Below, piece by piece: positions 1-64,000 of a stretch of DNA of 64,000 bases. Under the pieces are notes generated by a model. It did no database searches, was not told where the DNA came from, and saw only the letters and a list, made by a program, of their open reading frames with translations. Origin of the DNA: Pseudomonadota bacterium (GTDB lineage Bacteria; Myxococcota; JACRCW01; JAFGSX01). The position numbers were made by a program, and so were the translations under genes. The stretch lies in the NCBI GenBank assembly GCA_043821645.1, contig JBDRCO010000023.1, positions 1 through 64,000 of the forward strand, read 5' to 3'. Position 1 is the stretch's first letter. Each line of letters opens with the position of its first letter.

Positions 1-386
1 AGGACGTGGTCGCGCTCCATCAGATCGTCGAAATCGGACCGCGGGATGCTGAGGACCTCGGACTCGGTGTCGGCTGCGACTCGACCCGAGGTGAGCACGT
101 CGTCAACCAGGCTCATCTCGCCGAGCAGCTCGCCCGGGCCCACGCAGCCCAGAAAGGTGCTGCCCCGGGTCACCCGAAAGGTCCCGGCCTGCACGATGTG
201 CAGAGCCTCGCCGATGCCGCGCTCCTCGATGAGCACCTCGCCCTTTGCCAGGCGCCTCGACGTGGCGATGTTGAACAGCCTGCGTGTCTCCTCGAAGCTG
301 AGGGTCCGGAACAAGGGCAAGCGCTGAAAGAGCTCGACCCCGCGCATGTTCTCGAAACCGGGAAGGGTCACCGTGTCGTCGGGCAT
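1..386 (-). CDS. cyclic nucleotide-binding (cNMP/Crp-type) domain protein, 3' end beyond window edge
   Basis: Translated by hand (absent from ORF track): MPDDTVTLPGFENMRGVELFQRLPLFRTLS...GEVLIEERGIGEALHIVQAG...GPGELLGEMSLVD; AGGAG RBS upstream of ATG at 386. Confidence 0.85.
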   Translation of the reverse strand, partial: MPDDTVTLPGFENMRGVELFQRLPLFRTLSFEETRRLFNIATSRRLAKGEVLIEERGIGEALHIVQAGTFRVTRGSTFLGCVGPGELLGEMSLVDDVLTSGRVAADTESEVLSIPRSDFDDLMERDHV

Positions 387-938
387 GGCCTCGCTCCTGT
401 GCACCGTGGCTGTCGGCAGGAAGCATGCAGGCTATGGGTGGGGGGACTCTCCCGTCAAGGCGGGGAAAGCGTGTGCGGTCAGCCAGGTCGATCCACGGCG
501 TGTGGGATGCCACCGAGGATCACCTCGAGATTCTGTTTACCGAAGGCCTCGACAGGATGCGCAACTCCGAGAGGTGCGGGCTCCGCTGATGGGACCCCGA
601 CCTTGAGCATCGGTGCTGCAAATGACGCCAAGCCCCCCCCGGGGAGAACAATTGCATGCTGTCAGGTTGGTCCATCACCGCTGTAACGGTGACCTCCCCG
701 GTCTGCCGCCCCCATCATCGCCACGACCGCTGGCACTCTTGATTGATCTGGATCAAGCCATTCGGACTTCGTGCCCTGGAGTGGTAGTTCGGGCCGCGTC
801 GACGGGATCAGCGAGACCTCCTGCGACAGCATCCACCGCCTTCCAAGCCATCAGTCTGTTCTGCCCGGACAGCGGCCGAGAGCGGCACTGTGCGATCGGC
901 GCTTTCTGGACTAGGCTTGCGCCCCCGGAGGACCCGTC

Positions 939-2153
939 ATGCCCTACTTCGACGTGTTCAGTCCCTCGCGTGCCCGCGACGTTCGTGATGTGTCCCTGAC
1001 CCTCGAGGCGGCCAACTGGATGATGGCGCTGCGCGGCTTCTTGACCGGCCTGGGTCAGGATCCTGGCGAGCTGCAGGGCATGATGTGCGACGCTCGAGCC
1101 GACGGAAGCTTCGTGCTGACCTTCCCCAGCAGCAATCGCTGGTTTCGTATCCAGCCGAGCGATCACTCGGGACCCAGCCAGCAGCACATCGGCGATCACG
1201 ACGAGGATCACGAAACACGGTCGCAGGACGAGATCGTGACCGCCGACCGGCTCGAGCTCAAACCCATCACCGCCGAACTCGCACGCCGCGCCGAGGCCGC
1301 TGCGCACGACAAGGTCGAGGCTCCGGCGGCCCGCACCGCCACCGAGGCACCGCGGCCCATCTCGATGCCCGACGCACTTTTGCCGTCATCCACCCCTGAG
1401 CCACCGCAGGCTGCATCCGCCGAGGAGCCCGAGGGCGAAGAGGTGCCCCAGAGACAACTGCACGACACCGCGCCTCTGCCCGCCCTGGCGCTCAACGAGA
1501 CGACGGAGCCCGTGATCGATCCCTCGCCTCCCGAGCCCCCCACGATGCCGGAGGCAACGGACATCAAGCCGCCCTCAGTCACCCCGACCGAGACGCCACC
1601 CGTCGAGCCTGCCCAGGGCGCCAAGACCACCACCCGCACCTCGGTGCAGGTCGAGCAGATTCTCGAGGAGATCTTCGAGCGCTCGAGCGACTTCTTCAGT
1701 GCCGAGGTCAACATCGACCTCGTGGTCAGCATGTTCCTCGATCTGGCGATGGAGAAGATCCCGTCGCAGGCTGGTGCCTTTTACGCCGCCGACATCAGTG
1801 GACACGATCTGCAATACGCGGCCCTGCGCAGCCCGCGCGCGCGCAAGGTCCTGGCCTCGGGCAAGCGTGTGACCATTGGCGAGGGGGTGGCCGGTTTGTG
1901 CGCCCAGGAGAACATCACCCTGTGCATCAACGACCTGCCGCGCTATCCGGACCTCCATGACGATGTCGCGTTCATGTCGGGTATGGAGTCCCGTTCCACG
2001 GTGTGCGTGTCCCTGGAGCGCGAAGGGCGATGCTATGGCGCCATCCAGCTGGTCAATCGCCTGGCCGAGGACGGCTACGACCAGGACGACGTGAGCATCC
2101 TCGAGGCCATCGCCCACCACGTGTCCGAGATCCTGGCACGCGCCGCGGCGTGA
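939..2153 (+). CDS. GAF domain protein with N-terminal domain and Pro/Thr-rich linker
   Basis: C-terminal GAF motifs (IGEGVAG, SRSTVCVSL, GAIQLVNR); GGAGG RBS. Confidence 0.8.
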   Translation: MPYFDVFSPSRARDVRDVSLTLEAANWMMALRGFLTGLGQDPGELQGMMCDARADGSFVLTFPSSNRWFRIQPSDHSGPSQQHIGDHDEDHETRSQDEIVTADRLELKPITAELARRAEAAAHDKVEAPAARTATEAPRPISMPDALLPSSTPEPPQAASAEEPEGEEVPQRQLHDTAPLPALALNETTEPVIDPSPPEPPTMPEATDIKPPSVTPTETPPVEPAQGAKTTTRTSVQVEQILEEIFERSSDFFSAEVNIDLVVSMFLDLAMEKIPSQAGAFYAADISGHDLQYAALRSPRARKVLASGKRVTIGEGVAGLCAQENITLCINDLPRYPDLHDDVAFMSGMESRSTVCVSLEREGRCYGAIQLVNRLAEDGYDQDDVSILEAIAHHVSEILARAAA

Positions 2154-2162
2154 AGCCCCTCG

Positions 2163-2711
2163 TCACGTCGTCCGTTCGAACCACTTCTTCTGCCTGTCCT
2201 GCACCCAGCGATGTGCAGGGAGCGCGAAGGCCAGGCCGATGACCGTCCCTATGACCGCCCCGGCGAACACATCCGAGGGGTAGTGCACGCCGAGGAAGAT
2301 GCGCGACATGGCGATGGCGATGGCCAGCAGGTAGGCGGGTGCGGCCGCGCGAGGGATGAACAGCGTCAGCACCAGGGCTGCGGCAAAGGCGTTGGCCGCG
2401 TGAATGGACGGCATGCTGAAGCCCGTACCGCAGCCGGCAGGCGTGTACAGGGCCGGCTCGGTCATGCAGGGGCGGGTACGCTCTATCCACTTCTTGATGA
2501 CGTGGTGGCAAAGACCGTCGCTGGCCCCCACGGCGCCCCCCAGGGCCAGCAGCACCAGCCAGCCCGGGCGCTTTCGGTTCACCAGGAACAGTGCAAAAAC
2601 GCCGAGCAGACCAAAGCCCAGTACCGGGCTCGACAGGGCCACCATGAGCTTGTCGAGAAAGGGCACATCCCGGGTCAGCGTGTTCAGGGCGAAGACTGCA
2701 TCAAGATCCAT
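2163..2711 (-). CDS. PAP2 family membrane phosphatase (undecaprenyl-PP / phospholipid phosphatase-like)
   Basis: KxxxxRxRP, SMPSIH and SRIFLGVHYPSD motifs; hydrophobic helices; start set at MDLDAV. Confidence 0.9.
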   Translation of the reverse strand: MDLDAVFALNTLTRDVPFLDKLMVALSSPVLGFGLLGVFALFLVNRKRPGWLVLLALGGAVGASDGLCHHVIKKWIERTRPCMTEPALYTPAGCGTGFSMPSIHAANAFAAALVLTLFIPRAAAPAYLLAIAIAMSRIFLGVHYPSDVFAGAVIGTVIGLAFALPAHRWVQDRQKKWFERTT

Positions 2712-2761
2712 GCGAGCGTTTTCCTCCCATGGCGCCAGGGCACGCGCCCCTGGCCATGCCA

Positions 2762-3118
2762 TCAATCGTGCGTCACCTCGAGCCACAGCACGGCCGCCTC
2801 GGCGAGCATCGAGGACAGGCTGCGCTCTTCATCGTCACCGCGCTCGAGCAGAGCATCGACCAGATCCTCGGGCAAGGTCACCCGGATGCGGCGGCTGGCG
2901 CGAGCCAGGGGAACCGATGCCACCCACTCCTGGCCGGACGCCACCTTCTCGGTGTCCTCGGACTCGAGGACCCGCTGCGCCAGGGCGGGCTGATCCAGAC
3001 CTCCACCGGGCGTGAAGCGTGGCAAGTCCGTGCGCACGCTGGCCCGTTGCGCGACGGTGTGTCCACCGGGTGTGTGCTTGGGATGAAACGGGCGCGTGCG
3101 GCTGCGTTGCTTGCCCAT
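2762..3118 (-). CDS. small protein with probable C-terminal ribbon-helix-helix DNA-binding domain
   Basis: RRIRVTLPEDLVDALLERGDDEERSLSSMLAEAAVLWL fits the RHH/CopG pattern; co-oriented between asnS and the PAP2 gene. Confidence 0.5.
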   Translation of the reverse strand: MGKQRSRTRPFHPKHTPGGHTVAQRASVRTDLPRFTPGGGLDQPALAQRVLESEDTEKVASGQEWVASVPLARASRRIRVTLPEDLVDALLERGDDEERSLSSMLAEAAVLWLEVTHD

Positions 3119-3167
3119 GCGCGAACCCCCTGCAGCGTGTCGACGTGAAACGGAGACGAGGACGAAC

Positions 3168-4505
3168 TCAGGGCCGCAGCCTGTCCAGGGTGCGTGCAAA
3201 CGGGATGGTCTCGCGGACGTGGTGCAGGCCGCAGATCCAGCCCACGGTGCGTTCGAGGCCCATGCCGAAGCCCGCGTGGGGCACGCTGCCGTAGCGGCGC
3301 AGGTCCAAGAACCAGCCGAACTCCTCCATGGGAAGCTTGTGGCGTTCTATCTCGGCCACCAGCTTGCCCAGGTCGTCCTCGCGCTGGGCCCCGCCCACGA
3401 TCTCGCCATAACCCTCGGGCGCCAGCACGTCGACACCGAGGGCGATCTTCGGATTGTCCTCGGCCTTCTTCATGTAGAAGGCCTTGCACTCGGCCGGCCA
3501 CCTGTGAACCATCAGCGGCCTGTCGTAGCGCTTGGTCAGCTCGGTCTCGTGGGGCGAGCCAAAATCCATACCCCAGGTGATCTCGAGCTGCTGCTTGAGT
3601 TCGGGATCCTGGCAGGCCTCGCGGATCTCGGCGAGCTGCCTCAGGGCGTCGTCGTAGGTGATGCGCGGGAAGGGCTTCTGCACTTTCTCGAGAGGTGCCA
3701 GGTCGCGCTCCAGGCGCTCTTGCAGCTCCTTGCCGTGCACGTCGAGCACCCGCGCCACGATGCTGCACAAGAAGTCCTCGATCAACGCCATGTCACCGTC
3801 GAGATCCAGAAAGGCCGCCTCGGGCTCGACCATCCAGAACTCGGTGAGGTGGCGGCGGGTCTTGCTCTTCTCGGAGCGGAAGGTCGGACCAAAGCAATAG
3901 GTCTTGCCCAGGGCCATGCAGCCAGCCTCCTGGTACAGCTGACCGGACTGGCTCAGATAGGCCGTGGTGTCGAAGTACTTGGTCTCGAAGAGCGTGGTGG
4001 TGCCCTCGCAGGCCGCTGGCGTGAAGATGGGCGAGTCCATGCACACGAAGCCGTGGTCGTCGAGGTAGTCGCGAATGGCGCGGATGATGGTCGCGCGCAC
4101 GCGCAGGATGGTGTGCTGCTTGAAGCTGCGCAGCCACAGGTGACGGTTGTCCATCAGGAAGGCATCGCCATGGTCCTTCTTGCTGATGGGATACTCCTCG
4201 GCCGCCTGCACCACCTGTACCGCGGTCACACCCATCTCGTGGCCGCAATAGGGCGCGCGGTCGTCCTTGCGCACGGTGCCAGTGATAATGACGGAACTCT
4301 CCTGGGGGATGCGGTCTGTTTCCTCGAACAGGGCCTCGTCGACCTCGCCCTTGACCACCACGGCCTGGATGAAGCCGGTGCCGTCGCGCACTTGCAGGAA
4401 GCGCAGTTTCTTGGACGAGCGACGGTTGAACAACCAGCCCTTGAGAGTGACGGTCTGCCCGTCGTGAGCGCCGATGTCGCGGATGTAGACCTGCGGTGCA
4501 GTCAT
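3168..4505 (-). CDS. asnS: asparagine--tRNA ligase
   Basis: OB-fold N-terminus, [50 protein letters not shown]. Confidence 0.97.
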
Positions 4506-4674
4506 GTTTTTCTCCTCGAAAGAGGGCGCATCATAGGGCAGGGATCCGGGCCCGCCAAGTCACCTTGTAGCATCCACCAGCGACGGCCTCGAAACACTTC
4601 CCAAGCTGTTCCAAAACTGTATTCTCCGCGGCCGCCTGGCCGGCGTCCCGCGCCGTGCCTCTCCGGAGAAACGC

Positions 4675-5013
4675 GTGAGAACAGTGCTGCTGCTCCTGGC
4701 CAGCAACGTGTTCATGACCTTTGCCTGGTACGGCCACCTGCGCTTCAAGCACGTGCCCCTGTGGCAAGCCATCCTGGTGAGCTGGGGCATCGCCTTTTTC
4801 GAGTACTGCCTGCAGGTGCCCGCCAACCGCTGGGGGTACGGCCAGTTCAGCGCCACCCAGCTCAAGATCCTGCAGGAGGTCATCACCCTCGTCGTGTTCA
4901 GCGGCTTCTCCATCCTCTATCTCTCCGAGACCCCGCGCTGGAACCACCTGGTGGCCTTCGGCCTGCTGGTCGGCGCCGTGGTGTTCGCCTTCTTGCCCGC
5001 ACGCGCAGTGTGA
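4675..5013 (+). CDS. small DMT-superfamily membrane protein (DUF486-like)
   Basis: SNVFMTFAWYGHL, SWGIAFFEYCLQVPANRWG, QLKILQEVITL signature. Confidence 0.9.
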   Translation: MRTVLLLLASNVFMTFAWYGHLRFKHVPLWQAILVSWGIAFFEYCLQVPANRWGYGQFSATQLKILQEVITLVVFSGFSILYLSETPRWNHLVAFGLLVGAVVFAFLPARAV

Positions 5014-5139
5014 CCCGCCGGGTATCCCTGACGGTGAACTGACGACATGTGAACACGGGTTGACCCACATCAAGGTCCAGCGACCCGCCCGACGCTACCT
5101 TGTGATGGTCGCGCGGCGTCGCGCACCACGAGGTCCGTC

Positions 5140-6399
5140 ATGAGTGAAGCCTTGCAGGACAAGAAGCAGAAGATCGCCACCCTGGCATCCGTCATCCGCG
5201 GACTTCACGAGGGTGAGAGCCCGGACAGCGTGAAGCAGCGCCTCAAGCAACTGGTGCAGTCCACCACCTCGGACGAAGTGGTGGCCATGGAGCAAGCCCT
5301 CATGGACGACGGCATGTCCGTCGATGAGGTGCGGCGCATGTGCGACCTGCACAGCCAGGTGCTGCGCGAGGTCCTGGACGGCGATCCTCTGGGCAGCATC
5401 ACGCCGGGGCACCCCATAGACGTGTTCCGCCAGGAGAACCAGGCGCTGCGCGTCGAGACCGCGGCTTTGCGCCGCCTGGCCCAGGCCATCAGGACACCGG
5501 CCCTGCCCTCCTTGCCGGCCGAGGTCCTGGGTAGCCTGCGCTCCTGCGTCGATCGCCTGATCGAGGTGGAGAAGCACTACGCGCGCAAGGAGAACCTGGT
5601 GTTTCCGCTGCTCGAGCACAAGGGGATCAGCGGCCCCAGCCAGGTCATGTGGGCCAAGGATGACGAGGTGCGCGAGCTGCTCAAGGCCCTGCGCGAGGCC
5701 GTGGCCGAGGACGCCTCCGCGCTGGACATGGAGGGCTGGCGTTCGGTGGTCGACCACCTGGCCAGACCCCTGGCCGACGCTGTCGACGAGATGATGGTGA
5801 AGGAGGAGAAGGTCTTCTTGCCCACCGCCCTCGAGAAGCTAAACGCCGAGGACTGGGCCCAGGTGACCGCCGAGGGCCACCGCTTTGGCTACTGCCTCAT
5901 CACGCCTCCAGCGACGACAGACAGCGCGTCGACGCCGGACCAGTCCACGACGACGGACCGCGGCGGAACCGTGCGCTTCTCGGCAGGAGCTCTGAGCCCC
6001 GAGCAGCTGCGCGGGCTGATGACGGTGTTGCCCCTGGACCTGACCTTCGTCGACGCTGACGACAGGGTGGCCTTCTTCACCGAGGGTCAGCGCATTTTCC
6101 CGCGTCCCTCGACGGTGATCGGTCGCCAGGTGCAGCTGTGCCACCCACCCAGGAGCATGCACATCGTGCAAAAGATCCTGGACGACTTCCGCGCCGGCAG
6201 CCACGACCAGGCCGAGTTCTGGATCCAGATGCACGGCCGCTTCGTGCACATCCGCTACCTGGCCGTTCGCGGCGATCAGGACCAGTACCTGGGCTGCCTG
6301 GAGCTGACCCAGGACCTGACCACCCAGCGTGCGCTGCAGGGCGAGCAACGGCTCCTGTCCTACGGTAGCCAGGAAAAGGCCGCGGAGAACCCATCATGA
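5140..6399 (+). CDS. DUF438 / hemerythrin / PAS domain protein
   Basis: RMCDLH, GHPIDVFRQEN, HYARKENLVFP, PAS-type DLTFVDADDRV...CHPPRS. Confidence 0.88.
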   Translation: MSEALQDKKQKIATLASVIRGLHEGESPDSVKQRLKQLVQSTTSDEVVAMEQALMDDGMSVDEVRRMCDLHSQVLREVLDGDPLGSITPGHPIDVFRQENQALRVETAALRRLAQAIRTPALPSLPAEVLGSLRSCVDRLIEVEKHYARKENLVFPLLEHKGISGPSQVMWAKDDEVRELLKALREAVAEDASALDMEGWRSVVDHLARPLADAVDEMMVKEEKVFLPTALEKLNAEDWAQVTAEGHRFGYCLITPPATTDSASTPDQSTTTDRGGTVRFSAGALSPEQLRGLMTVLPLDLTFVDADDRVAFFTEGQRIFPRPSTVIGRQVQLCHPPRSMHIVQKILDDFRAGSHDQAEFWIQMHGRFVHIRYLAVRGDQDQYLGCLELTQDLTTQRALQGEQRLLSYGSQEKAAENPS

Positions 6400-6920
6400 C
6401 GACAGAGATCACACCGCAGACAAAGGTGGGCGAGTTGCTCAAGGACTCGCGGATCGAGCAGGCTCTGCTCGACTACCACCCGGCCTTTGCCAAGCTCAAG
6501 AACCCCATCTTGCGGCGTACCGTCGCCAGGGTGGCCACCCTGCGCCAGGCCGCCGAGGTTGCCGGAGTGGACGTCGGCGAGCTGGTGGCGACGTTGCGGC
6601 TCTCCGCAGGACAGTCACCAGTGCCTTCACCACCGCGGACCGTGCCCGGCGAAGACCAGGAAGCGGCCCCTGCCTGGACCGCCGCGGGCGAGGCCGTGGC
6701 GCGCATCGACGTGGATCAGGCTCTGGAGCGCGGCGAGCATCCACTGCCCGAGGTGCTTCGTCTGGCAGGCACGCTCGTGGGTTCACAGCGCATCGAGCTG
6801 GTCGCCTCGTTCAAGCCCGTTCCCCTCATCGACACCGTGGCCCAGCAGAATCTGCGCGTGGCCTGTGTGGTCGAGCCCGACGGCCGATTCCGCGTCCACG
6901 TGTCGGCGCAGGCCGTTTGA
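6396..6920 (+). CDS. DUF1858-domain protein
   Basis: ITPQTKVGELL...FAKLKNPILRRTVARVATLRQAA; ATGA overlap with upstream gene. Confidence 0.75.
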   Translation: MTTEITPQTKVGELLKDSRIEQALLDYHPAFAKLKNPILRRTVARVATLRQAAEVAGVDVGELVATLRLSAGQSPVPSPPRTVPGEDQEAAPAWTAAGEAVARIDVDQALERGEHPLPEVLRLAGTLVGSQRIELVASFKPVPLIDTVAQQNLRVACVVEPDGRFRVHVSAQAV

Positions 6921-7057
6921 CTCACTCCCGACCTCTCAGTATGGTCCGCCGACGGTGAGCAGGGGCGATCCAGGCCGGATTTCCCCCGGGCGTACGGGTG
7001 GGCTTGCCCTCCCATGGTGAGCGCGGGTCCTGTTCCAGGAACCGCCAAGGAGCGCAC

Positions 7058-7756
7058 ATGTCGAACGGATTTTTCGGCCGCGTGGCCAATCTGTGGAAGG
7101 GTTTCCTGAGCCTGTGGATCGCGGGCATCGAGAAGGAGCATCCGGAGATCGCCTACGAGAACGCGATCAACGCGATGATCACGAAGTACACACAACTCAA
7201 GAAAGCGACCGCCGCCATCGTTCGCCGGCGGGACGACGTCACCGAGCGGCTCAACAGCTCGCGCACGCAGCTCAAGCAGGTCGATGCCGACCTCAGCGCC
7301 GCCATCGCCACCGATCAGAAAGACCTGGGCGTCATCCTGATCCAGAAGAAACAGGCCCTGGCCGAGCAGGTGGCCGAGCTGGAGAGCGAGCTCATGCTGT
7401 CGGTGGCCGATGCGGACAGCGCCAAGGCCAGCCTGATGCAGGTGCAGGGCGAGATCAACAAGCTCAAGGCCGAGAAGGATCGCATGCTCGCCAAGCTGGC
7501 CAGTGCCCAGGCGCGGGTGCGGATCCAGGAACAGATCGAGGGTCTCAGCGTCGACGCCGAGGTCAAGGCGCTGGACGGAGTGCGCGAGCACATCAAGACG
7601 ACCGTGGCCGAGGCCAACCTCGGCGAGGAACTCGGCCAGACCGACCTCGACAAGCGACTGGCGAAGCTGCGCTCGACGGCTGGCAACGTCACCGCCAACG
7701 AGGAATGGGACAAGCTCAAGGCGGCCAAGGCCCAGGTCGCCACGCGGACCATCTGA
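7058..7756 (+). CDS. pspA: PspA/IM30 family protein (ESCRT-III superfamily)
   Basis: Amphipathic N-terminus [15 protein letters not shown]-x-P-E turn, ~230 aa all-helical coiled coil, [10 protein letters not shown]-terminal helix; AAGGAG RBS. Confidence 0.88.
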
Positions 7757-7832
7757 CGATCACTGCTGAGAAATACACCGAACCACATCTGGCCGCGATG
7801 ACTCCGAACAGGTCGCGGTCCGGGAGGGCGCC

Positions 7833-9488
7833 GTGAAACTCACGCCATTTGCCAAGGTCTTTGTCACCGTCATCGTGCTGGCCGTGCTGGGATTCGTTGC
7901 CTATTTCAAGTTCGGCGGCGACATCAAGGGTTGGGCCACCGACGGCCGCAGCGACCAGAAGGCCGAGGATCCGAACGGTACCGGCAGTGGGGCCGCAGGT
8001 GTGACCAAGGATGACTTCAACGCCCTGGGCACGGCGCCGGCGGATCCGACGCGCAACCAGCCCGTCACCGGCGTCACCGGTACCGAGGTGGGTGCAGGCA
8101 TGCTGGGCAGGCCCCTGGTGGTCGGTATCAACACCTGGGCGGGTCACTCACCCGGCGTGGTGTTCAACCGAGGCATGGAGCCCAGCGACAAGTCGCTGTA
8201 CAAGAAGGAGTTCGGTCTCGACGTCAAGTTTGTCTTGCTCGAGGACCCGGCCGCCAAGCTGGCCGCGTTCAAGAAGGGCGACGTCGACATCATGTGGGAC
8301 ACCGTCGACAACTGGGCGCGCGAGGCCTCGCTACTCAGCGAGACTAGCATGGCGGCCAAGTCGATCATCTTGCAGGACTGGAGCCGCGGCGGCGACGGCA
8401 TCGTGTCCCTGAAGAGCATCAAGTCCATCGAGGATCTCAAGGGCAAGACCGTGGCCTGCACCCAGTTCACGCCTTCGCATTTCTTGCTGCTGTTCCTGCT
8501 GTCGCAGTCCGGCTTGACGCCTCAGGACAGAGCCGCCGTCGAGAAGGCGATCATCTTCACCCAGGACGCTCCGGCCGCCGCGGCCATGTTCAAGGCCAAG
8601 CGCGTCGACGCGGCCGTGACCTGGGAGCCGGACCTGTCGGGCGCGGTCGAGGCCCGGGGCGACGAGGCCCACGTCCTGGTCTCCACCTCGGCAGCCACCC
8701 ACGTCATCGCGGACACCCTGGTGGCGCGCGGTGACCTCATCGACAAGGCCCCGGGCGCGGTCAAGGCCTTCGTCCACGGATGGATCAAGGGCATCGACCT
8801 GATGCGTGACGACCCGGCGTCGTCCTACGCCATCGTCGGCGACGCGCTCAAGCTCGATAACGAGACCGTGAGCGGCATGCTCAGTGGCCTCAAGCTCACG
8901 CCTTACGCCGACAATGCCCTGTTCTACGGCCTCACCGGCGGGCGCTCGCACTACGAGACCCTGTTCGACACCGCGTTCAAGATCTGGCGCAAGAAGGGCC
9001 TGGTCACCCGCGCGGTCGGTCCCCGGGACTACGTGGACACTCGCTTTTTGCAGGCCCTGGCCGGGCAGTACGCGACCCAGAAGGTCGAGGAGCCGCCGGT
9101 CGCGGCCAAGGCACCGGACATCAAGGACCGCGCCATCATCAACAAGACCATCCAGATTCACTTCACGCCGGCGTCGGACAAGATCATGGACGGCTCGTAC
9201 TTTGTCCTCGACTCCCTGGGCGAGACCATGGTGGCTTTCGGCAGCACCTACCTGAGGGTCGAGGGCAACACCGATTCGACTGGCTCGGCGGCGGCCAACC
9301 GGAGCCTGAGCGAGCGTCGCGCCATCGCCGTGCGCAACTACCTGACCAAGGAGTTCCCGCAGATCCAGGTGGAGCGTTTTCAGACCATAGGCCACGGCGA
9401 GGACCAACCGGTCGCGGATAACGCCACCGAGGCCGGACGCCAGCTCAACCGTCGCACCGACATCAAGGTGGTGCTGGCGACGAACTGA
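7833..9488 (+). CDS. NMT1/SsuA-type ABC substrate-binding protein fused to C-terminal OmpA-like peptidoglycan-binding domain
   Basis: N-terminal TM helix; [26 protein letters not shown]; OmpA motifs [24 protein letters not shown]. Confidence 0.9.
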
Positions 9489-9564
9489 GCCTCGACCGCG
9501 GGCAGCGCTCGATCGGTAGCGACGATCTGTCGCCGGTTCTTGGGGATGTGACGACGAGGTCACC

Positions 9565-10359
9565 ATGGCACGATCGCGTGAGCTGTTCGCCCTGCGCGGT
9601 ACGCTCGAGAGGTCGCACAAGACCGTACTGATGTTCGTGGCTCCGGCCCTGGTGCTGGGCACCTGGTGCCTGCTGAGCTATGGCGGCTTGACCTCGCCGG
9701 ACTTCTTGCCGTCTCCCAGCGACGTCATCAAGGGCACCCTGCAACTCTTCATCGAGCACGATCTGGCCCTGGCCATCTGGATCTCGACCCGCCGCATCCT
9801 GCTCGCCTTCCTGCTCGCTTCCGCCGTGGCCTTCCCCCTGGGCATCCTCATGGGTTCGTTCTCGCCCGTCGAGGCGGTGTTCGAGCCCATCGTGGCCCCC
9901 TTGCGCTACATGCCCATCTCGGCCTTCATCCCCCTGCTCATCCTATGGTTTGGTATCTTCGAGGCCGAGAAGATCGCGTTCTTGTTCCTGGGTACCTTCG
10001 TCTACCTGTTGCCTGTCGTCGTCACGGCCGTCAAAGCCGTGCCTCAGGAACTGGTACAAACCGCGCGGACCCTGGGTGCCAGCACTTTCCAGGTCATCCG
10101 CACGGTGCTGGTGCCTCGGGCCCTGCCCGAGATCTTCGACTCGTTTCGCGTCATGAACGCCATTGCCTGGACGTACGTGATCCTGGCCGAGGCCGTGAAC
10201 CCCATGCACGGCCTGGGCTACATGGTCGAGCTGGCGCGCACGCACAGCAAGCCGTCGTGGAGCTTCGCCGGTCTGCTGGTCATCGGCGGCATCGGCCTGT
10301 TCACGGATTTCCTGATCCGGACCATGTCACGCATGCTGTTTCGGTGGCGGGAGTGGTGA
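9565..10359 (+). CDS. ABC transporter permease (SsuC/TauC type)
   Basis: FLPSPSDV, LRYMPISAFIPLLILWFG, ARTLGAS EAA-like loop, AWTYVILAE. Confidence 0.93.
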   Translation: MARSRELFALRGTLERSHKTVLMFVAPALVLGTWCLLSYGGLTSPDFLPSPSDVIKGTLQLFIEHDLALAIWISTRRILLAFLLASAVAFPLGILMGSFSPVEAVFEPIVAPLRYMPISAFIPLLILWFGIFEAEKIAFLFLGTFVYLLPVVVTAVKAVPQELVQTARTLGASTFQVIRTVLVPRALPEIFDSFRVMNAIAWTYVILAEAVNPMHGLGYMVELARTHSKPSWSFAGLLVIGGIGLFTDFLIRTMSRMLFRWREW

Positions 10360-10363
10360 AGCC

Positions 10364-11293
10364 ATGAGTGACGACGACAAGACGGGAGTGGCATCCCAGG
10401 CATCCCCGGCCAGCGTTGCGCCGGCGACCTCCCCGAACACGGCACCACCCGCCGCGTCCGTGTCCACCCCGGGTACCGCTGCGCAACCCGCCGCGGTCAT
10501 CGATCCCACCCTCAAGCTGCAGATCGAGGATCTGCATGTCACCTACATCGGTCGCGAAGGCAGCCGCGTCGAGGCTCTGTGTGGCGTCGACTTCGACATC
10601 CGGGACAAGCCTGGCGTCGGCGAGATCGTGGTGCTGCTGGGCCCCTCGGGGTGTGGCAAGTCCACGGTGCTCAAGTGCGTGGCGGGGTTGCTGTATCCGA
10701 CCCAGGGTCAGGTGCTGGTCTCGGGCAAGGCAGTCGACGGTCCGGGTCGCGACCGCGGCATGGTGTTTCAGCAGTACACCTCCTTCGACTGGCTCACGGT
10801 GCGCCAGAACGTCGAGTACGGTCTCAAGCTGGCCGGCGTCCCCTCGGCGGAGCGGCACACGCTGAGCGACCACTACCTGAAGCTGGTTGGCCTGGACGAG
10901 TTTGGAGGCGCGTATCCCAAGGAACTGTCGGGCGGCATGAAGCAGCGCGTGGCCATCGCACGCACACTCATCAACAAGCCGCGGCTGGTGTTGATGGACG
11001 AACCCTTTGGCGCCCTCGACCCGCAGACGCGGTGGGAGATGCAGACGCTGCTGCTGGAGATCTCGCGCACCGAAGACAACACCATCCTGCTGGTGACCCA
11101 CGACGTGAGCGAGGCGGTGTATCTGGCGGACACCTGCTACGTGCTGTCGCCTCGCCCTGCGCGCATCCTGCACCGCGTCGATGTGCCGGTGTTCGCGGAT
11201 CGCTCAGCCGCCGTCAAGGCCTCGACCGAGTTCCGCGCCATCGAGAAGACCCTGCTCGACATGCTCTACGCGCAGCCCGGAGGCACCGCGTGA
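10364..11293 (+). CDS. ABC transporter ATP-binding protein (SsuB/TauB type)
   Basis: GPSGCGKST, LSGGMKQR, LMDEPFGALD, VTHD. Confidence 0.95.
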   Translation: MSDDDKTGVASQASPASVAPATSPNTAPPAASVSTPGTAAQPAAVIDPTLKLQIEDLHVTYIGREGSRVEALCGVDFDIRDKPGVGEIVVLLGPSGCGKSTVLKCVAGLLYPTQGQVLVSGKAVDGPGRDRGMVFQQYTSFDWLTVRQNVEYGLKLAGVPSAERHTLSDHYLKLVGLDEFGGAYPKELSGGMKQRVAIARTLINKPRLVLMDEPFGALDPQTRWEMQTLLLEISRTEDNTILLVTHDVSEAVYLADTCYVLSPRPARILHRVDVPVFADRSAAVKASTEFRAIEKTLLDMLYAQPGGTA

Positions 11294-12084
11294 GCGACAA
11301 GCTTGTTCTCTACAAACCTCGCTCCACTGGCGCCTACGTCAAGGCGCTGTTCCACAATGTGTACAACTACTCGCTGCTGGGCGGGGTGGCCACGGCCGCT
11401 GCGCTCACGGGGCAGTGGTGGCTCCTCGCCATGGGCGCCGGCGCCGAGGCCCTGTACATGCTGTGGGCGCCCTCGTCCAAGTTCGTGCGGGGCAAGGTCG
11501 ATGGCATGTTCGCCGCGGAAGACCAGAAAGAAGCTGCCGCGCATCGGGAGAAGATCCTCGAGCTCCTGTCGTCGCGCGACCGCAATCGAGCCAGCGCGCT
11601 CATCGACAAGGAAGCCGAGATCCGCGAGCTCGCCGAGAACAACAAGTCCCTCGAGCGCAGCCTGCTGGATCGGGAGCTGCAAAAACTTGGTCAGCTGGTC
11701 AACGATTTCGTGAGCCTATGCGAAGCCTCGAGCCGACTGCGGGCCTACCTCGACAACCAGGACAAGGGCGAGCTCGAACGCAAGATGCGGCACTGGGAGG
11801 CGGTGCTCGAGGGTGACAAGCGCAGCGAGCGCGAGCTGGCCCGGCGCAACCTCGACGTGCTCAAGCGCCGCATGGAGCGCCTGCGCGACATCCAGACCTT
11901 CGTCGAGCGGGCGGTCGGTGAGATGAGCCTGATCGAGAACTCCTTCGGCTTGCTATCGGACCAGATCGTGTCCATGCAGAGCGCGGGGGAGTTCGCGGGT
12001 CAGCTCGACGATCTGCTGGACGGCGTGGATGCCGTGCGCAGCGCTGCGGGTGTCGCCGAGCGGCTGAGCCAGGAGGTGCTGTGA
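11290..12084 (+). CDS. membrane-anchored coiled-coil hypothetical protein
   Basis: GTG start overlapping the ABC ATPase stop (GTGA); N-terminal hydrophobic hairpin then a long charged coiled coil. Confidence 0.8.
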   Translation: MSDKLVLYKPRSTGAYVKALFHNVYNYSLLGGVATAAALTGQWWLLAMGAGAEALYMLWAPSSKFVRGKVDGMFAAEDQKEAAAHREKILELLSSRDRNRASALIDKEAEIRELAENNKSLERSLLDRELQKLGQLVNDFVSLCEASSRLRAYLDNQDKGELERKMRHWEAVLEGDKRSERELARRNLDVLKRRMERLRDIQTFVERAVGEMSLIENSFGLLSDQIVSMQSAGEFAGQLDDLLDGVDAVRSAAGVAERLSQEVL

Positions 12085-13907
12085 CGACGTCCCCTGCGAA
12101 TCTTCCTGGCTGGGCCGAGGAGTTGCGTCGGCGCTACCTGCGCGGCGAGGCCTTCATGTTCGCGCTGCACGGCAACGTGCACGACCTCGTGCTGCACGAG
12201 GGCAAGCCCATGATGGTCGACGAGCTGCTGTGCAAGGTCCTGCTGGCGGCGACCCGCGACACCATCGCGCTGTACAACACCGCCGCGGGTGTGCGCTTTG
12301 CCAAGCGTCGCGACACGCTGGCGGACCTCGATGAGATGCTGCTGCAGCGGAGTCGCGAACGCGTGTTGCCTGCCCTCGAGAGAATGTTGCTGGTCGAGGA
12401 CAAGGCTGCGGTGGTGCTCGAGTACGCCGAGACCCTGGCACCCGCGGGCGACATCGCCCTGTACAGCGAGGGCGACCGCGCCAGCCTGATCACCCTGCAC
12501 CGCTGGTCCTGCATGCCCGCCCTCGAGAAGGGCGACAACATCATCGTGCTGATCGCCGAGAACCTGAGCGAACTGCACCCGCGCCTGGTGCACAACCCGC
12601 GCATCGCGACCCTGCGCGTGCCCCTGCCCGACGAGGACGCGCGCCGCGCCCTGATCCAGCACCTGGCTCCGGACCTCGACAGCAAGGCGGTCGAGCGCCT
12701 GACCGAGATCACGGCCGGGCTCAAATCCGTGCACATCCGCAACGTGCTCAGGCCCAGCGAGGCCGAGGACGACGTGGACGAGCGTCGTCGCTACATCGCG
12801 AGCCTCCTTGGCGCCTCCGCCGCGGCCGAGCGCGTCGACGGGCTGGCCCGCATCACCAAGGGCATGTCCCGGGAGGAAGTCCGCACCCTGGTCGCGCCGG
12901 ATCGTCCACAACCCCCCGGTGGCGTCGACGCCCTGGACGAGATCGTGCGCATCGTGCTCCGCCACAAGCGCGAGATCATCGAGCGTGAGTGTGCAGGTCT
13001 GCTGCACTTCATCGAGCCCAAGCATGACTTCCGGGCCGTGGGCGGCATGGACGAGGTCAAGCGCGAGCTGGGCCGGGTGGCTGCGGATATTCGCGGTGGC
13101 GAGGTGAGCCGGGTCCCCATGGGCTTCCTGTTCGTGGGACCCATGGGCACGGGCAAGACCTTCGTGGCCGAGGCCTTTGCCAAGGAGAGCGGGCTCACCG
13201 CGGTCAAGTTCGGCAGCTTTCGCAGCAAGTGGGTCGGCGCCACCGAGAGCAATCTCGAGCGTATCCTCGACGTGCTCCCGGCCATGGGCCAGGTACTGGT
13301 GGTCATCGACGAGGTGGATCGCGCCCTGGCAGGTAACGCCGGCAGTGGCGACGGTGGCACCGAGAGCCGGGTCATCGCACGGCTCAAGGAGTTCATGTCG
13401 GACACCCGCAACCGCGGCCGCATCCTGTTCGTGCTCATGACCAACAGACCCGACCTGCTCGACGTGGATATCAAGCGAACAGGTCGCCTGGATCGAAAGA
13501 TCCCTTTCTTCTACCCGCAGACCCCCGAGGAGGTGGAGCCGGTGCTGGCCGCCCTGCTCCGACGCCACAAGCTGGGGCTGAACGTGGACCTGACCACGGT
13601 GCGCGAGCGGGTCAGCACGCCGCTGGTGGGCTACTCCAACGCCGACATCGAAGGTGTGGTGATGCTGGCTGCGTCCATCGCCGACCGCGACGGCCGCCGC
13701 GACGCCGTCGCCATCGCCGATCTGCAGGCCGCGGTCCTGGACTACCTCCCGTCGAGGGACATCACGATGCTCGAGTACATGGAGTTGCTGGCGGTGTTCG
13801 AGGCCAGCAACAAGAGCATGCTCCCCGCGCGCTATGCGGAACTGTCGTCCGAGGAACTCAATGAACGCCTGCAGCTGGCGCGCGCCAGGGTGGGCTCACG
13901 GCGTTAG
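12081..13907 (+). CDS. AAA+ ATPase, classic clade (CDC48/Ycf46-like; degenerate first and intact second AAA module)
   Basis: [13 protein letters not shown] pore loop, [22 protein letters not shown]-terminal degenerate module (LHGNVHD, VVLEYAE). Confidence 0.9.
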
Positions 13908-13926
13908 TTTTTCACTGGAGGCACCA

Positions 13927-14382
13927 ATGCTGGACATGACACAGGGTATCGAGCTGAGTCAGGAACAGGCGGCACTCTTCGCGCGCGGGCTGTTCGCGCT
14001 GTCGCGGGTCGACGGGCACGAGGAGCGAGAAGGCATGCTGATCAAGTCCTTCTGGATGGACGTGACAGGCGAGGCCGACGTCAACGGACTCAAGCAGCTC
14101 GAGGCATCCCCCGACATCGACATCAAACAACTCGCCGCGGGTCTGTCGAGCCCCGGGGCCCGCGAGCTGTTCATGCGCACCGCCATTTTGCTCGCCTATG
14201 CCGATGGGAGTGTGAGCGCGCTCGAGCGAAAGTGGCTGGAGACGGCGGGACAGGCCATGGGCTTCGAGGTGGCAGATCTCACCCGGCTGGATGAGCTGAC
14301 CCGCACCACGCTGCTTGGACAGCTCAGCCACCTGGCCAATACCGATGCCGCGGCCCAGGTCGCCCGCAAGCTGGGGTTCTGA
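13927..14382 (+). CDS. TerB-like protein
   Basis: Duplicated motif LSRVDG-HEERE and LAYADGSVSALERKWL; GGAGG RBS. Confidence 0.8.
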   Translation: MLDMTQGIELSQEQAALFARGLFALSRVDGHEEREGMLIKSFWMDVTGEADVNGLKQLEASPDIDIKQLAAGLSSPGARELFMRTAILLAYADGSVSALERKWLETAGQAMGFEVADLTRLDELTRTTLLGQLSHLANTDAAAQVARKLGF

Positions 14383-14384
14383 CC

Positions 14385-15035
14385 ATGAGTGACGAGAAGA
14401 GCCTGGGCAAGGCCCTGCTGGGACTGTTCGTCACCGAGGACGAGGAACAGCCCAAGGGCGCCGCCGCCGACGTGACCAGCGTGGACGATCTGCTCAAGCG
14501 CTATGGCGCCGATGGTGGCGAGCCCGAGGTCGCTGCATCGCGCACGAGATCGAGCAGCGCGGGAACTGCCCCGGCAGCGGTGCCCCTGGGGGCCCCCATC
14601 CCGCTCCAGGGTGGTGCGCTGCCCCTGGACCGCATCTTCGAGGCCGCCGGTATCCCGAGCGAGGCCCAGAGCCAGGTTCAGAAGGCGCAGGAGTTGCTCA
14701 AGGGTTTGCCCGTGGACACCCCGCTCGCGGTGAAGAAGCAGATCGTCGAGACGGCGCTGCGCGCGTTCGGCTTCCCCCTCGCCGAACTCGTCGACACGGC
14801 GCGCCAGGAGCAGAAGGCGCTCGACGATTTCCTGGCCATCCAGGGCGGCGACACCCAGCAGCAGAATGACGCGGACCGAGCGCGCATCGAGGCCCTCAAG
14901 GCCGAGGCCGCCGCCCTCGAGCAAGCGATCCAGGATCGCCTGGGTGAGCAGACCCAGGCCAGCGCACAGGTCACCGCAGCCAAGGCCACCATCGACGAGG
15001 TGCTCGGCTTCTTCGGACCAGGTGTGCCAGGCTGA
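14385..15035 (+). CDS. coiled-coil hypothetical protein with amphipathic termini
   Basis: 2 nt after the TerB-like stop; SLGKALLGLFV N-terminus, C-terminal coiled coil ending IDEVLGFFG. Confidence 0.75.
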   Translation: MSDEKSLGKALLGLFVTEDEEQPKGAAADVTSVDDLLKRYGADGGEPEVAASRTRSSSAGTAPAAVPLGAPIPLQGGALPLDRIFEAAGIPSEAQSQVQKAQELLKGLPVDTPLAVKKQIVETALRAFGFPLAELVDTARQEQKALDDFLAIQGGDTQQQNDADRARIEALKAEAAALEQAIQDRLGEQTQASAQVTAAKATIDEVLGFFGPGVPG

Positions 15036-15258
15036 GCGCGAGTCCTCCTCGCCCCGGACCCCTTCCGACACAGCGCGCTGTATCCCCTGTGCATCATAGG
15101 TAGATCGTCACCTGGGCGAGGCGCGTCCCCTGCACCTGCCGCCTGCAGCACGCAGCGACGATGCGCGAAGGCATCACAGCTTTCCGCAGTGACCCCGCTC
15201 ACAGTGAAAATTTGGCGCCAGATCAAGATGTTGTGCGCTGCGCTCGCGGTCGTTGTGG

Positions 15259-15274
15259 TGGCGCGCGACCTGCA
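15259..15274 (+). promoter_or_regulatory. putative sigma54 (-24/-12) promoter
   Basis: TGGCGCGCGACCTGCA: GG-N10-GC spacing exact, about 40 nt upstream of ATG 15313. Confidence 0.55.
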
Positions 15275-15312
15275 TATCTTATCGGATGAACAACGCCACA
15301 GAGAGGTCCAGC

Positions 15313-17691
15313 ATGGTCGCCCTCAGCACACAAGCAGCGCAGCGTCTCCGCCAGGCCGGTCTGGAGCCCTCGGGCTTGACCCAGGAAGGACTGCGCCAGC
15401 TCGACGCCAACCAGGATGGCCAGGTTGACGAAACAGAGGTCGGCGTTGCACTGCGCGTCGTCGATCGCGATCACAACGGCGTCCTGGATCAGGGCGAGCA
15501 GGACAGCTTCTCCAGCCTCGTCGAGGGTCCAGGGAGCGAGGCCGCGCGCCGAGCGCTGCTGGGCCAGCACGTGCCGTACCACACGGAGCAGGAGCTGCAG
15601 CGCCTCGACAGCGCGCAGCGTCAGGCCGGCAGCGCCCTGGACCGCGCCGGTTACGCGCTCGAGGCCGCCGAGCGCGACGCAAGCTGGGGCCAGGAGCAGA
15701 CCCGGCGCGAGCTCAGGGGCGATCCCGAGCCCAGTGCTCCGCTCGAGGAGCTGCGGCGGCAGCGGGCTCAGCTCGGGGATCCCGCGGCGCGCGCGCGCGA
15801 GCTCGACGAGGCACACGCCACCCTCGCCCAGGGGAACAAGCAGCTGCCCGAGCTGGACCAGCGCATCACGGCGCTCAATCAGAGACTGAAGCACTTCCCC
15901 AGGAACCTCGACGACCAGGTCGGGACGCTGCGCGACCACCTGGCGACCCACGACAGGCTGGCCGCCCTGATGCCGGACCGGCCCAGCCGGACCCAGCGCC
16001 TCGCCGACCTCACAGCGCAGGGCAAAGTCCTCGACACCGAGCTGACGCAACTGCATCGGCAGCGCCGGAGCCCCGAGCGCGACGCCAGGGTGCAGACCCT
16101 GCTCGCCGAGAAGAAGGCGTTGAGCACGGAGCGGCAGCTGGCGAACCAGTTCAGCCCTGGTCTCGCCACGCAGTCGCGCCGCTTTCACGCCGACAACCTG
16201 GCCAGCGCCGAGAAGCGGCAGGCGGTACGCAACACGCTGCGCGACGAGCGCGGCGCCCTGGCCGAGACCCGGCAGCGGACCCAGGAGCGGATGCAGCACG
16301 CCACCGGGATCGTCGAGCACAACCCTCAGGACATCGCCGCTGCCGCCCGGCTGGACCGCCAGATCCACGCGGTCGAGGTGCGCCAGGATCTCGCCCGGCG
16401 CGTCGCCCAGGCGCAGAGCGGCGTGCGCGCTGCCAGCCAGCACAGCACCGAGCTCGCGAGAGAGAGAGCGGCGGCACAGCGCCTCGACAAGCTAGCACGG
16501 CTGCGCGAGACCCAGGCTGCGAGCGCCGTCGGCAGGCTCGAGCGGACCCGCAGCCTGACCCGGCAGCTCGAGGCCGAGCAGCAACGCCTCGCCAGCAACC
16601 CCACGGCGCGCGCCGCGGCCGAGCGCCTGGTCAAGGCCCAGAACGTCAAGCGCCTGGCCGAGCAGGGCGCACTCCAGGCCAGCAAGGTGGACCTGGGCAA
16701 GGTCGACGCCGACATCCGGGCAGCCGAGGCGACCTTGCAGCGTCTGCAGCGCCCGGTCGAGTTCGCCGCGGCCGAGCTGGGGCGGCAGCTCGAGGATACC
16801 GAGGTGCAGGCGACGCTGGAGCAGCTTCCCACCGCCGAGCGCGACGCCATCGAGCACGCCGCCCACAAGGCCCTGGCGCAGACCAACGAGGGCACGAAAT
16901 TCTTCGACGCCCACATCGCGCCCGCGCTCGAGGGCAAGGGCAAGGGCTACTTTCAGCGGTTGTTCACAGGCAGCAACAAGACCGCCAACCTGTCGCTGCA
17001 GGCGATGGAGCTGTGGTCGAGTCGCATCGCACTCAAGGGCGGTGTCGAGGCCTACAACCTGCTCCGGGGTGGCCTGTCGCAGGCGCTGGCGCTGCGACCG
17101 CAGGACATCCCCGTGGTGGAGCAGGCGCTGGGCATCCTGTCCAGCAAGGGGGAGAAGGCAGCCCGGACCTTCCTGGCAAGGCAGGCGCCCGAGCTGCGGA
17201 AGGTCGCCGATGTCCTCGACCGGACCGCAACCTGCTTCGGCTCCGTCGCCGGCGCGATCGCCGCGGTGGACCTGGTGCAGAACCCCGACCTGCGCAACGC
17301 CCTGGCCGCGGCCAGTGGCAGCAAGGACATCGCCGGCGTCCTGAGCACGCTCAAGGTTCCGGGCACCGCAGCCTACCTCAAGGTGATCGGCAAGGTGGCG
17401 CGCCCGCTGGACGCGATCGTGGGTGGTCTGGATGCGTACTCGGCGTGGAAGCGCGAGGACGTGGGCGGCGTCATCGGCAACGGCATGACCTGCGCCGGAG
17501 GAGCGCTGGCCACAGCTGGCGCCATCTGCTCGTCGAGCATCGTCGGCTCGCCCGTGGGCGTGCCCCTGATGCTCGTCGGCGGGGCGGTCAGTGGCGCCGG
17601 GATGCTGCTCGACTGGATCTTCGGCGACTCGGCCGAGGAGAAGCAGTCCGCGACCTGGTTGCAGAAGCACGCTCCCGAGTACCTCGACTGA
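15313..17691 (+). CDS. EF-hand + long coiled-coil + C-terminal Gly-rich hydrophobic segment protein (effector/toxin-like)
   Basis: DANQDGQVDETE and DRDHNGVLDQGE loops; ~450 aa heptad-rich region; GSPVGVPLMLVGGAVSGAGMLLDWIFG; GAGAGG RBS. Confidence 0.75.
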   Translation: MVALSTQAAQRLRQAGLEPSGLTQEGLRQLDANQDGQVDETEVGVALRVVDRDHNGVLDQGEQDSFSSLVEGPGSEAARRALLGQHVPYHTEQELQRLDSAQRQAGSALDRAGYALEAAERDASWGQEQTRRELRGDPEPSAPLEELRRQRAQLGDPAARARELDEAHATLAQGNKQLPELDQRITALNQRLKHFPRNLDDQVGTLRDHLATHDRLAALMPDRPSRTQRLADLTAQGKVLDTELTQLHRQRRSPERDARVQTLLAEKKALSTERQLANQFSPGLATQSRRFHADNLASAEKRQAVRNTLRDERGALAETRQRTQERMQHATGIVEHNPQDIAAAARLDRQIHAVEVRQDLARRVAQAQSGVRAASQHSTELARERAAAQRLDKLARLRETQAASAVGRLERTRSLTRQLEAEQQRLASNPTARAAAERLVKAQNVKRLAEQGALQASKVDLGKVDADIRAAEATLQRLQRPVEFAAAELGRQLEDTEVQATLEQLPTAERDAIEHAAHKALAQTNEGTKFFDAHIAPALEGKGKGYFQRLFTGSNKTANLSLQAMELWSSRIALKGGVEAYNLLRGGLSQALALRPQDIPVVEQALGILSSKGEKAARTFLARQAPELRKVADVLDRTATCFGSVAGAIAAVDLVQNPDLRNALAAASGSKDIAGVLSTLKVPGTAAYLKVIGKVARPLDAIVGGLDAYSAWKREDVGGVIGNGMTCAGGALATAGAICSSSIVGSPVGVPLMLVGGAVSGAGMLLDWIFGDSAEEKQSATWLQKHAPEYLD

Positions 17692-17805
17692 GGCCTGCAC
17701 GCGTCGGGCAGCCGGGCAACGAGGCAGGGGCGCGGGCGCCAGCATGAGAGATGCAGCGCTTTCGGGCTTAGCTTCGGCGAGGTCCTGGGGTTCCTGGGCG
17801 GAGTA

Positions 17806-18804
17806 TCAGTCCGACGCCGTCACGAAGACCTGGCTGCCGTCACGCGTGGGCGCGGCATTGTCGAGCACATCTTGACCGCCGAGCACACTGTGGCGGAAGT
17901 CGCCAAAGGCCTGCTGTCCGACGACGAGAGCGCGCAGGGTGATCTCGAATTCCTGGCTGTCATAGAGCGGGTGGTAGTGCCCGATCTTCATCATCAGGAT
18001 GTTGTGCGCCTGCGGGTAGGGCATGCGGCCATAGCGCGCGGGGAGCACGAAGGGATCGAGCCAGTTGTACAGCGAGGTGTATTCCACGCCCGCGGGGAGT
18101 TCGAGGGAGTTGAGGTGATCCAGGAACCTGGATCCCGGCAAGAGCTGCAGACCGCTCTCGCCCACGATGTGAGGCACCCGTGGCAGCGCCGACAGGGCGA
18201 GGGTTCCGGCGCGATGCATGTAGCCGAACAGCCCGCTCCAGGTGCCACGGTGCGGCACGGTCAGGAACACGCAGCGCTTGAGCTTGGGGACTCCCAGCTC
18301 CTGCACCATGGTGCGCGCCACGATACCGCCCTGGCTGTGACCGACGATGTACACCTCCTCGACCTCGGTCTCGGCGAGGACGCGCTCGATCACCCGGTGC
18401 TCGTACTCGGCCGAGATGCGGATGTCCTGGGAGTAGGGCTGGTAGCCCCCCGCAACGGGAAAGAGATCGAACAGTGGAGAGTCGAGCAGGCGCTCGAAGC
18501 GCTCGAAGCTGGGTCGCCCCTGCAGGTAGCCGTGGTACAGGAACACCGCCTTCTTCTGGCCACGGTACGCGCCCAGTCGCTGGTCCAGGTAGTCCTGGCC
18601 GAAGTAGAAGTTCTCAGCCACGCGCACGGCGTGGTCGAGGCTGTTCTTGGCGATGTTGTACGCCTCGGTGATGAGCGACAGGCTCATGCGGATCTTGCTC
18701 AGGGCCTCGCGATCGCGAAGGGCCTGCTCGACCACCACCCGAGCACGCGGCACGCGCTGGTTCACGTTCTTGCGCAGGGCATCCAGACTGACCACGCCAA
18801 CCAT
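17806..18804 (-). CDS. alpha/beta-hydrolase (lipase-like)
   Basis: FLYHGYL oxyanion motif, VGHSQGG nucleophile, PHRGT, candidate Asp (DPFV) and His (GHYH); start uncertain (18804 or 18837). Confidence 0.85.
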   Translation of the reverse strand: MVGVVSLDALRKNVNQRVPRARVVVEQALRDREALSKIRMSLSLITEAYNIAKNSLDHAVRVAENFYFGQDYLDQRLGAYRGQKKAVFLYHGYLQGRPSFERFERLLDSPLFDLFPVAGGYQPYSQDIRISAEYEHRVIERVLAETEVEEVYIVGHSQGGIVARTMVQELGVPKLKRCVFLTVPHRGTWSGLFGYMHRAGTLALSALPRVPHIVGESGLQLLPGSRFLDHLNSLELPAGVEYTSLYNWLDPFVLPARYGRMPYPQAHNILMMKIGHYHPLYDSQEFEITLRALVVGQQAFGDFRHSVLGGQDVLDNAAPTRDGSQVFVTASD

Positions 18805-18916
18805 GTGAGCCCCTGCACCCCCGGGTCCGCGGCCCATCCTATCACCTCGACGCAGCGCATCAATTGTAGGTCCAGGAGAAATCCACTAGCCTGGCGCCCA
18901 GCACGGTGAGGTCAAC

Positions 18917-19777
18917 ATGACGAGTGAGCGCACGCAGATCTTCCTGAGCGCGGCAGAACGGGCGGCGGGCACCGTGGTCGAGGTCGAGCACGGCGACGAG
19001 CCCGTGCTGGTCGAGGTGCCCGCAGGCACCAAGAAAGGTGCCGTGCTCAGGGTCAAGCGGGGTGATCGCGTGCTCGAGGTCGAGGTGGCGGAACTGGAAT
19101 GGGGTCTCGACGGCGGTGCGCGCCTGGACCTGGCCCCACGCCAGGGCTCGGTGCAGGCCGAGCGCCGCTTCTGGGAGCGCGCCACCGAGGAGATCGTCGA
19201 GAGCCACCGCAGCAAGCACGAGTTCGCAGGCTCGGTCTACGTCGAGCAACGCGGGGACGCCCTGGTGCTCACCGGCCTGCATCGAAACGCCGTGGGAGAC
19301 CCCGGGCGCGTCCAGCTGGATCCGGCATGGGGCTCGCTGCTGTGGCATACACGGCCGGCCGTCCTCTCGGCCACCACCGCCTTCTCTGACCTCGATGCCG
19401 AGCTGGCGAAGAAGTCCGGACGACCCGTGGTCACCCTGTGCCACACGGCCCTGTCGCCCTCGGCGGCAGCCGCCCTGGTGTTCCCGGTCGGCGTGCGCAC
19501 CTTGATGCTGGCGGCCGGGCTCAAGGGACTGCTGGCCATCGACCAGAAGCGCAAGGGCTCACCCATGCTCCTCGGTCGCGCGGTGGCCGCTCGCGTCATC
19601 TACCCCGACGGTGGCGTGGCTCCGGTGGAGCATGCGGGAGCCAGCCTGCCCCGCGAGGTCTTCGACCGCGCCGCCTTTGCCGTGGACAAGACCCTGGGCA
19701 AGGCCGAGGGCCGGGCGCGCCGATTCTTGCGCGACGTCATCGAGACCACCCTCACCGGAAAACCACCGGGCGCTTGA
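18917..19777 (+). CDS. hypothetical protein
   Basis: Long ORF with typical codon bias and GAGG RBS; no recognised motif. Confidence 0.7.
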   Translation: MTSERTQIFLSAAERAAGTVVEVEHGDEPVLVEVPAGTKKGAVLRVKRGDRVLEVEVAELEWGLDGGARLDLAPRQGSVQAERRFWERATEEIVESHRSKHEFAGSVYVEQRGDALVLTGLHRNAVGDPGRVQLDPAWGSLLWHTRPAVLSATTAFSDLDAELAKKSGRPVVTLCHTALSPSAAAALVFPVGVRTLMLAAGLKGLLAIDQKRKGSPMLLGRAVAARVIYPDGGVAPVEHAGASLPREVFDRAAFAVDKTLGKAEGRARRFLRDVIETTLTGKPPGA

Positions 19778-19834
19778 CGCTGAGGCCCGGCGCTGTTAGC
19801 TCATCTGCCCCACGAACCGAGCACGAGGCATGTC

Positions 19835-20314
19835 ATGGCCTGGCCGATCGACATCATCACCGACCTGGGTCCCGACACCTTTGGCGAGATCTTCGCCATC
19901 AACCCGCGCGGGGTGCGCGAGGCTCTCTTCAACAAGCTGGGCATCAAGGCACAGACCCGCAAGATCGGGCTCAGCGTGGGCAACAAGAACCATGAGCGCG
20001 TGCGCGCGCTTTATGAACGTCTGCTCGGCGAGAAGGGCAAGGTCGAGCGCGAGCTGGCTGGCGAGCTGCTGCGCAACTGGTTGTTCACCCAGCGCCCCAT
20101 GCTGGTCGACACCATGGACCACTTCGGCGTCAAGCATGACAACGGCCTGACCGAGCAGGAGATCGACTTCTTCGAGTCGCTCGAGAAGGACAAGGTCGAG
20201 GAGCTGTGCAAGCTGCTGGTACCCAAGCACGGCAAGCAGGCCGTCAGCGTGTACCTGCGCTACCTCAAGGTCCCTGGTGCGGTCGAGATCCTGGCCACCG
20301 TGCCCGACGCCTGA
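19835..20314 (+). CDS. hypothetical helical protein
   Basis: Strong GC3 bias; NWLFTQRPMLVDTMDHFGVKHDNG motif; function unknown. Confidence 0.75.
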   Translation: MAWPIDIITDLGPDTFGEIFAINPRGVREALFNKLGIKAQTRKIGLSVGNKNHERVRALYERLLGEKGKVERELAGELLRNWLFTQRPMLVDTMDHFGVKHDNGLTEQEIDFFESLEKDKVEELCKLLVPKHGKQAVSVYLRYLKVPGAVEILATVPDA

Positions 20315-20319
20315 ATGGC

Positions 20320-20540
20320 GCCAGGGGTGAATTCCGGCGAGGTCCCCTCGACGGAAGAGGGGGCGTGCCGAACGCCCCACCGGTCGCCAGGGGCCAATCT
20401 CAGCTGCTGCCAGGGGTGAATGCGTCGGGACCTGCGCCCGACGCAGAGGGGGCGTGCCGAACGCCCCCTTGACTGTGCTGCCAGGGGTGAATGCGTCGGG
20501 ACCCGCGCCCGACGCAGAGGGGGCGTGCCGAACGCCCCCT
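20320..20540. repeat. three tandem ~60-bp double-hairpin REP-like units between convergent genes
   Basis: Units start at 20320, 20409 and 20480: GCCAGGGGTGAA-[25-nt hairpin]-GAGGGGGCGTGCCGAACGCCCC. Confidence 0.9.
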
Positions 20541-20547
20541 AGATAGG

Positions 20548-21837
20548 CTAAAAGCGCTCGATCTGAAAATCGTCGTCGTCACTCTTGGCGGGCTGCGCAG
20601 GTGCCGCAGCGGGCACGGGCCTCGGAGCCGCGGACGGCGGTGCCGAGGCCGGGGGACGAGCCGGGGTATAGGGTGCGTGCGGCCCACTGGCCGGGCTCGG
20701 GGCTTGCTGAGGTACGGGGGAGTTGGCGCCCGGGGCCTCGAAGTTGTCCCACTTGCCATCGCTGGTGGCGCTGATGCCCGAAACACGCAGTGCGAAGTCG
20801 TCCGGATTGGAGGCGTTGCGCAGGGCCTCATCGTAGGTGACCAGCCCCTGCTGCAGCAGACCCATCAACGACTGATCGAAGCTCTGCATGCCGTACTGGG
20901 TGAAGCCCTGGTTGATGGCGTCGGGGATCTCCTTGGTGCGATCCTTGTCCTCGACCATCTCTCGCACTCGCGCCGTGGCCAGCATGATCTCGACCGCGGC
21001 CACGCGTCCACGACCGTCCGCTCGGGGAAGCAGGCGCTGCGAGATCACTGCCTTGAGGATGGAACCAAGCTGCAAACGCACCTGCTTCTGCTGGTAGGGC
21101 GGGAAGGCCGAGATGATGCGGTTGATGGTCTCGGTGGCATCGAGGGTGTGCAGGGTTGAAAGCACCAGGTGACCGGTCTCGGCCGCGGTGAGCGCGATCT
21201 CGATGGTCTCGAGGTCACGCATCTCGCCCACCAGGATCACATCGGGGTCCTCGCGCAGGGCGCTGCGCAGCGCCCGGGCGAAGCTCACCGTGTCCACACC
21301 CACCTCGCGTTGATTCACGATCGAGCGCTTGTCGCGGATCAGAAACTCGATCGGATCCTCGACGGTGATGATGTGGCAGGTCCGGTTGGCGTTGATGTGG
21401 TCAATCATCGCCGCCAGCGAGGTGGACTTGCCGGAACCTGTGGTGCCTGTGACCAGGATCAGACCACGCTGCTCCATACAGATGCGCTCGAGGGTGCGCG
21501 GCAGGTTGAGCTGCTGCACCGACTGCACCTTGATGGGGATGACGCGCAGGACCACGCCCACGGTGCCGCGCTGGTGGAACACGTTGACGCGGAACCGTCC
21601 GAGCCCGGGCACGCCATAGGCCAGATCGATCTCGTTCTCGGCCCTGAACAGTTCTTTCTGGTGGGCGTTCATGATGGACAAGGCCATGCGTGACACTTCC
21701 TCGGGAGGGAGGCGCGGGGCGTCACGCAGGGGAACCAGCGAGCCGTCCACCCGAAACATCGGCGGCAAGCCGGCCTTCAGGTGGATGTCCGAGGCTCCGC
21801 CTCGAAGTGCAATCGAGAGGATGTCGTTGAGCTCCAT
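20548..21837 (-). CDS. pilT: PilT/PilU family type IV pilus retraction ATPase
   Basis: GASDIHL, GTTGSGKST, TVEDPIE, ALREDPDVILVGEMRD, TGHLVLSTLHT; Pro/Ala-rich tail; paralog identity uncertain. Confidence 0.9.
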   Translation of the reverse strand: MELNDILSIALRGGASDIHLKAGLPPMFRVDGSLVPLRDAPRLPPEEVSRMALSIMNAHQKELFRAENEIDLAYGVPGLGRFRVNVFHQRGTVGVVLRVIPIKVQSVQQLNLPRTLERICMEQRGLILVTGTTGSGKSTSLAAMIDHINANRTCHIITVEDPIEFLIRDKRSIVNQREVGVDTVSFARALRSALREDPDVILVGEMRDLETIEIALTAAETGHLVLSTLHTLDATETINRIISAFPPYQQKQVRLQLGSILKAVISQRLLPRADGRGRVAAVEIMLATARVREMVEDKDRTKEIPDAINQGFTQYGMQSFDQSLMGLLQQGLVTYDEALRNASNPDDFALRVSGISATSDGKWDNFEAPGANSPVPQQAPSPASGPHAPYTPARPPASAPPSAAPRPVPAAAPAQPAKSDDDDFQIERF

Positions 21838-22002
21838 CGCAGGGTCCTTAGCGGCAGCATGCGCCGAAACGGGGAGTGTAACATGGACCGTGGGCGCCGT
21901 CTCCACAGCGACGGCGGCGGAGAGACCCGAGAATTCACCCGCTCGGTGGACAGGATGGACTCTTCAGCGCCGCGAGGTGCTGGTCCCGTGACCTCGGGTC
22001 GT

Positions 22003-23061
22003 TCACTTGCCCAGGATCATCTTCCACAGGTCACCGATGCTGACCACGACCATGAGCCCGATGAGGAGCAAGAATCCGACCCCGTGAAAGACCAGCTGAA
22101 AGCGAACAGGCACGGCACGCCTGGCCACCACCTCGACGCCAAGGAGCAGCAGCTTGCTTCCGTCGAGGGCCGGGATGGGGAGCAGGTTGAGCAGGCCAAA
22201 CATCACCGTCAGGCCAGCGAGCAGCCACACGAAATCCAGAAAGCCTCGCTCGGCACTCCTCTTGAGCTGACGCACGATCTCGGGCGGTCCCCCCAGCTCG
22301 ACCTGTGACGGCGCCGTGAAGATGCGCCCCAGGGCTGCCAGGATGGCTGTGCTGTTGGCCCAGGTGGTCTTGAGGCTGGCCCCAAGGGCATCGACCAGAC
22401 CGATATCGACCTTGGTCCTGTTGATCTTCTCGCCATAGCGAATGCCGAGCAGACCCTTGTCGGTGGGTTCGGGTGGTAGCACCACCTGCAGCGCCATGAG
22501 TTCACCACCGCGGTCCAGCTTGAGCACCACGCTCTGACCCCGGTGTTCGTCGATGTACCGACCGAAATCGTCCGTGCTCTCCGGCCTGAAGTCGTCGAGC
22601 ATGCCTATGTCATCGCCCGCCTGCAGACCCGCCGCCGCCGCCGCCGAGCCCTCGACCACCTCGGCGACCTGAAACACCCGCTCCTGGCCTGTCTGGCCGA
22701 TGTAGAAGAAGGCAAAGTAGCCGAGGATCCCAAGCAGGTAGCTGAACAGCGGTCCGCCGAAGATCACCGCGGCGCGCGCCCAGTGCGGTCGCCTCTGGTA
22801 GCTGCGCGGGTCCTCCTCGGCTCCCTCTTCGGCCGGGTTCATGCCGAACACGTGGACGTATCCGCCCAGGGGCACGGCGCACAAGGTGTACTCGATCGCG
22901 TTGCGGGTCCAGCGGAGCAGCGGCGGACCGAAGCCCACCGAGAAGCGAATCACCCTCATTCCTGTGAGGCGCGCGAACAGGTAGTGACCCCATTCATGGA
23001 CCGCGATGAGCAGGCCCAGCGCCAGAATACCGAGCACGATGTTGAGCGCGGAGAGTGTCAT
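22003..23061 (-). CDS. rseP: RIP metalloprotease RseP (M50, one PDZ domain)
   Basis: HEWGH, FSVGFGP, PLGGYV, PDZ (SAAAAAGLQAGD), NLLPIPALDG. Confidence 0.92.
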   Translation of the reverse strand: MTLSALNIVLGILALGLLIAVHEWGHYLFARLTGMRVIRFSVGFGPPLLRWTRNAIEYTLCAVPLGGYVHVFGMNPAEEGAEEDPRSYQRRPHWARAAVIFGGPLFSYLLGILGYFAFFYIGQTGQERVFQVAEVVEGSAAAAAGLQAGDDIGMLDDFRPESTDDFGRYIDEHRGQSVVLKLDRGGELMALQVVLPPEPTDKGLLGIRYGEKINRTKVDIGLVDALGASLKTTWANSTAILAALGRIFTAPSQVELGGPPEIVRQLKRSAERGFLDFVWLLAGLTVMFGLLNLLPIPALDGSKLLLLGVEVVARRAVPVRFQLVFHGVGFLLLIGLMVVVSIGDLWKMILGK

Positions 23062-23132
23062 GGCCGGGCAGTATAGCCTCGCGCGCCGTTGGCGGCCACG
23101 GTAGGATTGGACTTTTGAGGGGAGCTGTCGTC

Positions 23133-23459
23133 GTGGCACGCATCGATCTGTACCTGGACAACCTGGAGCGCCATGGCGCGCAGGCACTGATCCTGGGGAC
23201 CGACCAGCCTGTTCAACTCATCGTCGATGGCGAGGTCAGACGACTGCGAAAATCCTGTGCCAGCGACGAGATCCTCACCCTGGTTCACGAGATCATGGAC
23301 GCCACGGTCCGGCACCAGTTCGTGGTCGATGGCAATGCCCGCTTCGCCTACCGGCACCCGACCGCCGGACCGGTCAGCATCGAGGTCACACGGAGTGCGG
23401 CAGGACTCCGGTGCGAGATCCAGCGCTCCCGGGGACGGCGCGAGGCCTTCGAGAGCTGA
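23133..23459 (+). CDS. stand-alone PilT N-terminal-domain-like protein
   Basis: MARIDLYLDNLERHGAQALIL...QPVQLIVDGEVRRL...RFAY resembles the PilT N-domain; GAGGGGAG RBS; no ATPase motifs. Confidence 0.65.
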   Translation: MARIDLYLDNLERHGAQALILGTDQPVQLIVDGEVRRLRKSCASDEILTLVHEIMDATVRHQFVVDGNARFAYRHPTAGPVSIEVTRSAAGLRCEIQRSRGRREAFES

Positions 23460-23464
23460 GCCCG

Positions 23465-24220
23465 TCAACCCCCGTCCTCGACGCAGACGCGGCGCAGCAG
23501 GTCAGGCTGCATGACGTCGAGGAACGTCCTGGCTAGGTTCGCATGCCCCAGGTCGTTGGGGTGGCCATCCGCGGTGGACCATTCGGGATGCGCGGCTGTG
23601 TCATCGAACACGGGCACCAGCACCAGGTTGGGGATAGGGGCCAGCACCTGTTCCACGATCTCGTTCTTGGCCGCGATCATGTCCGCCTCTGCCACGTCGT
23701 AGCACTCGCCGGTGGAGGTGGGGACAGGGCCACAGATCCAGGCTGGATCGATCCGGACATCGCCAAAGTAGACACGTGCGCCGTCGTCAGCCAGGGGCTG
23801 CACGACCTGCCGCCAGGCTTCGGCCATGATCGTTCCATCGCTCGAGGCGTAGTCGGTGAAAGCCAGGATCACCACCACATCCGGCTGCGCCGCCCGCGCC
23901 TGCTCGGCCAGCGCGCCCACCACCTGGACGGCACGCTGACCACCGGCGCCGAGGTTCAGCAGCGTCGGAGCATCGAGTGTGTTGGCCACGATGTTGACGA
24001 AGCGGTGGGCCTCGTCGCTGGCCCCGGCTCCAGCCACCGTGGAGGAGCCTAGTGCGACCAGGACCTGGACCTCCCGTGACGAGTGCGTGCAGGCATCTTC
24101 GGCTGATGCCGCGTCCCGGCGGGCAGGGCCAGCGTCTCCAGGCTGCGCCGAGATCGAGCAGCCCACCGCGGAGAGTGCCGCCGTCCACAACCCCAAGGAC
24201 CTGCGAAAGCGCCGTCGCAT
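23465..24220 (-). CDS. SGNH/GDSL hydrolase, probable lipoprotein
   Basis: VALGSST block I, NLGAGG block II, DGHPN block V; AVGC lipobox-like. Confidence 0.8.
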   Translation of the reverse strand: MRRRFRRSLGLWTAALSAVGCSISAQPGDAGPARRDAASAEDACTHSSREVQVLVALGSSTVAGAGASDEAHRFVNIVANTLDAPTLLNLGAGGQRAVQVVGALAEQARAAQPDVVVILAFTDYASSDGTIMAEAWRQVVQPLADDGARVYFGDVRIDPAWICGPVPTSTGECYDVAEADMIAAKNEIVEQVLAPIPNLVLVPVFDDTAAHPEWSTADGHPNDLGHANLARTFLDVMQPDLLRRVCVEDGG

Positions 24221-24305
24221 GCTACTCCCTGGATCCCAGCATAGCGGATGGCAACCCGGGCACGCGCGCTTTGACAGGCCAGACGCCTTCGGACAGAGTT
24301 GCAGC

Positions 24306-26591
24306 GTGAATTCTGTCGACGACAGGTCCAAGTCCGCACCGCCCGAGGTCCAGCGCTTCGGCCGCTACGAGATCCTGCAGCGGCTGGCCACCGGCGGCAT
24401 GGCCGAGATCCTGCTCGCGCGCTCGGCCGCACTCAACGGCCTGACCCGCACCTGTGTCCTCAAGCGTATCCTCCCCAGCTACTCGGCCGATCCCATGTTC
24501 GTGAACATGTTCATCGACGAGGCGCGCATCACCATACAGCTCAAGAATGCCAACATCGTGCGCCTGCACGAGTTCGGACAGCATGAAGGCGCCTACTACA
24601 TCGCCATGGAGTACGTCGACGGCACGGACCTGGCCGCGGTCATGGACGGGCTGAGCGCGCGGGGCGAGAGTCTGTCCCCCCCGCTGGTGGCCTACCTGGC
24701 TCACGAGGTCTTGCAGGGCCTGTCCTACGCCCACACGCGCGTCGACAGCCAGGGACAGTCCCTTCGCATCGTGCACCGCGACATCAGCCCCCACAACGTC
24801 CTCATCAGCCGGGCCGGCGAGGTCAAGATCACGGATTTTGGAATCGCTGCCGCACGCAACAAGCTCAGCGCCACCGTCCCCGGGACAGTCATGGGCAAGT
24901 CCCCGTACATGGCACCGGAGCAGGCCGCCGCCGAGCCCGTGGATGCCCGGGCGGACCTGTGGGCCGCGGGGGTCATCATCCACGAGCTCCTTACAAGCCG
25001 CCGACTGTTCGTGGCCGAGGGCGTGGTGGCCACCATCTACAAGGTGCTCAACGAGTCCATCCCCACCCCCAGCACCCTGGCCCCGGACGTGCCGGAAGCC
25101 CTGGACCGCATCACCATGCGAGCCCTGCAGCGTTCGCTGGCCGAGCGCTACGACAGCGCCCTGTCGATGGTCCGGGATCTGGAGCCACTCTGCGGCGACG
25201 TGGCCGCGCGTCGGCAGGAACTGGCCGAGCTGATCACGGATCTCGAGTGGAACGGTGCCACGGCCCCATTGCGCCCAAGTCTGGTCCAGCGGCCACCCCT
25301 GAGCGAGAGCGAGGCCACCCGCGCCGCACCGCTTGACCTCATCGATGACGAAGGGCTGCAGCATGCTCTGAGTCGCCTGCGCAAGCGCCCCTCGGTATGG
25401 AAGCTGGTCCAGCTCGGTGAACATCTGGCGGCCCTGGACCAGCGCGAGCTGGCACTGTCCGCACACCGGACGGCCGCAGCAGTGTTCGCACATCAGGGCC
25501 TGCTGGTGCAGGCCCTCGGCGCCTACGAGGGCGCGCGCGCCCTGCTGTCAAAGAGCGAGGTGCAGCGCGACCTGATAGCCATGGCGGAGCTCGAGCCGGG
25601 GTCCATCGAGGAGCTGCGTGCCTTGTTGACCCACGTCGACGAGGCCGGACTGTGGGCACTGGTGGCGCCCCTGTTCGCGGACGGTCTGGCGCCGGAACTC
25701 CGCACCGAATCCCTGCGCATCGCGCCGACCCCGCTGCTGGGAGACCTGGCTCCTCTCGAGTTTGCGGAACTGGCCATGCTGGTCAAGGTCCAGCAGGTCG
25801 AGGCGGGTACCCGGGTCCTGAGCGAAGGTGACCACAGTGACACGCTGCTCGCGGTGGCTCATGGTCGGCTGGTCGTCTACTGCCGGCCCTCCGTCGACGT
25901 GCAGGACGCCCTGAGCGCGCACCCGAATTTCGACCCCAGCATCGATCGCGTCTACGTCGGCGCTCTCGCGGATGGAGACTTCTTCGGCGAGTTCAGCTTC
26001 TTGACCCACCGGCCCCGCAGCGCCACGGTCGAGACCATCACGTCCTGCATCGTCCTCGAACTCGATCGCGACGCGGTGGCCAAGGTGCTGGAGCGCGACC
26101 CCGACAAGCGCGATCCCCTGCTGCGCTTTTACAAGGAACGCGTGGTCGAACTGCTGATGGCCAAGAGCCCGCTGTTCAGCATGCTCAGCAGCGACGAGCG
26201 GCGACAGGTCCTCGACGCCGCGACCCTGATCGATGTTGCCGATGGAACCCGGGTCGTCGAGCAGGGCGCGCGCAACGACGCGTTCTATTACATCAAGAGC
26301 GGAGAGCTTGAGGTCTACACCACGGACGGCTCGGGCCTGCCCATTTTCATCAACAAGCTGGTGACCGGCCAGTTCTTCGGCGAGATCGCGGCCCTGCATG
26401 GGGTGCCGCGAACCGTGAGCGTCCGCAGCATGGGCGAGGCCGCCCTGCTGTGCATACGCAGCAACGAGCTGCGCGAGGTGCTCGCTCGCCGCCCGCGCTT
26501 GCGCGAGCTCTTCGAGTCCGTGATCGCCACCCGCCAGGCTCAGACCGAGACCAAGGTGGCAGAGCTGCAGCAGCTCCTCGGCTTCACCTGA
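24306..26591 (+). CDS. Ser/Thr protein kinase with two C-terminal cNMP-binding domains
   Basis: LATGGMAEI, HRDISPHN, DFG, YMAPEQ; GDFFGE...PRSATV and GQFFGE...PRTVSV. Confidence 0.92.
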   Translation: MNSVDDRSKSAPPEVQRFGRYEILQRLATGGMAEILLARSAALNGLTRTCVLKRILPSYSADPMFVNMFIDEARITIQLKNANIVRLHEFGQHEGAYYIAMEYVDGTDLAAVMDGLSARGESLSPPLVAYLAHEVLQGLSYAHTRVDSQGQSLRIVHRDISPHNVLISRAGEVKITDFGIAAARNKLSATVPGTVMGKSPYMAPEQAAAEPVDARADLWAAGVIIHELLTSRRLFVAEGVVATIYKVLNESIPTPSTLAPDVPEALDRITMRALQRSLAERYDSALSMVRDLEPLCGDVAARRQELAELITDLEWNGATAPLRPSLVQRPPLSESEATRAAPLDLIDDEGLQHALSRLRKRPSVWKLVQLGEHLAALDQRELALSAHRTAAAVFAHQGLLVQALGAYEGARALLSKSEVQRDLIAMAELEPGSIEELRALLTHVDEAGLWALVAPLFADGLAPELRTESLRIAPTPLLGDLAPLEFAELAMLVKVQQVEAGTRVLSEGDHSDTLLAVAHGRLVVYCRPSVDVQDALSAHPNFDPSIDRVYVGALADGDFFGEFSFLTHRPRSATVETITSCIVLELDRDAVAKVLERDPDKRDPLLRFYKERVVELLMAKSPLFSMLSSDERRQVLDAATLIDVADGTRVVEQGARNDAFYYIKSGELEVYTTDGSGLPIFINKLVTGQFFGEIAALHGVPRTVSVRSMGEAALLCIRSNELREVLARRPRLRELFESVIATRQAQTETKVAELQQLLGFT

Positions 26592-26592
26592 C

Positions 26593-27906
26593 GTGGCATC
26601 GCGCATCCAGCTTGTTGGTCCCGACGCGAAGGTCGACGTGCAGCACGTGCTCGATCATGTGCACTTCATGTGTCATCCGGAGCAGCAGGGGCGTCTTGCC
26701 GGGAGCGCAGGAGAGCAGCGCACGGTCGACGATCTGTGCGCGCGCCTCGAGAGGATTCCCACCCCCCTCGCGGTGACCGTCGAACCCCTCACCGTTCAGG
26801 TTCCGCTGCTCGATGCCATGCCGCGGTGCTGCATCGATCCTCTCGGCCGCCGACACGAGCTCGCACTGCTGCAGGACTTCGGTGTGGCCGTGCAGGGTGC
26901 CACCGCCGCAGGCCATGTTCGCGGCCCCACCCGGTGGCTCGGTCATGAGCTTGCGAGGGTGGTGCCGGAGTCCGCCCGCGGCCACATCCTGGTGTGCTGG
27001 GGGCAGGCCTCCTCCCCGCTCACCACCGAGGCGAGCTTCGAACACTACCTTGCGCAGCTCCGTACCGCTCGAGACGGCGGTGCTCTGGCGCTGCTCCGCG
27101 TGCTCGATCGTGTCGAACCCCGCAAGCTCATGCTGCACCGTCGCGAGGTCCCGGGTCTCCCGGTGCTGGAGATCCTTCCCTCCGTGGCTCGCGGTCTGTT
27201 CGAGAATTTTCCACAGGTCACACCCGACACCGTGGGTTCCGTCGTCGAGCTCGTGGTGCCGCTCCGTGTCGAGGAGCGCCGGAGTGCCGGCAACGTGATC
27301 GCCCAGGTCGGTGAGGGTCCACCGCGCCTGATCGTGTGTGCCCATCACGACGGCCTCGGGAGCCTGCCAGATGGCCGCATCTACCCTGGCGCCGTGGACA
27401 ACGCTTGCGCAGTAGCCATCTTGCTCGAGGCGCTGCGGAGCCTGGTGGACCTCTCCCGGCACCAGGATTCGTGGTGTGCGATCTTCACCGCCGCCGAGGA
27501 GCCAGGCCTGTTCGGAGCAGAAGCCCTGGCCAGGAACCACGCTGGCTGGTGGCACAGGGATCCCGTCGTGCTCGTACTCGACGAGCTGGGTGGACATCCG
27601 GGGGACCCTGTTCTCCTGCTCGCCAGCGAGGGCCTGCGCCAGGACCTGGAGCGCGTGCCACCCCAGAGACAGGGCCCCGACCTGCAGAGAGGACCGCTCC
27701 CGGCGCTCGCCTTCGCCGACCATCTTCCCCTGCTTCGTCGCGGCCTGCGTCGAGTCGGTATCGCCACCGCACCTGCTCGCGGTGACGACGTGATCCACAC
27801 GCTTCGAGACACACCCGACCGTGTCGACGCCGCTCGTCTTGGAGAACTCGTCCACGGCCTCCGTGCCCTGGTACGGTGCGTGGTCAGCTTCGACGTCACA
27901 GCCTGA
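26593..27906 (+). CDS. M28 family peptidase
   Basis: CAHHDGLG, GAVDNACAVA, AEEPGLFG, DH, IHT..DTPD. Confidence 0.8.
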   Translation: MASRIQLVGPDAKVDVQHVLDHVHFMCHPEQQGRLAGSAGEQRTVDDLCARLERIPTPLAVTVEPLTVQVPLLDAMPRCCIDPLGRRHELALLQDFGVAVQGATAAGHVRGPTRWLGHELARVVPESARGHILVCWGQASSPLTTEASFEHYLAQLRTARDGGALALLRVLDRVEPRKLMLHRREVPGLPVLEILPSVARGLFENFPQVTPDTVGSVVELVVPLRVEERRSAGNVIAQVGEGPPRLIVCAHHDGLGSLPDGRIYPGAVDNACAVAILLEALRSLVDLSRHQDSWCAIFTAAEEPGLFGAEALARNHAGWWHRDPVVLVLDELGGHPGDPVLLLASEGLRQDLERVPPQRQGPDLQRGPLPALAFADHLPLLRRGLRRVGIATAPARGDDVIHTLRDTPDRVDAARLGELVHGLRALVRCVVSFDVTA

Positions 27907-27964
27907 GAGTACGCGCACATTCCGCTTGCACGGCATCCCACACGTCGGCACTGTGCGCCGCATC

Positions 27965-28864
27965 GTGAGCAGCGTCGTCCTCAGCGGTGAGTTTTACGCC
28001 TTCACCTGCGCCAGCCTGTGGGCCGTCGCCATCGTGCTGTTTCGCAAGAGCGGCGAGACGGTGCCGCCTCTCGCCCTCAACCTTTTCAAGAACACGATCG
28101 GGCTTGTTCTGCTCGTCGTGACCATGCTGGCGGTCGGAACGTCCTTCGCGCCCCCTGATATGTCCGTGCTGGACTGGGTGACCTTGCTCGGAAGCGGCCT
28201 GGTTGGCATTGCGGTGGCCGACACCATGCTGTTCGCCAGCCTCAACCGGCTCGGCGCCGGCGGCTCCGCGGTGGTCGACTGCCTGTACAGCCCTCTGGTC
28301 ATCCTGTGCGCCGTGGTCTACCTGGGCGAGCCCTTGAACCCGGTCCTGATCGCATCCATGGCACTGATCAGCGGTGCCATCGTCGTCGGAACCTGGGGCC
28401 CTCAGGCCGCCCTGCCCCAGACCAGCCGGCGCGCGCGCATTGAAGGAATCGTGCTGGGGGCAGCCTCGATGCTCCTCATGGCGATGGGTATCGTCGCGGC
28501 CAAACCCGTGCTCGAGCGGGCCGACGTGTGGTGGGCCACCGCAGTGCGCCTGACGGGCGCTCTGCCGTTGTTGCTGGTTCTTGGCGCGCTACCTCGGCAC
28601 CGGGCTCACGTGCTCCGGGCCTTCACCCCTGGTCGGCACTGGCGCGTCCTGATGCCCTCTGCGGTGATCGGGGCCTACCTCGCCATGGTGCTGTGGATCC
28701 TTGGCTTCAAGCTCACCAGCGCCGGCGTCGCGGGGCTGCTCAACCAGACCAGCACAATCACAGTTCTGGTCCTCGCCACGCTGTTCCTGCATGAACCCCT
28801 GACCTGGCGCAAGGCAGTGGCCATCGGTATGGGTTTTGGTGGCGCGGTCCTGGTGGTGCTCTGA
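27965..28864 (+). CDS. EamA/DMT family transporter
   Basis: About 10 TM helices in two EamA repeats (LGEPL, LHEPL). Confidence 0.88.
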   Translation: MSSVVLSGEFYAFTCASLWAVAIVLFRKSGETVPPLALNLFKNTIGLVLLVVTMLAVGTSFAPPDMSVLDWVTLLGSGLVGIAVADTMLFASLNRLGAGGSAVVDCLYSPLVILCAVVYLGEPLNPVLIASMALISGAIVVGTWGPQAALPQTSRRARIEGIVLGAASMLLMAMGIVAAKPVLERADVWWATAVRLTGALPLLLVLGALPRHRAHVLRAFTPGRHWRVLMPSAVIGAYLAMVLWILGFKLTSAGVAGLLNQTSTITVLVLATLFLHEPLTWRKAVAIGMGFGGAVLVVL

Positions 28865-29013
28865 CCCCCTGAAACGAGCGAGCCCGACCAACAGGCAGGT
28901 TTTTTCTCGCGGCGAGCAGTGGTACGGTGGACCGGCGGGGGCCGCCGAGCGTCCGGGAGTTGCAGCCGCTGCGCAACGCAGGCTGTCTGAACCGGTCTGG
29001 AGTTCACGAGAAC

Positions 29014-29946
29014 ATGTCGACTACCCCCTTTGACCCAACGACGATGTCCGACAACGAGTCGTTCAAGGGTTCGTTCACCGACATGGCCCTGTCTCAGGTC
29101 GGAGCGCGGCTGCATTCCGCCAAGGCGAGCGGCGTGCTTCGCACCTTCGACCCTGCCGGCTACAACTGCCTGTTCCTGCGCGAGGGACACCCTGTCGGCG
29201 TCACGCTGGTCAACGATGTCGCGCCCCTGGGCCTCGTGCTCATGGAGTTCGGTTTCCTGGATCGCGAGGGATACGACCAGGCCGAGCAGCACGTGGTGTA
29301 CTTGCAACGCGTGGCCGAGGAGGTGTATCGAGAACTCGGGGTGCTCACGCCCGAACGCGAGCCGCAGGTGGCCCAGGTTCAGGGCTTGCGCCGGGTGGGC
29401 GGCTTCATCAACACATGCAGCGGCGACTTCGAGTTCGTCGGTGGCCTCGGCGCACTGGTGGGTTTCTCCTCCGTGGTGCTGCCCATCGATGTGCTGGTGG
29501 TGAACGCTCTGCTGCGGGACTTCGGCCTGGCCGAACGCGAAGCCTACCTGCAGAACTTTGGCACCCGCCAGGTCTGTGCCACCGCCGGACTGGTCGAACC
29601 CCTGGCGCTGTACAACCTGGGGCCCAACGAGGAGCAGTTCATCGGCCAGCTCGGTGAATGGGTCGGTGTGGACCAGCTCGAGAAGTGGAAGGTCATCCCG
29701 CGCCCGCAGATCAGCCTGATGCTGCGCGCCCTGGATCTGTTGGGGCGCCTCGACGTGAGGCTCAAGCCCGAGCTCTCCAACCCACGGATCCGCCTGTCCG
29801 AGCTGACGGACAGACCCCCGGACATGACGCCCCAGATGGGCTGGAAGGATCCGCGCTCGGTGAGGAGCAACCGCAGCGAGGAGGAAGAACCCTCGGTGGT
29901 GGTGGATCTCAAGGCTCTGGGTATCACCGACGACGGCGAGGGCTGA
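29014..29946 (+). CDS. DUF4388-like domain protein
   Basis: KGSFTDMAL...SGVL...LFLREGHPV...PLGLVLMEFG...GDFEF pattern of myxobacterial DUF4388 domains. Confidence 0.55.
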   Translation: MSTTPFDPTTMSDNESFKGSFTDMALSQVGARLHSAKASGVLRTFDPAGYNCLFLREGHPVGVTLVNDVAPLGLVLMEFGFLDREGYDQAEQHVVYLQRVAEEVYRELGVLTPEREPQVAQVQGLRRVGGFINTCSGDFEFVGGLGALVGFSSVVLPIDVLVVNALLRDFGLAEREAYLQNFGTRQVCATAGLVEPLALYNLGPNEEQFIGQLGEWVGVDQLEKWKVIPRPQISLMLRALDLLGRLDVRLKPELSNPRIRLSELTDRPPDMTPQMGWKDPRSVRSNRSEEEEPSVVVDLKALGITDDGEG

Positions 29947-29952
29947 TCCCAT

Positions 29953-31572
29953 TCATTGCCACGGGTTCTCGCTCACCGTCCAGCGCGGTTCTCCTCCTGC
30001 GCGCGTATCCGAGGGATAGCGGTCCCGCACATGGCGCGACCACAGCGCTTCATCGATGCCTCGCGCCCGGGCGACCTCGGCCAGGGCATCGCCCATCGCA
30101 TTGCGGGTGCGTGGCATCAACGGATCTTCGACGTCGACGCTGTAGGCCCCGAAGCGCTGGTCTGTCCCCTCGGCCCACTCGAAGTTGTCGCTCAGGGTCC
30201 AGTGGTAGTACCCGCGCACATCGATCCCGCGGTCGATGGCGCGCCCGAGTTCCCACAGGTGTTCCACCAGGTACATGGCGGCCTGCTCCGGAGCGCGCGG
30301 CAGCTCGAGCACGGTCCCGGTGTCGTCGCGCACCGGCCGCAGATTGGTGGTGGTGCCGTTCTCGGTGATGACGATGGGTAGCTTCCACTGCGCGTACAGC
30401 TCGAGGGTGTCCCGCAGCCCCGCGGCCCGGATCTCCCGTCCCATGCCGTTGTGCGGCAAGGCAGGGGCATAGTGCTGCACGTCGAGCAGGGGCAGGCCAT
30501 ACATGGGGAAAAAGTCCACGAACAGCTCGTGGTCGTCCACGCGCACGGGGCCGTAGTACTGCACACCGACGAAATCCATGCGCCCGCGCAGCGCGGCGTC
30601 GACGCGCTCGGGGGGATCAGTGTCCGGATTGTCGACGCGACCATCTAGATCCACGTCCAGCGCGCCCGAGGTCAGGGCGTTCATGATCCAGTCATTGAAG
30701 AGGTAGCTGATGCGCTTGGCACCGAACACTTGGGCGCGGTTGCCCGAATCGACCGGGTCAAAGGCATTGGCGGTCATGGTGAGTCCGACCCAGCACGGGC
30801 CATCGCGACCATCGGCATCCACGTCGTCGAGCGCGTGGATGGCGTCGTAGGCCCGGGCCTGCATGTGCACCAGGTTGATACCCACCGAGGCGGCCCCGGC
30901 GATGTCCAGGACCCGCCCGGGAGGAAACAGCCCGTTGAGGTAGCCCGCGCTGATCACAGATAGCGGCTCGTTGAGCACGGTGTAGGTGTCCACCAGGTGC
31001 TTGACCCGCGGGATGATCCTCCGCACATACGTGTCGAAAGCCTGATCGACGTCGCTGTGCCTGTCGGCGAGCAGGTCCACACGCCCACCGGGCCAGTCGG
31101 GATCGGGATTCTGGACCCACAGGGGCACAGCCCAGTGGTACAGGGTCAGCACTGGTTCGAGCCCACGGGCGCGCGCGGCCTCGAGCTGGTCCACCAGGGC
31201 GTCCAGCTCGGCGTCGATAAAAACACCGCGTTCGGGTTCGATGCGCGGCCAGTCGGCACTCAGGCGGAAGACTCCCAGACCCAGCTCAACGCTGCGATCG
31301 AACTCCTCGTCGTAGATCTCGCAGAAGCGATTGCCGACGGCATTGCTCTGCCCGCCTGCAATGCGCCCCATGGCGGCCCAGCGCGACCAGTTGCTCTCCA
31401 CCGGGCCCGCCACGCCCTGGTCGCCGCAGACCTGCCAGGCGGCGTTGGCCGTACCGAAACTGAAGCTGTCCGGAAATCGAACCCCAACGAAGGCGGGCTG
31501 GGGTTCGCAGGCGCCGAGTACGCCGAGCACGATCAGCGACGGAGCCATGCGGTGTGCAGCAGGTGGCTTCAT
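29953..31572 (-). CDS. glycoside hydrolase family 1, probable lipoprotein
   Basis: FPDSFSFGTA, RLSADWPRIEP, TLYHW, NEP acid/base, ITENG nucleophile, WTLSDNFEWAEG; LGAC lipobox. Confidence 0.92.
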   Translation of the reverse strand: MKPPAAHRMAPSLIVLGVLGACEPQPAFVGVRFPDSFSFGTANAAWQVCGDQGVAGPVESNWSRWAAMGRIAGGQSNAVGNRFCEIYDEEFDRSVELGLGVFRLSADWPRIEPERGVFIDAELDALVDQLEAARARGLEPVLTLYHWAVPLWVQNPDPDWPGGRVDLLADRHSDVDQAFDTYVRRIIPRVKHLVDTYTVLNEPLSVISAGYLNGLFPPGRVLDIAGAASVGINLVHMQARAYDAIHALDDVDADGRDGPCWVGLTMTANAFDPVDSGNRAQVFGAKRISYLFNDWIMNALTSGALDVDLDGRVDNPDTDPPERVDAALRGRMDFVGVQYYGPVRVDDHELFVDFFPMYGLPLLDVQHYAPALPHNGMGREIRAAGLRDTLELYAQWKLPIVITENGTTTNLRPVRDDTGTVLELPRAPEQAAMYLVEHLWELGRAIDRGIDVRGYYHWTLSDNFEWAEGTDQRFGAYSVDVEDPLMPRTRNAMGDALAEVARARGIDEALWSRHVRDRYPSDTRAGGEPRWTVSENPWQ

Positions 31573-31584
31573 GAGGTGCCCTGG

Positions 31585-32211
31585 CTACGGTCCCACATTC
31601 TGGCGCATGCCCTGCAGCTCGCCGCGCAGGGCCTTCTGCAAGGCCTTCAGGTCGGCCAGCTCGGCGGTGATGCGCTGCAGCTCACCCTGCAGCGTGTCGC
31701 GATTGTCCGCGGTCCGGACCTTGGCCTGCACGGCCCGTGACAGCGCCTCGACCCGCTCGATCTCTGCCCGCAGTTCCTCGAGTTCCTGCGCAAGCCTGCG
31801 CTCGAGGGCCGGGTCATGGACCGCACGTGCGGAGACCGGCGCAACGGCCTCGACCACCTCCCCTGGTTCCGCCGCCGACCCGGGCGCGTTCTCGAGCTCA
31901 GTGAGGTCCGGTTTCCCGAGCTGCGCGGATTCGCTGTCCGTCGTCCCACGCTGAGGTCGTGGACGCAGACTGGCGGCCTCGAGCCCCTCGCGCTGGCGCT
32001 GCAGAATGTGCTGGATACGCTGGTTCATCCACTCGTCGCGCGGGTCCGTCTCTCCGGGCTGCAGCGACGCGTCGCGAGACGGTGGCGGGCTCACCTCGAC
32101 CTGGGTCGCGGTTTGGCGCGAGGCTTCCGGCTCGCAGGCCATGCAGGATTCACAGCTCGCGCTGGCGATGAGGACAGTGCCGGTGAGCAGGGCAAGGCAG
32201 GCGCGCATCAT
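31585..32211 (-). CDS. hypothetical exported protein with C-terminal coiled coil
   Basis: Hydrophobic N-terminus followed by SCESCMAC; C-terminal heptads. Confidence 0.55.
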   Translation of the reverse strand: MMRACLALLTGTVLIASASCESCMACEPEASRQTATQVEVSPPPSRDASLQPGETDPRDEWMNQRIQHILQRQREGLEAASLRPRPQRGTTDSESAQLGKPDLTELENAPGSAAEPGEVVEAVAPVSARAVHDPALERRLAQELEELRAEIERVEALSRAVQAKVRTADNRDTLQGELQRITAELADLKALQKALRGELQGMRQNVGP

Positions 32212-32280
32212 CTGCCAAGGATCGGTGCCATCAGGGGACCGGGTCAAGCGAAGGGTTCGACACCGGCGACGCGAACGGGA

Positions 32281-34452
32281 TCATTTGGCCGTCTTGCGGT
32301 CGGCCAGTTCGTGGTCCGCACCCCAGCGTGCCAGCAGGAAGCACACGAAGCCCAGCCCGAGCAACATGAAGAAGCCCAGTCCCTGTCCCAGGCCACCCTC
32401 GAACCAGTGCTGCGCCTCTTCAACCAGCTTACCCTCGGCGCTGACCGTGGCTTGCACGCCGACGCTGATCTTGGTGATGGGGTAGCCCACATCCTCGAGA
32501 CGCATCACAGCCGTCAGGATGCCCTGGATGGCGGCGCCGGCGATCAAACCCGACGCGATCAAGATCCCCTGCTCCGAGCGCGACTTGCGCACCTCGTCGC
32601 TGCCGCCGGTCTTGCCGATGATCCACGAGGCCACGGCACCGACCAGCACAGCCGAGTTGATGGCCATGGGCAGGTACATGCCCAGGCTGAAGGCAAGAGG
32701 AGGCAGGCCGACCATGACCAGCATCAAGGCGACGAATCCGCCCAGGCCGTACAGGAAGTAGGGTTGCTCGCCGCCGGTCATCATGGCGTTGACGATGGGG
32801 GCCAGCATGTTGGCCTGCGGTGCGGGCAGCACCTTGTCGTTCGACGTCAGCGGGCTGTTGGGGTCCAGCGGGTCCAGCGGGATGGCAAAGTGGTAGGCGC
32901 TGTCCATCAACGGGATGATGATGGCCACGGTGGCCGCAGCGACAGCAATGCCGAGAAACTTCCAGAGTTGCTGGTTGCGCGGGGTGGCGCCGATCCAGTA
33001 GCCGATCTTGAAGTCCGAGATCAGCGCACCCGACGTCGACAGCGCGGTGCAGACGGCGCAGCCTATGACCACGGCGATGAAGATACCCGCCTGCCCGGAC
33101 AGACCGGCGAACACCATGGCCGCGCAGGCGATGATGATGGTGATCATGGTCATGCCCGACACCGGGTTGACACCCACGATGGCAATGGCCTCAGCCGCCA
33201 CAGGCGTGAACAGGAAGGACAGTGCGAAGCCAACCAGGCCGCCGACGACGGCGAAGATCAAGGACTGCCCGACGCTGTAACCGCCTCCCTCGCCGCCGTA
33301 GGTGGCGGTGATACCGAAGAACACCAGGGCCATCAGCACCGCACCGCCGAGCTGGAAGAGCATGACGTTGCCAGGCTTCATGTCGCGCTCGGTGCGGGGC
33401 ACGGCCGCGGAGCTGTCCTCGCCGCCCTTCTTCGAGAAGCTCTTGAAGCCCAGGGTGATGGACTTGAGGATGATCTTGCCCATCTTGATGATGCCGATGA
33501 AGCCGCTGATGGCGATGGCGCCAATGCCGATGGGCTTGACGAAGTTGCTGAAGATGGCGCCCGAGGACATGCCTCCGATGTCCCAGGTCTTGCCCATGAA
33601 CTGCATCTCGGGGTTCTGCGAGCCGACCAGGTACACGACCGGCAGGATGACCAGCGTCGACAGCACCGAACCCGCGGCGATGATGGCCGCGTAGCGCACG
33701 CCGATGATGTAACCCAGCCCGAACAGAGCGGCGATGGCGTTGATCTGCAGGTTGAGGCGGTACTTGTCGTACAGCGCGTCGCCGAAGCTGCCGAGCAGCA
33801 CGCTGGAGCTGAGCTCCGGATTCCACAGCCGCACGGCCTCGACCAGGAAGTCGAAGCTCATACCCAGCAAGAACGAGATGATCAGGATCTTGCCAGCGCT
33901 GGAACCTTGCGACTCACCCGCGACCAGGATCTCGGTTGTGGCCGTGGCCTCGGGAAAGGGCAGATCACCGTGGCGCTCGGCCACGAAGTACTTGCGCAGG
34001 GGGATGATCAGGACCGTGCCCAGACCGCCGCCCACCAGGCAGGCCAGGAAGATGACAATGAACACCTGCGAGGTACTTGGCGAGATGCCGTTGATGTAGA
34101 TCGCGGGTATCGTGAAGGCAGCGCCCGCCGCCACCACCCCCGAAGCCTGGCCTATGGACTGGACGATCACGTTCTCGAGGATGGTGCTTCGCGTCTTGCG
34201 TAGCTTGCCAAAGAAGATGGCCAGGATGGCGATGGGGATGGCCGCCTCGATGCCGTTACCGGCACGCAGGGCGATGTAGATGCAGGCCGCCGAGAACACG
34301 GCCACCAGGGCCACGGCGGTGGCCACCGACCACACGGTGACCTCGGCACGCATGTCCGATGCCGGCACGATGGGATGGTAGACCTCGCCCGGGTTGAGCT
34401 TGCGATAGGCGTTCTCGGGGAGGAGCTTGCTGTGCTGGGGTGCGTCGTGCAT
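32281..34452 (-). CDS. OPT family oligopeptide transporter
   Basis: PENAY, AAIPIAI, ENVIVQSIG, LPFPEATAT, NPVSGMT, DFKIGYWIGATP, LPAPQA. Confidence 0.93.
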   Translation of the reverse strand: MHDAPQHSKLLPENAYRKLNPGEVYHPIVPASDMRAEVTVWSVATAVALVAVFSAACIYIALRAGNGIEAAIPIAILAIFFGKLRKTRSTILENVIVQSIGQASGVVAAGAAFTIPAIYINGISPSTSQVFIVIFLACLVGGGLGTVLIIPLRKYFVAERHGDLPFPEATATTEILVAGESQGSSAGKILIISFLLGMSFDFLVEAVRLWNPELSSSVLLGSFGDALYDKYRLNLQINAIAALFGLGYIIGVRYAAIIAAGSVLSTLVILPVVYLVGSQNPEMQFMGKTWDIGGMSSGAIFSNFVKPIGIGAIAISGFIGIIKMGKIILKSITLGFKSFSKKGGEDSSAAVPRTERDMKPGNVMLFQLGGAVLMALVFFGITATYGGEGGGYSVGQSLIFAVVGGLVGFALSFLFTPVAAEAIAIVGVNPVSGMTMITIIIACAAMVFAGLSGQAGIFIAVVIGCAVCTALSTSGALISDFKIGYWIGATPRNQQLWKFLGIAVAAATVAIIIPLMDSAYHFAIPLDPLDPNSPLTSNDKVLPAPQANMLAPIVNAMMTGGEQPYFLYGLGGFVALMLVMVGLPPLAFSLGMYLPMAINSAVLVGAVASWIIGKTGGSDEVRKSRSEQGILIASGLIAGAAIQGILTAVMRLEDVGYPITKISVGVQATVSAEGKLVEEAQHWFEGGLGQGLGFFMLLGLGFVCFLLARWGADHELADRKTAK

Positions 34453-34628
34453 GACCTGCGCTCCCGGTTCGTGGGTTATTTGCGGTGACGTGGCGCGTAC
34501 CAAACCACGAGGTCTGCACCGAGATCAACGGTCGTCGTCCGCAGCGGCTGACACACATCGGCGCGATCCGCGGGAAGCCAAAGCCCGGGTTCGTTCATCG
34601 TGTGCGGCGGTGCGAGGCGCGGAGGAGG

Positions 34629-36146
34629 TTAGAAAGCTGCGACCAGGGCACCGGGAGCAGAGCTGGTGTCCCCGTCGAGGTCGCGATCCTTGGTGATGAC
34701 GGGCGCCGGTCCGTACTCGTGCAGCAGGCGCTGTACAAAGCGCAGGTATTGCGGGTTCTGGCCGATCACGTTGACACCCAGACCCGACTGCGCGCGGGGG
34801 TCTGGCACCATGAGCTGGAATCGCACCACCTGGCCATGCACACGCACGGCGCGCTCGGCATAGGCGTCGGGGTCCAGCAGCTCGACGGTCACCCTGGTCC
34901 CCGGGGGCACCACGTCCGAGGTGCACACGAACAAGCCGCTGCTCGACAGGTTGCGCGTGGCGGCCTGTCGCATGGCCCCACTGGCACGCTCTGCATAGCG
35001 AAGAGCGACGCGGACGTTGACCCGGGGCGTGTCCCTCGCGATGCGGTCCTCCAGCACCTCGTGAAGGTCCGGAACCTCGGAACTGACGCTGAGCGCGCTG
35101 GCCGTGGGTGCCAGGTCCAGGTAGCGCCGCTGCGCCGACGTCAAGCCCTCGATGAGGGCGGATGGAACGTGCTCGGAATCTCGCTGGGCGACCCGGATCA
35201 GGGTCGCGAACAGGTGCGTGTACAGGGTCTGCCGCCGGACGCGCCGGACCATGCGCTGTACCCGCGCCACCAGCACGTCGACGCCCTCGATCAGACGCTC
35301 CACCACATCCTCGGCACCCGCCTCGATCGCGCGCAATGCCAGGGACACATCGCTGCCGTGAGACACCGCCAGCATTCCGCTCAGTGGAGCCTTGGCGTGC
35401 AGGATCTCGAGAAGCTCCAGCACGCCGGGGTCGTCGAGCCCCACCACCAGACCGCTGGGTAAAAGTGCCTGATCGAGACGCGCTGCGGCCTCGCTGCAGG
35501 TGCGCACATGCTCCACACTCAGGCCCTGGCTCTGCAGAGCATCCGAGGTCACTTCGGCCCGGGCGCCCACGGGCTCGACCAGCAGCACGTCGGGTCGTTC
35601 CTGGAACTGGGTCTTGAAGGCGAACAGCTCGTGGGCAATGACCGAGGCCGTCAGGCGATCCTCATCGGCACCATGAACGGCCTGGGTCAGGTCTCGCACC
35701 ATGCGCGTGTAGACCTGCTCGCTCAGCCGCTGATCCACGATGGCGCGCAGGCGTTGCACGAGCTGACGGAAGTTCGGAAAAGGCTTCTCGATGTAGTCCA
35801 CCGCGCCGGCTCGCAGGGCCGCGGTGATGCTCTCCACCGAGGGGTATCCGGTGATGAGCACGGCAGGGACATCGTGGCCAAGGTCCTGCAATTCGGCAAT
35901 GAGGTCGAGACCGGACATGCCCGGCAGATTCTTGTCCACCACCAGCAGGTCGTAGGCCGTCTCCTCGAGGCGCTGGCGAGCGCTCTCGGCAACGGCCGTG
36001 ACGTCGACGACGAAACCCTCGCGCACCAGCAACTGCTGCAGCACGCCACGGATCACAGGCTCGTCGTCCACCACCAGCACGCGCAGCTCGCGCGCCAGCA
36101 CGGCCCGGTAACTGGTCCACACCGATGCAAGTCGGTCGAGCAGCAT
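34629..36146 (-). CDS. response regulator: REC + pseudo-REC + PilZ
   Basis: VVDDE/VVDKNLPG/KPF receiver; second receiver lacking the acidic residues; RDTPR...NLSSSG PilZ motifs. Confidence 0.85.
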   Translation of the reverse strand: MLLDRLASVWTSYRAVLARELRVLVVDDEPVIRGVLQQLLVREGFVVDVTAVAESARQRLEETAYDLLVVDKNLPGMSGLDLIAELQDLGHDVPAVLITGYPSVESITAALRAGAVDYIEKPFPNFRQLVQRLRAIVDQRLSEQVYTRMVRDLTQAVHGADEDRLTASVIAHELFAFKTQFQERPDVLLVEPVGARAEVTSDALQSQGLSVEHVRTCSEAAARLDQALLPSGLVVGLDDPGVLELLEILHAKAPLSGMLAVSHGSDVSLALRAIEAGAEDVVERLIEGVDVLVARVQRMVRRVRRQTLYTHLFATLIRVAQRDSEHVPSALIEGLTSAQRRYLDLAPTASALSVSSEVPDLHEVLEDRIARDTPRVNVRVALRYAERASGAMRQAATRNLSSSGLFVCTSDVVPPGTRVTVELLDPDAYAERAVRVHGQVVRFQLMVPDPRAQSGLGVNVIGQNPQYLRFVQRLLHEYGPAPVITKDRDLDGDTSSAPGALVAAF

Positions 36147-36459
36147 GTCAGTCTCCCCGTTCAGCGCAAGCCACGGATCGCGACGGGCGCCCGTGCCTGT
36201 GTGTCCCCAGCGGCATGACCCTCGCCCTATTCTTCATGGCACCGCTCTGCGGACCTGTCACCAGCGAACTGGCGGTTGTCCTAGACCACGCCAGGGAGCC
36301 CCTACGCAGGTTCGTTCTCCTATATACAGAGGGTCCTTTTTTGGCGCAGCGATGGCGGCACCCGACTCCCGCGCAGGGTCTCCAGGGCAACTTCGCGAAT
36401 CGACACGAGGTGTGGTTATCAGCAGGAGACGGGTATCTGGCTAAAGCATGCGCCGTCGC

Positions 36460-36798
36460 TCAACGCTTCCGTCCCCGCGTCAGCAACTGCAAGATGAGCT
36501 GGGCGCTGTACTTTGTCAGCTCGGTGAACACCACGGCCATCCCTGGCGGCTCGCGCTGGCCGGGAGGCACCACCCGCACCACCTCCCCCACGCCCTCGAT
36601 GCTCTCGAAGTCGTCGGCAATGACCGTGAACTTGAGATCCACCTTGGTGCCCACGGGCAGCGGGTCGTCGGTGCGAATGAAGGCGCCGGTGGCCGACAGG
36701 TTGCTCACGTACTCGGTGATGAACTCCTCGATGCTCTCGAACTCGCGATTGACCAGCAGGCGTTCATGTTGCCGGGTGGGTTGCAGGGGCTCTGTCAT
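36460..36798 (-). CDS. stand-alone PilZ domain protein (myxobacterial TIGR02266-like)
   Basis: RQHER, NLSATGAFIRT, GEVVR, PGMAVVF; AGGAG RBS. Confidence 0.88.
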   Translation of the reverse strand: MTEPLQPTRQHERLLVNREFESIEEFITEYVSNLSATGAFIRTDDPLPVGTKVDLKFTVIADDFESIEGVGEVVRVVPPGQREPPGMAVVFTELTKYSAQLILQLLTRGRKR

Positions 36799-36851
36799 GG
36801 GGACTCCTGACGTTGTCATGGGGGCCTCGGCAGCCCCCTTGGCGGCAGCAG

Positions 36852-38405
36852 CTACTCGGCCGCCACCGGTGCGGGGGCCTTCTCGGGCTCGTCGGTGGCC
36901 TCGATGCTGTACTGCTCGACGTGCAAGGCCTCGTCGCCACGCACGATCAGCTGCTTGCTGCTCCAGCCCTCGATCTCCTCGAGGACATCTCCCAGTTCGT
37001 CGCACAGGAAGGCCGAGACATCCGGATGACACACCGCAAGGAGGATGGGAGCCGGGGACTCGGCAACCTGGGCTCGCAGCTCGCGGACCACCTCGTAGGC
37101 AACGGTGGCACGGGAGCGAACGAAACCCCGACCGTCACAGTGCGGGCAGGGCTCGGTGAGGGACCGCAGCAAACTGTCTCGCACGCGCTGCCGGGTCATC
37201 TGCACCAGCCCCAGCTCGCTCATGCCCAGCACGTGAGTGCGCGCACGGTCCTGCTTGAGCGCTTCATTCAGGGCGTCCAGTACGCGCTGGCGGTTGGTCG
37301 CCTCTTCCATGTCGATGAAGTCGACCACGACGACGCCGCCGACATTGCGCAGGCGCAGCTGGTAGGCGATCTCGCGCACCGCCTCGAGGTTGGTGCGAGT
37401 GATGGTGTCCTCGAGGTTGCGCCGCCCCACGAATTTGCCGGTGTTGACATCGACCACCGTCAGCGCTTCGGCCTGATCCCACACCAGGTAGCCACCGCTC
37501 TTGAGCCAGACCTTGCGGCTGAGGGCGCGCGCCATCTCGGTTTCGACGCCATAAGCATCAAACAGGGGTGTGGCTCCGTCGTACAGCTCGATGGACTTCG
37601 TCAGCAGAGGCGCGAAGCCCTGGACAAAGCGGATCACGCGTTCGTAGGTTTCGCGATCGTCCACGATCAGACGGTCGATATCCGCAGTGAACAGGTCGCG
37701 GGTGGCCCGCAGCACCAGGTCGAGGTCGGGGTGCACCAGCGACGGGGCGCCTTGCTGTGCGGCCCGCCGCTGCACGTCGTGCCAGAGGTTGATCAGGAAC
37801 TCCATGTCCCCTTCGAGCTTGTCCTGGGGCACTCCCTCGCTCACGGTGCGCACCACGAAGCCCGAGTGGGGCGGCTTGAGGGTCTCGACGATGCCGCGCA
37901 GGCGCTCCCGCTCTTCCGGGTCGGTGATGCGGCGCGAGATCCCGACGTGCCCCACCGTCGGCATGAAGACGAGGAAGCGCCCCGGTAGCGAGATGTGGGT
38001 CGTGGCCCGAGCGCCCTTGGTGCCCATGGCTTCTTTGGCCACCTGCACCAGCAACTCCTGGTTCGCCCGGAGCAGATCCTCGATGTGCGCAGATCGCTTC
38101 TTGCCCTTGCTGGACCTGGGGGCAGCGTCCTCGGCGCCATCGCGTTCGCTGTCGTCCTCCTCGACCAGACCCGCGCCCCCCTCGATGACATCGTCGACAT
38201 AGAGAAAAGCGGCCTTCTCCAGGCCTATCTCGACGAACGCCGCCTGCATGCCCGGCAGGACGCGCTGCACGCGGCCCTTGTAGATGTTCCCCACCAGCCC
38301 ACGATCCCGACGTCGCTCGATCATCAGCTCGACCACGGTGCCGTTCTCGAGGAGGGCCACGCGGGTCTGCTCGGTGGTCGCATTGACGACGAGGGTGCTG
38401 GTCAT
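36852..38405 (-). CDS. rng: ribonuclease G (Rne/Rng family)
   Basis: GNIYKGRVQRVLPGMQAAFV, DVNTGKF, RLRNVGGVVVVDFIDM, CPHCDG. Confidence 0.95.
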   Translation of the reverse strand: MTSTLVVNATTEQTRVALLENGTVVELMIERRRDRGLVGNIYKGRVQRVLPGMQAAFVEIGLEKAAFLYVDDVIEGGAGLVEEDDSERDGAEDAAPRSSKGKKRSAHIEDLLRANQELLVQVAKEAMGTKGARATTHISLPGRFLVFMPTVGHVGISRRITDPEERERLRGIVETLKPPHSGFVVRTVSEGVPQDKLEGDMEFLINLWHDVQRRAAQQGAPSLVHPDLDLVLRATRDLFTADIDRLIVDDRETYERVIRFVQGFAPLLTKSIELYDGATPLFDAYGVETEMARALSRKVWLKSGGYLVWDQAEALTVVDVNTGKFVGRRNLEDTITRTNLEAVREIAYQLRLRNVGGVVVVDFIDMEEATNRQRVLDALNEALKQDRARTHVLGMSELGLVQMTRQRVRDSLLRSLTEPCPHCDGRGFVRSRATVAYEVVRELRAQVAESPAPILLAVCHPDVSAFLCDELGDVLEEIEGWSSKQLIVRGDEALHVEQYSIEATDEPEKAPAPVAAE

Positions 38406-38528
38406 GGGCAGAGGCTACGACGTCGAGGGCATCGCGTCCACTGGCGGAGTTGTCCTTGCCCAGGGTTGCCGGAATGACCGCCTCGGGGTAGATCTGAGGG
38501 CCTCACCATGCGAGATGGGGGTCTCTTC

Positions 38529-40220
38529 ATGCTGCGTTCAGTGCTCCTGGTGTCCGTGGTAGCAGCCACACTCGTCATCCCTCCCACGCTGCACGGCCAG
38601 CAGCCATCGGATTCCATGGCACCACCCATCGTCGTGGCAGAGCCACCCGCCGAGCCCTTCGCGGCCCCTGCTCCAGCGCCTGCGGGCAAGGTCGCCGTGA
38701 CGCCCTTGCGAGCCCCCGCCAGCCTCGGTGGAAACGCCCGCAGCCTGAGCGCTGGCCTGGCTCCACAGCTCAACCGCCTGGGGCACACTGCCGTCGACAC
38801 CGAGACCGTGGGCTTCGTGCTCGACCGTCTGGGCAACAAGGCCATTCTCGACTGCAGCGAGCCGTCCTGCTTGACCCAGATCGGCCAGGCCGTCGGCGCC
38901 GCCCAGGTTGTTCACGGCCAGCTCGAGGAGCTTGGCGAGGGTGTCCTGCTGACCCTGATACTGGCGGACACCGCCAGCGGCCGCGAACTGTCCCGACAGA
39001 CCGCCTTCTGGAAGGGCGACCGCGAGCAGCTTGGCCAGGTCAGCGAGCCTTACCTGCGTCGGCTGCTGGCCGGGGATGCGGCCAGCACCTTGCGCGGTGG
39101 GGTGGCTGTCACGGCACCGGCAGGTGCGCGGGTGCTGGTCGACGGCACCGAGCGCGGTCTAGCCCCTCTTTCTGGCGAGCTGAGCCTGGACAGCGGCGTG
39201 CACTCGCTCGAGGTGTTGCAGGCGGGACAGAAGACCTGGCGCAAGGAGATCATCGTGCGCGCCAGCTCGCATGAGACCGTGGTGGCCGTGCTGGTACCCG
39301 AGGCCAGCGTGGCCGTCGCCGTGGCGCCCCCTCCGCCGGTGGTCGAGACCGTACCGCCTACTCCGGTCCCCGCGCCCACGCCCGTGCCGGAGCCCTCCTC
39401 GGTGGCTCCCGTCGCCACTCCTGCCCCGGCGGCGGTCCAGGGCCCACAGCGCACCATCGCCCTGCTCGACCTGCGCAGCGACGAAGACACCAAGAACATG
39501 GCCAGCGCCTTGACCGTGGTGGTGGCGTCCGAGCTGGGCCGCACCCCCGGCTATCGCACGGTGTCGCGCAATGACCTCAAGTCGCTGCTGGCGCACCAGG
39601 CCAACGCGCAGCTTGTGGGCTGCTCCGAGGTGCAGTGTCTGTCGGACATCGCCAAGATGGCCGCGGCGGATCTGCTGGTGTCCGGCAGTGTGACCCGGGT
39701 CGAGGACGCCCACGTGCTGTCCCTCGAGCTCATCGACGCGGTGGAGGCCCGGGTGATCGAGCGCCAGGCCGCGACCTGGCGGGGCGATCCGGCGCGCATG
39801 GTCGAGCTGGCTCGCCCCTACGTCGACCGACTACTGGCCGGCCCCGCGGCGCAGTCCTTTGTCGGCAGCCTCGAGCTCATGGCGCCTGAGGGCGCCTCGA
39901 TCACCGTCGACAACGCGGTGCAGGGGAACGCTCCTCTGGGCCAACCTGTGGCCAACCTGGCCTCCGGCGTGCACGGCATCACCGTGGCCAAGCCGGGCTA
40001 CCTGACCGTCCGCGACGACGTGGTGGTGGTCCGCGGTGAAACCACGCTGGTGCAGGTCGACCTGGTCGACGAGAACGCGGACAAGCCCTGGTACAGCCGC
40101 TGGTGGGTGTGGGGCAGCATCGGTGGAGGACTGGCTCTGATTGGCGGCACAGCTGCTGCCATCGCCGTGGTCGCCGTGCTCACAAACACCCCCACCACCG
40201 TCGGCGTGAGCCAGCAGTGA
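38529..40220 (+). CDS. exported protein with two tandem (CsgG/TolB-N-like + PEGA) modules and C-terminal hydrophobic helix
   Basis: Signal peptide; duplicated C..xxCL..I motif and PEGA (GARVLVDG, GASITVDN); KPWYSRWWVW followed by a TM helix. Confidence 0.8.
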   Translation: MLRSVLLVSVVAATLVIPPTLHGQQPSDSMAPPIVVAEPPAEPFAAPAPAPAGKVAVTPLRAPASLGGNARSLSAGLAPQLNRLGHTAVDTETVGFVLDRLGNKAILDCSEPSCLTQIGQAVGAAQVVHGQLEELGEGVLLTLILADTASGRELSRQTAFWKGDREQLGQVSEPYLRRLLAGDAASTLRGGVAVTAPAGARVLVDGTERGLAPLSGELSLDSGVHSLEVLQAGQKTWRKEIIVRASSHETVVAVLVPEASVAVAVAPPPPVVETVPPTPVPAPTPVPEPSSVAPVATPAPAAVQGPQRTIALLDLRSDEDTKNMASALTVVVASELGRTPGYRTVSRNDLKSLLAHQANAQLVGCSEVQCLSDIAKMAAADLLVSGSVTRVEDAHVLSLELIDAVEARVIERQAATWRGDPARMVELARPYVDRLLAGPAAQSFVGSLELMAPEGASITVDNAVQGNAPLGQPVANLASGVHGITVAKPGYLTVRDDVVVVRGETTLVQVDLVDENADKPWYSRWWVWGSIGGGLALIGGTAAAIAVVAVLTNTPTTVGVSQQ

Positions 40221-40237
40221 TGCGAAATACAGAGGGG

Positions 40238-43200
40238 ATGAAGATGAACAAGTTCTTTCAATTCACCTGTTGCTCGCTGCTCATCGCCGGGCTTGCCAGC
40301 TGCGGTGGAGGTTCGCGCTTCGAGTTGGTCTTTCCTGCCGAGCTGAAGCTCGGGGAACTCAAGCCGGCGCAAAAGAAGCTGCTGCGCGCCACCCTCGAGG
40401 TGGTGGGCCTGCCTGGCGGCGAGTCTGCCATGGAGTTGTCCGAGACCGGTGACGGCTTCAGCGCTGCGGGCTATTTCGAGCTGAACATCACCGAAGAGAC
40501 ACAGGGCACGCTGACCGTGCGCCTGTATGGCCGCATGGCCGAGGATGGCGCCGAGGTCCTGCTGGTACGCCTGGCGCAACCGGTGACGCTCAAGTCCGGC
40601 ACGCACAACAGCATCAGCATCGACAAGCCCTTTATCAGCGACGGTAGCCGCGTGTTCGACGCCAACCGCAATGGCCAGAGCAACCTCAAGGACATGCTGG
40701 CCGCGATAGACCCTGGGCCGCCGGCGCCCTACGTGGCCATTGCTCCGGACAATCTGCAGTTCTTCTCGGGCATCCGCCTGGGCGACTTCGAGCGCCGCAT
40801 CGTGCTGGTGCAGAACCTGACCGAGGACGTGGTGGAGTTCTCGGCCGAGCTATTCGATGCACCCGGGGTGCTGCTCGACCGCGTCAACCGTTCAGGCGAG
40901 GCCCAGCGCGAGGGCGCCCGCCGCAAGCTCGAGGGCCCGGAGTTCAAGCTTCCGCCGCGCGGTGCCGGCGTGTTCGCGGTGTCCTTCGCACCCCTGAACA
41001 CCTTCCTGAGCTGGGGCGCGGTGAACGTCACCGTGCGCAATACCCGTACCAACGTGGTGCAGCCTCAGCTGGTGACCATCATCGCCAATTCCGGCGGCGC
41101 CCTGCAGCCCGAGCTGCCTGGCTATGCGCCACCGGCGCTGCTGCCAACCGCCGACCTCGGCGGATTCCCACCGGACCGGGTGGCCCTGTACCCCGCCGAC
41201 CGCCTTTTCGATGGCCGCGAGTTCCTGGAGAGCACGGGCCAGGTGTCCTCGCTGGACCGCACGGGTCAGACGCTACGCTGGGGTGATGCGCCGGACCAGC
41301 AGCTGAGCGCGGACCGCGTGTTCCTGGTGGAGATCCCGGCCCGGCATCGCTTCTCGGCGACACTGACCAACCTTCGCAGCGACGTGGACCTGGCCGTGGT
41401 GCAGCTTGGCACCGACGACGGCATCCCGGCTTCGGCGACAGCGCAGCACTCGCGGACCATAGGCCCCGAGGCGGTGTCTCTGCCCAAGTCCGAGGACGCA
41501 CGACGGGTGCTGGTGGTGCTGACGCGAGCCGACGCCAGCGACAACGACGCGGAGCTCGATCGCTCAGCACCCTTCACGCTGTCGACGCACGTGGTGTCGG
41601 GCCCCGAGTTCGACGAGGACGCGCCCATCGACGACACCAACCCCGAGACTCCGGAGCTGGATACCACGGGGCCCCTGGCCGGCGGCATCCGCGTGGTCCT
41701 GCGCGGCCGCGGCTTCGAGACCGGCGCCCGGGTCACCTTCGCCAACGTGCCGGCCCTGGATGTCGAGGTCACGGCGAGCGGCACCGAGGTGCACTGCACC
41801 CTGCCCCCGGGTTCGCTCGAACTCGGTCGCAACCCGGCCACCGTGGTGGTGGCCAACCCGACCAGCGGCGTCGAAGGATACGGCCAGGCCGCGACCCTGC
41901 CCGAAGGCTTCACCTACCTGCCACCGGCCCCCGTGATCACGCAGATCACTCCGCTGCAGGGGCCCGCCACCGGCGGAACGCCAGTCACCATCAAGGGCGC
42001 TTTCTTCAGTGAGCGGCTGAGCGGGCCCGACGTGTTCTTCGGAGACGTCCGGGCCACCAACGTGCAGTTCGTCAGTCCCGCCGAGCTCTCGGTGGAGACG
42101 CCCGCCCTCGCCAGCGGCTCCGGAGCGGTCCCGGTAGTGGTCACCAACAGGCTGTCCGACACGAGTACCGCGAGCAGCAACGCGGTGACCTTCACCTACG
42201 CGGCGATCAGCGGACCGGCCCCCACCCTGCTGTCCATCGCGCCGAGCAGCGGTTCCGTCGACGGCAACACGCGAGTGGTGCTCAACGGCAGCAACTTCCT
42301 CAACGGCAGCACGGTGCGCTTCGGGACACGGGCCTCGTCGTCGGTGCAGGTACTGAGCCCCACCCAGATCGCGGCCTACTCGCCGCCGGCCAGCGCAGGC
42401 ACCGTCGACCTGGCCGTGATCAACCCTGACGGCCAGTTCGTGCGCTTGACGGCGGCGTTCACCTACACGGTGCTCCCGCCACTGGCTACCGGATTTTACC
42501 CGGCGCGCATCGCCAGGTACGCGGTGGGCTCGGGCGTGGCGAACCTGGTCGTGGTCGAGGGCAGCAACTTCCGCACCGACGTGCGCGCCGAGCTGTTCTC
42601 GGTGGCAGCGCCGTCCATGGACGGTGGCGCGGCCGTCGACGCCGGCAGCGGCACCCGGCTCGAGGTTTTCGTCGATCGCGTGTCCTCGTCGGAGCTATGG
42701 CTGCGGCCACCGCTGGATCTGGCCACCGGATACTACCGGGTCCGCGTCTACAACAGCGCGGGCCAGGAATCGTCGCCCCTGGGCATGCTGCAGATCGTTG
42801 ACCTCGGCGCCGATTCACAACCACGCCCGGTCGCCTCACACGTGCTGCCAGCCACCGCCGAGTACGGAGTGGCCACGCCCGTGGTCCTTTACGGTGCATC
42901 GTTTCGCACGCCGCGCGTCTACATCGGACGACAAGCCATTTCCGGCGTCACCACCGAATCCGGTGGCGGGTCTCTGAGCTTCACCATCCCGGCCCAGCAG
43001 CAGGATGGCGCGCGCCTGCTGCGCGTGGTCAACGCCGACGACCAGTACGCATGGCTGCCCTTCACCGTGGTGCGCGACAACAGCCTCGCGATCTACGGCA
43101 TACAGCCCGCGGCCGGCCTCTGCGATGAGGGCGGGGCTGTCGTCGTCCTCTCCGGTCAGAATTTTAACAACCCCACGGTGCACTTTGCCGGGGCACGCAT

Positions 43201-46090
43201 CCCCACGACGGGCCTGCTCGGATGGTCCGCCAACGAGGTTGCCTTTCGCCGCCCCAGCACATCCCTCACGGGCGCGGTCACGGTACGGGTGACCAACCAG
43301 GACGGTGAATCAGATAGCACCCTGTTCGCGTGCGGTGACTCCGAGGTCAGCACCGACTACGACGGCGACAATATCCCCAACGCCTTCGACAACTGCCCAT
43401 ACGTGTACAATCCCATTCAGGAAGACGAAGACGGCGACCGCGTCGGCGACCACTGCGACAACTGCATCTTCGACTACAACCCGGACCAGTTCCTGGTGTG
43501 CAGTTTCCTCAGGCCGGAGACAGGGACACGCGGTGGAGCGTGCCTGCCAGACAGCACCTGCCTGGGCGGCCTGCAATGCCTGCAGCGGGATGGTCATGGC
43601 GGTGAAGGGTTCACCGTGGGCGACCCCATCTGCCACCAGCCCTGCCAGGTTGACAGTGAGTGCACGCAGGCGGGATTCACGAAGTGCGGGGTGCCCTCGC
43701 GCGAGGTCTTCTTAGCCCAGGTCGATCCCGATTACTATGCGCCCTATCCGACCCAGGTCTGCATGCGCCAGGCTGCACGTTTCGAAGAATGCTCCTGGGA
43801 TCTGGCACGCTGTGCAGACGGGTTGGTGTGCCTGCCCTCGCAGGTCCCGGCCGGGGACCAGAACGCCATCACGGACAAGGTCTTTCATTGCCAGAAGACC
43901 TGCGGCTACAGAGGGTCCTCGACCAGTCCGACCCAGGACGCCGGCGTGGATCCCGGTGATGCGAGTCCCAGTCCCGACGCTGGAGCCCCACCCGAGTGTG
44001 GCAACGAGCAATGCCTGGCCAACATCGCCGGGATGATGGAGCGACAGCCCGGCAATCCGACCTGCTACCCTCAGCAGTGCCCTGGGCCTTTCTGCTCGTG
44101 CGCTCCGGGTTTCGATTGCGTGGACACCGAAGGTGACCAGCAGGCCTACTGCATGCGCTTCCTCGGCGTGTGCGGTACCGCGGTCACACAGATCGCGGCC
44201 ATCGACCAGCTGGCCAGCGCGCCTGCCTCGACACAATGTGATGCCACGACGGGGCACCTGTGCGTGCAGGATGAGAACTACCCCTGGGTCGCGTGCTACC
44301 CCGACGCTGTCGATCAGCCCTGGCGTGGTCACTGTGCAGCTCTCTGCTCCTGGCCCTCTCCATACGGCTACCCGTTCTTCGAGAACGCGTGTGCGCAGAA
44401 CATGAGCTGCAGCACTGCCTTCACCGAGGTTGCGGACTACAACGTACCTGGCTACCAGGGAACCTCCTGCCGCGAAGACGCGGACTGCCCGAGCTCCATG
44501 CGTTGCACCCAGTTCGCCCGCAGCCGCGTGTGCACCTATGGCGCGGGCTTCTGCTCATCCCTCACGCCCGACGCCGGTGTCGGAGATGCCTCGATCGTCC
44601 CGGATTCCGCGGTCGAACTCGATGCGGGCAGCCACGACGCCATCCCCCCCACCGTCTGCGGCGACTGGCGCGTGGACAGCCCGGCCGAGACCTGCGACTT
44701 CGGTGGCGAAATCGTGGGTGCGTGCAGCCGCGTGAACTCCGGGCTCACCGGCCGCGCCTTCTGCTACAACTGCCTGTACCTCGACAAGAGTGGCTGCCAG
44801 GGCGAGGAGATCGATGGCGGCACGGTGGCCTACTGCGGTAACTACACCACCGAGTATGGCGAGGCCTGCGACTTTGGCCCTGGTTCCGAGTTCCAGCACA
44901 CCATCGCCTGCAGTGCCCTGGGAACGGGCTACACCAGCGGAACGGCCTGGTGCTACGGCTGCACCTCTCTGGATATCTCGGACTGCTCGGGAGGTGGCCT
45001 CGGCGATGCAGGCACTCGCATCGAGGGCGGGGTCTCCACCTGCGGTAACTCGACCAAGGAACCCTGGGAGGCCTGCGACTTCGGCTCCGGCTCCGAGCCC
45101 ATGCGCGCGTGCGCGGATCTCGGCCTCGGCTACACGAGTGGTACCGCGTGGTGCTGGAGCAACTGCACCAACCTGGACACCTCCGGTTGTTCGGGAGGCA
45201 CCCACCTCGACGCTGGAATCGGCGGGGACGCCAGTGTGGAACCGGTGTGCGGACTCGGTTCGTACTGCCAGGACTGGAGTGATTGCTCTGTGTGCGGGCT
45301 CACCTGCTCGGCCAACTCCTGTGTCCCGACCAGCTGCAATGGCGATGGCTGGGAATCCAACGATATGTACCAGGAGGCCTCTTACCTCGACGGCCCGGTG
45401 TCCGGGCTCACCCTCTGCACGGGGGACCAGGACTGGTTCTACACCACGGCCAGCACCACGTTCCTGGAGGATGGCAACACGATACAGCTGGAGATGATGC
45501 ATCTGCCGACCGTTCCCCCACCCACGGCCAGCGCCTATTACTTTGTTCCCGGAATCGGGGTGCAGCCTATCGCGTGGACCAACCAGGTCACCATCGCGCC
45601 GGGGCTCACCCGCTGGTGGTCCGAGGTGTCCGCGGTGGGCGACTACTTCGTGCAGTACCAGCCGGCCTCAGGAATGCAGCACTGGTACTCCCTGGAAATC
45701 TGGCAGGGGAACCCGGCCGTCTGTACACCGGACTACTACGAGGAAAACGACTCGGCTGCGGATCCCGGTTACATGGATACGGGCTTCGTCGTTGGTGGTC
45801 TGACCGTGTGCAACAACGACGAGGATTACTACGGCCCCTTCTGGCTCGTCGCTGGCCAGCGCATCCAGGTACAGCTGGCCTTCATCAGTGCCCTCGGCGA
45901 CGTCGACATCGAATTGCTGCAGGACCTCCCGGACACCTATCCCGCGGTCACCCAGTCCACAGGGGTCAGCAACACCGAGTTCATGCAGTACACGGCATCC
46001 TCGGCGATGGGTTACTTCGTCCGCGTGTACCTGGCGAGCGGAACGGCCAACCGGTACACGATTCAGATCGACCTGGACCCGGCACCCTGA
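40238..46090 (+). CDS. giant surface lipoprotein/adhesin: IPT/TIG repeats, thrombospondin type 3 repeats, Cys-rich repeats, PPC-like domains
   Basis: LASC lipobox; GGTPVTIKG-type IPT repeats; DYDGDNIPNAFDNCP; CG..E.CD x3; D.YEENDS and DEDYY motifs; start may be 40220, 40238 or 40244. Confidence 0.85.
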   Translation: MKMNKFFQFTCCSLLIAGLASCGGGSRFELVFPAELKLGELKPAQKKLLRATLEVVGLPGGESAMELSETGDGFSAAGYFELNITEETQGTLTVRLYGRMAEDGAEVLLVRLAQPVTLKSGTHNSISIDKPFISDGSRVFDANRNGQSNLKDMLAAIDPGPPAPYVAIAPDNLQFFSGIRLGDFERRIVLVQNLTEDVVEFSAELFDAPGVLLDRVNRSGEAQREGARRKLEGPEFKLPPRGAGVFAVSFAPLNTFLSWGAVNVTVRNTRTNVVQPQLVTIIANSGGALQPELPGYAPPALLPTADLGGFPPDRVALYPADRLFDGREFLESTGQVSSLDRTGQTLRWGDAPDQQLSADRVFLVEIPARHRFSATLTNLRSDVDLAVVQLGTDDGIPASATAQHSRTIGPEAVSLPKSEDARRVLVVLTRADASDNDAELDRSAPFTLSTHVVSGPEFDEDAPIDDTNPETPELDTTGPLAGGIRVVLRGRGFETGARVTFANVPALDVEVTASGTEVHCTLPPGSLELGRNPATVVVANPTSGVEGYGQAATLPEGFTYLPPAPVITQITPLQGPATGGTPVTIKGAFFSERLSGPDVFFGDVRATNVQFVSPAELSVETPALASGSGAVPVVVTNRLSDTSTASSNAVTFTYAAISGPAPTLLSIAPSSGSVDGNTRVVLNGSNFLNGSTVRFGTRASSSVQVLSPTQIAAYSPPASAGTVDLAVINPDGQFVRLTAAFTYTVLPPLATGFYPARIARYAVGSGVANLVVVEGSNFRTDVRAELFSVAAPSMDGGAAVDAGSGTRLEVFVDRVSSSELWLRPPLDLATGYYRVRVYNSAGQESSPLGMLQIVDLGADSQPRPVASHVLPATAEYGVATPVVLYGASFRTPRVYIGRQAISGVTTESGGGSLSFTIPAQQQDGARLLRVVNADDQYAWLPFTVVRDNSLAIYGIQPAAGLCDEGGAVVVLSGQNFNNPTVHFAGARIPTTGLLGWSANEVAFRRPSTSLTGAVTVRVTNQDGESDSTLFACGDSEVSTDYDGDNIPNAFDNCPYVYNPIQEDEDGDRVGDHCDNCIFDYNPDQFLVCSFLRPETGTRGGACLPDSTCLGGLQCLQRDGHGGEGFTVGDPICHQPCQVDSECTQAGFTKCGVPSREVFLAQVDPDYYAPYPTQVCMRQAARFEECSWDLARCADGLVCLPSQVPAGDQNAITDKVFHCQKTCGYRGSSTSPTQDAGVDPGDASPSPDAGAPPECGNEQCLANIAGMMERQPGNPTCYPQQCPGPFCSCAPGFDCVDTEGDQQAYCMRFLGVCGTAVTQIAAIDQLASAPASTQCDATTGHLCVQDENYPWVACYPDAVDQPWRGHCAALCSWPSPYGYPFFENACAQNMSCSTAFTEVADYNVPGYQGTSCREDADCPSSMRCTQFARSRVCTYGAGFCSSLTPDAGVGDASIVPDSAVELDAGSHDAIPPTVCGDWRVDSPAETCDFGGEIVGACSRVNSGLTGRAFCYNCLYLDKSGCQGEEIDGGTVAYCGNYTTEYGEACDFGPGSEFQHTIACSALGTGYTSGTAWCYGCTSLDISDCSGGGLGDAGTRIEGGVSTCGNSTKEPWEACDFGSGSEPMRACADLGLGYTSGTAWCWSNCTNLDTSGCSGGTHLDAGIGGDASVEPVCGLGSYCQDWSDCSVCGLTCSANSCVPTSCNGDGWESNDMYQEASYLDGPVSGLTLCTGDQDWFYTTASTTFLEDGNTIQLEMMHLPTVPPPTASAYYFVPGIGVQPIAWTNQVTIAPGLTRWWSEVSAVGDYFVQYQPASGMQHWYSLEIWQGNPAVCTPDYYEENDSAADPGYMDTGFVVGGLTVCNNDEDYYGPFWLVAGQRIQVQLAFISALGDVDIELLQDLPDTYPAVTQSTGVSNTEFMQYTASSAMGYFVRVYLASGTANRYTIQIDLDPAP

Positions 46091-46170
46091 GCCAACCCGT
46101 CCCTCGTCGCACAAGCGCGTGTGCGCGGTCGAAGGGCGTTCGTGCACGCGCTGCGCTCCCGGAGGCATGC

Positions 46171-47199
46171 ATGCCTGCTCCACGTGGTCCGGCACTCTGG
46201 TTCACCCTGGCCCTCCTCCTTGCCGTGTCGTCCGCGGCAGGGGAACAGCCTGCCACCGGCAACCCGGGCACTGCCCAGCGCGCCCAGGCCCTGGCCAGCA
46301 CCTACCTGCAGCGCGTGCCGGCCGTCGACGACGCCACCAAGCTGCGCCTGGTGCACGAGGCCCAGGTGCAGCTCGAGCAGTGCGTGAAGATGCTTGATGC
46401 CTGTGTGGCCTCGGATCCAGCTCTGGCCAGCGTGGCCCTGGCCCCCGTCCCCGGTAGCAGCGCGACGAGCGTGGGGCAACTGCACGAATCTTGCCGCGCC
46501 ATGCTCGCAACTCTGGCATCCGCGACGCCCGCACCCCCGGTTCCGGAAACCACCCAACCGGCCCCCGCGGAGCCTCCTGCCACCGCCTCGCCCGAGCCGA
46601 TCGCGACCCCGGCGGCAAGCCCCGCCGAGTCCCTGAGCCCGGTGCAGCGCCTGGACCGCGCGGCCGAGCTGTTCTCGCACGGCAGCGACACCCTCAACGC
46701 GGGCATCTCGCGTATCAAGGCCAAGACGCCCTTTGCCGCCATCGAGGCCGATGACCTGCTGTTTACGGCCGAACGCGAACTGGCTCAGGTTCAGAGCGTG
46801 TTCGACGAGGTCCTGACCGCCGAGCCCGAGCTGAAGAGTCACATGGTCGCGGACGGCGACAACCGCCTCAAGGCCGGCCTCATGCAGTCGAGCACCAAGA
46901 TCCGGCTCGAGCGAGCCACCCAGAAGCGTGGTCAGCTCAAGCCCAGGCTCAAGAAGGATCAGGTCGCCTGGACCGCGGCCTTCAAGAAGGCGATCAAGGG
47001 CGCGCGCCTGCAAGCCTTCAAGCAGCACGGCGTACCCGCGGACTTTGACGGCAATGCCCCCGAGATGACGCCAGCAGAGAAACTCAAGGAGATACCTGGC
47101 GCCGCACGCTGGCGCTACCTCAAGGACGGCTGCACCACCGAGTTTCTCTTCGACGGTTCCCAGCTCAAGGAGATCCGCAAGCAGCCCGCGGACTGCTGA
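46171..47199 (+). CDS. hypothetical secreted protein
   Basis: GGAGG RBS, signal-peptide-like N-terminus, Pro-rich linker, helical C-terminal domain. Confidence 0.7.
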   Translation: MPAPRGPALWFTLALLLAVSSAAGEQPATGNPGTAQRAQALASTYLQRVPAVDDATKLRLVHEAQVQLEQCVKMLDACVASDPALASVALAPVPGSSATSVGQLHESCRAMLATLASATPAPPVPETTQPAPAEPPATASPEPIATPAASPAESLSPVQRLDRAAELFSHGSDTLNAGISRIKAKTPFAAIEADDLLFTAERELAQVQSVFDEVLTAEPELKSHMVADGDNRLKAGLMQSSTKIRLERATQKRGQLKPRLKKDQVAWTAAFKKAIKGARLQAFKQHGVPADFDGNAPEMTPAEKLKEIPGAARWRYLKDGCTTEFLFDGSQLKEIRKQPADC

Positions 47200-47350
47200 T
47201 CGCTCGGTTTCCCGTCGCTATTCCAGGTTCGCCACCCCATGCCAGATCGTGGTGCTTCGCCCTGTTGTGGGGGCCCAGGCAACACTTTTTTACGGGCTCG
47301 CGAGGACAAGAAGCGTCGCCGGTGAAGGATGGCTCCACGAAGGGCTCGAA

Positions 47351-50050
47351 TCAACGCGATCCTGTATCACCTGTCGTCCCGGGCTCACAGTCCACGGCAA
47401 ACAGAGTCTGCAACTTGCGCAGGCTGTGCACGGTGACGTCTTCACCCAGGATGGAACGCCAGGCCTCGTGGGGCCGCACGGTACCCTCGACGGGCGATCG
47501 CAGGGTGTAAAATAGTCGCGCTCCCACGAGCTCGACAGCCACCAGCAAGGTCTTCAGGTCGACCTGGCTGATGCGGCCCTTGCGCTCGCGCTGCACGGGC
47601 CAGCTGTCCGCAGCGCCGAAGCGCTCCAGGCTCTGCCGCACGGTCTCGAGATCCCCCTCGACGACAGCCTGGTAGCGCGCGCCACCCAGGATCTCACCCA
47701 GGCCAGGCGCCTCCGGAGGCAGGGCCAGGCCGTCCTTGAGCACGATGCCGCTGGGCAGCTGTGCCTGCAGAAGCTGCAGGGCCAGGTTCACGTCGACCCG
47801 GAAGCACAGGTCGACGTCGATGAGCTCGTCGTCGCTGATCATGCCCACGGGTAGGGCCAGCGGCATGGACATACGCGGGCGCGCGCTGAAGCCACCCGAG
47901 AAGGCGACGGGCAGCCGGGATCGGGCAAGGGCACGCTGCCAGGTCGACATCAGTTCGAGGTGGGACAGGTGCACGGCCGGGGGCTGCTTGGCGAAGCGCA
48001 GGCGCAGTCGCTGCACCCTGTCGTCCCCCGGACGCTGGGCGTCCTTGAGCGGACCCTCCGGTTCGAGCTCGGGCTCGACCCCGGTCGCCGCCTCCGGTGA
48101 CGACGGAGAAGCCTGGGGCGGAGGAAGCTGAAAATCACGGTTGCTGCGGTGGTGCAGCGGGTGCTCGACCCGCTGTACGGGCGTATCCACCGCGGGCCAG
48201 TACGCGATCACACGCTGCTGCTCGAAGTCGCAGGCGCCACAGGCCCGGCAGCGATCCCCCACGCAGTCTGCCCGCGCCAGGGCCGCGTACGCATCGCGCC
48301 GCTCGCGCAGCAGGAACTTGCGCAGCACACCCACGTCGACGAGGTCCCAGGGCAAGGGGGCATCGAGGTCCCGGGGCCCAAGGTAGTCGTCGACGGACAG
48401 GCCCTGTCTGGCCAGAGCATCGAGGTGACGGCTGGCGTCGAAGTGCTCCGTCCATCCGTCCAGGTATGCGCCGGCCGCCACGGCGTCCTCGAGCACCTCT
48501 GCCAGGCGCCGGTCTCCGCGCGCATACACACCCTCGACGGTGCTCATGGCCACGTCATGCCAGCGAAGCTCGAAGCGTCCTCGGCCAAGGGCTTGCCGCA
48601 GCAGCCCCTGCTTGCGCACGACCTCGTCGGGGCCGACCTGGGCCTCCCACTGGAAGGGCGTGTGCGGCTTGGGCACGAAGGTCGACACCGAGACCGCCAC
48701 CGCGGCCCGACGGTTGAGCGCGCGCGCCTCACGCAGGGCACGCTGGGCAAGGTCCACGATGGCCAGCACGTCGTCGTCCGTCTCGGTTGGCAACCCGATC
48801 ATGAAGTACAGTTTGACTCGCCTGGCGCCTGCACCGATGGCTGCCCGCACCGAGCGCAGCAGATCGTCCTCGCTGTTGTTCTTGGCGATGACGGCGCGCA
48901 GCCTGTCGGTGGCAGCCTCGGGTGCCAGCGTGAACCCACTGGCGCGATGCCGCCCGAGCTGGCGGGCCAGCTCCGGGGTCAAGGTCTCGCTGCGTAGCGA
49001 CGGAACCGACAGCGACACCCGCCTGGCATCGAGCTCGCTCGCCAGCTCGCCGAGCAAGGGCGCGATCATCGGATAGTCCCCCGCCGACAGCGAGAGCAGA
49101 CCTGCATCGTCGGCGCCCAGGCTTTGCACCGTCTGCAGCAGGGCGCGCTTGACCGTACCGGGATCCCGCTGGCGTGTGGGCCGCGAGATCATGCCCGCCT
49201 GGCAAAAGCGACAGCCTCGCGTGCAGCCACGCTGGATTTCGACCGCGGCGCGATCGTGCACGGGCTTGAGGTGGGGGACGATCCAGCGCTCGGGAGTCGG
49301 CACCGCTTCCAGGTCCGGCACCTTGCGCGCACGGACCACCTGCACGCCAGGTTCCTCGACGTCAAAGCCCTGAAAACGGCCCTCGAAAAAGCGCGGATGG
49401 TGGCGATCCGGAAGCAGCACACCCTCGATCTGGGCCAGGGCGCTCAGCCTGTCCCGTCGGGAACGACCCCGCTGGTCGAGCAGGACGCGCGCGATCTCCT
49501 GCACCGCGAGGTCGGCTTCACCCACGAACACCGCGTCGAGAAAGGGTGCCAGGGGTTCCGGATTGCACAGCGCCGGACCACCGCCGAGCACGATGGGATC
49601 GCCATCGCTCCGCGCCCGGGCACGAACCGGGACCTTGCCGAGCTGCAGCATGCGCAGGACCGCGGCGTAGGCCAGCTCGTGGTTGATGCTGAAACCGACG
49701 ACATCGAAGGCGTGCAGGGGCGTGCGTGCTTCCAGGCCGAACAGCGGCAGACCATCCCGTTCGAGCAGGGCTGCAAAGTCTGGCCACGGCGCGTACACCC
49801 GCTCGGCCTGCACCCCGTCCAGCCTGTTGAATCCGTCGTAGAGGATCTTGAGGCCCAGGTGACTCTCGGCGACCTCGTACACGTCGGGGAAGCACAGCGC
49901 CACGCGAAGCTGCACGCTGGCCGGGCTCTTGACCACGGCGCCAACCTCGCCACCGATGTAGCGAGCGGCCTTTTGCACGTGAGCCAGCAGGGGCTCGATG
50001 TCGACGGGCTGGTTCAAGGGGCTCCTCGGGTTGTCGAAGGTCAGTAGCAC
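47351..50050 (-). CDS. TIGR03960-type radical SAM protein fused to DUF2344/TIGR03936 domain
   Basis: KAARYIGGE, FPDVYEV, RGCTRGCRFCQAG, FVPKPHTPFQW, LSHLELM...FSGGFSARP. Confidence 0.92.
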   Translation of the reverse strand: MLLTFDNPRSPLNQPVDIEPLLAHVQKAARYIGGEVGAVVKSPASVQLRVALCFPDVYEVAESHLGLKILYDGFNRLDGVQAERVYAPWPDFAALLERDGLPLFGLEARTPLHAFDVVGFSINHELAYAAVLRMLQLGKVPVRARARSDGDPIVLGGGPALCNPEPLAPFLDAVFVGEADLAVQEIARVLLDQRGRSRRDRLSALAQIEGVLLPDRHHPRFFEGRFQGFDVEEPGVQVVRARKVPDLEAVPTPERWIVPHLKPVHDRAAVEIQRGCTRGCRFCQAGMISRPTRQRDPGTVKRALLQTVQSLGADDAGLLSLSAGDYPMIAPLLGELASELDARRVSLSVPSLRSETLTPELARQLGRHRASGFTLAPEAATDRLRAVIAKNNSEDDLLRSVRAAIGAGARRVKLYFMIGLPTETDDDVLAIVDLAQRALREARALNRRAAVAVSVSTFVPKPHTPFQWEAQVGPDEVVRKQGLLRQALGRGRFELRWHDVAMSTVEGVYARGDRRLAEVLEDAVAAGAYLDGWTEHFDASRHLDALARQGLSVDDYLGPRDLDAPLPWDLVDVGVLRKFLLRERRDAYAALARADCVGDRCRACGACDFEQQRVIAYWPAVDTPVQRVEHPLHHRSNRDFQLPPPQASPSSPEAATGVEPELEPEGPLKDAQRPGDDRVQRLRLRFAKQPPAVHLSHLELMSTWQRALARSRLPVAFSGGFSARPRMSMPLALPVGMISDDELIDVDLCFRVDVNLALQLLQAQLPSGIVLKDGLALPPEAPGLGEILGGARYQAVVEGDLETVRQSLERFGAADSWPVQRERKGRISQVDLKTLLVAVELVGARLFYTLRSPVEGTVRPHEAWRSILGEDVTVHSLRKLQTLFAVDCEPGTTGDTGSR

Positions 50051-50164
50051 GCGGGTACAAGGCCGAGAAGGCGGCAGTGGAGAACGAATCCTTTTTTTTG
50101 GCCACGGCTCCTACCTGTCAGGCACCACATAGACCGAGGCTGTGGCCTCGATGGGAGAAACGCC

Positions 50165-50605
50165 ATGTCCAGCAAGCCAGAACTCATCATCAGCTTCCCG
50201 GGAAACAAGCGCGTGGATGCCCTGTTCAATGGCCACCTGATCCGTACCGACCAGAGCAAGCTGGGAGGCGGGGACAGCAGTGCGCCAGAGCCCTATGCCC
50301 TGTTCCTGTCGTCCATAGGCACTTGTGCGGGAATCTACGTGCTGGGCTTCCTGCAGGCTCGCGGCCTGCCCACCGAGGGTGTGCAGCTCAAGCAGCGCCT
50401 CGATTTTGACCCCGTGACCCGCGTGCTGAGCCGGGTCGAGCTGGACATCGAACTGCCACAGACCATTCCGGCCAAGTACCACGACGCCATCGTGCGCTCG
50501 GCGGACATGTGCGCGGTCAAGAAGGCCATCCAGGCCCAGCCCGAGTTCGATGTGCATGTGACCGTGACGGATCAGGTGACCGCTCAGCTCGGCGCCGTGG
50601 CCTGA
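50165..50605 (+). CDS. OsmC family protein
   Basis: IRTDQ...GG..SAPEP, LSSIGTCAG, ADMCAVKK. Confidence 0.88.
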   Translation: MSSKPELIISFPGNKRVDALFNGHLIRTDQSKLGGGDSSAPEPYALFLSSIGTCAGIYVLGFLQARGLPTEGVQLKQRLDFDPVTRVLSRVELDIELPQTIPAKYHDAIVRSADMCAVKKAIQAQPEFDVHVTVTDQVTAQLGAVA

Positions 50606-50704
50606 ACCGGAATCCAGCACCCTTTCTTCCGTCGCCTGCTGTTCCCCCTCGTTGTCCCCAGCCACCTCAATCTCGACGGCACGTGTCTTGCTTTTCTCGA
50701 CGCT

Positions 50705-51430
50705 ATGATCTCGTCGAGCGAACAGTGTCGCGATGGCTCCCCACACCGTGCTGGCTGGCCGGATCCTGCCGGAGGACCGCGCGAGGCCCTGTGGATGCGC
50801 GGCGCCGGCACCCTGGGTGACGACGAGCTGCTCGCCATCTTGCTGGGCACGGGCCGTACCGGCGCCAGTGCGCTCGACCTGGCGCGCGAGATCCTCGGGC
50901 ATCGCCGGGTCGACGCTCTGCTCCAGCTCGCCCCTGCGCAGCTGGCGCGCCTCTCTGGCGTGGGCAAGGCCAAGGCCGCGCGCGTGCTGGCTGCCATCGA
51001 GCTGGGCCGACGCGCCCTGAGCGCACCTCTGCAACGTGGTGTGGTCCTCGACGGACCAGCCAGGGTCGCGGCCATCTACGGTCCACGCCTGGGCGGCCTC
51101 GACGAGCACTTCGTGGTGCTGCACCTGGACGCGCGCCACCGCCTGCTGGGTGAAGTGGTGGCAGCCCGGGGTGGGGCCGATCGCTGCCCGGTCCCGGTGC
51201 GCGAGATCCTGACCCACGCCCTCGCAGCTGGCGCCTCGGCCCTGCTGTGCGTGCACAACCATCCATCGGGCGATGCCGAGCCCTCACCCGAGGACATCGC
51301 GCTGACGCGCCGTCTTGCACAGGCCACACAGCTCGTCGGGTTGGTCTTGCTCGACCACGTGATCGTGGCGGGACCCCGACATGTTTCGCTTCGCGAGCGC
51401 GGCGTGCTCGACGACAGCGTGCCGAGGTGA
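50705..51430 (+). CDS. radC: RadC family JAB-domain protein
   Basis: GPRE, ELLAILLGTG, GVGKAKA HhH motif, HNHPSGDAEPSPED, LLDHVIV. Confidence 0.92.
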   Translation: MISSSEQCRDGSPHRAGWPDPAGGPREALWMRGAGTLGDDELLAILLGTGRTGASALDLAREILGHRRVDALLQLAPAQLARLSGVGKAKAARVLAAIELGRRALSAPLQRGVVLDGPARVAAIYGPRLGGLDEHFVVLHLDARHRLLGEVVAARGGADRCPVPVREILTHALAAGASALLCVHNHPSGDAEPSPEDIALTRRLAQATQLVGLVLLDHVIVAGPRHVSLRERGVLDDSVPR

Positions 51431-51433
51431 GGT

Positions 51434-53332
51434 TCAGGCCCGCGCACCGAGCAGGATCTTGAGCGCGCTCTCCAGCACCTGTCCGCCGCTGCCGACCACA
51501 CCGCGGCACAACGCCTGCGCCAGCTCGTCGCCGTGGCCCAGTGCCCCCGCGTGCTCGAGGAGCATGGCCGCGATCACCAGCGCCACGCCGCGCGCACTGT
51601 GGCGGCGTCGGCCTGCCGGCGGCAAGGGCTCGGGGAGCTCGCTCACGATCCGGTCAAACAGGGCGGGTTGGCGCTGGATGAGCTGAAGCGCGCGCCTCTC
51701 GCGCAGCGCCGCGTCCCCGGGGCCCTGGGGAATCTGACCGCAACCCTGCAGCAGATCCATCACCTCGTCCCGCAGCTGGGTGCCCCCGGGCCGTCGCGCC
51801 TGGCCGTCGCTCGCCAGGAAGCGCTGGCGAAAAGCCGCCTCCACGCGTCGGCGCTCGGGACCCGCGACCGGGCCAGAAACCCGCAGCGTGGCCCGGCTCA
51901 ACCACGCGGCGCAGGCAGCCTGGGCCTGCACATCCGCCTTGCGCGTCCCCGCTCCCGCCGACGACAGAGCGGCCCGCGCCATCAGATCTGCCGCGCTCAT
52001 GACCCCGCGTGCACCTGGCGCTGCTGCGGGCCGAACCGCGTCCACCTTGACCAGGGCGGCCAGACCACGCTCCAGGGTGGCCGCGTCCAGGGACAGCAGT
52101 GCAGACCCCAGCACGGCAGGCAGGCGCGTGGCCAGCTGCAGCAAGGGATGCAGCTTGCCCTCCCCGGCCTGCTGCAGCTCGTCGAGGGCGCGCCCCAGGG
52201 GGCTGGTTGGCGAGGTGATGGCCAGGCGCTGGCGCACCACGGCGTCGACAAAGGGCAGCTGCCTGGCCACCTGTGCCGCGTGCACGCGCTGGCTCGCACC
52301 TTCCACGGGCTGGCGCAGCGAGCTCGCGGTCTGGGCCAGCACCTTGTGCAGGGTGGTCAACTTCCTGTGCAGCTCGTCCTGCACAGGAGCCAGGCCCGCG
52401 AGCTGCACGATCAGCCTGTCGCGCGCCGCACTCGACGATGGAGCGCGGTCCAGCAGACGCGCCAGGGGAGCGGTGCCGAGGTCGAGCTTGTGGTATTCGG
52501 CCAGGGTCTCGATGTCGGACATCACGCTGCGTCCCTCGGCAATGAGACCACGCACCAGGCCTCGCGCGCGATCCACCAGGCGAGCGGCGCGTGCGATCTC
52601 GTCGCTGCGCTCTGCCGGCAGGCCCATGGCTCCGAGCATTGCCCGGGACCGCTCGGGCCCGGCGTCACCCAGGGCCAGCACCAGGCGCGCAAGGCGCTCG
52701 GGCTTGTGCAGGGTGCAGGTCACGGCCTCGGCAGCAGCTTCCAGCGCCTCGGCACACACCCGCGACACCTGATCCGCGACGTGGATCACCACCGCGTTGT
52801 CCACCGCCAGACGCACCGCGGTCTGCTCGATGCTGGCCTCGACACTGCTGGCTGGCTTCTGTCCCAGGGCCTGCTGCATCTCGGCCTCGCCGAGCCTCGA
52901 CAGCATGCCCCACACCGCGTGGCCACGACCGGCTGTATCCAGGTCCGCCACCTCGTCGAGGAGCTCGCCGAAGTCGTGGGTCTTGACCAGGCGTGCCAGG
53001 GCGTCGTCGATCACAGGCCTGGCGCCCGACGGCCCCGCAAAGGCGTTCCACTTGCGGCGCGCTCGGGTGCCATGGCCCGCGGCCGCGGCCCCGGGCAGGG
53101 CCATGCCCAGGCGTTGGGCCCACTGCTGCACGTAATCGCGGCTGGGGATGCGCAAGGCCTGGCCCTCGACCAGCTGCGGACCCTGGCCACGCAGCTCGGG
53201 GTTGATGTCCTCGAGCAAGGTGGCCACGCGCTCGTCGCTGAACAGCTTCTTGGCGATGGCCGGCAGGGTCTCGCCGCGCTGCACCTTGCGCGCGCTCAAC
53301 CCCATGTTGTGGATGCTGTCGGAGCCCGCCAT
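51434..53332 (-). CDS. LysM-like N-terminal domain protein with large helical body
   Basis: KVQRGETLPAIAKK...INPE...LVEGQALRIP; no signal peptide. Confidence 0.7.
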   Translation of the reverse strand: MAGSDSIHNMGLSARKVQRGETLPAIAKKLFSDERVATLLEDINPELRGQGPQLVEGQALRIPSRDYVQQWAQRLGMALPGAAAAGHGTRARRKWNAFAGPSGARPVIDDALARLVKTHDFGELLDEVADLDTAGRGHAVWGMLSRLGEAEMQQALGQKPASSVEASIEQTAVRLAVDNAVVIHVADQVSRVCAEALEAAAEAVTCTLHKPERLARLVLALGDAGPERSRAMLGAMGLPAERSDEIARAARLVDRARGLVRGLIAEGRSVMSDIETLAEYHKLDLGTAPLARLLDRAPSSSAARDRLIVQLAGLAPVQDELHRKLTTLHKVLAQTASSLRQPVEGASQRVHAAQVARQLPFVDAVVRQRLAITSPTSPLGRALDELQQAGEGKLHPLLQLATRLPAVLGSALLSLDAATLERGLAALVKVDAVRPAAAPGARGVMSAADLMARAALSSAGAGTRKADVQAQAACAAWLSRATLRVSGPVAGPERRRVEAAFRQRFLASDGQARRPGGTQLRDEVMDLLQGCGQIPQGPGDAALRERRALQLIQRQPALFDRIVSELPEPLPPAGRRRHSARGVALVIAAMLLEHAGALGHGDELAQALCRGVVGSGGQVLESALKILLGARA

Positions 53333-53402
53333 GACCCGCCCTCCGTCGGAGGTGAGACGCCAGGGCGCGCCCGCAGGCGACGCGCCCGACGACGCGCGCG
53401 AC

Positions 53403-55286
53403 CTAGCGCAGGTTGCGGACCGCGGTCATCTGGGTGTCATTGAAGGCCTTGAGCATGTTGCTGACCATGGTGTACATCTTGGACAGCTCTTCCTGGGCCT
53501 TCTGAAGGCGCATCATCCACTCCTGGTCCGAGCGCTTGTTGGGGTCTCCCTCGACGCCACTGTCACCCTCGGCCTTGTCCGCTGCTCCCGCCTCCGCCGT
53601 GCCGGCTGCTGCCGTGGCTCCAGCCTTGGCGGCCTTGCTGGCCTTGGCGCTCTTACCTCCCTTCGCCGGGGCCGCGCCGCCCGTCGCCGCCATGTCCTCG
53701 GCCTCTGCGGGTGCCGACGGATCTGCAGCCTGCGCGCCCTGCGAGGACTTGGACTGGACCGCGGGGTTCAGGTAACTGAAGGGCTGGAACACGCTCTCGA
53801 GGCCCGCGTCCTGAGCCTGCAGGGCCATGCCAAGACCCGGGACGACGCTGTTGGCAGCGTACACCGTGCCAAACTTGAGCAGCTGGTCGTAGTCGCCATT
53901 CTCGAGTCCGTTGGCGATCTGATCACAGGCCTGCGGGATCATCTCCTTGGCAATCATGTCGCCGAGCATTCCGCCGATCATGGCACCCAGGGCTGTACCC
54001 ACGACCGGGATGGGGATGGCCGATCCCAGAATGCCGCCGAGCAAGGAGCCGAGAGCTGGAGCGGCCATGGGCGCCGCCTGCCCGAGCATGCGCACCGCCG
54101 GCGCCCCCACACCCTTGGTCACGTCGACGATGCCCCCAAGGGTGGAGTTGTTCTTGCCCCCCGTTGGCCGAGGCTGGCCATCCTGCCCCTGCACAACCTT
54201 GGGGGAGCTCGCGCTCCCGCCGCCGCCGACGAGGGCGCTGAGCGGATTGCCCGCAGCCTGGCCTCCAGCAGCCGCCTCGCCACCCCCCGCCTTCTTGTCC
54301 CTGTCGCCCCGCGCCTTGCTGACCTCGCTGTTCTTGTCGTTCTTGGCCTTGTCGTAGTCGGCCATCATGGCTTCCATCTTCTTTTCCTGGCGCTGGGCCA
54401 TGGCCAGGAGGAAGAGGAACATCTTGTCCTCGAAGGACAGCGTGGGGTCGCTCAGGAACTTGGCGATGCTGCTGTCACTGACCTGGGGCTTGTCCTCGGT
54501 CTTGGCGTCGGTTTTGGCGTCGGCCTTGGCGGCCTCCGGCTTCGACGGCCCCTGGGCCTTGGAGGCGCCGCCCTTGGCCGGGACCCCACCCGAGTAGTAG
54601 CTCGTGAGCGCCGGCAGCGAGCGCGCGAAGCCACCCAGCACGATGTTGGCCGACACACCCGCCTGGCCATACAGGCCGAGCCGGGCCTGGAACGCAGGTC
54701 GTCGCAGGCTCGCCTCGAGGTTGAACTTGGCGCCGACCTGGCCCCGGGCATAGCCGCTGACCTTGAAATGGGCGCTCATGCGGGCGCGTGGCGAGGGCGC
54801 GAAGTGCGGCGGCGCGGCGTGCACGTCCGGGCGATGCGGCCGGGCGCCGAGCTGCTCGAAGCCCTTGCTGGTCTTTTGCAGGTGCGGAAGCTGGGTTTTT
54901 AAAAAATCCTCGCCATCGGCGAGGGTCGCTGGAGCCAGGGGACCCAGCAGCAGGGCATTGCACACGCCCGACAGCATGTACTTCTCGGCATCGCTGTGAA
55001 CCAGGCCCAGGGCCTTGGCGCCGTCGCTGATGCGGCCGCCTGGAGAGAAGGCCTGAAACACGTCGAGCGCCGCGTTGATGACCTCGCCGCGCGCCAGCTT
55101 GTTCATCACGCCGTCGGCGCGCTGCCCACGCTCGTCCAGGTAGCGCTTGCCCGGCCCATCCACCTGGACCGTGCCCAGCTTCTCGAGGTCGCTGACGGTC
55201 TTCTGGGTGGCCTTGGCCAGCTTGTTCATGGTGCCGCCCAGGTCGACCTTGATGTTCAGGCTCGCGCTCCCGCTGATACTGGTCAT
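53403..55286 (-). CDS. hypothetical protein with Gly-zipper hydrophobic core and T3SS-needle-like C-terminal helix
   Basis: AAGGAGGG RBS; ALGSLLGGILGSAIPIPVVGTALGAMIGGMLG; ends SNMLKAFNDTQMTAVRNLR. Confidence 0.75.
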   Translation of the reverse strand: MTSISGSASLNIKVDLGGTMNKLAKATQKTVSDLEKLGTVQVDGPGKRYLDERGQRADGVMNKLARGEVINAALDVFQAFSPGGRISDGAKALGLVHSDAEKYMLSGVCNALLLGPLAPATLADGEDFLKTQLPHLQKTSKGFEQLGARPHRPDVHAAPPHFAPSPRARMSAHFKVSGYARGQVGAKFNLEASLRRPAFQARLGLYGQAGVSANIVLGGFARSLPALTSYYSGGVPAKGGASKAQGPSKPEAAKADAKTDAKTEDKPQVSDSSIAKFLSDPTLSFEDKMFLFLLAMAQRQEKKMEAMMADYDKAKNDKNSEVSKARGDRDKKAGGGEAAAGGQAAGNPLSALVGGGGSASSPKVVQGQDGQPRPTGGKNNSTLGGIVDVTKGVGAPAVRMLGQAAPMAAPALGSLLGGILGSAIPIPVVGTALGAMIGGMLGDMIAKEMIPQACDQIANGLENGDYDQLLKFGTVYAANSVVPGLGMALQAQDAGLESVFQPFSYLNPAVQSKSSQGAQAADPSAPAEAEDMAATGGAAPAKGGKSAKASKAAKAGATAAAGTAEAGAADKAEGDSGVEGDPNKRSDQEWMMRLQKAQEELSKMYTMVSNMLKAFNDTQMTAVRNLR

Positions 55287-55360
55287 CGCTGTCCCTCCTT
55301 GCATGGGCGCCTGCTTGGCGCCGCAGGTTCACGCATCGTGCGCAATTGGGATCCAGGTGT

Positions 55361-55376
55361 TTCAGGGATTGTGCCA
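55361..55376 (-). promoter_or_regulatory. possible sigma54 promoter
   Basis: TGGCACAATCCCTGAA: perfect -24 box, variant -12 (GA instead of GC), about 75 nt upstream of ATG 55286. Confidence 0.35.
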
Positions 55377-55533
55377 GGCCATCCCCCCAAGTGACTTTTC
55401 CTAGCAAAACATGGACTTGAGATCTATTCGCAAGATCTCGACGGGGGGTCCTGGGCAGGGTCGTGGTGCAGAATGCGGCAGGGTGGCGCAACTTGCATCA
55501 GGCACCGAAGGTGTGTGTAGCCAGGAACGGGGA

Positions 55534-56895
55534 CTAGCCGTGGGTGCGAGCTCGCCTGCGACGCCCGGCGCAGCACCCTGCCAGCAGCGCACACCAGGTC
55601 AGCGCGCCGCGGTGGTCTGCACGCGCAGCGGCGCAAGCACAGCCGTCCTGGCCAACGGTGCCTACCGAGCTGTCCGCGCCGACCACCAGGCTGTCGGGGA
55701 CAGACCGGTCCGACGCACTCGCCCCCGAATCCACCGCGGGGTGATCAGCGAGCTGGGCATCGCGGGCCGCGCCCGTGTCAGGCCGTGCTCCCGCGTCCTG
55801 CCCCACGCTGCCGCTATCCTGTACGCCGCTGCTGCGGTCTGTTCCCGCCGTCGCCGCGTCGGTGGTCACCACACCCGCATCGCTGCCCTGCGCACCCGCA
55901 TCGCTGCCCGCGCTCCCGGTCTCGGCCGTGGTGATCTCGAACACGGTGCTGTGGCTGGCGAAGCAGGTCCCGTCGAAGTAACCCAGGGGCATGGTGGGCA
56001 CGCAGTCACGTTCGCCACGGTCTATCTTGCCGTAGCCCTGCATGCCCCAGTCCTCGCCCCAGGAGTTCTTGATGATCCAGCTGTTGTCGCCGTCGTCCCA
56101 GCCCACCAGGGCCACGATGTGCCAGCCCCGCGTCTGGTTGGTGGTGCGGCTGTACACACCTCCCGCGTAGCTGAGGAAGTCGCTGTAGATCTGCAAGTTG
56201 GCGATGATGGGAGACACCAGCAGCCGCGCCTTCAGCTCGTCGCTGGTCCAGGGCAAGGTGCTCATCTCCCAGTCGTGGATGAAGTAACGCTGCTCGCTGC
56301 CATTGGCGCAGGAATCCGCGCACTGGCCGTCGTTGCCCGTGCTGCCCGAAGTGTAGGGAAAGCAGCTCTCGGCCGGCACGCCCGTGCTCTTGAGATAGGC
56401 ACCCACCTGCTCGGCGGTGCCTCCGCTCGCGCAGTCGTCGATGGAGATGCAGGAGATCAGTTCCTGCTCTGCGAGGTCGATGGCGTAGCCTGGCTGCTGG
56501 CGCACGATGCGGTACTGCGCCTCGGTGGCGGCCAGCGATCCGAACACGAAACACGAACCACAGTCCCCCTGGTCGCGCACCGGCGTCAGGTAGCAGGCGC
56601 CACCCAGATCGTCCCACGAGAAGGTGGCATCGGTGACGCTGGCCCAGGTGGCCCCGCGGTGCGGCTCGGGTTCATGCCAGCCGCCTTCGGGCAGCGCGAA
56701 GCCCTGCGGAAAGGGATAGCTCGGCATGGTACGCCGGGCCCGTTCCTCGTCGGACATGCGGGTCAGGGCCGTGTCCCGGGCCTGCCAGTGCTTGCCTTGC
56801 TCGACGATGGCGCGCTGCACGCGCTCGAGGTCGTAGCGAGCATGTGCGCTGGTACAGGGGAGCGTCACCAGGACCAGAAGCAGCAGAGTTCTCAT
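55534..56895 (-). CDS. papain-like cysteine peptidase (C1A) with MYXO-CTERM-type tail
   Basis: Signal peptide; QGDCGSCF, GWHIVALVGW, IKNSWG; tail DGCAC...hydrophobic...RRRR. Confidence 0.9.
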   Translation of the reverse strand: MRTLLLLVLVTLPCTSAHARYDLERVQRAIVEQGKHWQARDTALTRMSDEERARRTMPSYPFPQGFALPEGGWHEPEPHRGATWASVTDATFSWDDLGGACYLTPVRDQGDCGSCFVFGSLAATEAQYRIVRQQPGYAIDLAEQELISCISIDDCASGGTAEQVGAYLKSTGVPAESCFPYTSGSTGNDGQCADSCANGSEQRYFIHDWEMSTLPWTSDELKARLLVSPIIANLQIYSDFLSYAGGVYSRTTNQTRGWHIVALVGWDDGDNSWIIKNSWGEDWGMQGYGKIDRGERDCVPTMPLGYFDGTCFASHSTVFEITTAETGSAGSDAGAQGSDAGVVTTDAATAGTDRSSGVQDSGSVGQDAGARPDTGAARDAQLADHPAVDSGASASDRSVPDSLVVGADSSVGTVGQDGCACAAARADHRGALTWCALLAGCCAGRRRRARTHG

Positions 56896-56993
56896 GCGCG
56901 CACCCATCGTCCCCCGACGTGAGACCCCCTGGATGGACCCCTGTAGCACGGCGTGCTCGGGGCTATCCCCGTCGGCACTGACCAGAAAACCGA

Positions 56994-58292
56994 TCAGGGC
57001 AGACCCACGCGCAGGTCCGCGGCGACGCCGTAGTGATCGGACAGCTCGAAGCGACCAGCGTCCTCGAACTCCAGCTTTTCGACGAAGATCAGGTCGACAC
57101 TCGCTGCGTACACCGCTCGTGACGACGCACGCACCAGCAGGAGATCCATGCGCACCGGGTATTCCTGGCCGGCGTAGCTGCGAAAGTACAGGCTGTTGCA
57201 GTCCGTGGCCGTGAACACCTGACCCGCGTGGCGATCGCAGTAGCCCTCGACGCCATAGGGCGTTTCGAGGGAACGCGCGGCGTGCCGCGGCAGCGCGAGA
57301 GCCAGCTCCACGTCGCGGGCGGGGCGTGCGTCCACCATGAGGTCGCGAAGCTCGCCGTAATGCAGCAGCAGGGGGTACGCCACGGCGTTGTTCCACCACC
57401 CCGAGCTGGTGCTGCCATCGCCCAGGGTCCAGGTGTCGTCGACGTAGAAGGCTCCGCTGTTGAAGTCACCACCCACCAGCACCAGGTCCTCGGCGGGCAC
57501 TGCCCGCACTGCCAGGCCGAGCTGCCGCACCTGGGCCATGCGCACCCGCCAGTGCTCGGGAAAGGCCGTGGTGTGCGTGTTGAACAGGTGCACGGTCAGT
57601 CCGTCGGCGGTGGTCACGCGCCAGGACAGGTAGCCGCGGCGGAAGCCCGGACCCGGAAAGTTCTCGAGGTCATACTGCACCTCGTAGCTCACCTCCTGCT
57701 TCTCCTCGCCGGCCTGGGTGTCGAGAACGTCCTCGCGGATCAGGATCGCCAGCCCGTGAGCCGGGTGCTGCTCGACGCTGCCGCCCCACAGCCTGTAGCC
57801 GTGACGCCGGGCTGCCTCGGCGAATCGATCCAGATCGCTCAGCTCCCACAGCTCCTGCAGCAGCACCACGTCGTCGCCGCGGCCCAGGATCAGGTCCGGC
57901 GCCGCGACCCGCCGCACGTCGAGCTCCGGCACCACCACGCGGTCGATGAAGCCCAGGATCTTGGCACGGTCGAGCAACCCCAGGTTGTAGCTCACGACGC
58001 GGAGCTTCTGGGCCACCGCGGGCGGCACCACAGCCTCGGCCTCGGCGTGGCGCTCGGTGAACAGCTCCGACGGGTCCGGCGCGCGGGCGAAGCGCAGATT
58101 CTCGTCGCGAAACAGGTCCACCACGCGCAGGTCCGCCCTGTCGTGGGCTGCCTGCAGATACGCCAGCACGGTGCTCTCCGCGAGCACCGCACGATCGGCC
58201 TCGACCGCATCGAGGTCCGTGGGCAGGGTTGGCCCGCAGCTGCACGCTGCCACGGTGGCCACGACGACGCAGACCGCTGTCCCGCTTCGCAT
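56994..58292 (-). CDS. endonuclease/exonuclease/phosphatase (sphingomyelinase-like) lipoprotein
   Basis: SYNLG, LQELW, NTHT, GGDFN, SDHYGV; VAAC lipobox. Confidence 0.85.
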   Translation of the reverse strand: MRSGTAVCVVVATVAACSCGPTLPTDLDAVEADRAVLAESTVLAYLQAAHDRADLRVVDLFRDENLRFARAPDPSELFTERHAEAEAVVPPAVAQKLRVVSYNLGLLDRAKILGFIDRVVVPELDVRRVAAPDLILGRGDDVVLLQELWELSDLDRFAEAARRHGYRLWGGSVEQHPAHGLAILIREDVLDTQAGEEKQEVSYEVQYDLENFPGPGFRRGYLSWRVTTADGLTVHLFNTHTTAFPEHWRVRMAQVRQLGLAVRAVPAEDLVLVGGDFNSGAFYVDDTWTLGDGSTSSGWWNNAVAYPLLLHYGELRDLMVDARPARDVELALALPRHAARSLETPYGVEGYCDRHAGQVFTATDCNSLYFRSYAGQEYPVRMDLLLVRASSRAVYAASVDLIFVEKLEFEDAGRFELSDHYGVAADLRVGLP

Positions 58293-58435
58293 GTCTTCCT
58301 CCGCGTACGCTGCGTCAGCATAGCGCAGACCGGCCTCGGCCACACAGCAAGCCTCAGAGAACAGGACTTCAGATCCCCGGTGCCGGTGGCTATAGTCCCG
58401 GCGCCTGTGGACCCTGCAACGACAAGGAGCGCACC

Positions 58436-59887
58436 GTGACCAGCACCCTGCCCCCTCCCTTTGCCGGACTCGAGCCCGAGACCGTGTGGAAGCACTTCTT
58501 CGCCCTGACCCAGATCCCGCGCGGCAGTGGCAACGAGGCCGGCGCCCGGGCCTTCGTGGAAAAATGGGCGCGCGAGCACAAGTTCGAGGTCGACACCGAC
58601 GAGGTCGGCAACGTGCTGGTGCGCGTCAACGCTTCGGCACCAGGGACCATGGTCTGCCTGCAGGGACACCTGGACATGGTGTGCGTGGCCGACGAGGGCG
58701 TGGACTTCGACTTCGAGAAGCAGGCCATCCAGGTGCGCCGTGACGGTGACAACCTGTTCGGGACCGGTACCACCCTGGGCGCTGACAACGGCATCGGCGT
58801 GGCCTATGGCATGGCGCTGGCCGAACAGACCCAGGGTCCCCTCGAGGTGCTGTGCACCATCGACGAGGAGGTCGGGCTCAAGGGCGCGGGCGGGCTGAAG
58901 CAGGGCTGGCTGCGCTCCCGGGTCCTGCTCAACCTCGACTCCGAGGAAGAAGGCTTCGTCACCATCGCCTGCTCGGGTGGTCGCGATCTCCTGATAGACC
59001 TGCCCTGGAAGCAGGGTGGCAACGTCGACGGCCGGACGGCGTATGACCTCAAGGTCGCTGGACTGCAGGGCGGGCACTCGGGCATCGACATCGGGCTCGG
59101 CCGCATCAATGCCATCCAGGTCCTGGCCCGGATGCTCGATCAGGTCCTGGCCCTGGGCGGCGCCCTCGTCGAGGTCAAGGGCGGCGTCAAGCGCAACGCG
59201 ATCCCCCCCATGGCGAGCGCGCGGGTGGTGCTCCCCGAGGCCAAGCTGCCAAACCTCCAGGCCTTCGCGGACCGCCTGTGCGCCGAGCTGCGCTGTGCGG
59301 CCGATCCCGACCTGAAGGTGACGACCCAGCCCTCGACGGTGAAAGACCCATCCATCGTCGACGATGCCTGCGCGCGCCAGCTCGTGCACCTGCTCGGCGG
59401 CCTGCCCCACGGCGTGCAGAAGCATTCGCCCAAGGACGCCACGCTGCCCTTCGTGTCCATCAACCTGGCGCTGGTCGAGGATCCCGCGGGCGGAAAGATT
59501 CCCATCGTCATGAGTGCACGGTCGCCGGCCGAGACCGAGATCGACATGCTGGTCGCTCGCGTCAAGGCAGTGTGTGACGAACATGGCGCAGCGCTCAATG
59601 CCGAGAACGGCTACCCCGGCTGGGAGCCGGACTACGACTCCAAGCTGCTGGCCACCACCAAGAAGCTGCACACCGAGGTGATCGGTCAGGAGCCCAAGGT
59701 GCTCGAGATCCATGCTGGCCTCGAGTGCGGCATCATCGGCGCGCGCTATCCGGGCATGGACATGATCAGCATCGGCCCGGACATCCACTTCCCGCACTCC
59801 CCGCGCGAGCACGTGTCCATCCCCTCGGTGGGCCGCATGTACGCCTTCGTGCAGAAGCTGGTGGCCGAGATTCAGAAGAACGGCTGA
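58436..59887 (+). CDS. pepD: aminoacyl-histidine dipeptidase (M20C)
   Basis: QIPRGSGNE, LQGHLDMV, TTLGADNGIG, DEEVG, NLDSEE, GGHSG, IHAGLECG, HSPRE. Confidence 0.93.
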   Translation: MTSTLPPPFAGLEPETVWKHFFALTQIPRGSGNEAGARAFVEKWAREHKFEVDTDEVGNVLVRVNASAPGTMVCLQGHLDMVCVADEGVDFDFEKQAIQVRRDGDNLFGTGTTLGADNGIGVAYGMALAEQTQGPLEVLCTIDEEVGLKGAGGLKQGWLRSRVLLNLDSEEEGFVTIACSGGRDLLIDLPWKQGGNVDGRTAYDLKVAGLQGGHSGIDIGLGRINAIQVLARMLDQVLALGGALVEVKGGVKRNAIPPMASARVVLPEAKLPNLQAFADRLCAELRCAADPDLKVTTQPSTVKDPSIVDDACARQLVHLLGGLPHGVQKHSPKDATLPFVSINLALVEDPAGGKIPIVMSARSPAETEIDMLVARVKAVCDEHGAALNAENGYPGWEPDYDSKLLATTKKLHTEVIGQEPKVLEIHAGLECGIIGARYPGMDMISIGPDIHFPHSPREHVSIPSVGRMYAFVQKLVAEIQKNG

Positions 59888-59965
59888 TCCGAGCTCCCCA
59901 GCGATCATCTGCGGAAGAACATCACGAGTGCCGTCACAGGACGGAAGGAAGATCCTGCGGGTCCA

Positions 59966-61183
59966 TCAGTCCCGGATACACCGGCTGCTGTCCGCGGCCG
60001 GCGACAGGCAGCGCTCGTTGGCGTTGCAGTCGCCGTCGCCGTCGCACTCATCCACCATCACGGTCAGGCGATAAGGCCCGTCGTCACTCCCCGCGTAGCC
60101 ATCCGCCACGATGGTCAGCGTGCTGTAGCTGGGGTTGTTGAGCACCAGCACCTCGGGCTGGTTGTTGGGGTAGCTGTCGGCGCAGCCCACGTTGGTGGAT
60201 CCGCAGATCGAGGCCGCCACGTACACCGCGCTATCCCAGGAGCTGGTGCTGGGACCGGCCTCCAGGGTAATGGTGACCTTCTGCACTGCCCGGGGCAGGT
60301 TGAACTCGTAGATGTCCTCGGGGCCGTTCGCGCTGCCGCAGCTCCCGGTCGGGCTAAAGTTGCTGTCCGCGTCCGAGGTGTTGCCCTCGACGCTCACCGT
60401 CATGCTGTCGTCCCAGGGATAGGGGATGTACGCCATCTCGTTGTCGCAGTCGTGGCCGCTGACGCAGGCATAGGTCGAGCTGCAGTGCCCGTAGTAGCCG
60501 ACGCTGCAATGCTCGTCGTAGATGCACGCCCGCACCAGGCAGGTCCCCGTGTACTTCTCGCACTTGCCCGTGGCGCAGTCCCCGTCGACCGCGCAGGCCA
60601 CGCAGGCGCCATTCTGGCACGCCGGGGTGGGTGCATTGCAGGGGCCACAGGAACCGCCGCACCCGTCGTCACCGCAGACACGTGTGCCACAGTGCGCTGT
60701 GCATGCTGCGTCGGCGGAGCCCGCGTCGGTGCCACCGGCGTCGCTGCCCAACGCCGCGTCTGTCGACGTCGCGTCTGCTGACGTCGCGCCATCCTGCGAC
60801 GAGGCCTGGTCCTGACCCACGGCGGCATCCGGCGTCGCGGTATCCGGGGCGGAGGTCCTGTCCGGGGCCACTGCAGCGTCACTCGGCGGCCTGGTGTCGT
60901 GCTGGCTCGCGGTGTCGAGCTGCGCGCTGCTGTCCCGCTGCGTCGCCGTGTCCGGGGCGCTGGACGTATCCGGCTGCCAGGTGTCCGCGTGCACCACCAC
61001 ATCCGCGGGCACACCCGCGTCCGAGATCAGCACCACCGGCCGTCGTGCGATGCAGGCCTGGTTGACGCAGATCTCGCGCTCGCTGCAGTCCGCCTCGGTC
61101 TGGCAGGGCTGTGCACCGGGGCAAGCCAGCTGCACGGGCAGAGTCGCGACACTGCACAAGGCGACGACCTGGAATGCTTTCAC
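59966..61183 (-). CDS. Cys-rich exported (lipo)protein with low-complexity linker and PPC-like beta domain
   Basis: LAC lipobox-like; C..D.DC repeats; CGDDGCGGSCG; GPEDIYEF...WDSAVYV...IVADGY. Confidence 0.75.
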   Translation of the reverse strand: MKAFQVVALCSVATLPVQLACPGAQPCQTEADCSEREICVNQACIARRPVVLISDAGVPADVVVHADTWQPDTSSAPDTATQRDSSAQLDTASQHDTRPPSDAAVAPDRTSAPDTATPDAAVGQDQASSQDGATSADATSTDAALGSDAGGTDAGSADAACTAHCGTRVCGDDGCGGSCGPCNAPTPACQNGACVACAVDGDCATGKCEKYTGTCLVRACIYDEHCSVGYYGHCSSTYACVSGHDCDNEMAYIPYPWDDSMTVSVEGNTSDADSNFSPTGSCGSANGPEDIYEFNLPRAVQKVTITLEAGPSTSSWDSAVYVAASICGSTNVGCADSYPNNQPEVLVLNNPSYSTLTIVADGYAGSDDGPYRLTVMVDECDGDGDCNANERCLSPAADSSRCIRD

Positions 61184-61435
61184 GATGCCGCTCCGTCAAA
61201 TGCGTGGCCCGGGTCGGGCTCGGGCAGGACTGTCCTGAAGCACCCTAGCAGTCGCCTTGCCGGCGCCTCAAGCGGAGGCGCCCCCGGCCGAGGTCTCCCC
61301 CAGGACAACCTGGGAATGACATGAACAGGGTGTAACATATTGCATTTGCTCTGTTATTTTTTTCTTTCCCAGACCACATCCAGAACCCTGGCTGCGCCGG
61401 TCCAACGGTCAGGTCCAGCGCGACAGGAGGTTCAC

Positions 61436-61579
61436 ATGTCTTTACTCGATAACATTCAGACCATCGACCTGGTCTTTTTACCGATGCTGCTCTTGCTCGT
61501 GCTGGCGGTTGTGGTCGAATTCCTGGCCTCCTACCAGATGCCTCCGTTCAGCCCTGGCATCTCCTTCACGAGGAGTTGA
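61436..61579 (+). CDS. putative 47-aa single-TM small protein
   Basis: AGGAGG RBS; hydrophobic LVFLPMLLLLVLAVVV; stop 3 nt before the next gene. Confidence 0.5.
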   Translation: MSLLDNIQTIDLVFLPMLLLLVLAVVVEFLASYQMPPFSPGISFTRS

Positions 61580-61582
61580 ACC

Positions 61583-62233
61583 ATGCGCCAGATCTCCCTC
61601 CACCTGTTCTTTGCGTCGACTCTGGTCCTCGTCGCTGCCTCGGCGCGGGGCCAGGATCTCGCCGGCACGGCGGTCGAGACAGGTACAGAATCCACCTCTC
61701 CCTCGTTGGACGCCGGAACCGGCGCCGGGTCGCAGCCAGCCGTGGTCCCGGACAGAGATCTCACGCCCGAGGTGATGCAAAAGCTGTCGGCCGAGCAGAT
61801 CGTCGATCTGATCAAGACCCGGCAGAAGCAAGAGCTCATCCTGGGCAACGGGTCGAGTCCGGCGGCCACCGAGACCTGGGGCGTCGAGGTCATCGTGCCC
61901 GTCGCCTTCCTGTTCTGCGTCGGTTTCATCGTGGCCAGCGTGCTTTTCTTCCGCTTCCGTCGCCACAGGTTGATCCAGGAAACCCTGCGCCTGATGGTCG
62001 AGAAAGGCCGCGACATCCCGCCCGAGCTGCTGGTGCCGGTGACGCCACCGCGCTCGGACCTGAGGCGAGGCATCCTGCTCATTTCCGTGGGGGTGGGAGT
62101 ATCGACCTTCCTGCTGCTGGTGGCCGAAGAGGCCGAAGGTGCCTGGGGCCTGGGCATGATCCCCCTGCTCATAGGTGTCGCCTATCTCGTGGTCTACAGG
62201 CTGGCTGGTGATGGCACCCGCTCGAACAGCTAG
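61583..62233 (+). CDS. DUF6249-like membrane protein
   Basis: ETLRLMVEKGRDIPPELL...DLRRGILL...GLGMIPLLIG. Confidence 0.75.
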   Translation: MRQISLHLFFASTLVLVAASARGQDLAGTAVETGTESTSPSLDAGTGAGSQPAVVPDRDLTPEVMQKLSAEQIVDLIKTRQKQELILGNGSSPAATETWGVEVIVPVAFLFCVGFIVASVLFFRFRRHRLIQETLRLMVEKGRDIPPELLVPVTPPRSDLRRGILLISVGVGVSTFLLLVAEEAEGAWGLGMIPLLIGVAYLVVYRLAGDGTRSNS

Positions 62234-62254
62234 CCAGAGGCGGACGGCACAGGC

Positions 62255-62797
62255 ATGGCACTGTCCGACGCCGATCTGGTCGCGCGCGTCCTCGCCGGAG
62301 ACGACAGGCACGCCTTCGCCGAGCTCGTGCGCCGCCACCAGTCCACAGTGCGCGGCCTGCTGCGGCGCCTCACCTGTGGCGATGCAGCCTGGGCCGACGA
62401 CCTGGCCCAGGATACCTTCGTGCGCTCCTACCGCGGGCTGGCCGGGTTTCGTGGAGGCGCACGCCTGTCGACCTGGATGTACCGCATCGCCTATCATTGC
62501 TACCTCGACGACCTGCAGCGTCGACGCAGGGCAGAGGTGAAGGTCGATGGCACGGTGCACAAGGACATGGGTTTTGCTCGCCGCGCGGCCTTGCAGCACG
62601 ACGTCGAGCGCGCCATGGGTGTGCTCGACGAGCGAGAACGGGCGGTGATCGCCCTGGCCTACGGGCAGGACCTGAGCCAGCAGGATCTGGCGGACCTGCT
62701 GGACATGCCCCTGGGCACGGTCAAGACCGTGCAGGCCCGGGCCAAGGACAAGCTACGGGTGCGGCTCCAGGTCTGGGCGGACGGAGGTACGGCATGA
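62255..62797 (+). CDS. ECF sigma-70 factor
   Basis: AFAELVRRHQ, ADDLAQDTF, TWMYRIA, PLGTVKT. Confidence 0.93.
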   Translation: MALSDADLVARVLAGDDRHAFAELVRRHQSTVRGLLRRLTCGDAAWADDLAQDTFVRSYRGLAGFRGGARLSTWMYRIAYHCYLDDLQRRRRAEVKVDGTVHKDMGFARRAALQHDVERAMGVLDERERAVIALAYGQDLSQQDLADLLDMPLGTVKTVQARAKDKLRVRLQVWADGGTA

Positions 62798-63108
62798 CGG
62801 AGCAGCGCGACTGGCTCGACGAAGTGCTGGAGCAGACCTCGCACATTGACGACGCGGGCTTCTCGGACCAGGTGATGGCAAAGCTGCCTGCGCGACGCCA
62901 GCGCGCCGGGCTCCGCGATCTGGTCCTGGCCGTGGCGGCTCTGGGTGGCGGCCTGCTGGCCTTCGTGGTCACCCCCGGCCTGCGCGTACTGGGCGGGGCC
63001 GCACTCGAGGTCGTGCGCTACCACCCGGGAGCGAGCATCCCCGTGCTGTCGCTGCTGCTGTTGCTGACCTTTGCCACGGTGAGCGCGATCCTGGTGCAGG
63101 AGAACTGA
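62794..63108 (+). CDS. probable membrane anti-sigma factor
   Basis: ATGA overlap with the sigma gene; IDDAGFSDQVMAKLP followed by two TM helices. Confidence 0.7.
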   Translation: MTEQRDWLDEVLEQTSHIDDAGFSDQVMAKLPARRQRAGLRDLVLAVAALGGGLLAFVVTPGLRVLGGAALEVVRYHPGASIPVLSLLLLLTFATVSAILVQEN

Positions 63109-63130
63109 GCGCTGCACGTGACAGACTTCG

Positions 63131-63805
63131 CTATCCCCTGATCATGGGTACGAAGCGCACAGCCACACCGTGGCTCATGCGGGAGCTGCCGTCCTGTCGC
63201 TTCTCGACGACGACCAGTTCCTGATCCGCACCTCCCACCGGGAGCACCAGGCGACCGCCCGGCGCCAGCTGGTCGATCAGCGCGCGAGGGATCTCCAGCG
63301 GCGCCGCAGCCCCCACGATCAGGTCGTAGGGTGCGTGCTCGAGCCAACCCTGGTAGCCGTCGGCACAGGCCACGGTCACGTTGCCGTAGCCAAGCCGGGC
63401 CAGCCTCTGCACGGCGGCCCCGGCCAGAGCCTGCAGCAGCTCGACCGAATAAACCTCGGCCACCAGCTCGCCCAGCACTGCAGCCTGGTAGCCAGAACCC
63501 GTGCCCACGTCGAGCACGCGAGCGCTCGCGGTCGGCCGCGCCAGCTGGGTGGTCAGGGCCACGATGTAGGGCTGCGAGATGGTCTGGCCCTGCCCCAGGG
63601 GCAACGGGCGATCGTCGTAGGCTTCGCGCTCCAGGGTCGGCGACACGAAGCAATGTCGAGGTACCCGCTCCATCGCATCGAGCACGCGCGGGTCCTGGAT
63701 ATCCCGCGACCGAAGCTGCCGCGCCACCATGTCCAGGCGGCGCGTGCGCTGCTCCCAGCTCTCATCCGGATCGCGGGGCCCGCGCCCCTCATCCCCCGCG
63801 TGCAT
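63131..63805 (-). CDS. pcm: protein-L-isoaspartate O-methyltransferase
   Basis: VPRHCFV, GQTISQPYIVA, LDVGTGSGYQAA, VRFVPM. Confidence 0.95.
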   Translation of the reverse strand: MHAGDEGRGPRDPDESWEQRTRRLDMVARQLRSRDIQDPRVLDAMERVPRHCFVSPTLEREAYDDRPLPLGQGQTISQPYIVALTTQLARPTASARVLDVGTGSGYQAAVLGELVAEVYSVELLQALAGAAVQRLARLGYGNVTVACADGYQGWLEHAPYDLIVGAAAPLEIPRALIDQLAPGGRLVLPVGGADQELVVVEKRQDGSSRMSHGVAVRFVPMIRG

Positions 63806-63900
63806 GCTCGCATTGTAGCGCGCAACCGGCGCTGGACGAAGCTGGCCCCGGGAGCTCGCCGGGGACTGGCCCGCGGGCTCATCCGACGACGGAAAAAGGC

Positions 63901-63929
63901 TTGACCGTGCGACGGTGGTTCGCTACGAC
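63901..63929 (+). promoter_or_regulatory. putative sigma70 promoter of the tRNA
   Basis: TTGACC-N17-TACGAC just upstream of the tRNA. Confidence 0.5.
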
Positions 63930-63943
63930 AGCGCGACCAGCTC

Positions 63944-64000
63944 GGCCAGGTAGCTCAGTTGGTAGAGCAGTGGACTGAAAATCCACGTGTCGACGGTTCA
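63944..64000 (+). tRNA. tRNA-Phe(GAA), truncated by window edge
   Basis: GGCCAGG-TA-GCTC AGTTGGTA GAGC-A-GTGGA CTGAAAA TCCAC-GTGTC-GACGG TTCA. Confidence 0.95.

Follow-up and report, generated by a model that had tools for sequence, protein, structure and literature searches.

Which kind of system is encoded by eight co-oriented genes that combine a phage-shock-type PspA protein with a peptidoglycan-tethered ABC module, an AAA+ ATPase and a TerB-like protein? The genes (g1 to g8) occupy positions 7058-15035, + strand, of the window, the 64,000-nucleotide stretch analysed. Their intergenic distances, in order from g1 to g8, are 76, 76, 4, -4, -4, 19 and 2 nt, with GTGA overlaps at g4/g5 and at g5/g6. 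GGAGG-type sites are visible 5' of g5, g6 and g7, and purine-rich sites 5' of g1, g2 and g3. The ORF listing and the junction sequences thus agree with the layout given in an earlier sequence-only reading (eight co-oriented genes, gaps of at most 76 nt, two GTGA overlaps). Its domain calls were also recovered with Pfam for PspA, the solute-binding-OmpA protein, the permease, the ABC ATPase and the AAA protein, and marginally for TerB. What the present analysis establishes is the identity of the domains, that the ATPase motifs are intact, the translational coupling and that the cluster is co-conserved.

The operon had been put forward as a candidate uncharacterised system. As a type it has been recognised before. 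An operon class composed of PspA, PBPB-OmpA, permease, ABC ATPase, a TM protein (Snf7-like) and an inactive-AAA+AAA protein was described by comparative genomics by Ravi et al. (mSystems 2024; PMC11237479; preprint 10.1101/2020.09.24.301986). The available parts of that paper propose Vps4-like membrane remodelling that is driven by ATP and linked to a transporter, and also mention chaperone-like assembly roles. No experimental test of this operon type was found in the literature. The co-oriented genes analysed here include all six component types, the Snf7 identity of the TM protein aside: a PspA-family gene, a two-AAA+ protein with inactive N-terminal copy, ABC ATPase, permease, OmpA-fused binding protein and, in the place of the membrane-associated Snf7-like protein, a hairpin and helical-bundle protein. 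What the cluster has in addition is a TerB-like gene and a member of the g8 family, both unmentioned in the parts of the paper available.

The first gene, g1 (7058-7756, +), encodes a divergent PspA/IM30 paralogue of the ESCRT-III superfamily, 232 aa. Membership in the PspA/IM30 family is given by a full-length match to PF04012 above the gathering score (E 1.2e-14, 54.9 bits against a cut-off of 33.9, profile positions 3-218 of 220). It is not an E. coli-type PspA orthologue (TIGR02977, 30.1 bits against a cut-off of 242.95; NF007974, 19.3 against 336). Two canonical PspA genes (178 and 149 bits) are located elsewhere in the genome, and g1 is a dedicated paralogue beside them. Among 17 aligned orthologues an N-terminal amphipathic stretch or helix and a C-terminal end of the form K/R-T/S-M/L/I are conserved; the C-terminal end is missing from the two canonical paralogues.

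The ATPase gene, g6 (12081-13907, +), encodes a tandem AAA+ protein of 608 aa with a degenerate D1 and an active, Cdc48-like D2. D2 matches PF00004 at residues 350-476 (E 2.9e-25) and carries Walker A (GPMGTGKT), Walker B (IDEVD) and the pore loop KWVG. Across 20 aligned sequences there is little or no variation in Walker A and B, the pore loop W384-V385-G386 and the arginine-rich GRLDRK. Walker A/B motifs, an aromatic pore loop and arginine fingers are the marks of a threading unfoldase. All are found in g6, including the aromatic-hydrophobic-Gly pattern of the pore loop, placing it among classical-clade AAA unfoldases; the intact Walker motifs and the invariant K-W-V-G loop are as would be expected of a substrate-threading enzyme. 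D1 (approximately residues 1-305) is devoid of a GK[ST] P-loop, having LHGNV in its place and ILEYAE in the place of Walker B. As a profile it yields weak matches (E 0.0017-0.02), all of them to classical AAA chains and located between sensor-1 and the lid. The best PDB matches of the whole chain are Cdc48/p97 D2 domains (E ~1e-44). The tandem of two AAA modules is shared with Cdc48/p97/VAT unfoldases; g6 differs from them in the absence of the P-loop lysine motif from D1, in the absence of a reported Cdc48 N-domain from the Pfam scan and in its TIGR01243 score (90 bits against a cut-off of 803). An orthologue of Vps4/CdvC was rejected: neither MIT nor Vps4_C is matched at E up to 0.01, a degenerate AAA domain occupies the N-terminus, and CdvC NF041006 gives 60 bits against 650. 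The protein resembles Cdc48 D2, PAN and FtsH more than it does CdvC.

Immediately upstream, g5 (11290-12084, +) encodes a protein of 264 aa with a hydrophobic helical hairpin at residues ~28-62, followed by a cytoplasmic helical bundle of ~190 aa. No Pfam or NCBIfam family was matched. The AlphaFold model is all-helical (pLDDT 79), and fold searches returned generic helical matches only (best Z between 11 and 12). The 'TM + Snf7' protein of Ravi et al. is probably this one, and its place in the cluster agrees, although the Snf7 relationship was not reproduced by profile, hhalign or fold searches: the Snf7 Pfam model, run at E up to 10, matches nothing in the genome, and the hhalign probability to the operon's own PspA is 0.6%. 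The nearest annotated neighbour in the Atlas is the cluster of Rv2743c (PspM), score 0.88, which is a lead only; g5 is not matched by the Rv2743c Pfam model. We propose g5 as the membrane partner of PspA.

The ABC module is encoded by g2, g3 and g4. The g2 product (7833-9488, +; 551 aa) consists of an N-terminal hydrophobic anchor, an SsuA/TauA/NMT1-type solute-binding domain (Pfam NMT1, 4.5e-11; TauA in the PDB, 3.5e-6) and a C-terminal OmpA-like peptidoglycan-binding domain (Pfam OmpA, 7.7e-16; OprF C-terminal domain in the PDB, 1.1e-19), the last being typical of OmpA-like anchors such as Pal, the OprF C-terminal domain and MotB. The g3 product (9565-10359, +; 264 aa) is a TauC/SsuC/SaoP-like importer permease (BPD_transp_1, 2.5e-19; SaoP 134 bits, TauC 125 bits, both under the equivalog cut-offs). 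The g4 product (10364-11293, +; 309 aa) is a TauB-like ABC ATPase (ABC_tran, 2.8e-30) with a Pro/Ala-rich N-terminal extension of ~50 aa. TauABC or SsuABC proper were rejected (TauA 42.9 bits against 304, SsuA_fam 86 against 163.5, TauC 125 against 342, TauB 221 against 357). For the fold family of the binding protein, as for the permease and the ATPase, the nearest systems are Tau/Ssu/Sao. On profile scores the three are relatives of TauABC/SsuABC importers (NitT/TauT family), yet a separate subfamily; all parts lie under equivalog cut-offs, and the binding protein has a membrane anchor and a fused peptidoglycan-binding domain.

The two last genes encode accessory proteins. The long ORF of g7 begins at 13834; the ATG at 13927 was taken as the start, since 15 homologues align from there (13927-14382, +; 151 aa). 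The product matches PF05099 (TerB) with E 3.6e-5 over profile positions 55-116 of 118 only; the assignment is marginal because 24.5 bits stand against a cut-off of 24.4. There is no NCBIfam match. Two conserved D-G...E motifs are present in the homologue alignment and are compatible with TerB metal sites. TerB had been listed among the eight genes of the system; it is a lineage-specific accessory, found in 16 of 41 related loci, all Myxococcota-type. The g8 product (14385-15035, +; 216 aa) has a short N-terminal hydrophobic-then-acidic motif, a disordered Pro/Ala linker, a small three-helix domain and one helix of ~79 residues. No Pfam or NCBIfam family was matched; pLDDT of the AlphaFold model exceeds 90 over residues 80-210.

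Is the cluster one unit? The 41 loci encoding the g6 ATPase family were surveyed, and linkage was counted in the 25 whose sequence extends 8 kb or more 5' of the ATPase gene. They span Myxococcota, Acidobacteriota and one Pseudomonadales MAG. On the same strand as the ATPase gene are PspA in 20 of the 25 loci, ABC ATPase in 20, permease in 19, a g2-like gene in 19, g5 in 21 and g8 in 15 (by family HMM for g5 and g8, Acidobacteriota included for the latter). Clustering across the 41 related loci is far beyond chance. The order g1...g8 occurs in the window and in L052; g8, g1...g7 in Polyangia; g8, g5, OmpA protein, permease-ABC fusion, g1, g6, g7 in L015; g1, g2, g3, g4, g5, g8, g6 in Acidobacteriota; g2, g3, g4, g5, an unannotated ORF, g1, g6 in L031. 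Beside PspA, g5 is found in L033, L068 and L070. In L017, g4, g5 and g8 are present and g1-g3 not detectable. A variant in Myxococcaceae-type loci carries an FtsX/MacB-type permease in place of the ABC module. Reduced forms also occur: dyads with PspA directly 5' of the ATPase gene (L048, L064, L057), a minimal PspA-g5-ATPase locus (L033), and in one myxobacterial family (f6) a split form with PspA-g5 and the ATPase megabases apart. Where the f6 ATPase gene stands alone, the variant PspA is still encoded elsewhere in 4 of 4 genomes; three of these loci were retrieved, and in two of them it adjoins g5. The ATPase gene is alone in all 4 Sericytochromatia-type loci with flanks (L026, L029, L032, L039). 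The ABC module is considered frequent but dispensable, given its absence from the dyads, from the PspA-g5-ATPase locus and from the split form. Co-conservation of all eight genes holds in part: PspA, ABC module, g5, g8 and ATPase are kept together across three phyla in shuffled order, whereas TerB is Myxococcota-type only and the ABC module can be absent. These comparisons support the reading of the eight genes as one conserved unit.

With a probability of about 0.6, the cluster is a Myxococcota member of the operon class of Ravi et al. 2024, extended by TerB and g8, in which the ATPase would remodel a dedicated PspA with input from g5 and the ABC module. The divergent PspA would polymerise on the cytoplasmic face of the inner membrane via its N-terminal amphipathic helix, and membrane-embedded g5 may be its receptor or nucleator there. 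The g6 ring would thread PspA subunits, or g5/g8, through the D2 pore and so disassemble or remodel the polymer, as a functional analogue, not orthologue, of Vps4/CdvC. The importer, with its membrane-anchored and peptidoglycan-tethered binding protein, might supply an envelope-derived input or transport a solute at the same site; TerB and g8 may serve as adaptor or regulatory subunits. Here we infer all protein-protein contacts (the PspA-ATPase link and the recruitment of PspA by the coiled-coil proteins included), the ATPase substrate and the ligand. The system type is real, conserved and purely predicted, and is a good experimental target. Likeness to ESCRT-III/Vps4 (CdvB/CdvC) lies in a gene for an ESCRT-III-superfamily polymer former beside a classical-clade AAA+ with aromatic pore loop, and in a membrane-anchoring partner. 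The differences are the PspA-branch, not Snf7-branch, polymer protein and the degenerate AAA domain at the g6 N-terminus, with no MIT or Vps4_C reported. A Vps4-like ATPase appears absent in bacteria according to the parts available of a 2025 review (PMC7619361).

An unlikely alternative is that the AAA+ protein serves the quality control or assembly of membrane proteins, as a chaperone of Cdc48/FtsH/Msp1 type, acting on the transporter, g5/g8 or other envelope proteins, while PspA only seals the membrane during this work and is not a substrate. The affinity of D2 to Cdc48/p97 D2, PAN and FtsH rather than Vps4 and the lack of Vps4-type domains in the Pfam scan agree with it, as do ATPase genes without PspA nearby (Sericytochromatia-type loci, f6, L049-L051), the position of g5 5' of the ATPase gene with a GTGA overlap, the read-through of g5 into the ATPase in L001 and the chaperone-like roles raised in the available parts of Ravi et al. 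(PMC11237479). It accounts poorly for the dyads, where PspA directly precedes the ATPase gene and the transporter is absent, for the variant PspA retained in all four f6 genomes having the ATPase, and for a PspA clade with its own conserved C-terminal end.

Less probable still is that two independent modules with no joint mechanism are neighbours here, one a stress module of PspA and the ATPase, the other an ordinary nutrient importer of the sulfonate/nitrate family. Resemblance to TauABC/SsuABC would fit, and so would the absence of ABC genes from L033, the dyads and the f6 PspA-g5 loci and the transporters of other build or family in L015 and the Myxococcaceae-type variant. The same-strand ABC ATPase in 20 of 25 loci from three phyla despite rearranged order argues against it, together with the g4/g5 GTGA overlap, the unusual OmpA fusion on the binding protein in the representatives scanned from myxobacteria, Acidobacteriota and Pseudomonadales, the sub-cut-off scores of all three ABC parts against nutrient-importer equivalogs and the absence of sulfonate/taurine catabolic genes from the window. 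An anti-phage or abortive-infection system, suggested by a 'phage shock' protein, TerB and an ATPase together, is very improbable. PADLOC gave domain-level matches only (ZorB/MotB on OmpA, IetA on AAA, mad3/PtuA-type on the ABC ATPase); no defence-system model matches PspA, g5, g7 or g8, and no system-specific protein model of a known defence system was matched. Of 301 genomes from the phylum, 181 encode the ATPase family, and in several families almost every genome has it (e.g. 112/115 and 19/20), a distribution that looks housekeeping or envelope-related, not that of a patchy defence island.

The favoured reading, remodelling of a dedicated PspA, also bears comparison with the classical Psp/Lia systems (E. 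coli PspF-PspABC, B. subtilis LiaIH, M. tuberculosis ClgR-PspA-PspM-PspN). These systems likewise pair PspA with a small membrane protein, and g5 would take the role of PspB/C, LiaI or PspM. PspF, in contrast to g6, is an NtrC-type transcription activator and not a classical-clade unfoldase (PMC11237479, available parts). The absence of pspBC, pspF and liaRS-type genes and of sulfonate/taurine catabolic genes from the window, noted in the sequence-only reading, was confirmed by domain scan: the 12 + 32 ORFs of the window that were scanned gave no PspB, PspC, sigma-54 activator, LiaF/LiaS-type or TauD/SsuD-type domain. Far from the cluster, the window does encode a response regulator (34632-36146) as well as an ECF-type sigma factor (62255-62794). 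The only sigma-70-like promoter match in 6300-18000, TTGACT-17-TATGGT (6917..6945, +), lies 113 nt upstream of the PspA start. It is not significant by itself, because 0.8 matches are expected in shuffles against the one observed. Its position, just past the stop of the upstream gene (6920), would be compatible with an operon promoter.

The eight-gene cluster at 7058–15035 (+) almost certainly belongs to a published operon class. According to the excerpts of Ravi et al. 2024 (PMC11237479), PspA of bacteria is occasionally found alongside a double-AAA+ protein whose N-terminal AAA+ is inactive, and ATP-dependent membrane remodelling comparable to Snf7-Vps4 is suggested there. Five of the six features of the class are shared by the cluster. 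The sixth is the Snf7 nature of the TM protein; here hhalign of the g5 alignment (A1) against the operon PspA (A2) gave a probability of 0.6 %. The value of the locus is that of a well-defined eight-gene example of a published prediction.

PspA/IM30 (g1) is encoded at 7058–7756, a protein with an anchor, a binding domain and an OmpA-like domain (g2) at 7833–9488, a TauC-like permease (g3) at 9565–10359, a TauB-like ABC ATPase (g4) at 10364–11293, a protein with a hydrophobic hairpin and a helical region (g5) at 11290–12084, a tandem AAA+ protein (g6, hereafter the ATPase) at 12081–13907, a TerB-like protein (g7) at 13927–14382, and a protein with a linker, a three-helix domain and a long helix (g8) at 14385–15035, all on the + strand. 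Intergenic distances from g1 to g8 are, in order, 76, 76, 4, −4, −4, 19 and 2 nt. Both overlaps (g4/g5, g5/g6) are GTGA. GGAGG-type sites lie upstream of g5, g6 and g7, purine-rich sites upstream of g1, g2 and g3. To agree with 15 homologues that begin at this point, the start of g7 is set at 13927, although the frame has its first ATG at 13834. The ORF listing and junction sequences bear out the eight co-oriented genes, short gaps and two GTGA overlaps described in the sequence-only reading. Its statement that the window holds no psp or lia partner and no sulfonate-catabolic gene also stands: PspB, PspC, sigma-54 activator, Lia-type and sulfonate-catabolic proteins were not detected by Pfam among 12 + 32 window ORFs. 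The sole sigma-70-like match in 6300–18000 lies at 6917–6945, just 5' of g1 (1 against 0.8 expected, not significant alone). Terminator scanning gave 3 sites against 4.7 expected, none at gene ends; Rfam gave zero matches at E 0.1 or better in 6300–15400.

The g1 product is a divergent PspA paralogue. Matches PF04012 over its full length (E 1.2e-14), with 30 bits on the E. coli-type PspA equivalog (cut-off 243). Two canonical PspA genes are present on other contigs of the same MAG (7.07 Mb, 94.7 % complete) and score 178 and 149 bits, against 54 for g1. The operon-type PspA clade (A2) has conserved N- and C-terminal ends of its own, neither common to canonical paralogues. The C-terminus consists of a conserved helix (RL..LR...G.V.A) followed by a basic-hydroxyl-hydrophobic tripeptide (KTM, KSL, RTI); the tripeptide end is absent from both canonical paralogues of the genome. 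This end is a candidate recognition element for the ATPase.

The second AAA+ domain (D2) of the ATPase, at about residues 313–560, carries Walker A (GPMGTGKT), Walker B (IDEVD), a K-W-V-G pore loop and GRLDRK; across 20 orthologues these motifs vary little or not at all. Its closest solved structure is Cdc48/p97 D2. Residues 1–305 are arranged like an AAA domain that has lost its nucleotide motifs (LHGNV, ILEYAE, PLPD..R); a profile of these 305 residues matches classical AAA chains only, and weakly (E 0.0017–0.02). MIT and Vps4_C domains were not detected in g6 by Pfam, and the CdvC equivalog gives 60 bits (cut-off 650), so the protein is not a Vps4/CdvC member. Nor, judged by sequence score, is it a member of Cdc48 (90 bits, cut-off 803). 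It may work like Vps4 despite this non-membership. Complex prediction of the full-length ATPase (A6) with PspA (A2) scored 0.00 in two runs without controls, a value that speaks neither for nor against binding. Three metagenomic cluster representatives of 818–856 aa (P0030, P0045, P0077) carry two consecutive degenerate N-terminal domains before the rest of the ATPase and look like a three-module version of the family.

The g5 product has zero Pfam or NCBIfam families. In the family alignment, about 190 helical residues come after a conserved hydrophobic hairpin, and the AlphaFold model is all-helical (pLDDT 79). Eighteen proteins were recovered by homologue search, every one hypothetical and without Pfam domains; a Pfam scan of 14 members gave weak scattered matches only. 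The Snf7 Pfam model had zero matches genome-wide. Foldseek against the PDB returned nothing at E 0.001 or better. With VIA-align, in the wide search as in a second look, the best matches were unrelated helical proteins (Z 11.3 and 11.6), with zero ESCRT-III chains among the 50 best rows. Identity with PspM/Rv2743c, an Atlas lead (0.88), was rejected: PF25587 gave ten weak genome matches, none at g5. At one MAG locus (L001:9131–11809, +) the g5 and ATPase frames are joined in an 893-aa open frame with no stop; a paralogous locus of the same MAG (L003) retains a stop and frame change between them. The joined frame could be a true fusion or an indel from long-read assembly. Other long g5-ATPase open frames of the genome search are stop-to-stop artefacts with separate frames. 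Also left out of counts were P0063 and P0132, two metagenomic representatives in which g5 and the ATPase N-domain share a frame, apparently through a frameshift or chimerism.

In the ABC module, g2 joins an SsuA/TauA/NMT1-type binding domain, preceded by an N-terminal hydrophobic anchor, to an OmpA-like domain at the C-terminus; g3 and g4 are TauC/TauB-like, both under equivalog cut-offs. The g7 product scores 24.5 bits on TerB (gathering threshold 24.4) and carries two conserved D-G...E motifs. Zero Pfam or NCBIfam families were found for g8, which comprises a short N-terminal hydrophobic-then-acidic motif, a Pro/Ala-rich linker, a small three-helix domain and a helix of about 79 residues. 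Foldseek gave nothing at E 0.001 or better for g8; weak rows (E ~2: open-form CHMP1B, Vipp1, CHMP2A-3) come down to one long helix and were not used. In Atlas it falls into unannotated clusters only, some phage-labelled. The N-terminal motif (window 14385–14450; g8 alignment A7) reads G..LLGLFVV.E in Myxococcota and SSFL..IGGFFISKVE in Acidobacteriota. Common to both phyla is a short hydrophobic stretch, then acidic residues, located either close to the N-terminus or behind a leader of about 45 residues. It may be a membrane-binding or docking peptide.

One genome per species was scanned, giving 41 loci that encode the ATPase family, with Myxococcota-type, Acidobacteriota (Pyrinomonadaceae), Sericytochromatia, Pseudomonadales and unclassified labels. 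Family HMMs were used for g1, g5, g7 and g8 and phmmer for g2–g4, on six-frame stop-to-stop ORFs with no gene caller; components were counted in the 25 loci whose sequence reaches 8 kb or more upstream of the ATPase gene. On the same strand are found PspA in 20/25 loci, a g2-like protein in 19/25, the permease in 19/25, the ABC ATPase in 20/25, g5 in 21/25 and g8 in 15/25. TerB is found in 16/41 loci, all with Myxococcota-type labels (two of these labelled only 'Pseudomonadota bacterium'), and in 0/14 Acidobacteriota-labelled loci, 3 of which stop at the ATPase gene. The co-conservation that the sequence-only reading proposed as a check is seen for PspA, the ABC genes, g5 and, less often, g8, but not for TerB, confined to Myxococcota-type loci. 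PspA, g5 and the tandem ATPase make up the stable core; the wall-tethered ABC/OmpA module and g8 often accompany it in three phyla, and TerB is a lineage-specific, myxobacterial addition. Myxococcota and Acidobacteriota retain the PspA-AAA+ pairing, as does at least one gammaproteobacterial MAG.

Gene order is permuted: g1 to g8 in the window and L052; g8, g1 to g7 in seven Polyangia-type loci; g8, g5, a 965-aa OmpA protein, a 541-aa permease-ABC fusion, g1, g6, g7 in L015; g1, a g2-like OmpA protein, g3, g4, g5, g8, g6 in Acidobacteriota; and g2, g3, g4, g5, a 283-aa ORF, g1, g6 in the Pseudomonadales locus L031. In front of the latter lies a 247-aa ORF with g8 architecture, placed in A7 by eye (20 % identity, no significant match). 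Only PspA, g5 and the ATPase occur in L033; in L017 g4, g5 and g8 are present and g1–g3 missing. The ATPase gene is alone in four Sericytochromatia-type loci (L026, L029, L032, L039; Pfam on L029 and L032), with zero PspA, g5 or ABC genes within 10 kb. The ATPase of these loci is a short-form tandem protein amid unrelated genes (TldD/PmbA peptidases, glycosyl hydrolase).

The degenerate-D1 profile matches 181/301 sampled genomes of the window's phylum at E 1e-10 or better, a tally that includes one unpublished genome (G195). The long form (E < ~1e-80) accompanies the operon; the short form (E ~1e-50, without the D1-D2 insertion) is found in 112/115 genomes of one large myxobacterial family. 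Among 20 regions retrieved are the second window-type eight-gene operon (L052), a Polyangia-type operon (L056), PspA-ATPase dyads (L048, L064) and a g8-PspA-ATPase locus (L057). The system is split in the myxobacterial family f6, with lone long-form ATPase genes (L053–L055, L059); the operon-type PspA variant (E ~1e-104) lies elsewhere in 4/4 of these genomes (G032, G052, G082, G115), 3.3 Mb from the ATPase gene in G032. In 2/3 f6 PspA loci retrieved (L068–L070) g5 is directly 3' of PspA, and none of the three has ABC genes nearby. The short-form lineage was sampled by Pfam and family HMMs at one locus, L046:8704–19837 (−). It encodes an NMT1-type binding protein, g5 homologue, 551-aa ORF, ABC ATPase, FtsX/MacB-type permease, 259-aa ORF, Ser/Thr kinase with PEGA domain and short-form tandem ATPase, on the same strand and at most 11 kb from the ATPase. 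L045, L060–L063 and L047 resemble L046; PspA near this variant is weak or absent. A search of 1.84 billion cluster representatives with the D1 profile yields 1113 proteins at E <= 1e-10 and 236 at E <= 1e-30.

The permuted order, minimal dyads, dedicated PspA paralogue and complete threading apparatus of the ATPase fit a dedicated PspA machine. In the preferred mechanism (probability about 0.6), g5 would anchor or nucleate PspA at the membrane, the ATPase ring would pull out subunits and so remodel or recycle the polymer, and the ABC module would tie the PspA cycle to something in the periplasm or cell wall. What is observed is limited to identities, motifs, coupling and co-conservation; all contacts we infer. 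That the ATPase is instead a quality-control or assembly chaperone for other membrane proteins would suit its Cdc48/FtsH-like D2 and its occurrence without PspA, and is considered unlikely. ABC-free variants would be expected if transporter and PspA-ATPase were two unrelated modules side by side, but co-occurrence in 20/25 loci, the recurring OmpA fusion and the g4/g5 GTGA coupling make this still less probable. Anti-phage defence is very improbable: PADLOC matches only generic domains, and in several families nearly every genome has a member of the ATPase family.

The dedicated PspA machine may be extended, tentatively, to a complete bacterial counterpart of the ESCRT-III/Vps4 cycle, of Vps4-independent origin. 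Following nucleation by g5, a Cdc48-derived tandem AAA+ ring would recognise the conserved C-terminal end of the PspA clade and recycle the polymer; the peptidoglycan-tethered binding protein and ABC transporter would gate the cycle from outside the membrane, so that polymer assembly would respond to cell-wall state; g8 and TerB would be lineage-specific adaptors. Such an ABC module would link cell-wall state to inner-membrane repair, a link with no described counterpart in the Psp and Lia systems. In the parts retrieved, a 2025 review (PMC7619361) describes a Vps4-like ATPase as apparently missing from bacteria, Makarova et al. 2024 (PMC10936438) place vps4-bearing ESCRT systems in archaea and eukaryotes only, and Popp et al. 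2022 (PMC9239133) say nothing of this arrangement. A full-text literature search found no experimental study of this operon. The machine interpretation of the sequence-only reading is reasonable but not new, as it is in print as a prediction in the excerpts of Ravi et al. 2024 (PMC11237479). As regards the disassembly of bacterial ESCRT-III-type polymers (PspA, Vipp1), ATP-driven PspA remodelling could be tested most directly on an operon that pairs a PspA paralogue with an AAA+ protein competent for threading. The cluster is a worthwhile bench target for recycling of such polymers, not a new discovery.

Upstream of the cluster, at 5140–6920 (+), a DUF438 + hemerythrin + PAS_10 protein is followed, with an ATGA overlap, by a DUF1858 + DUF2249 protein; the two resemble a sensor pair for gas or redox state. 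Downstream, at 15253–17691 (+), 217 nt 3' of g8, lies the gene of a coiled-coil protein of 812 aa, which has weak EF-hand-like matches close to the N-terminus and a Gly/Ala-rich hydrophobic C-terminus. These three genes are missing from all 41 loci and are not part of the system. Further downstream, a 1995-aa open frame with IPT/TIG domains is located at 40103–46087 (+), with a PEGA-domain protein 5' of it (38508–40217).
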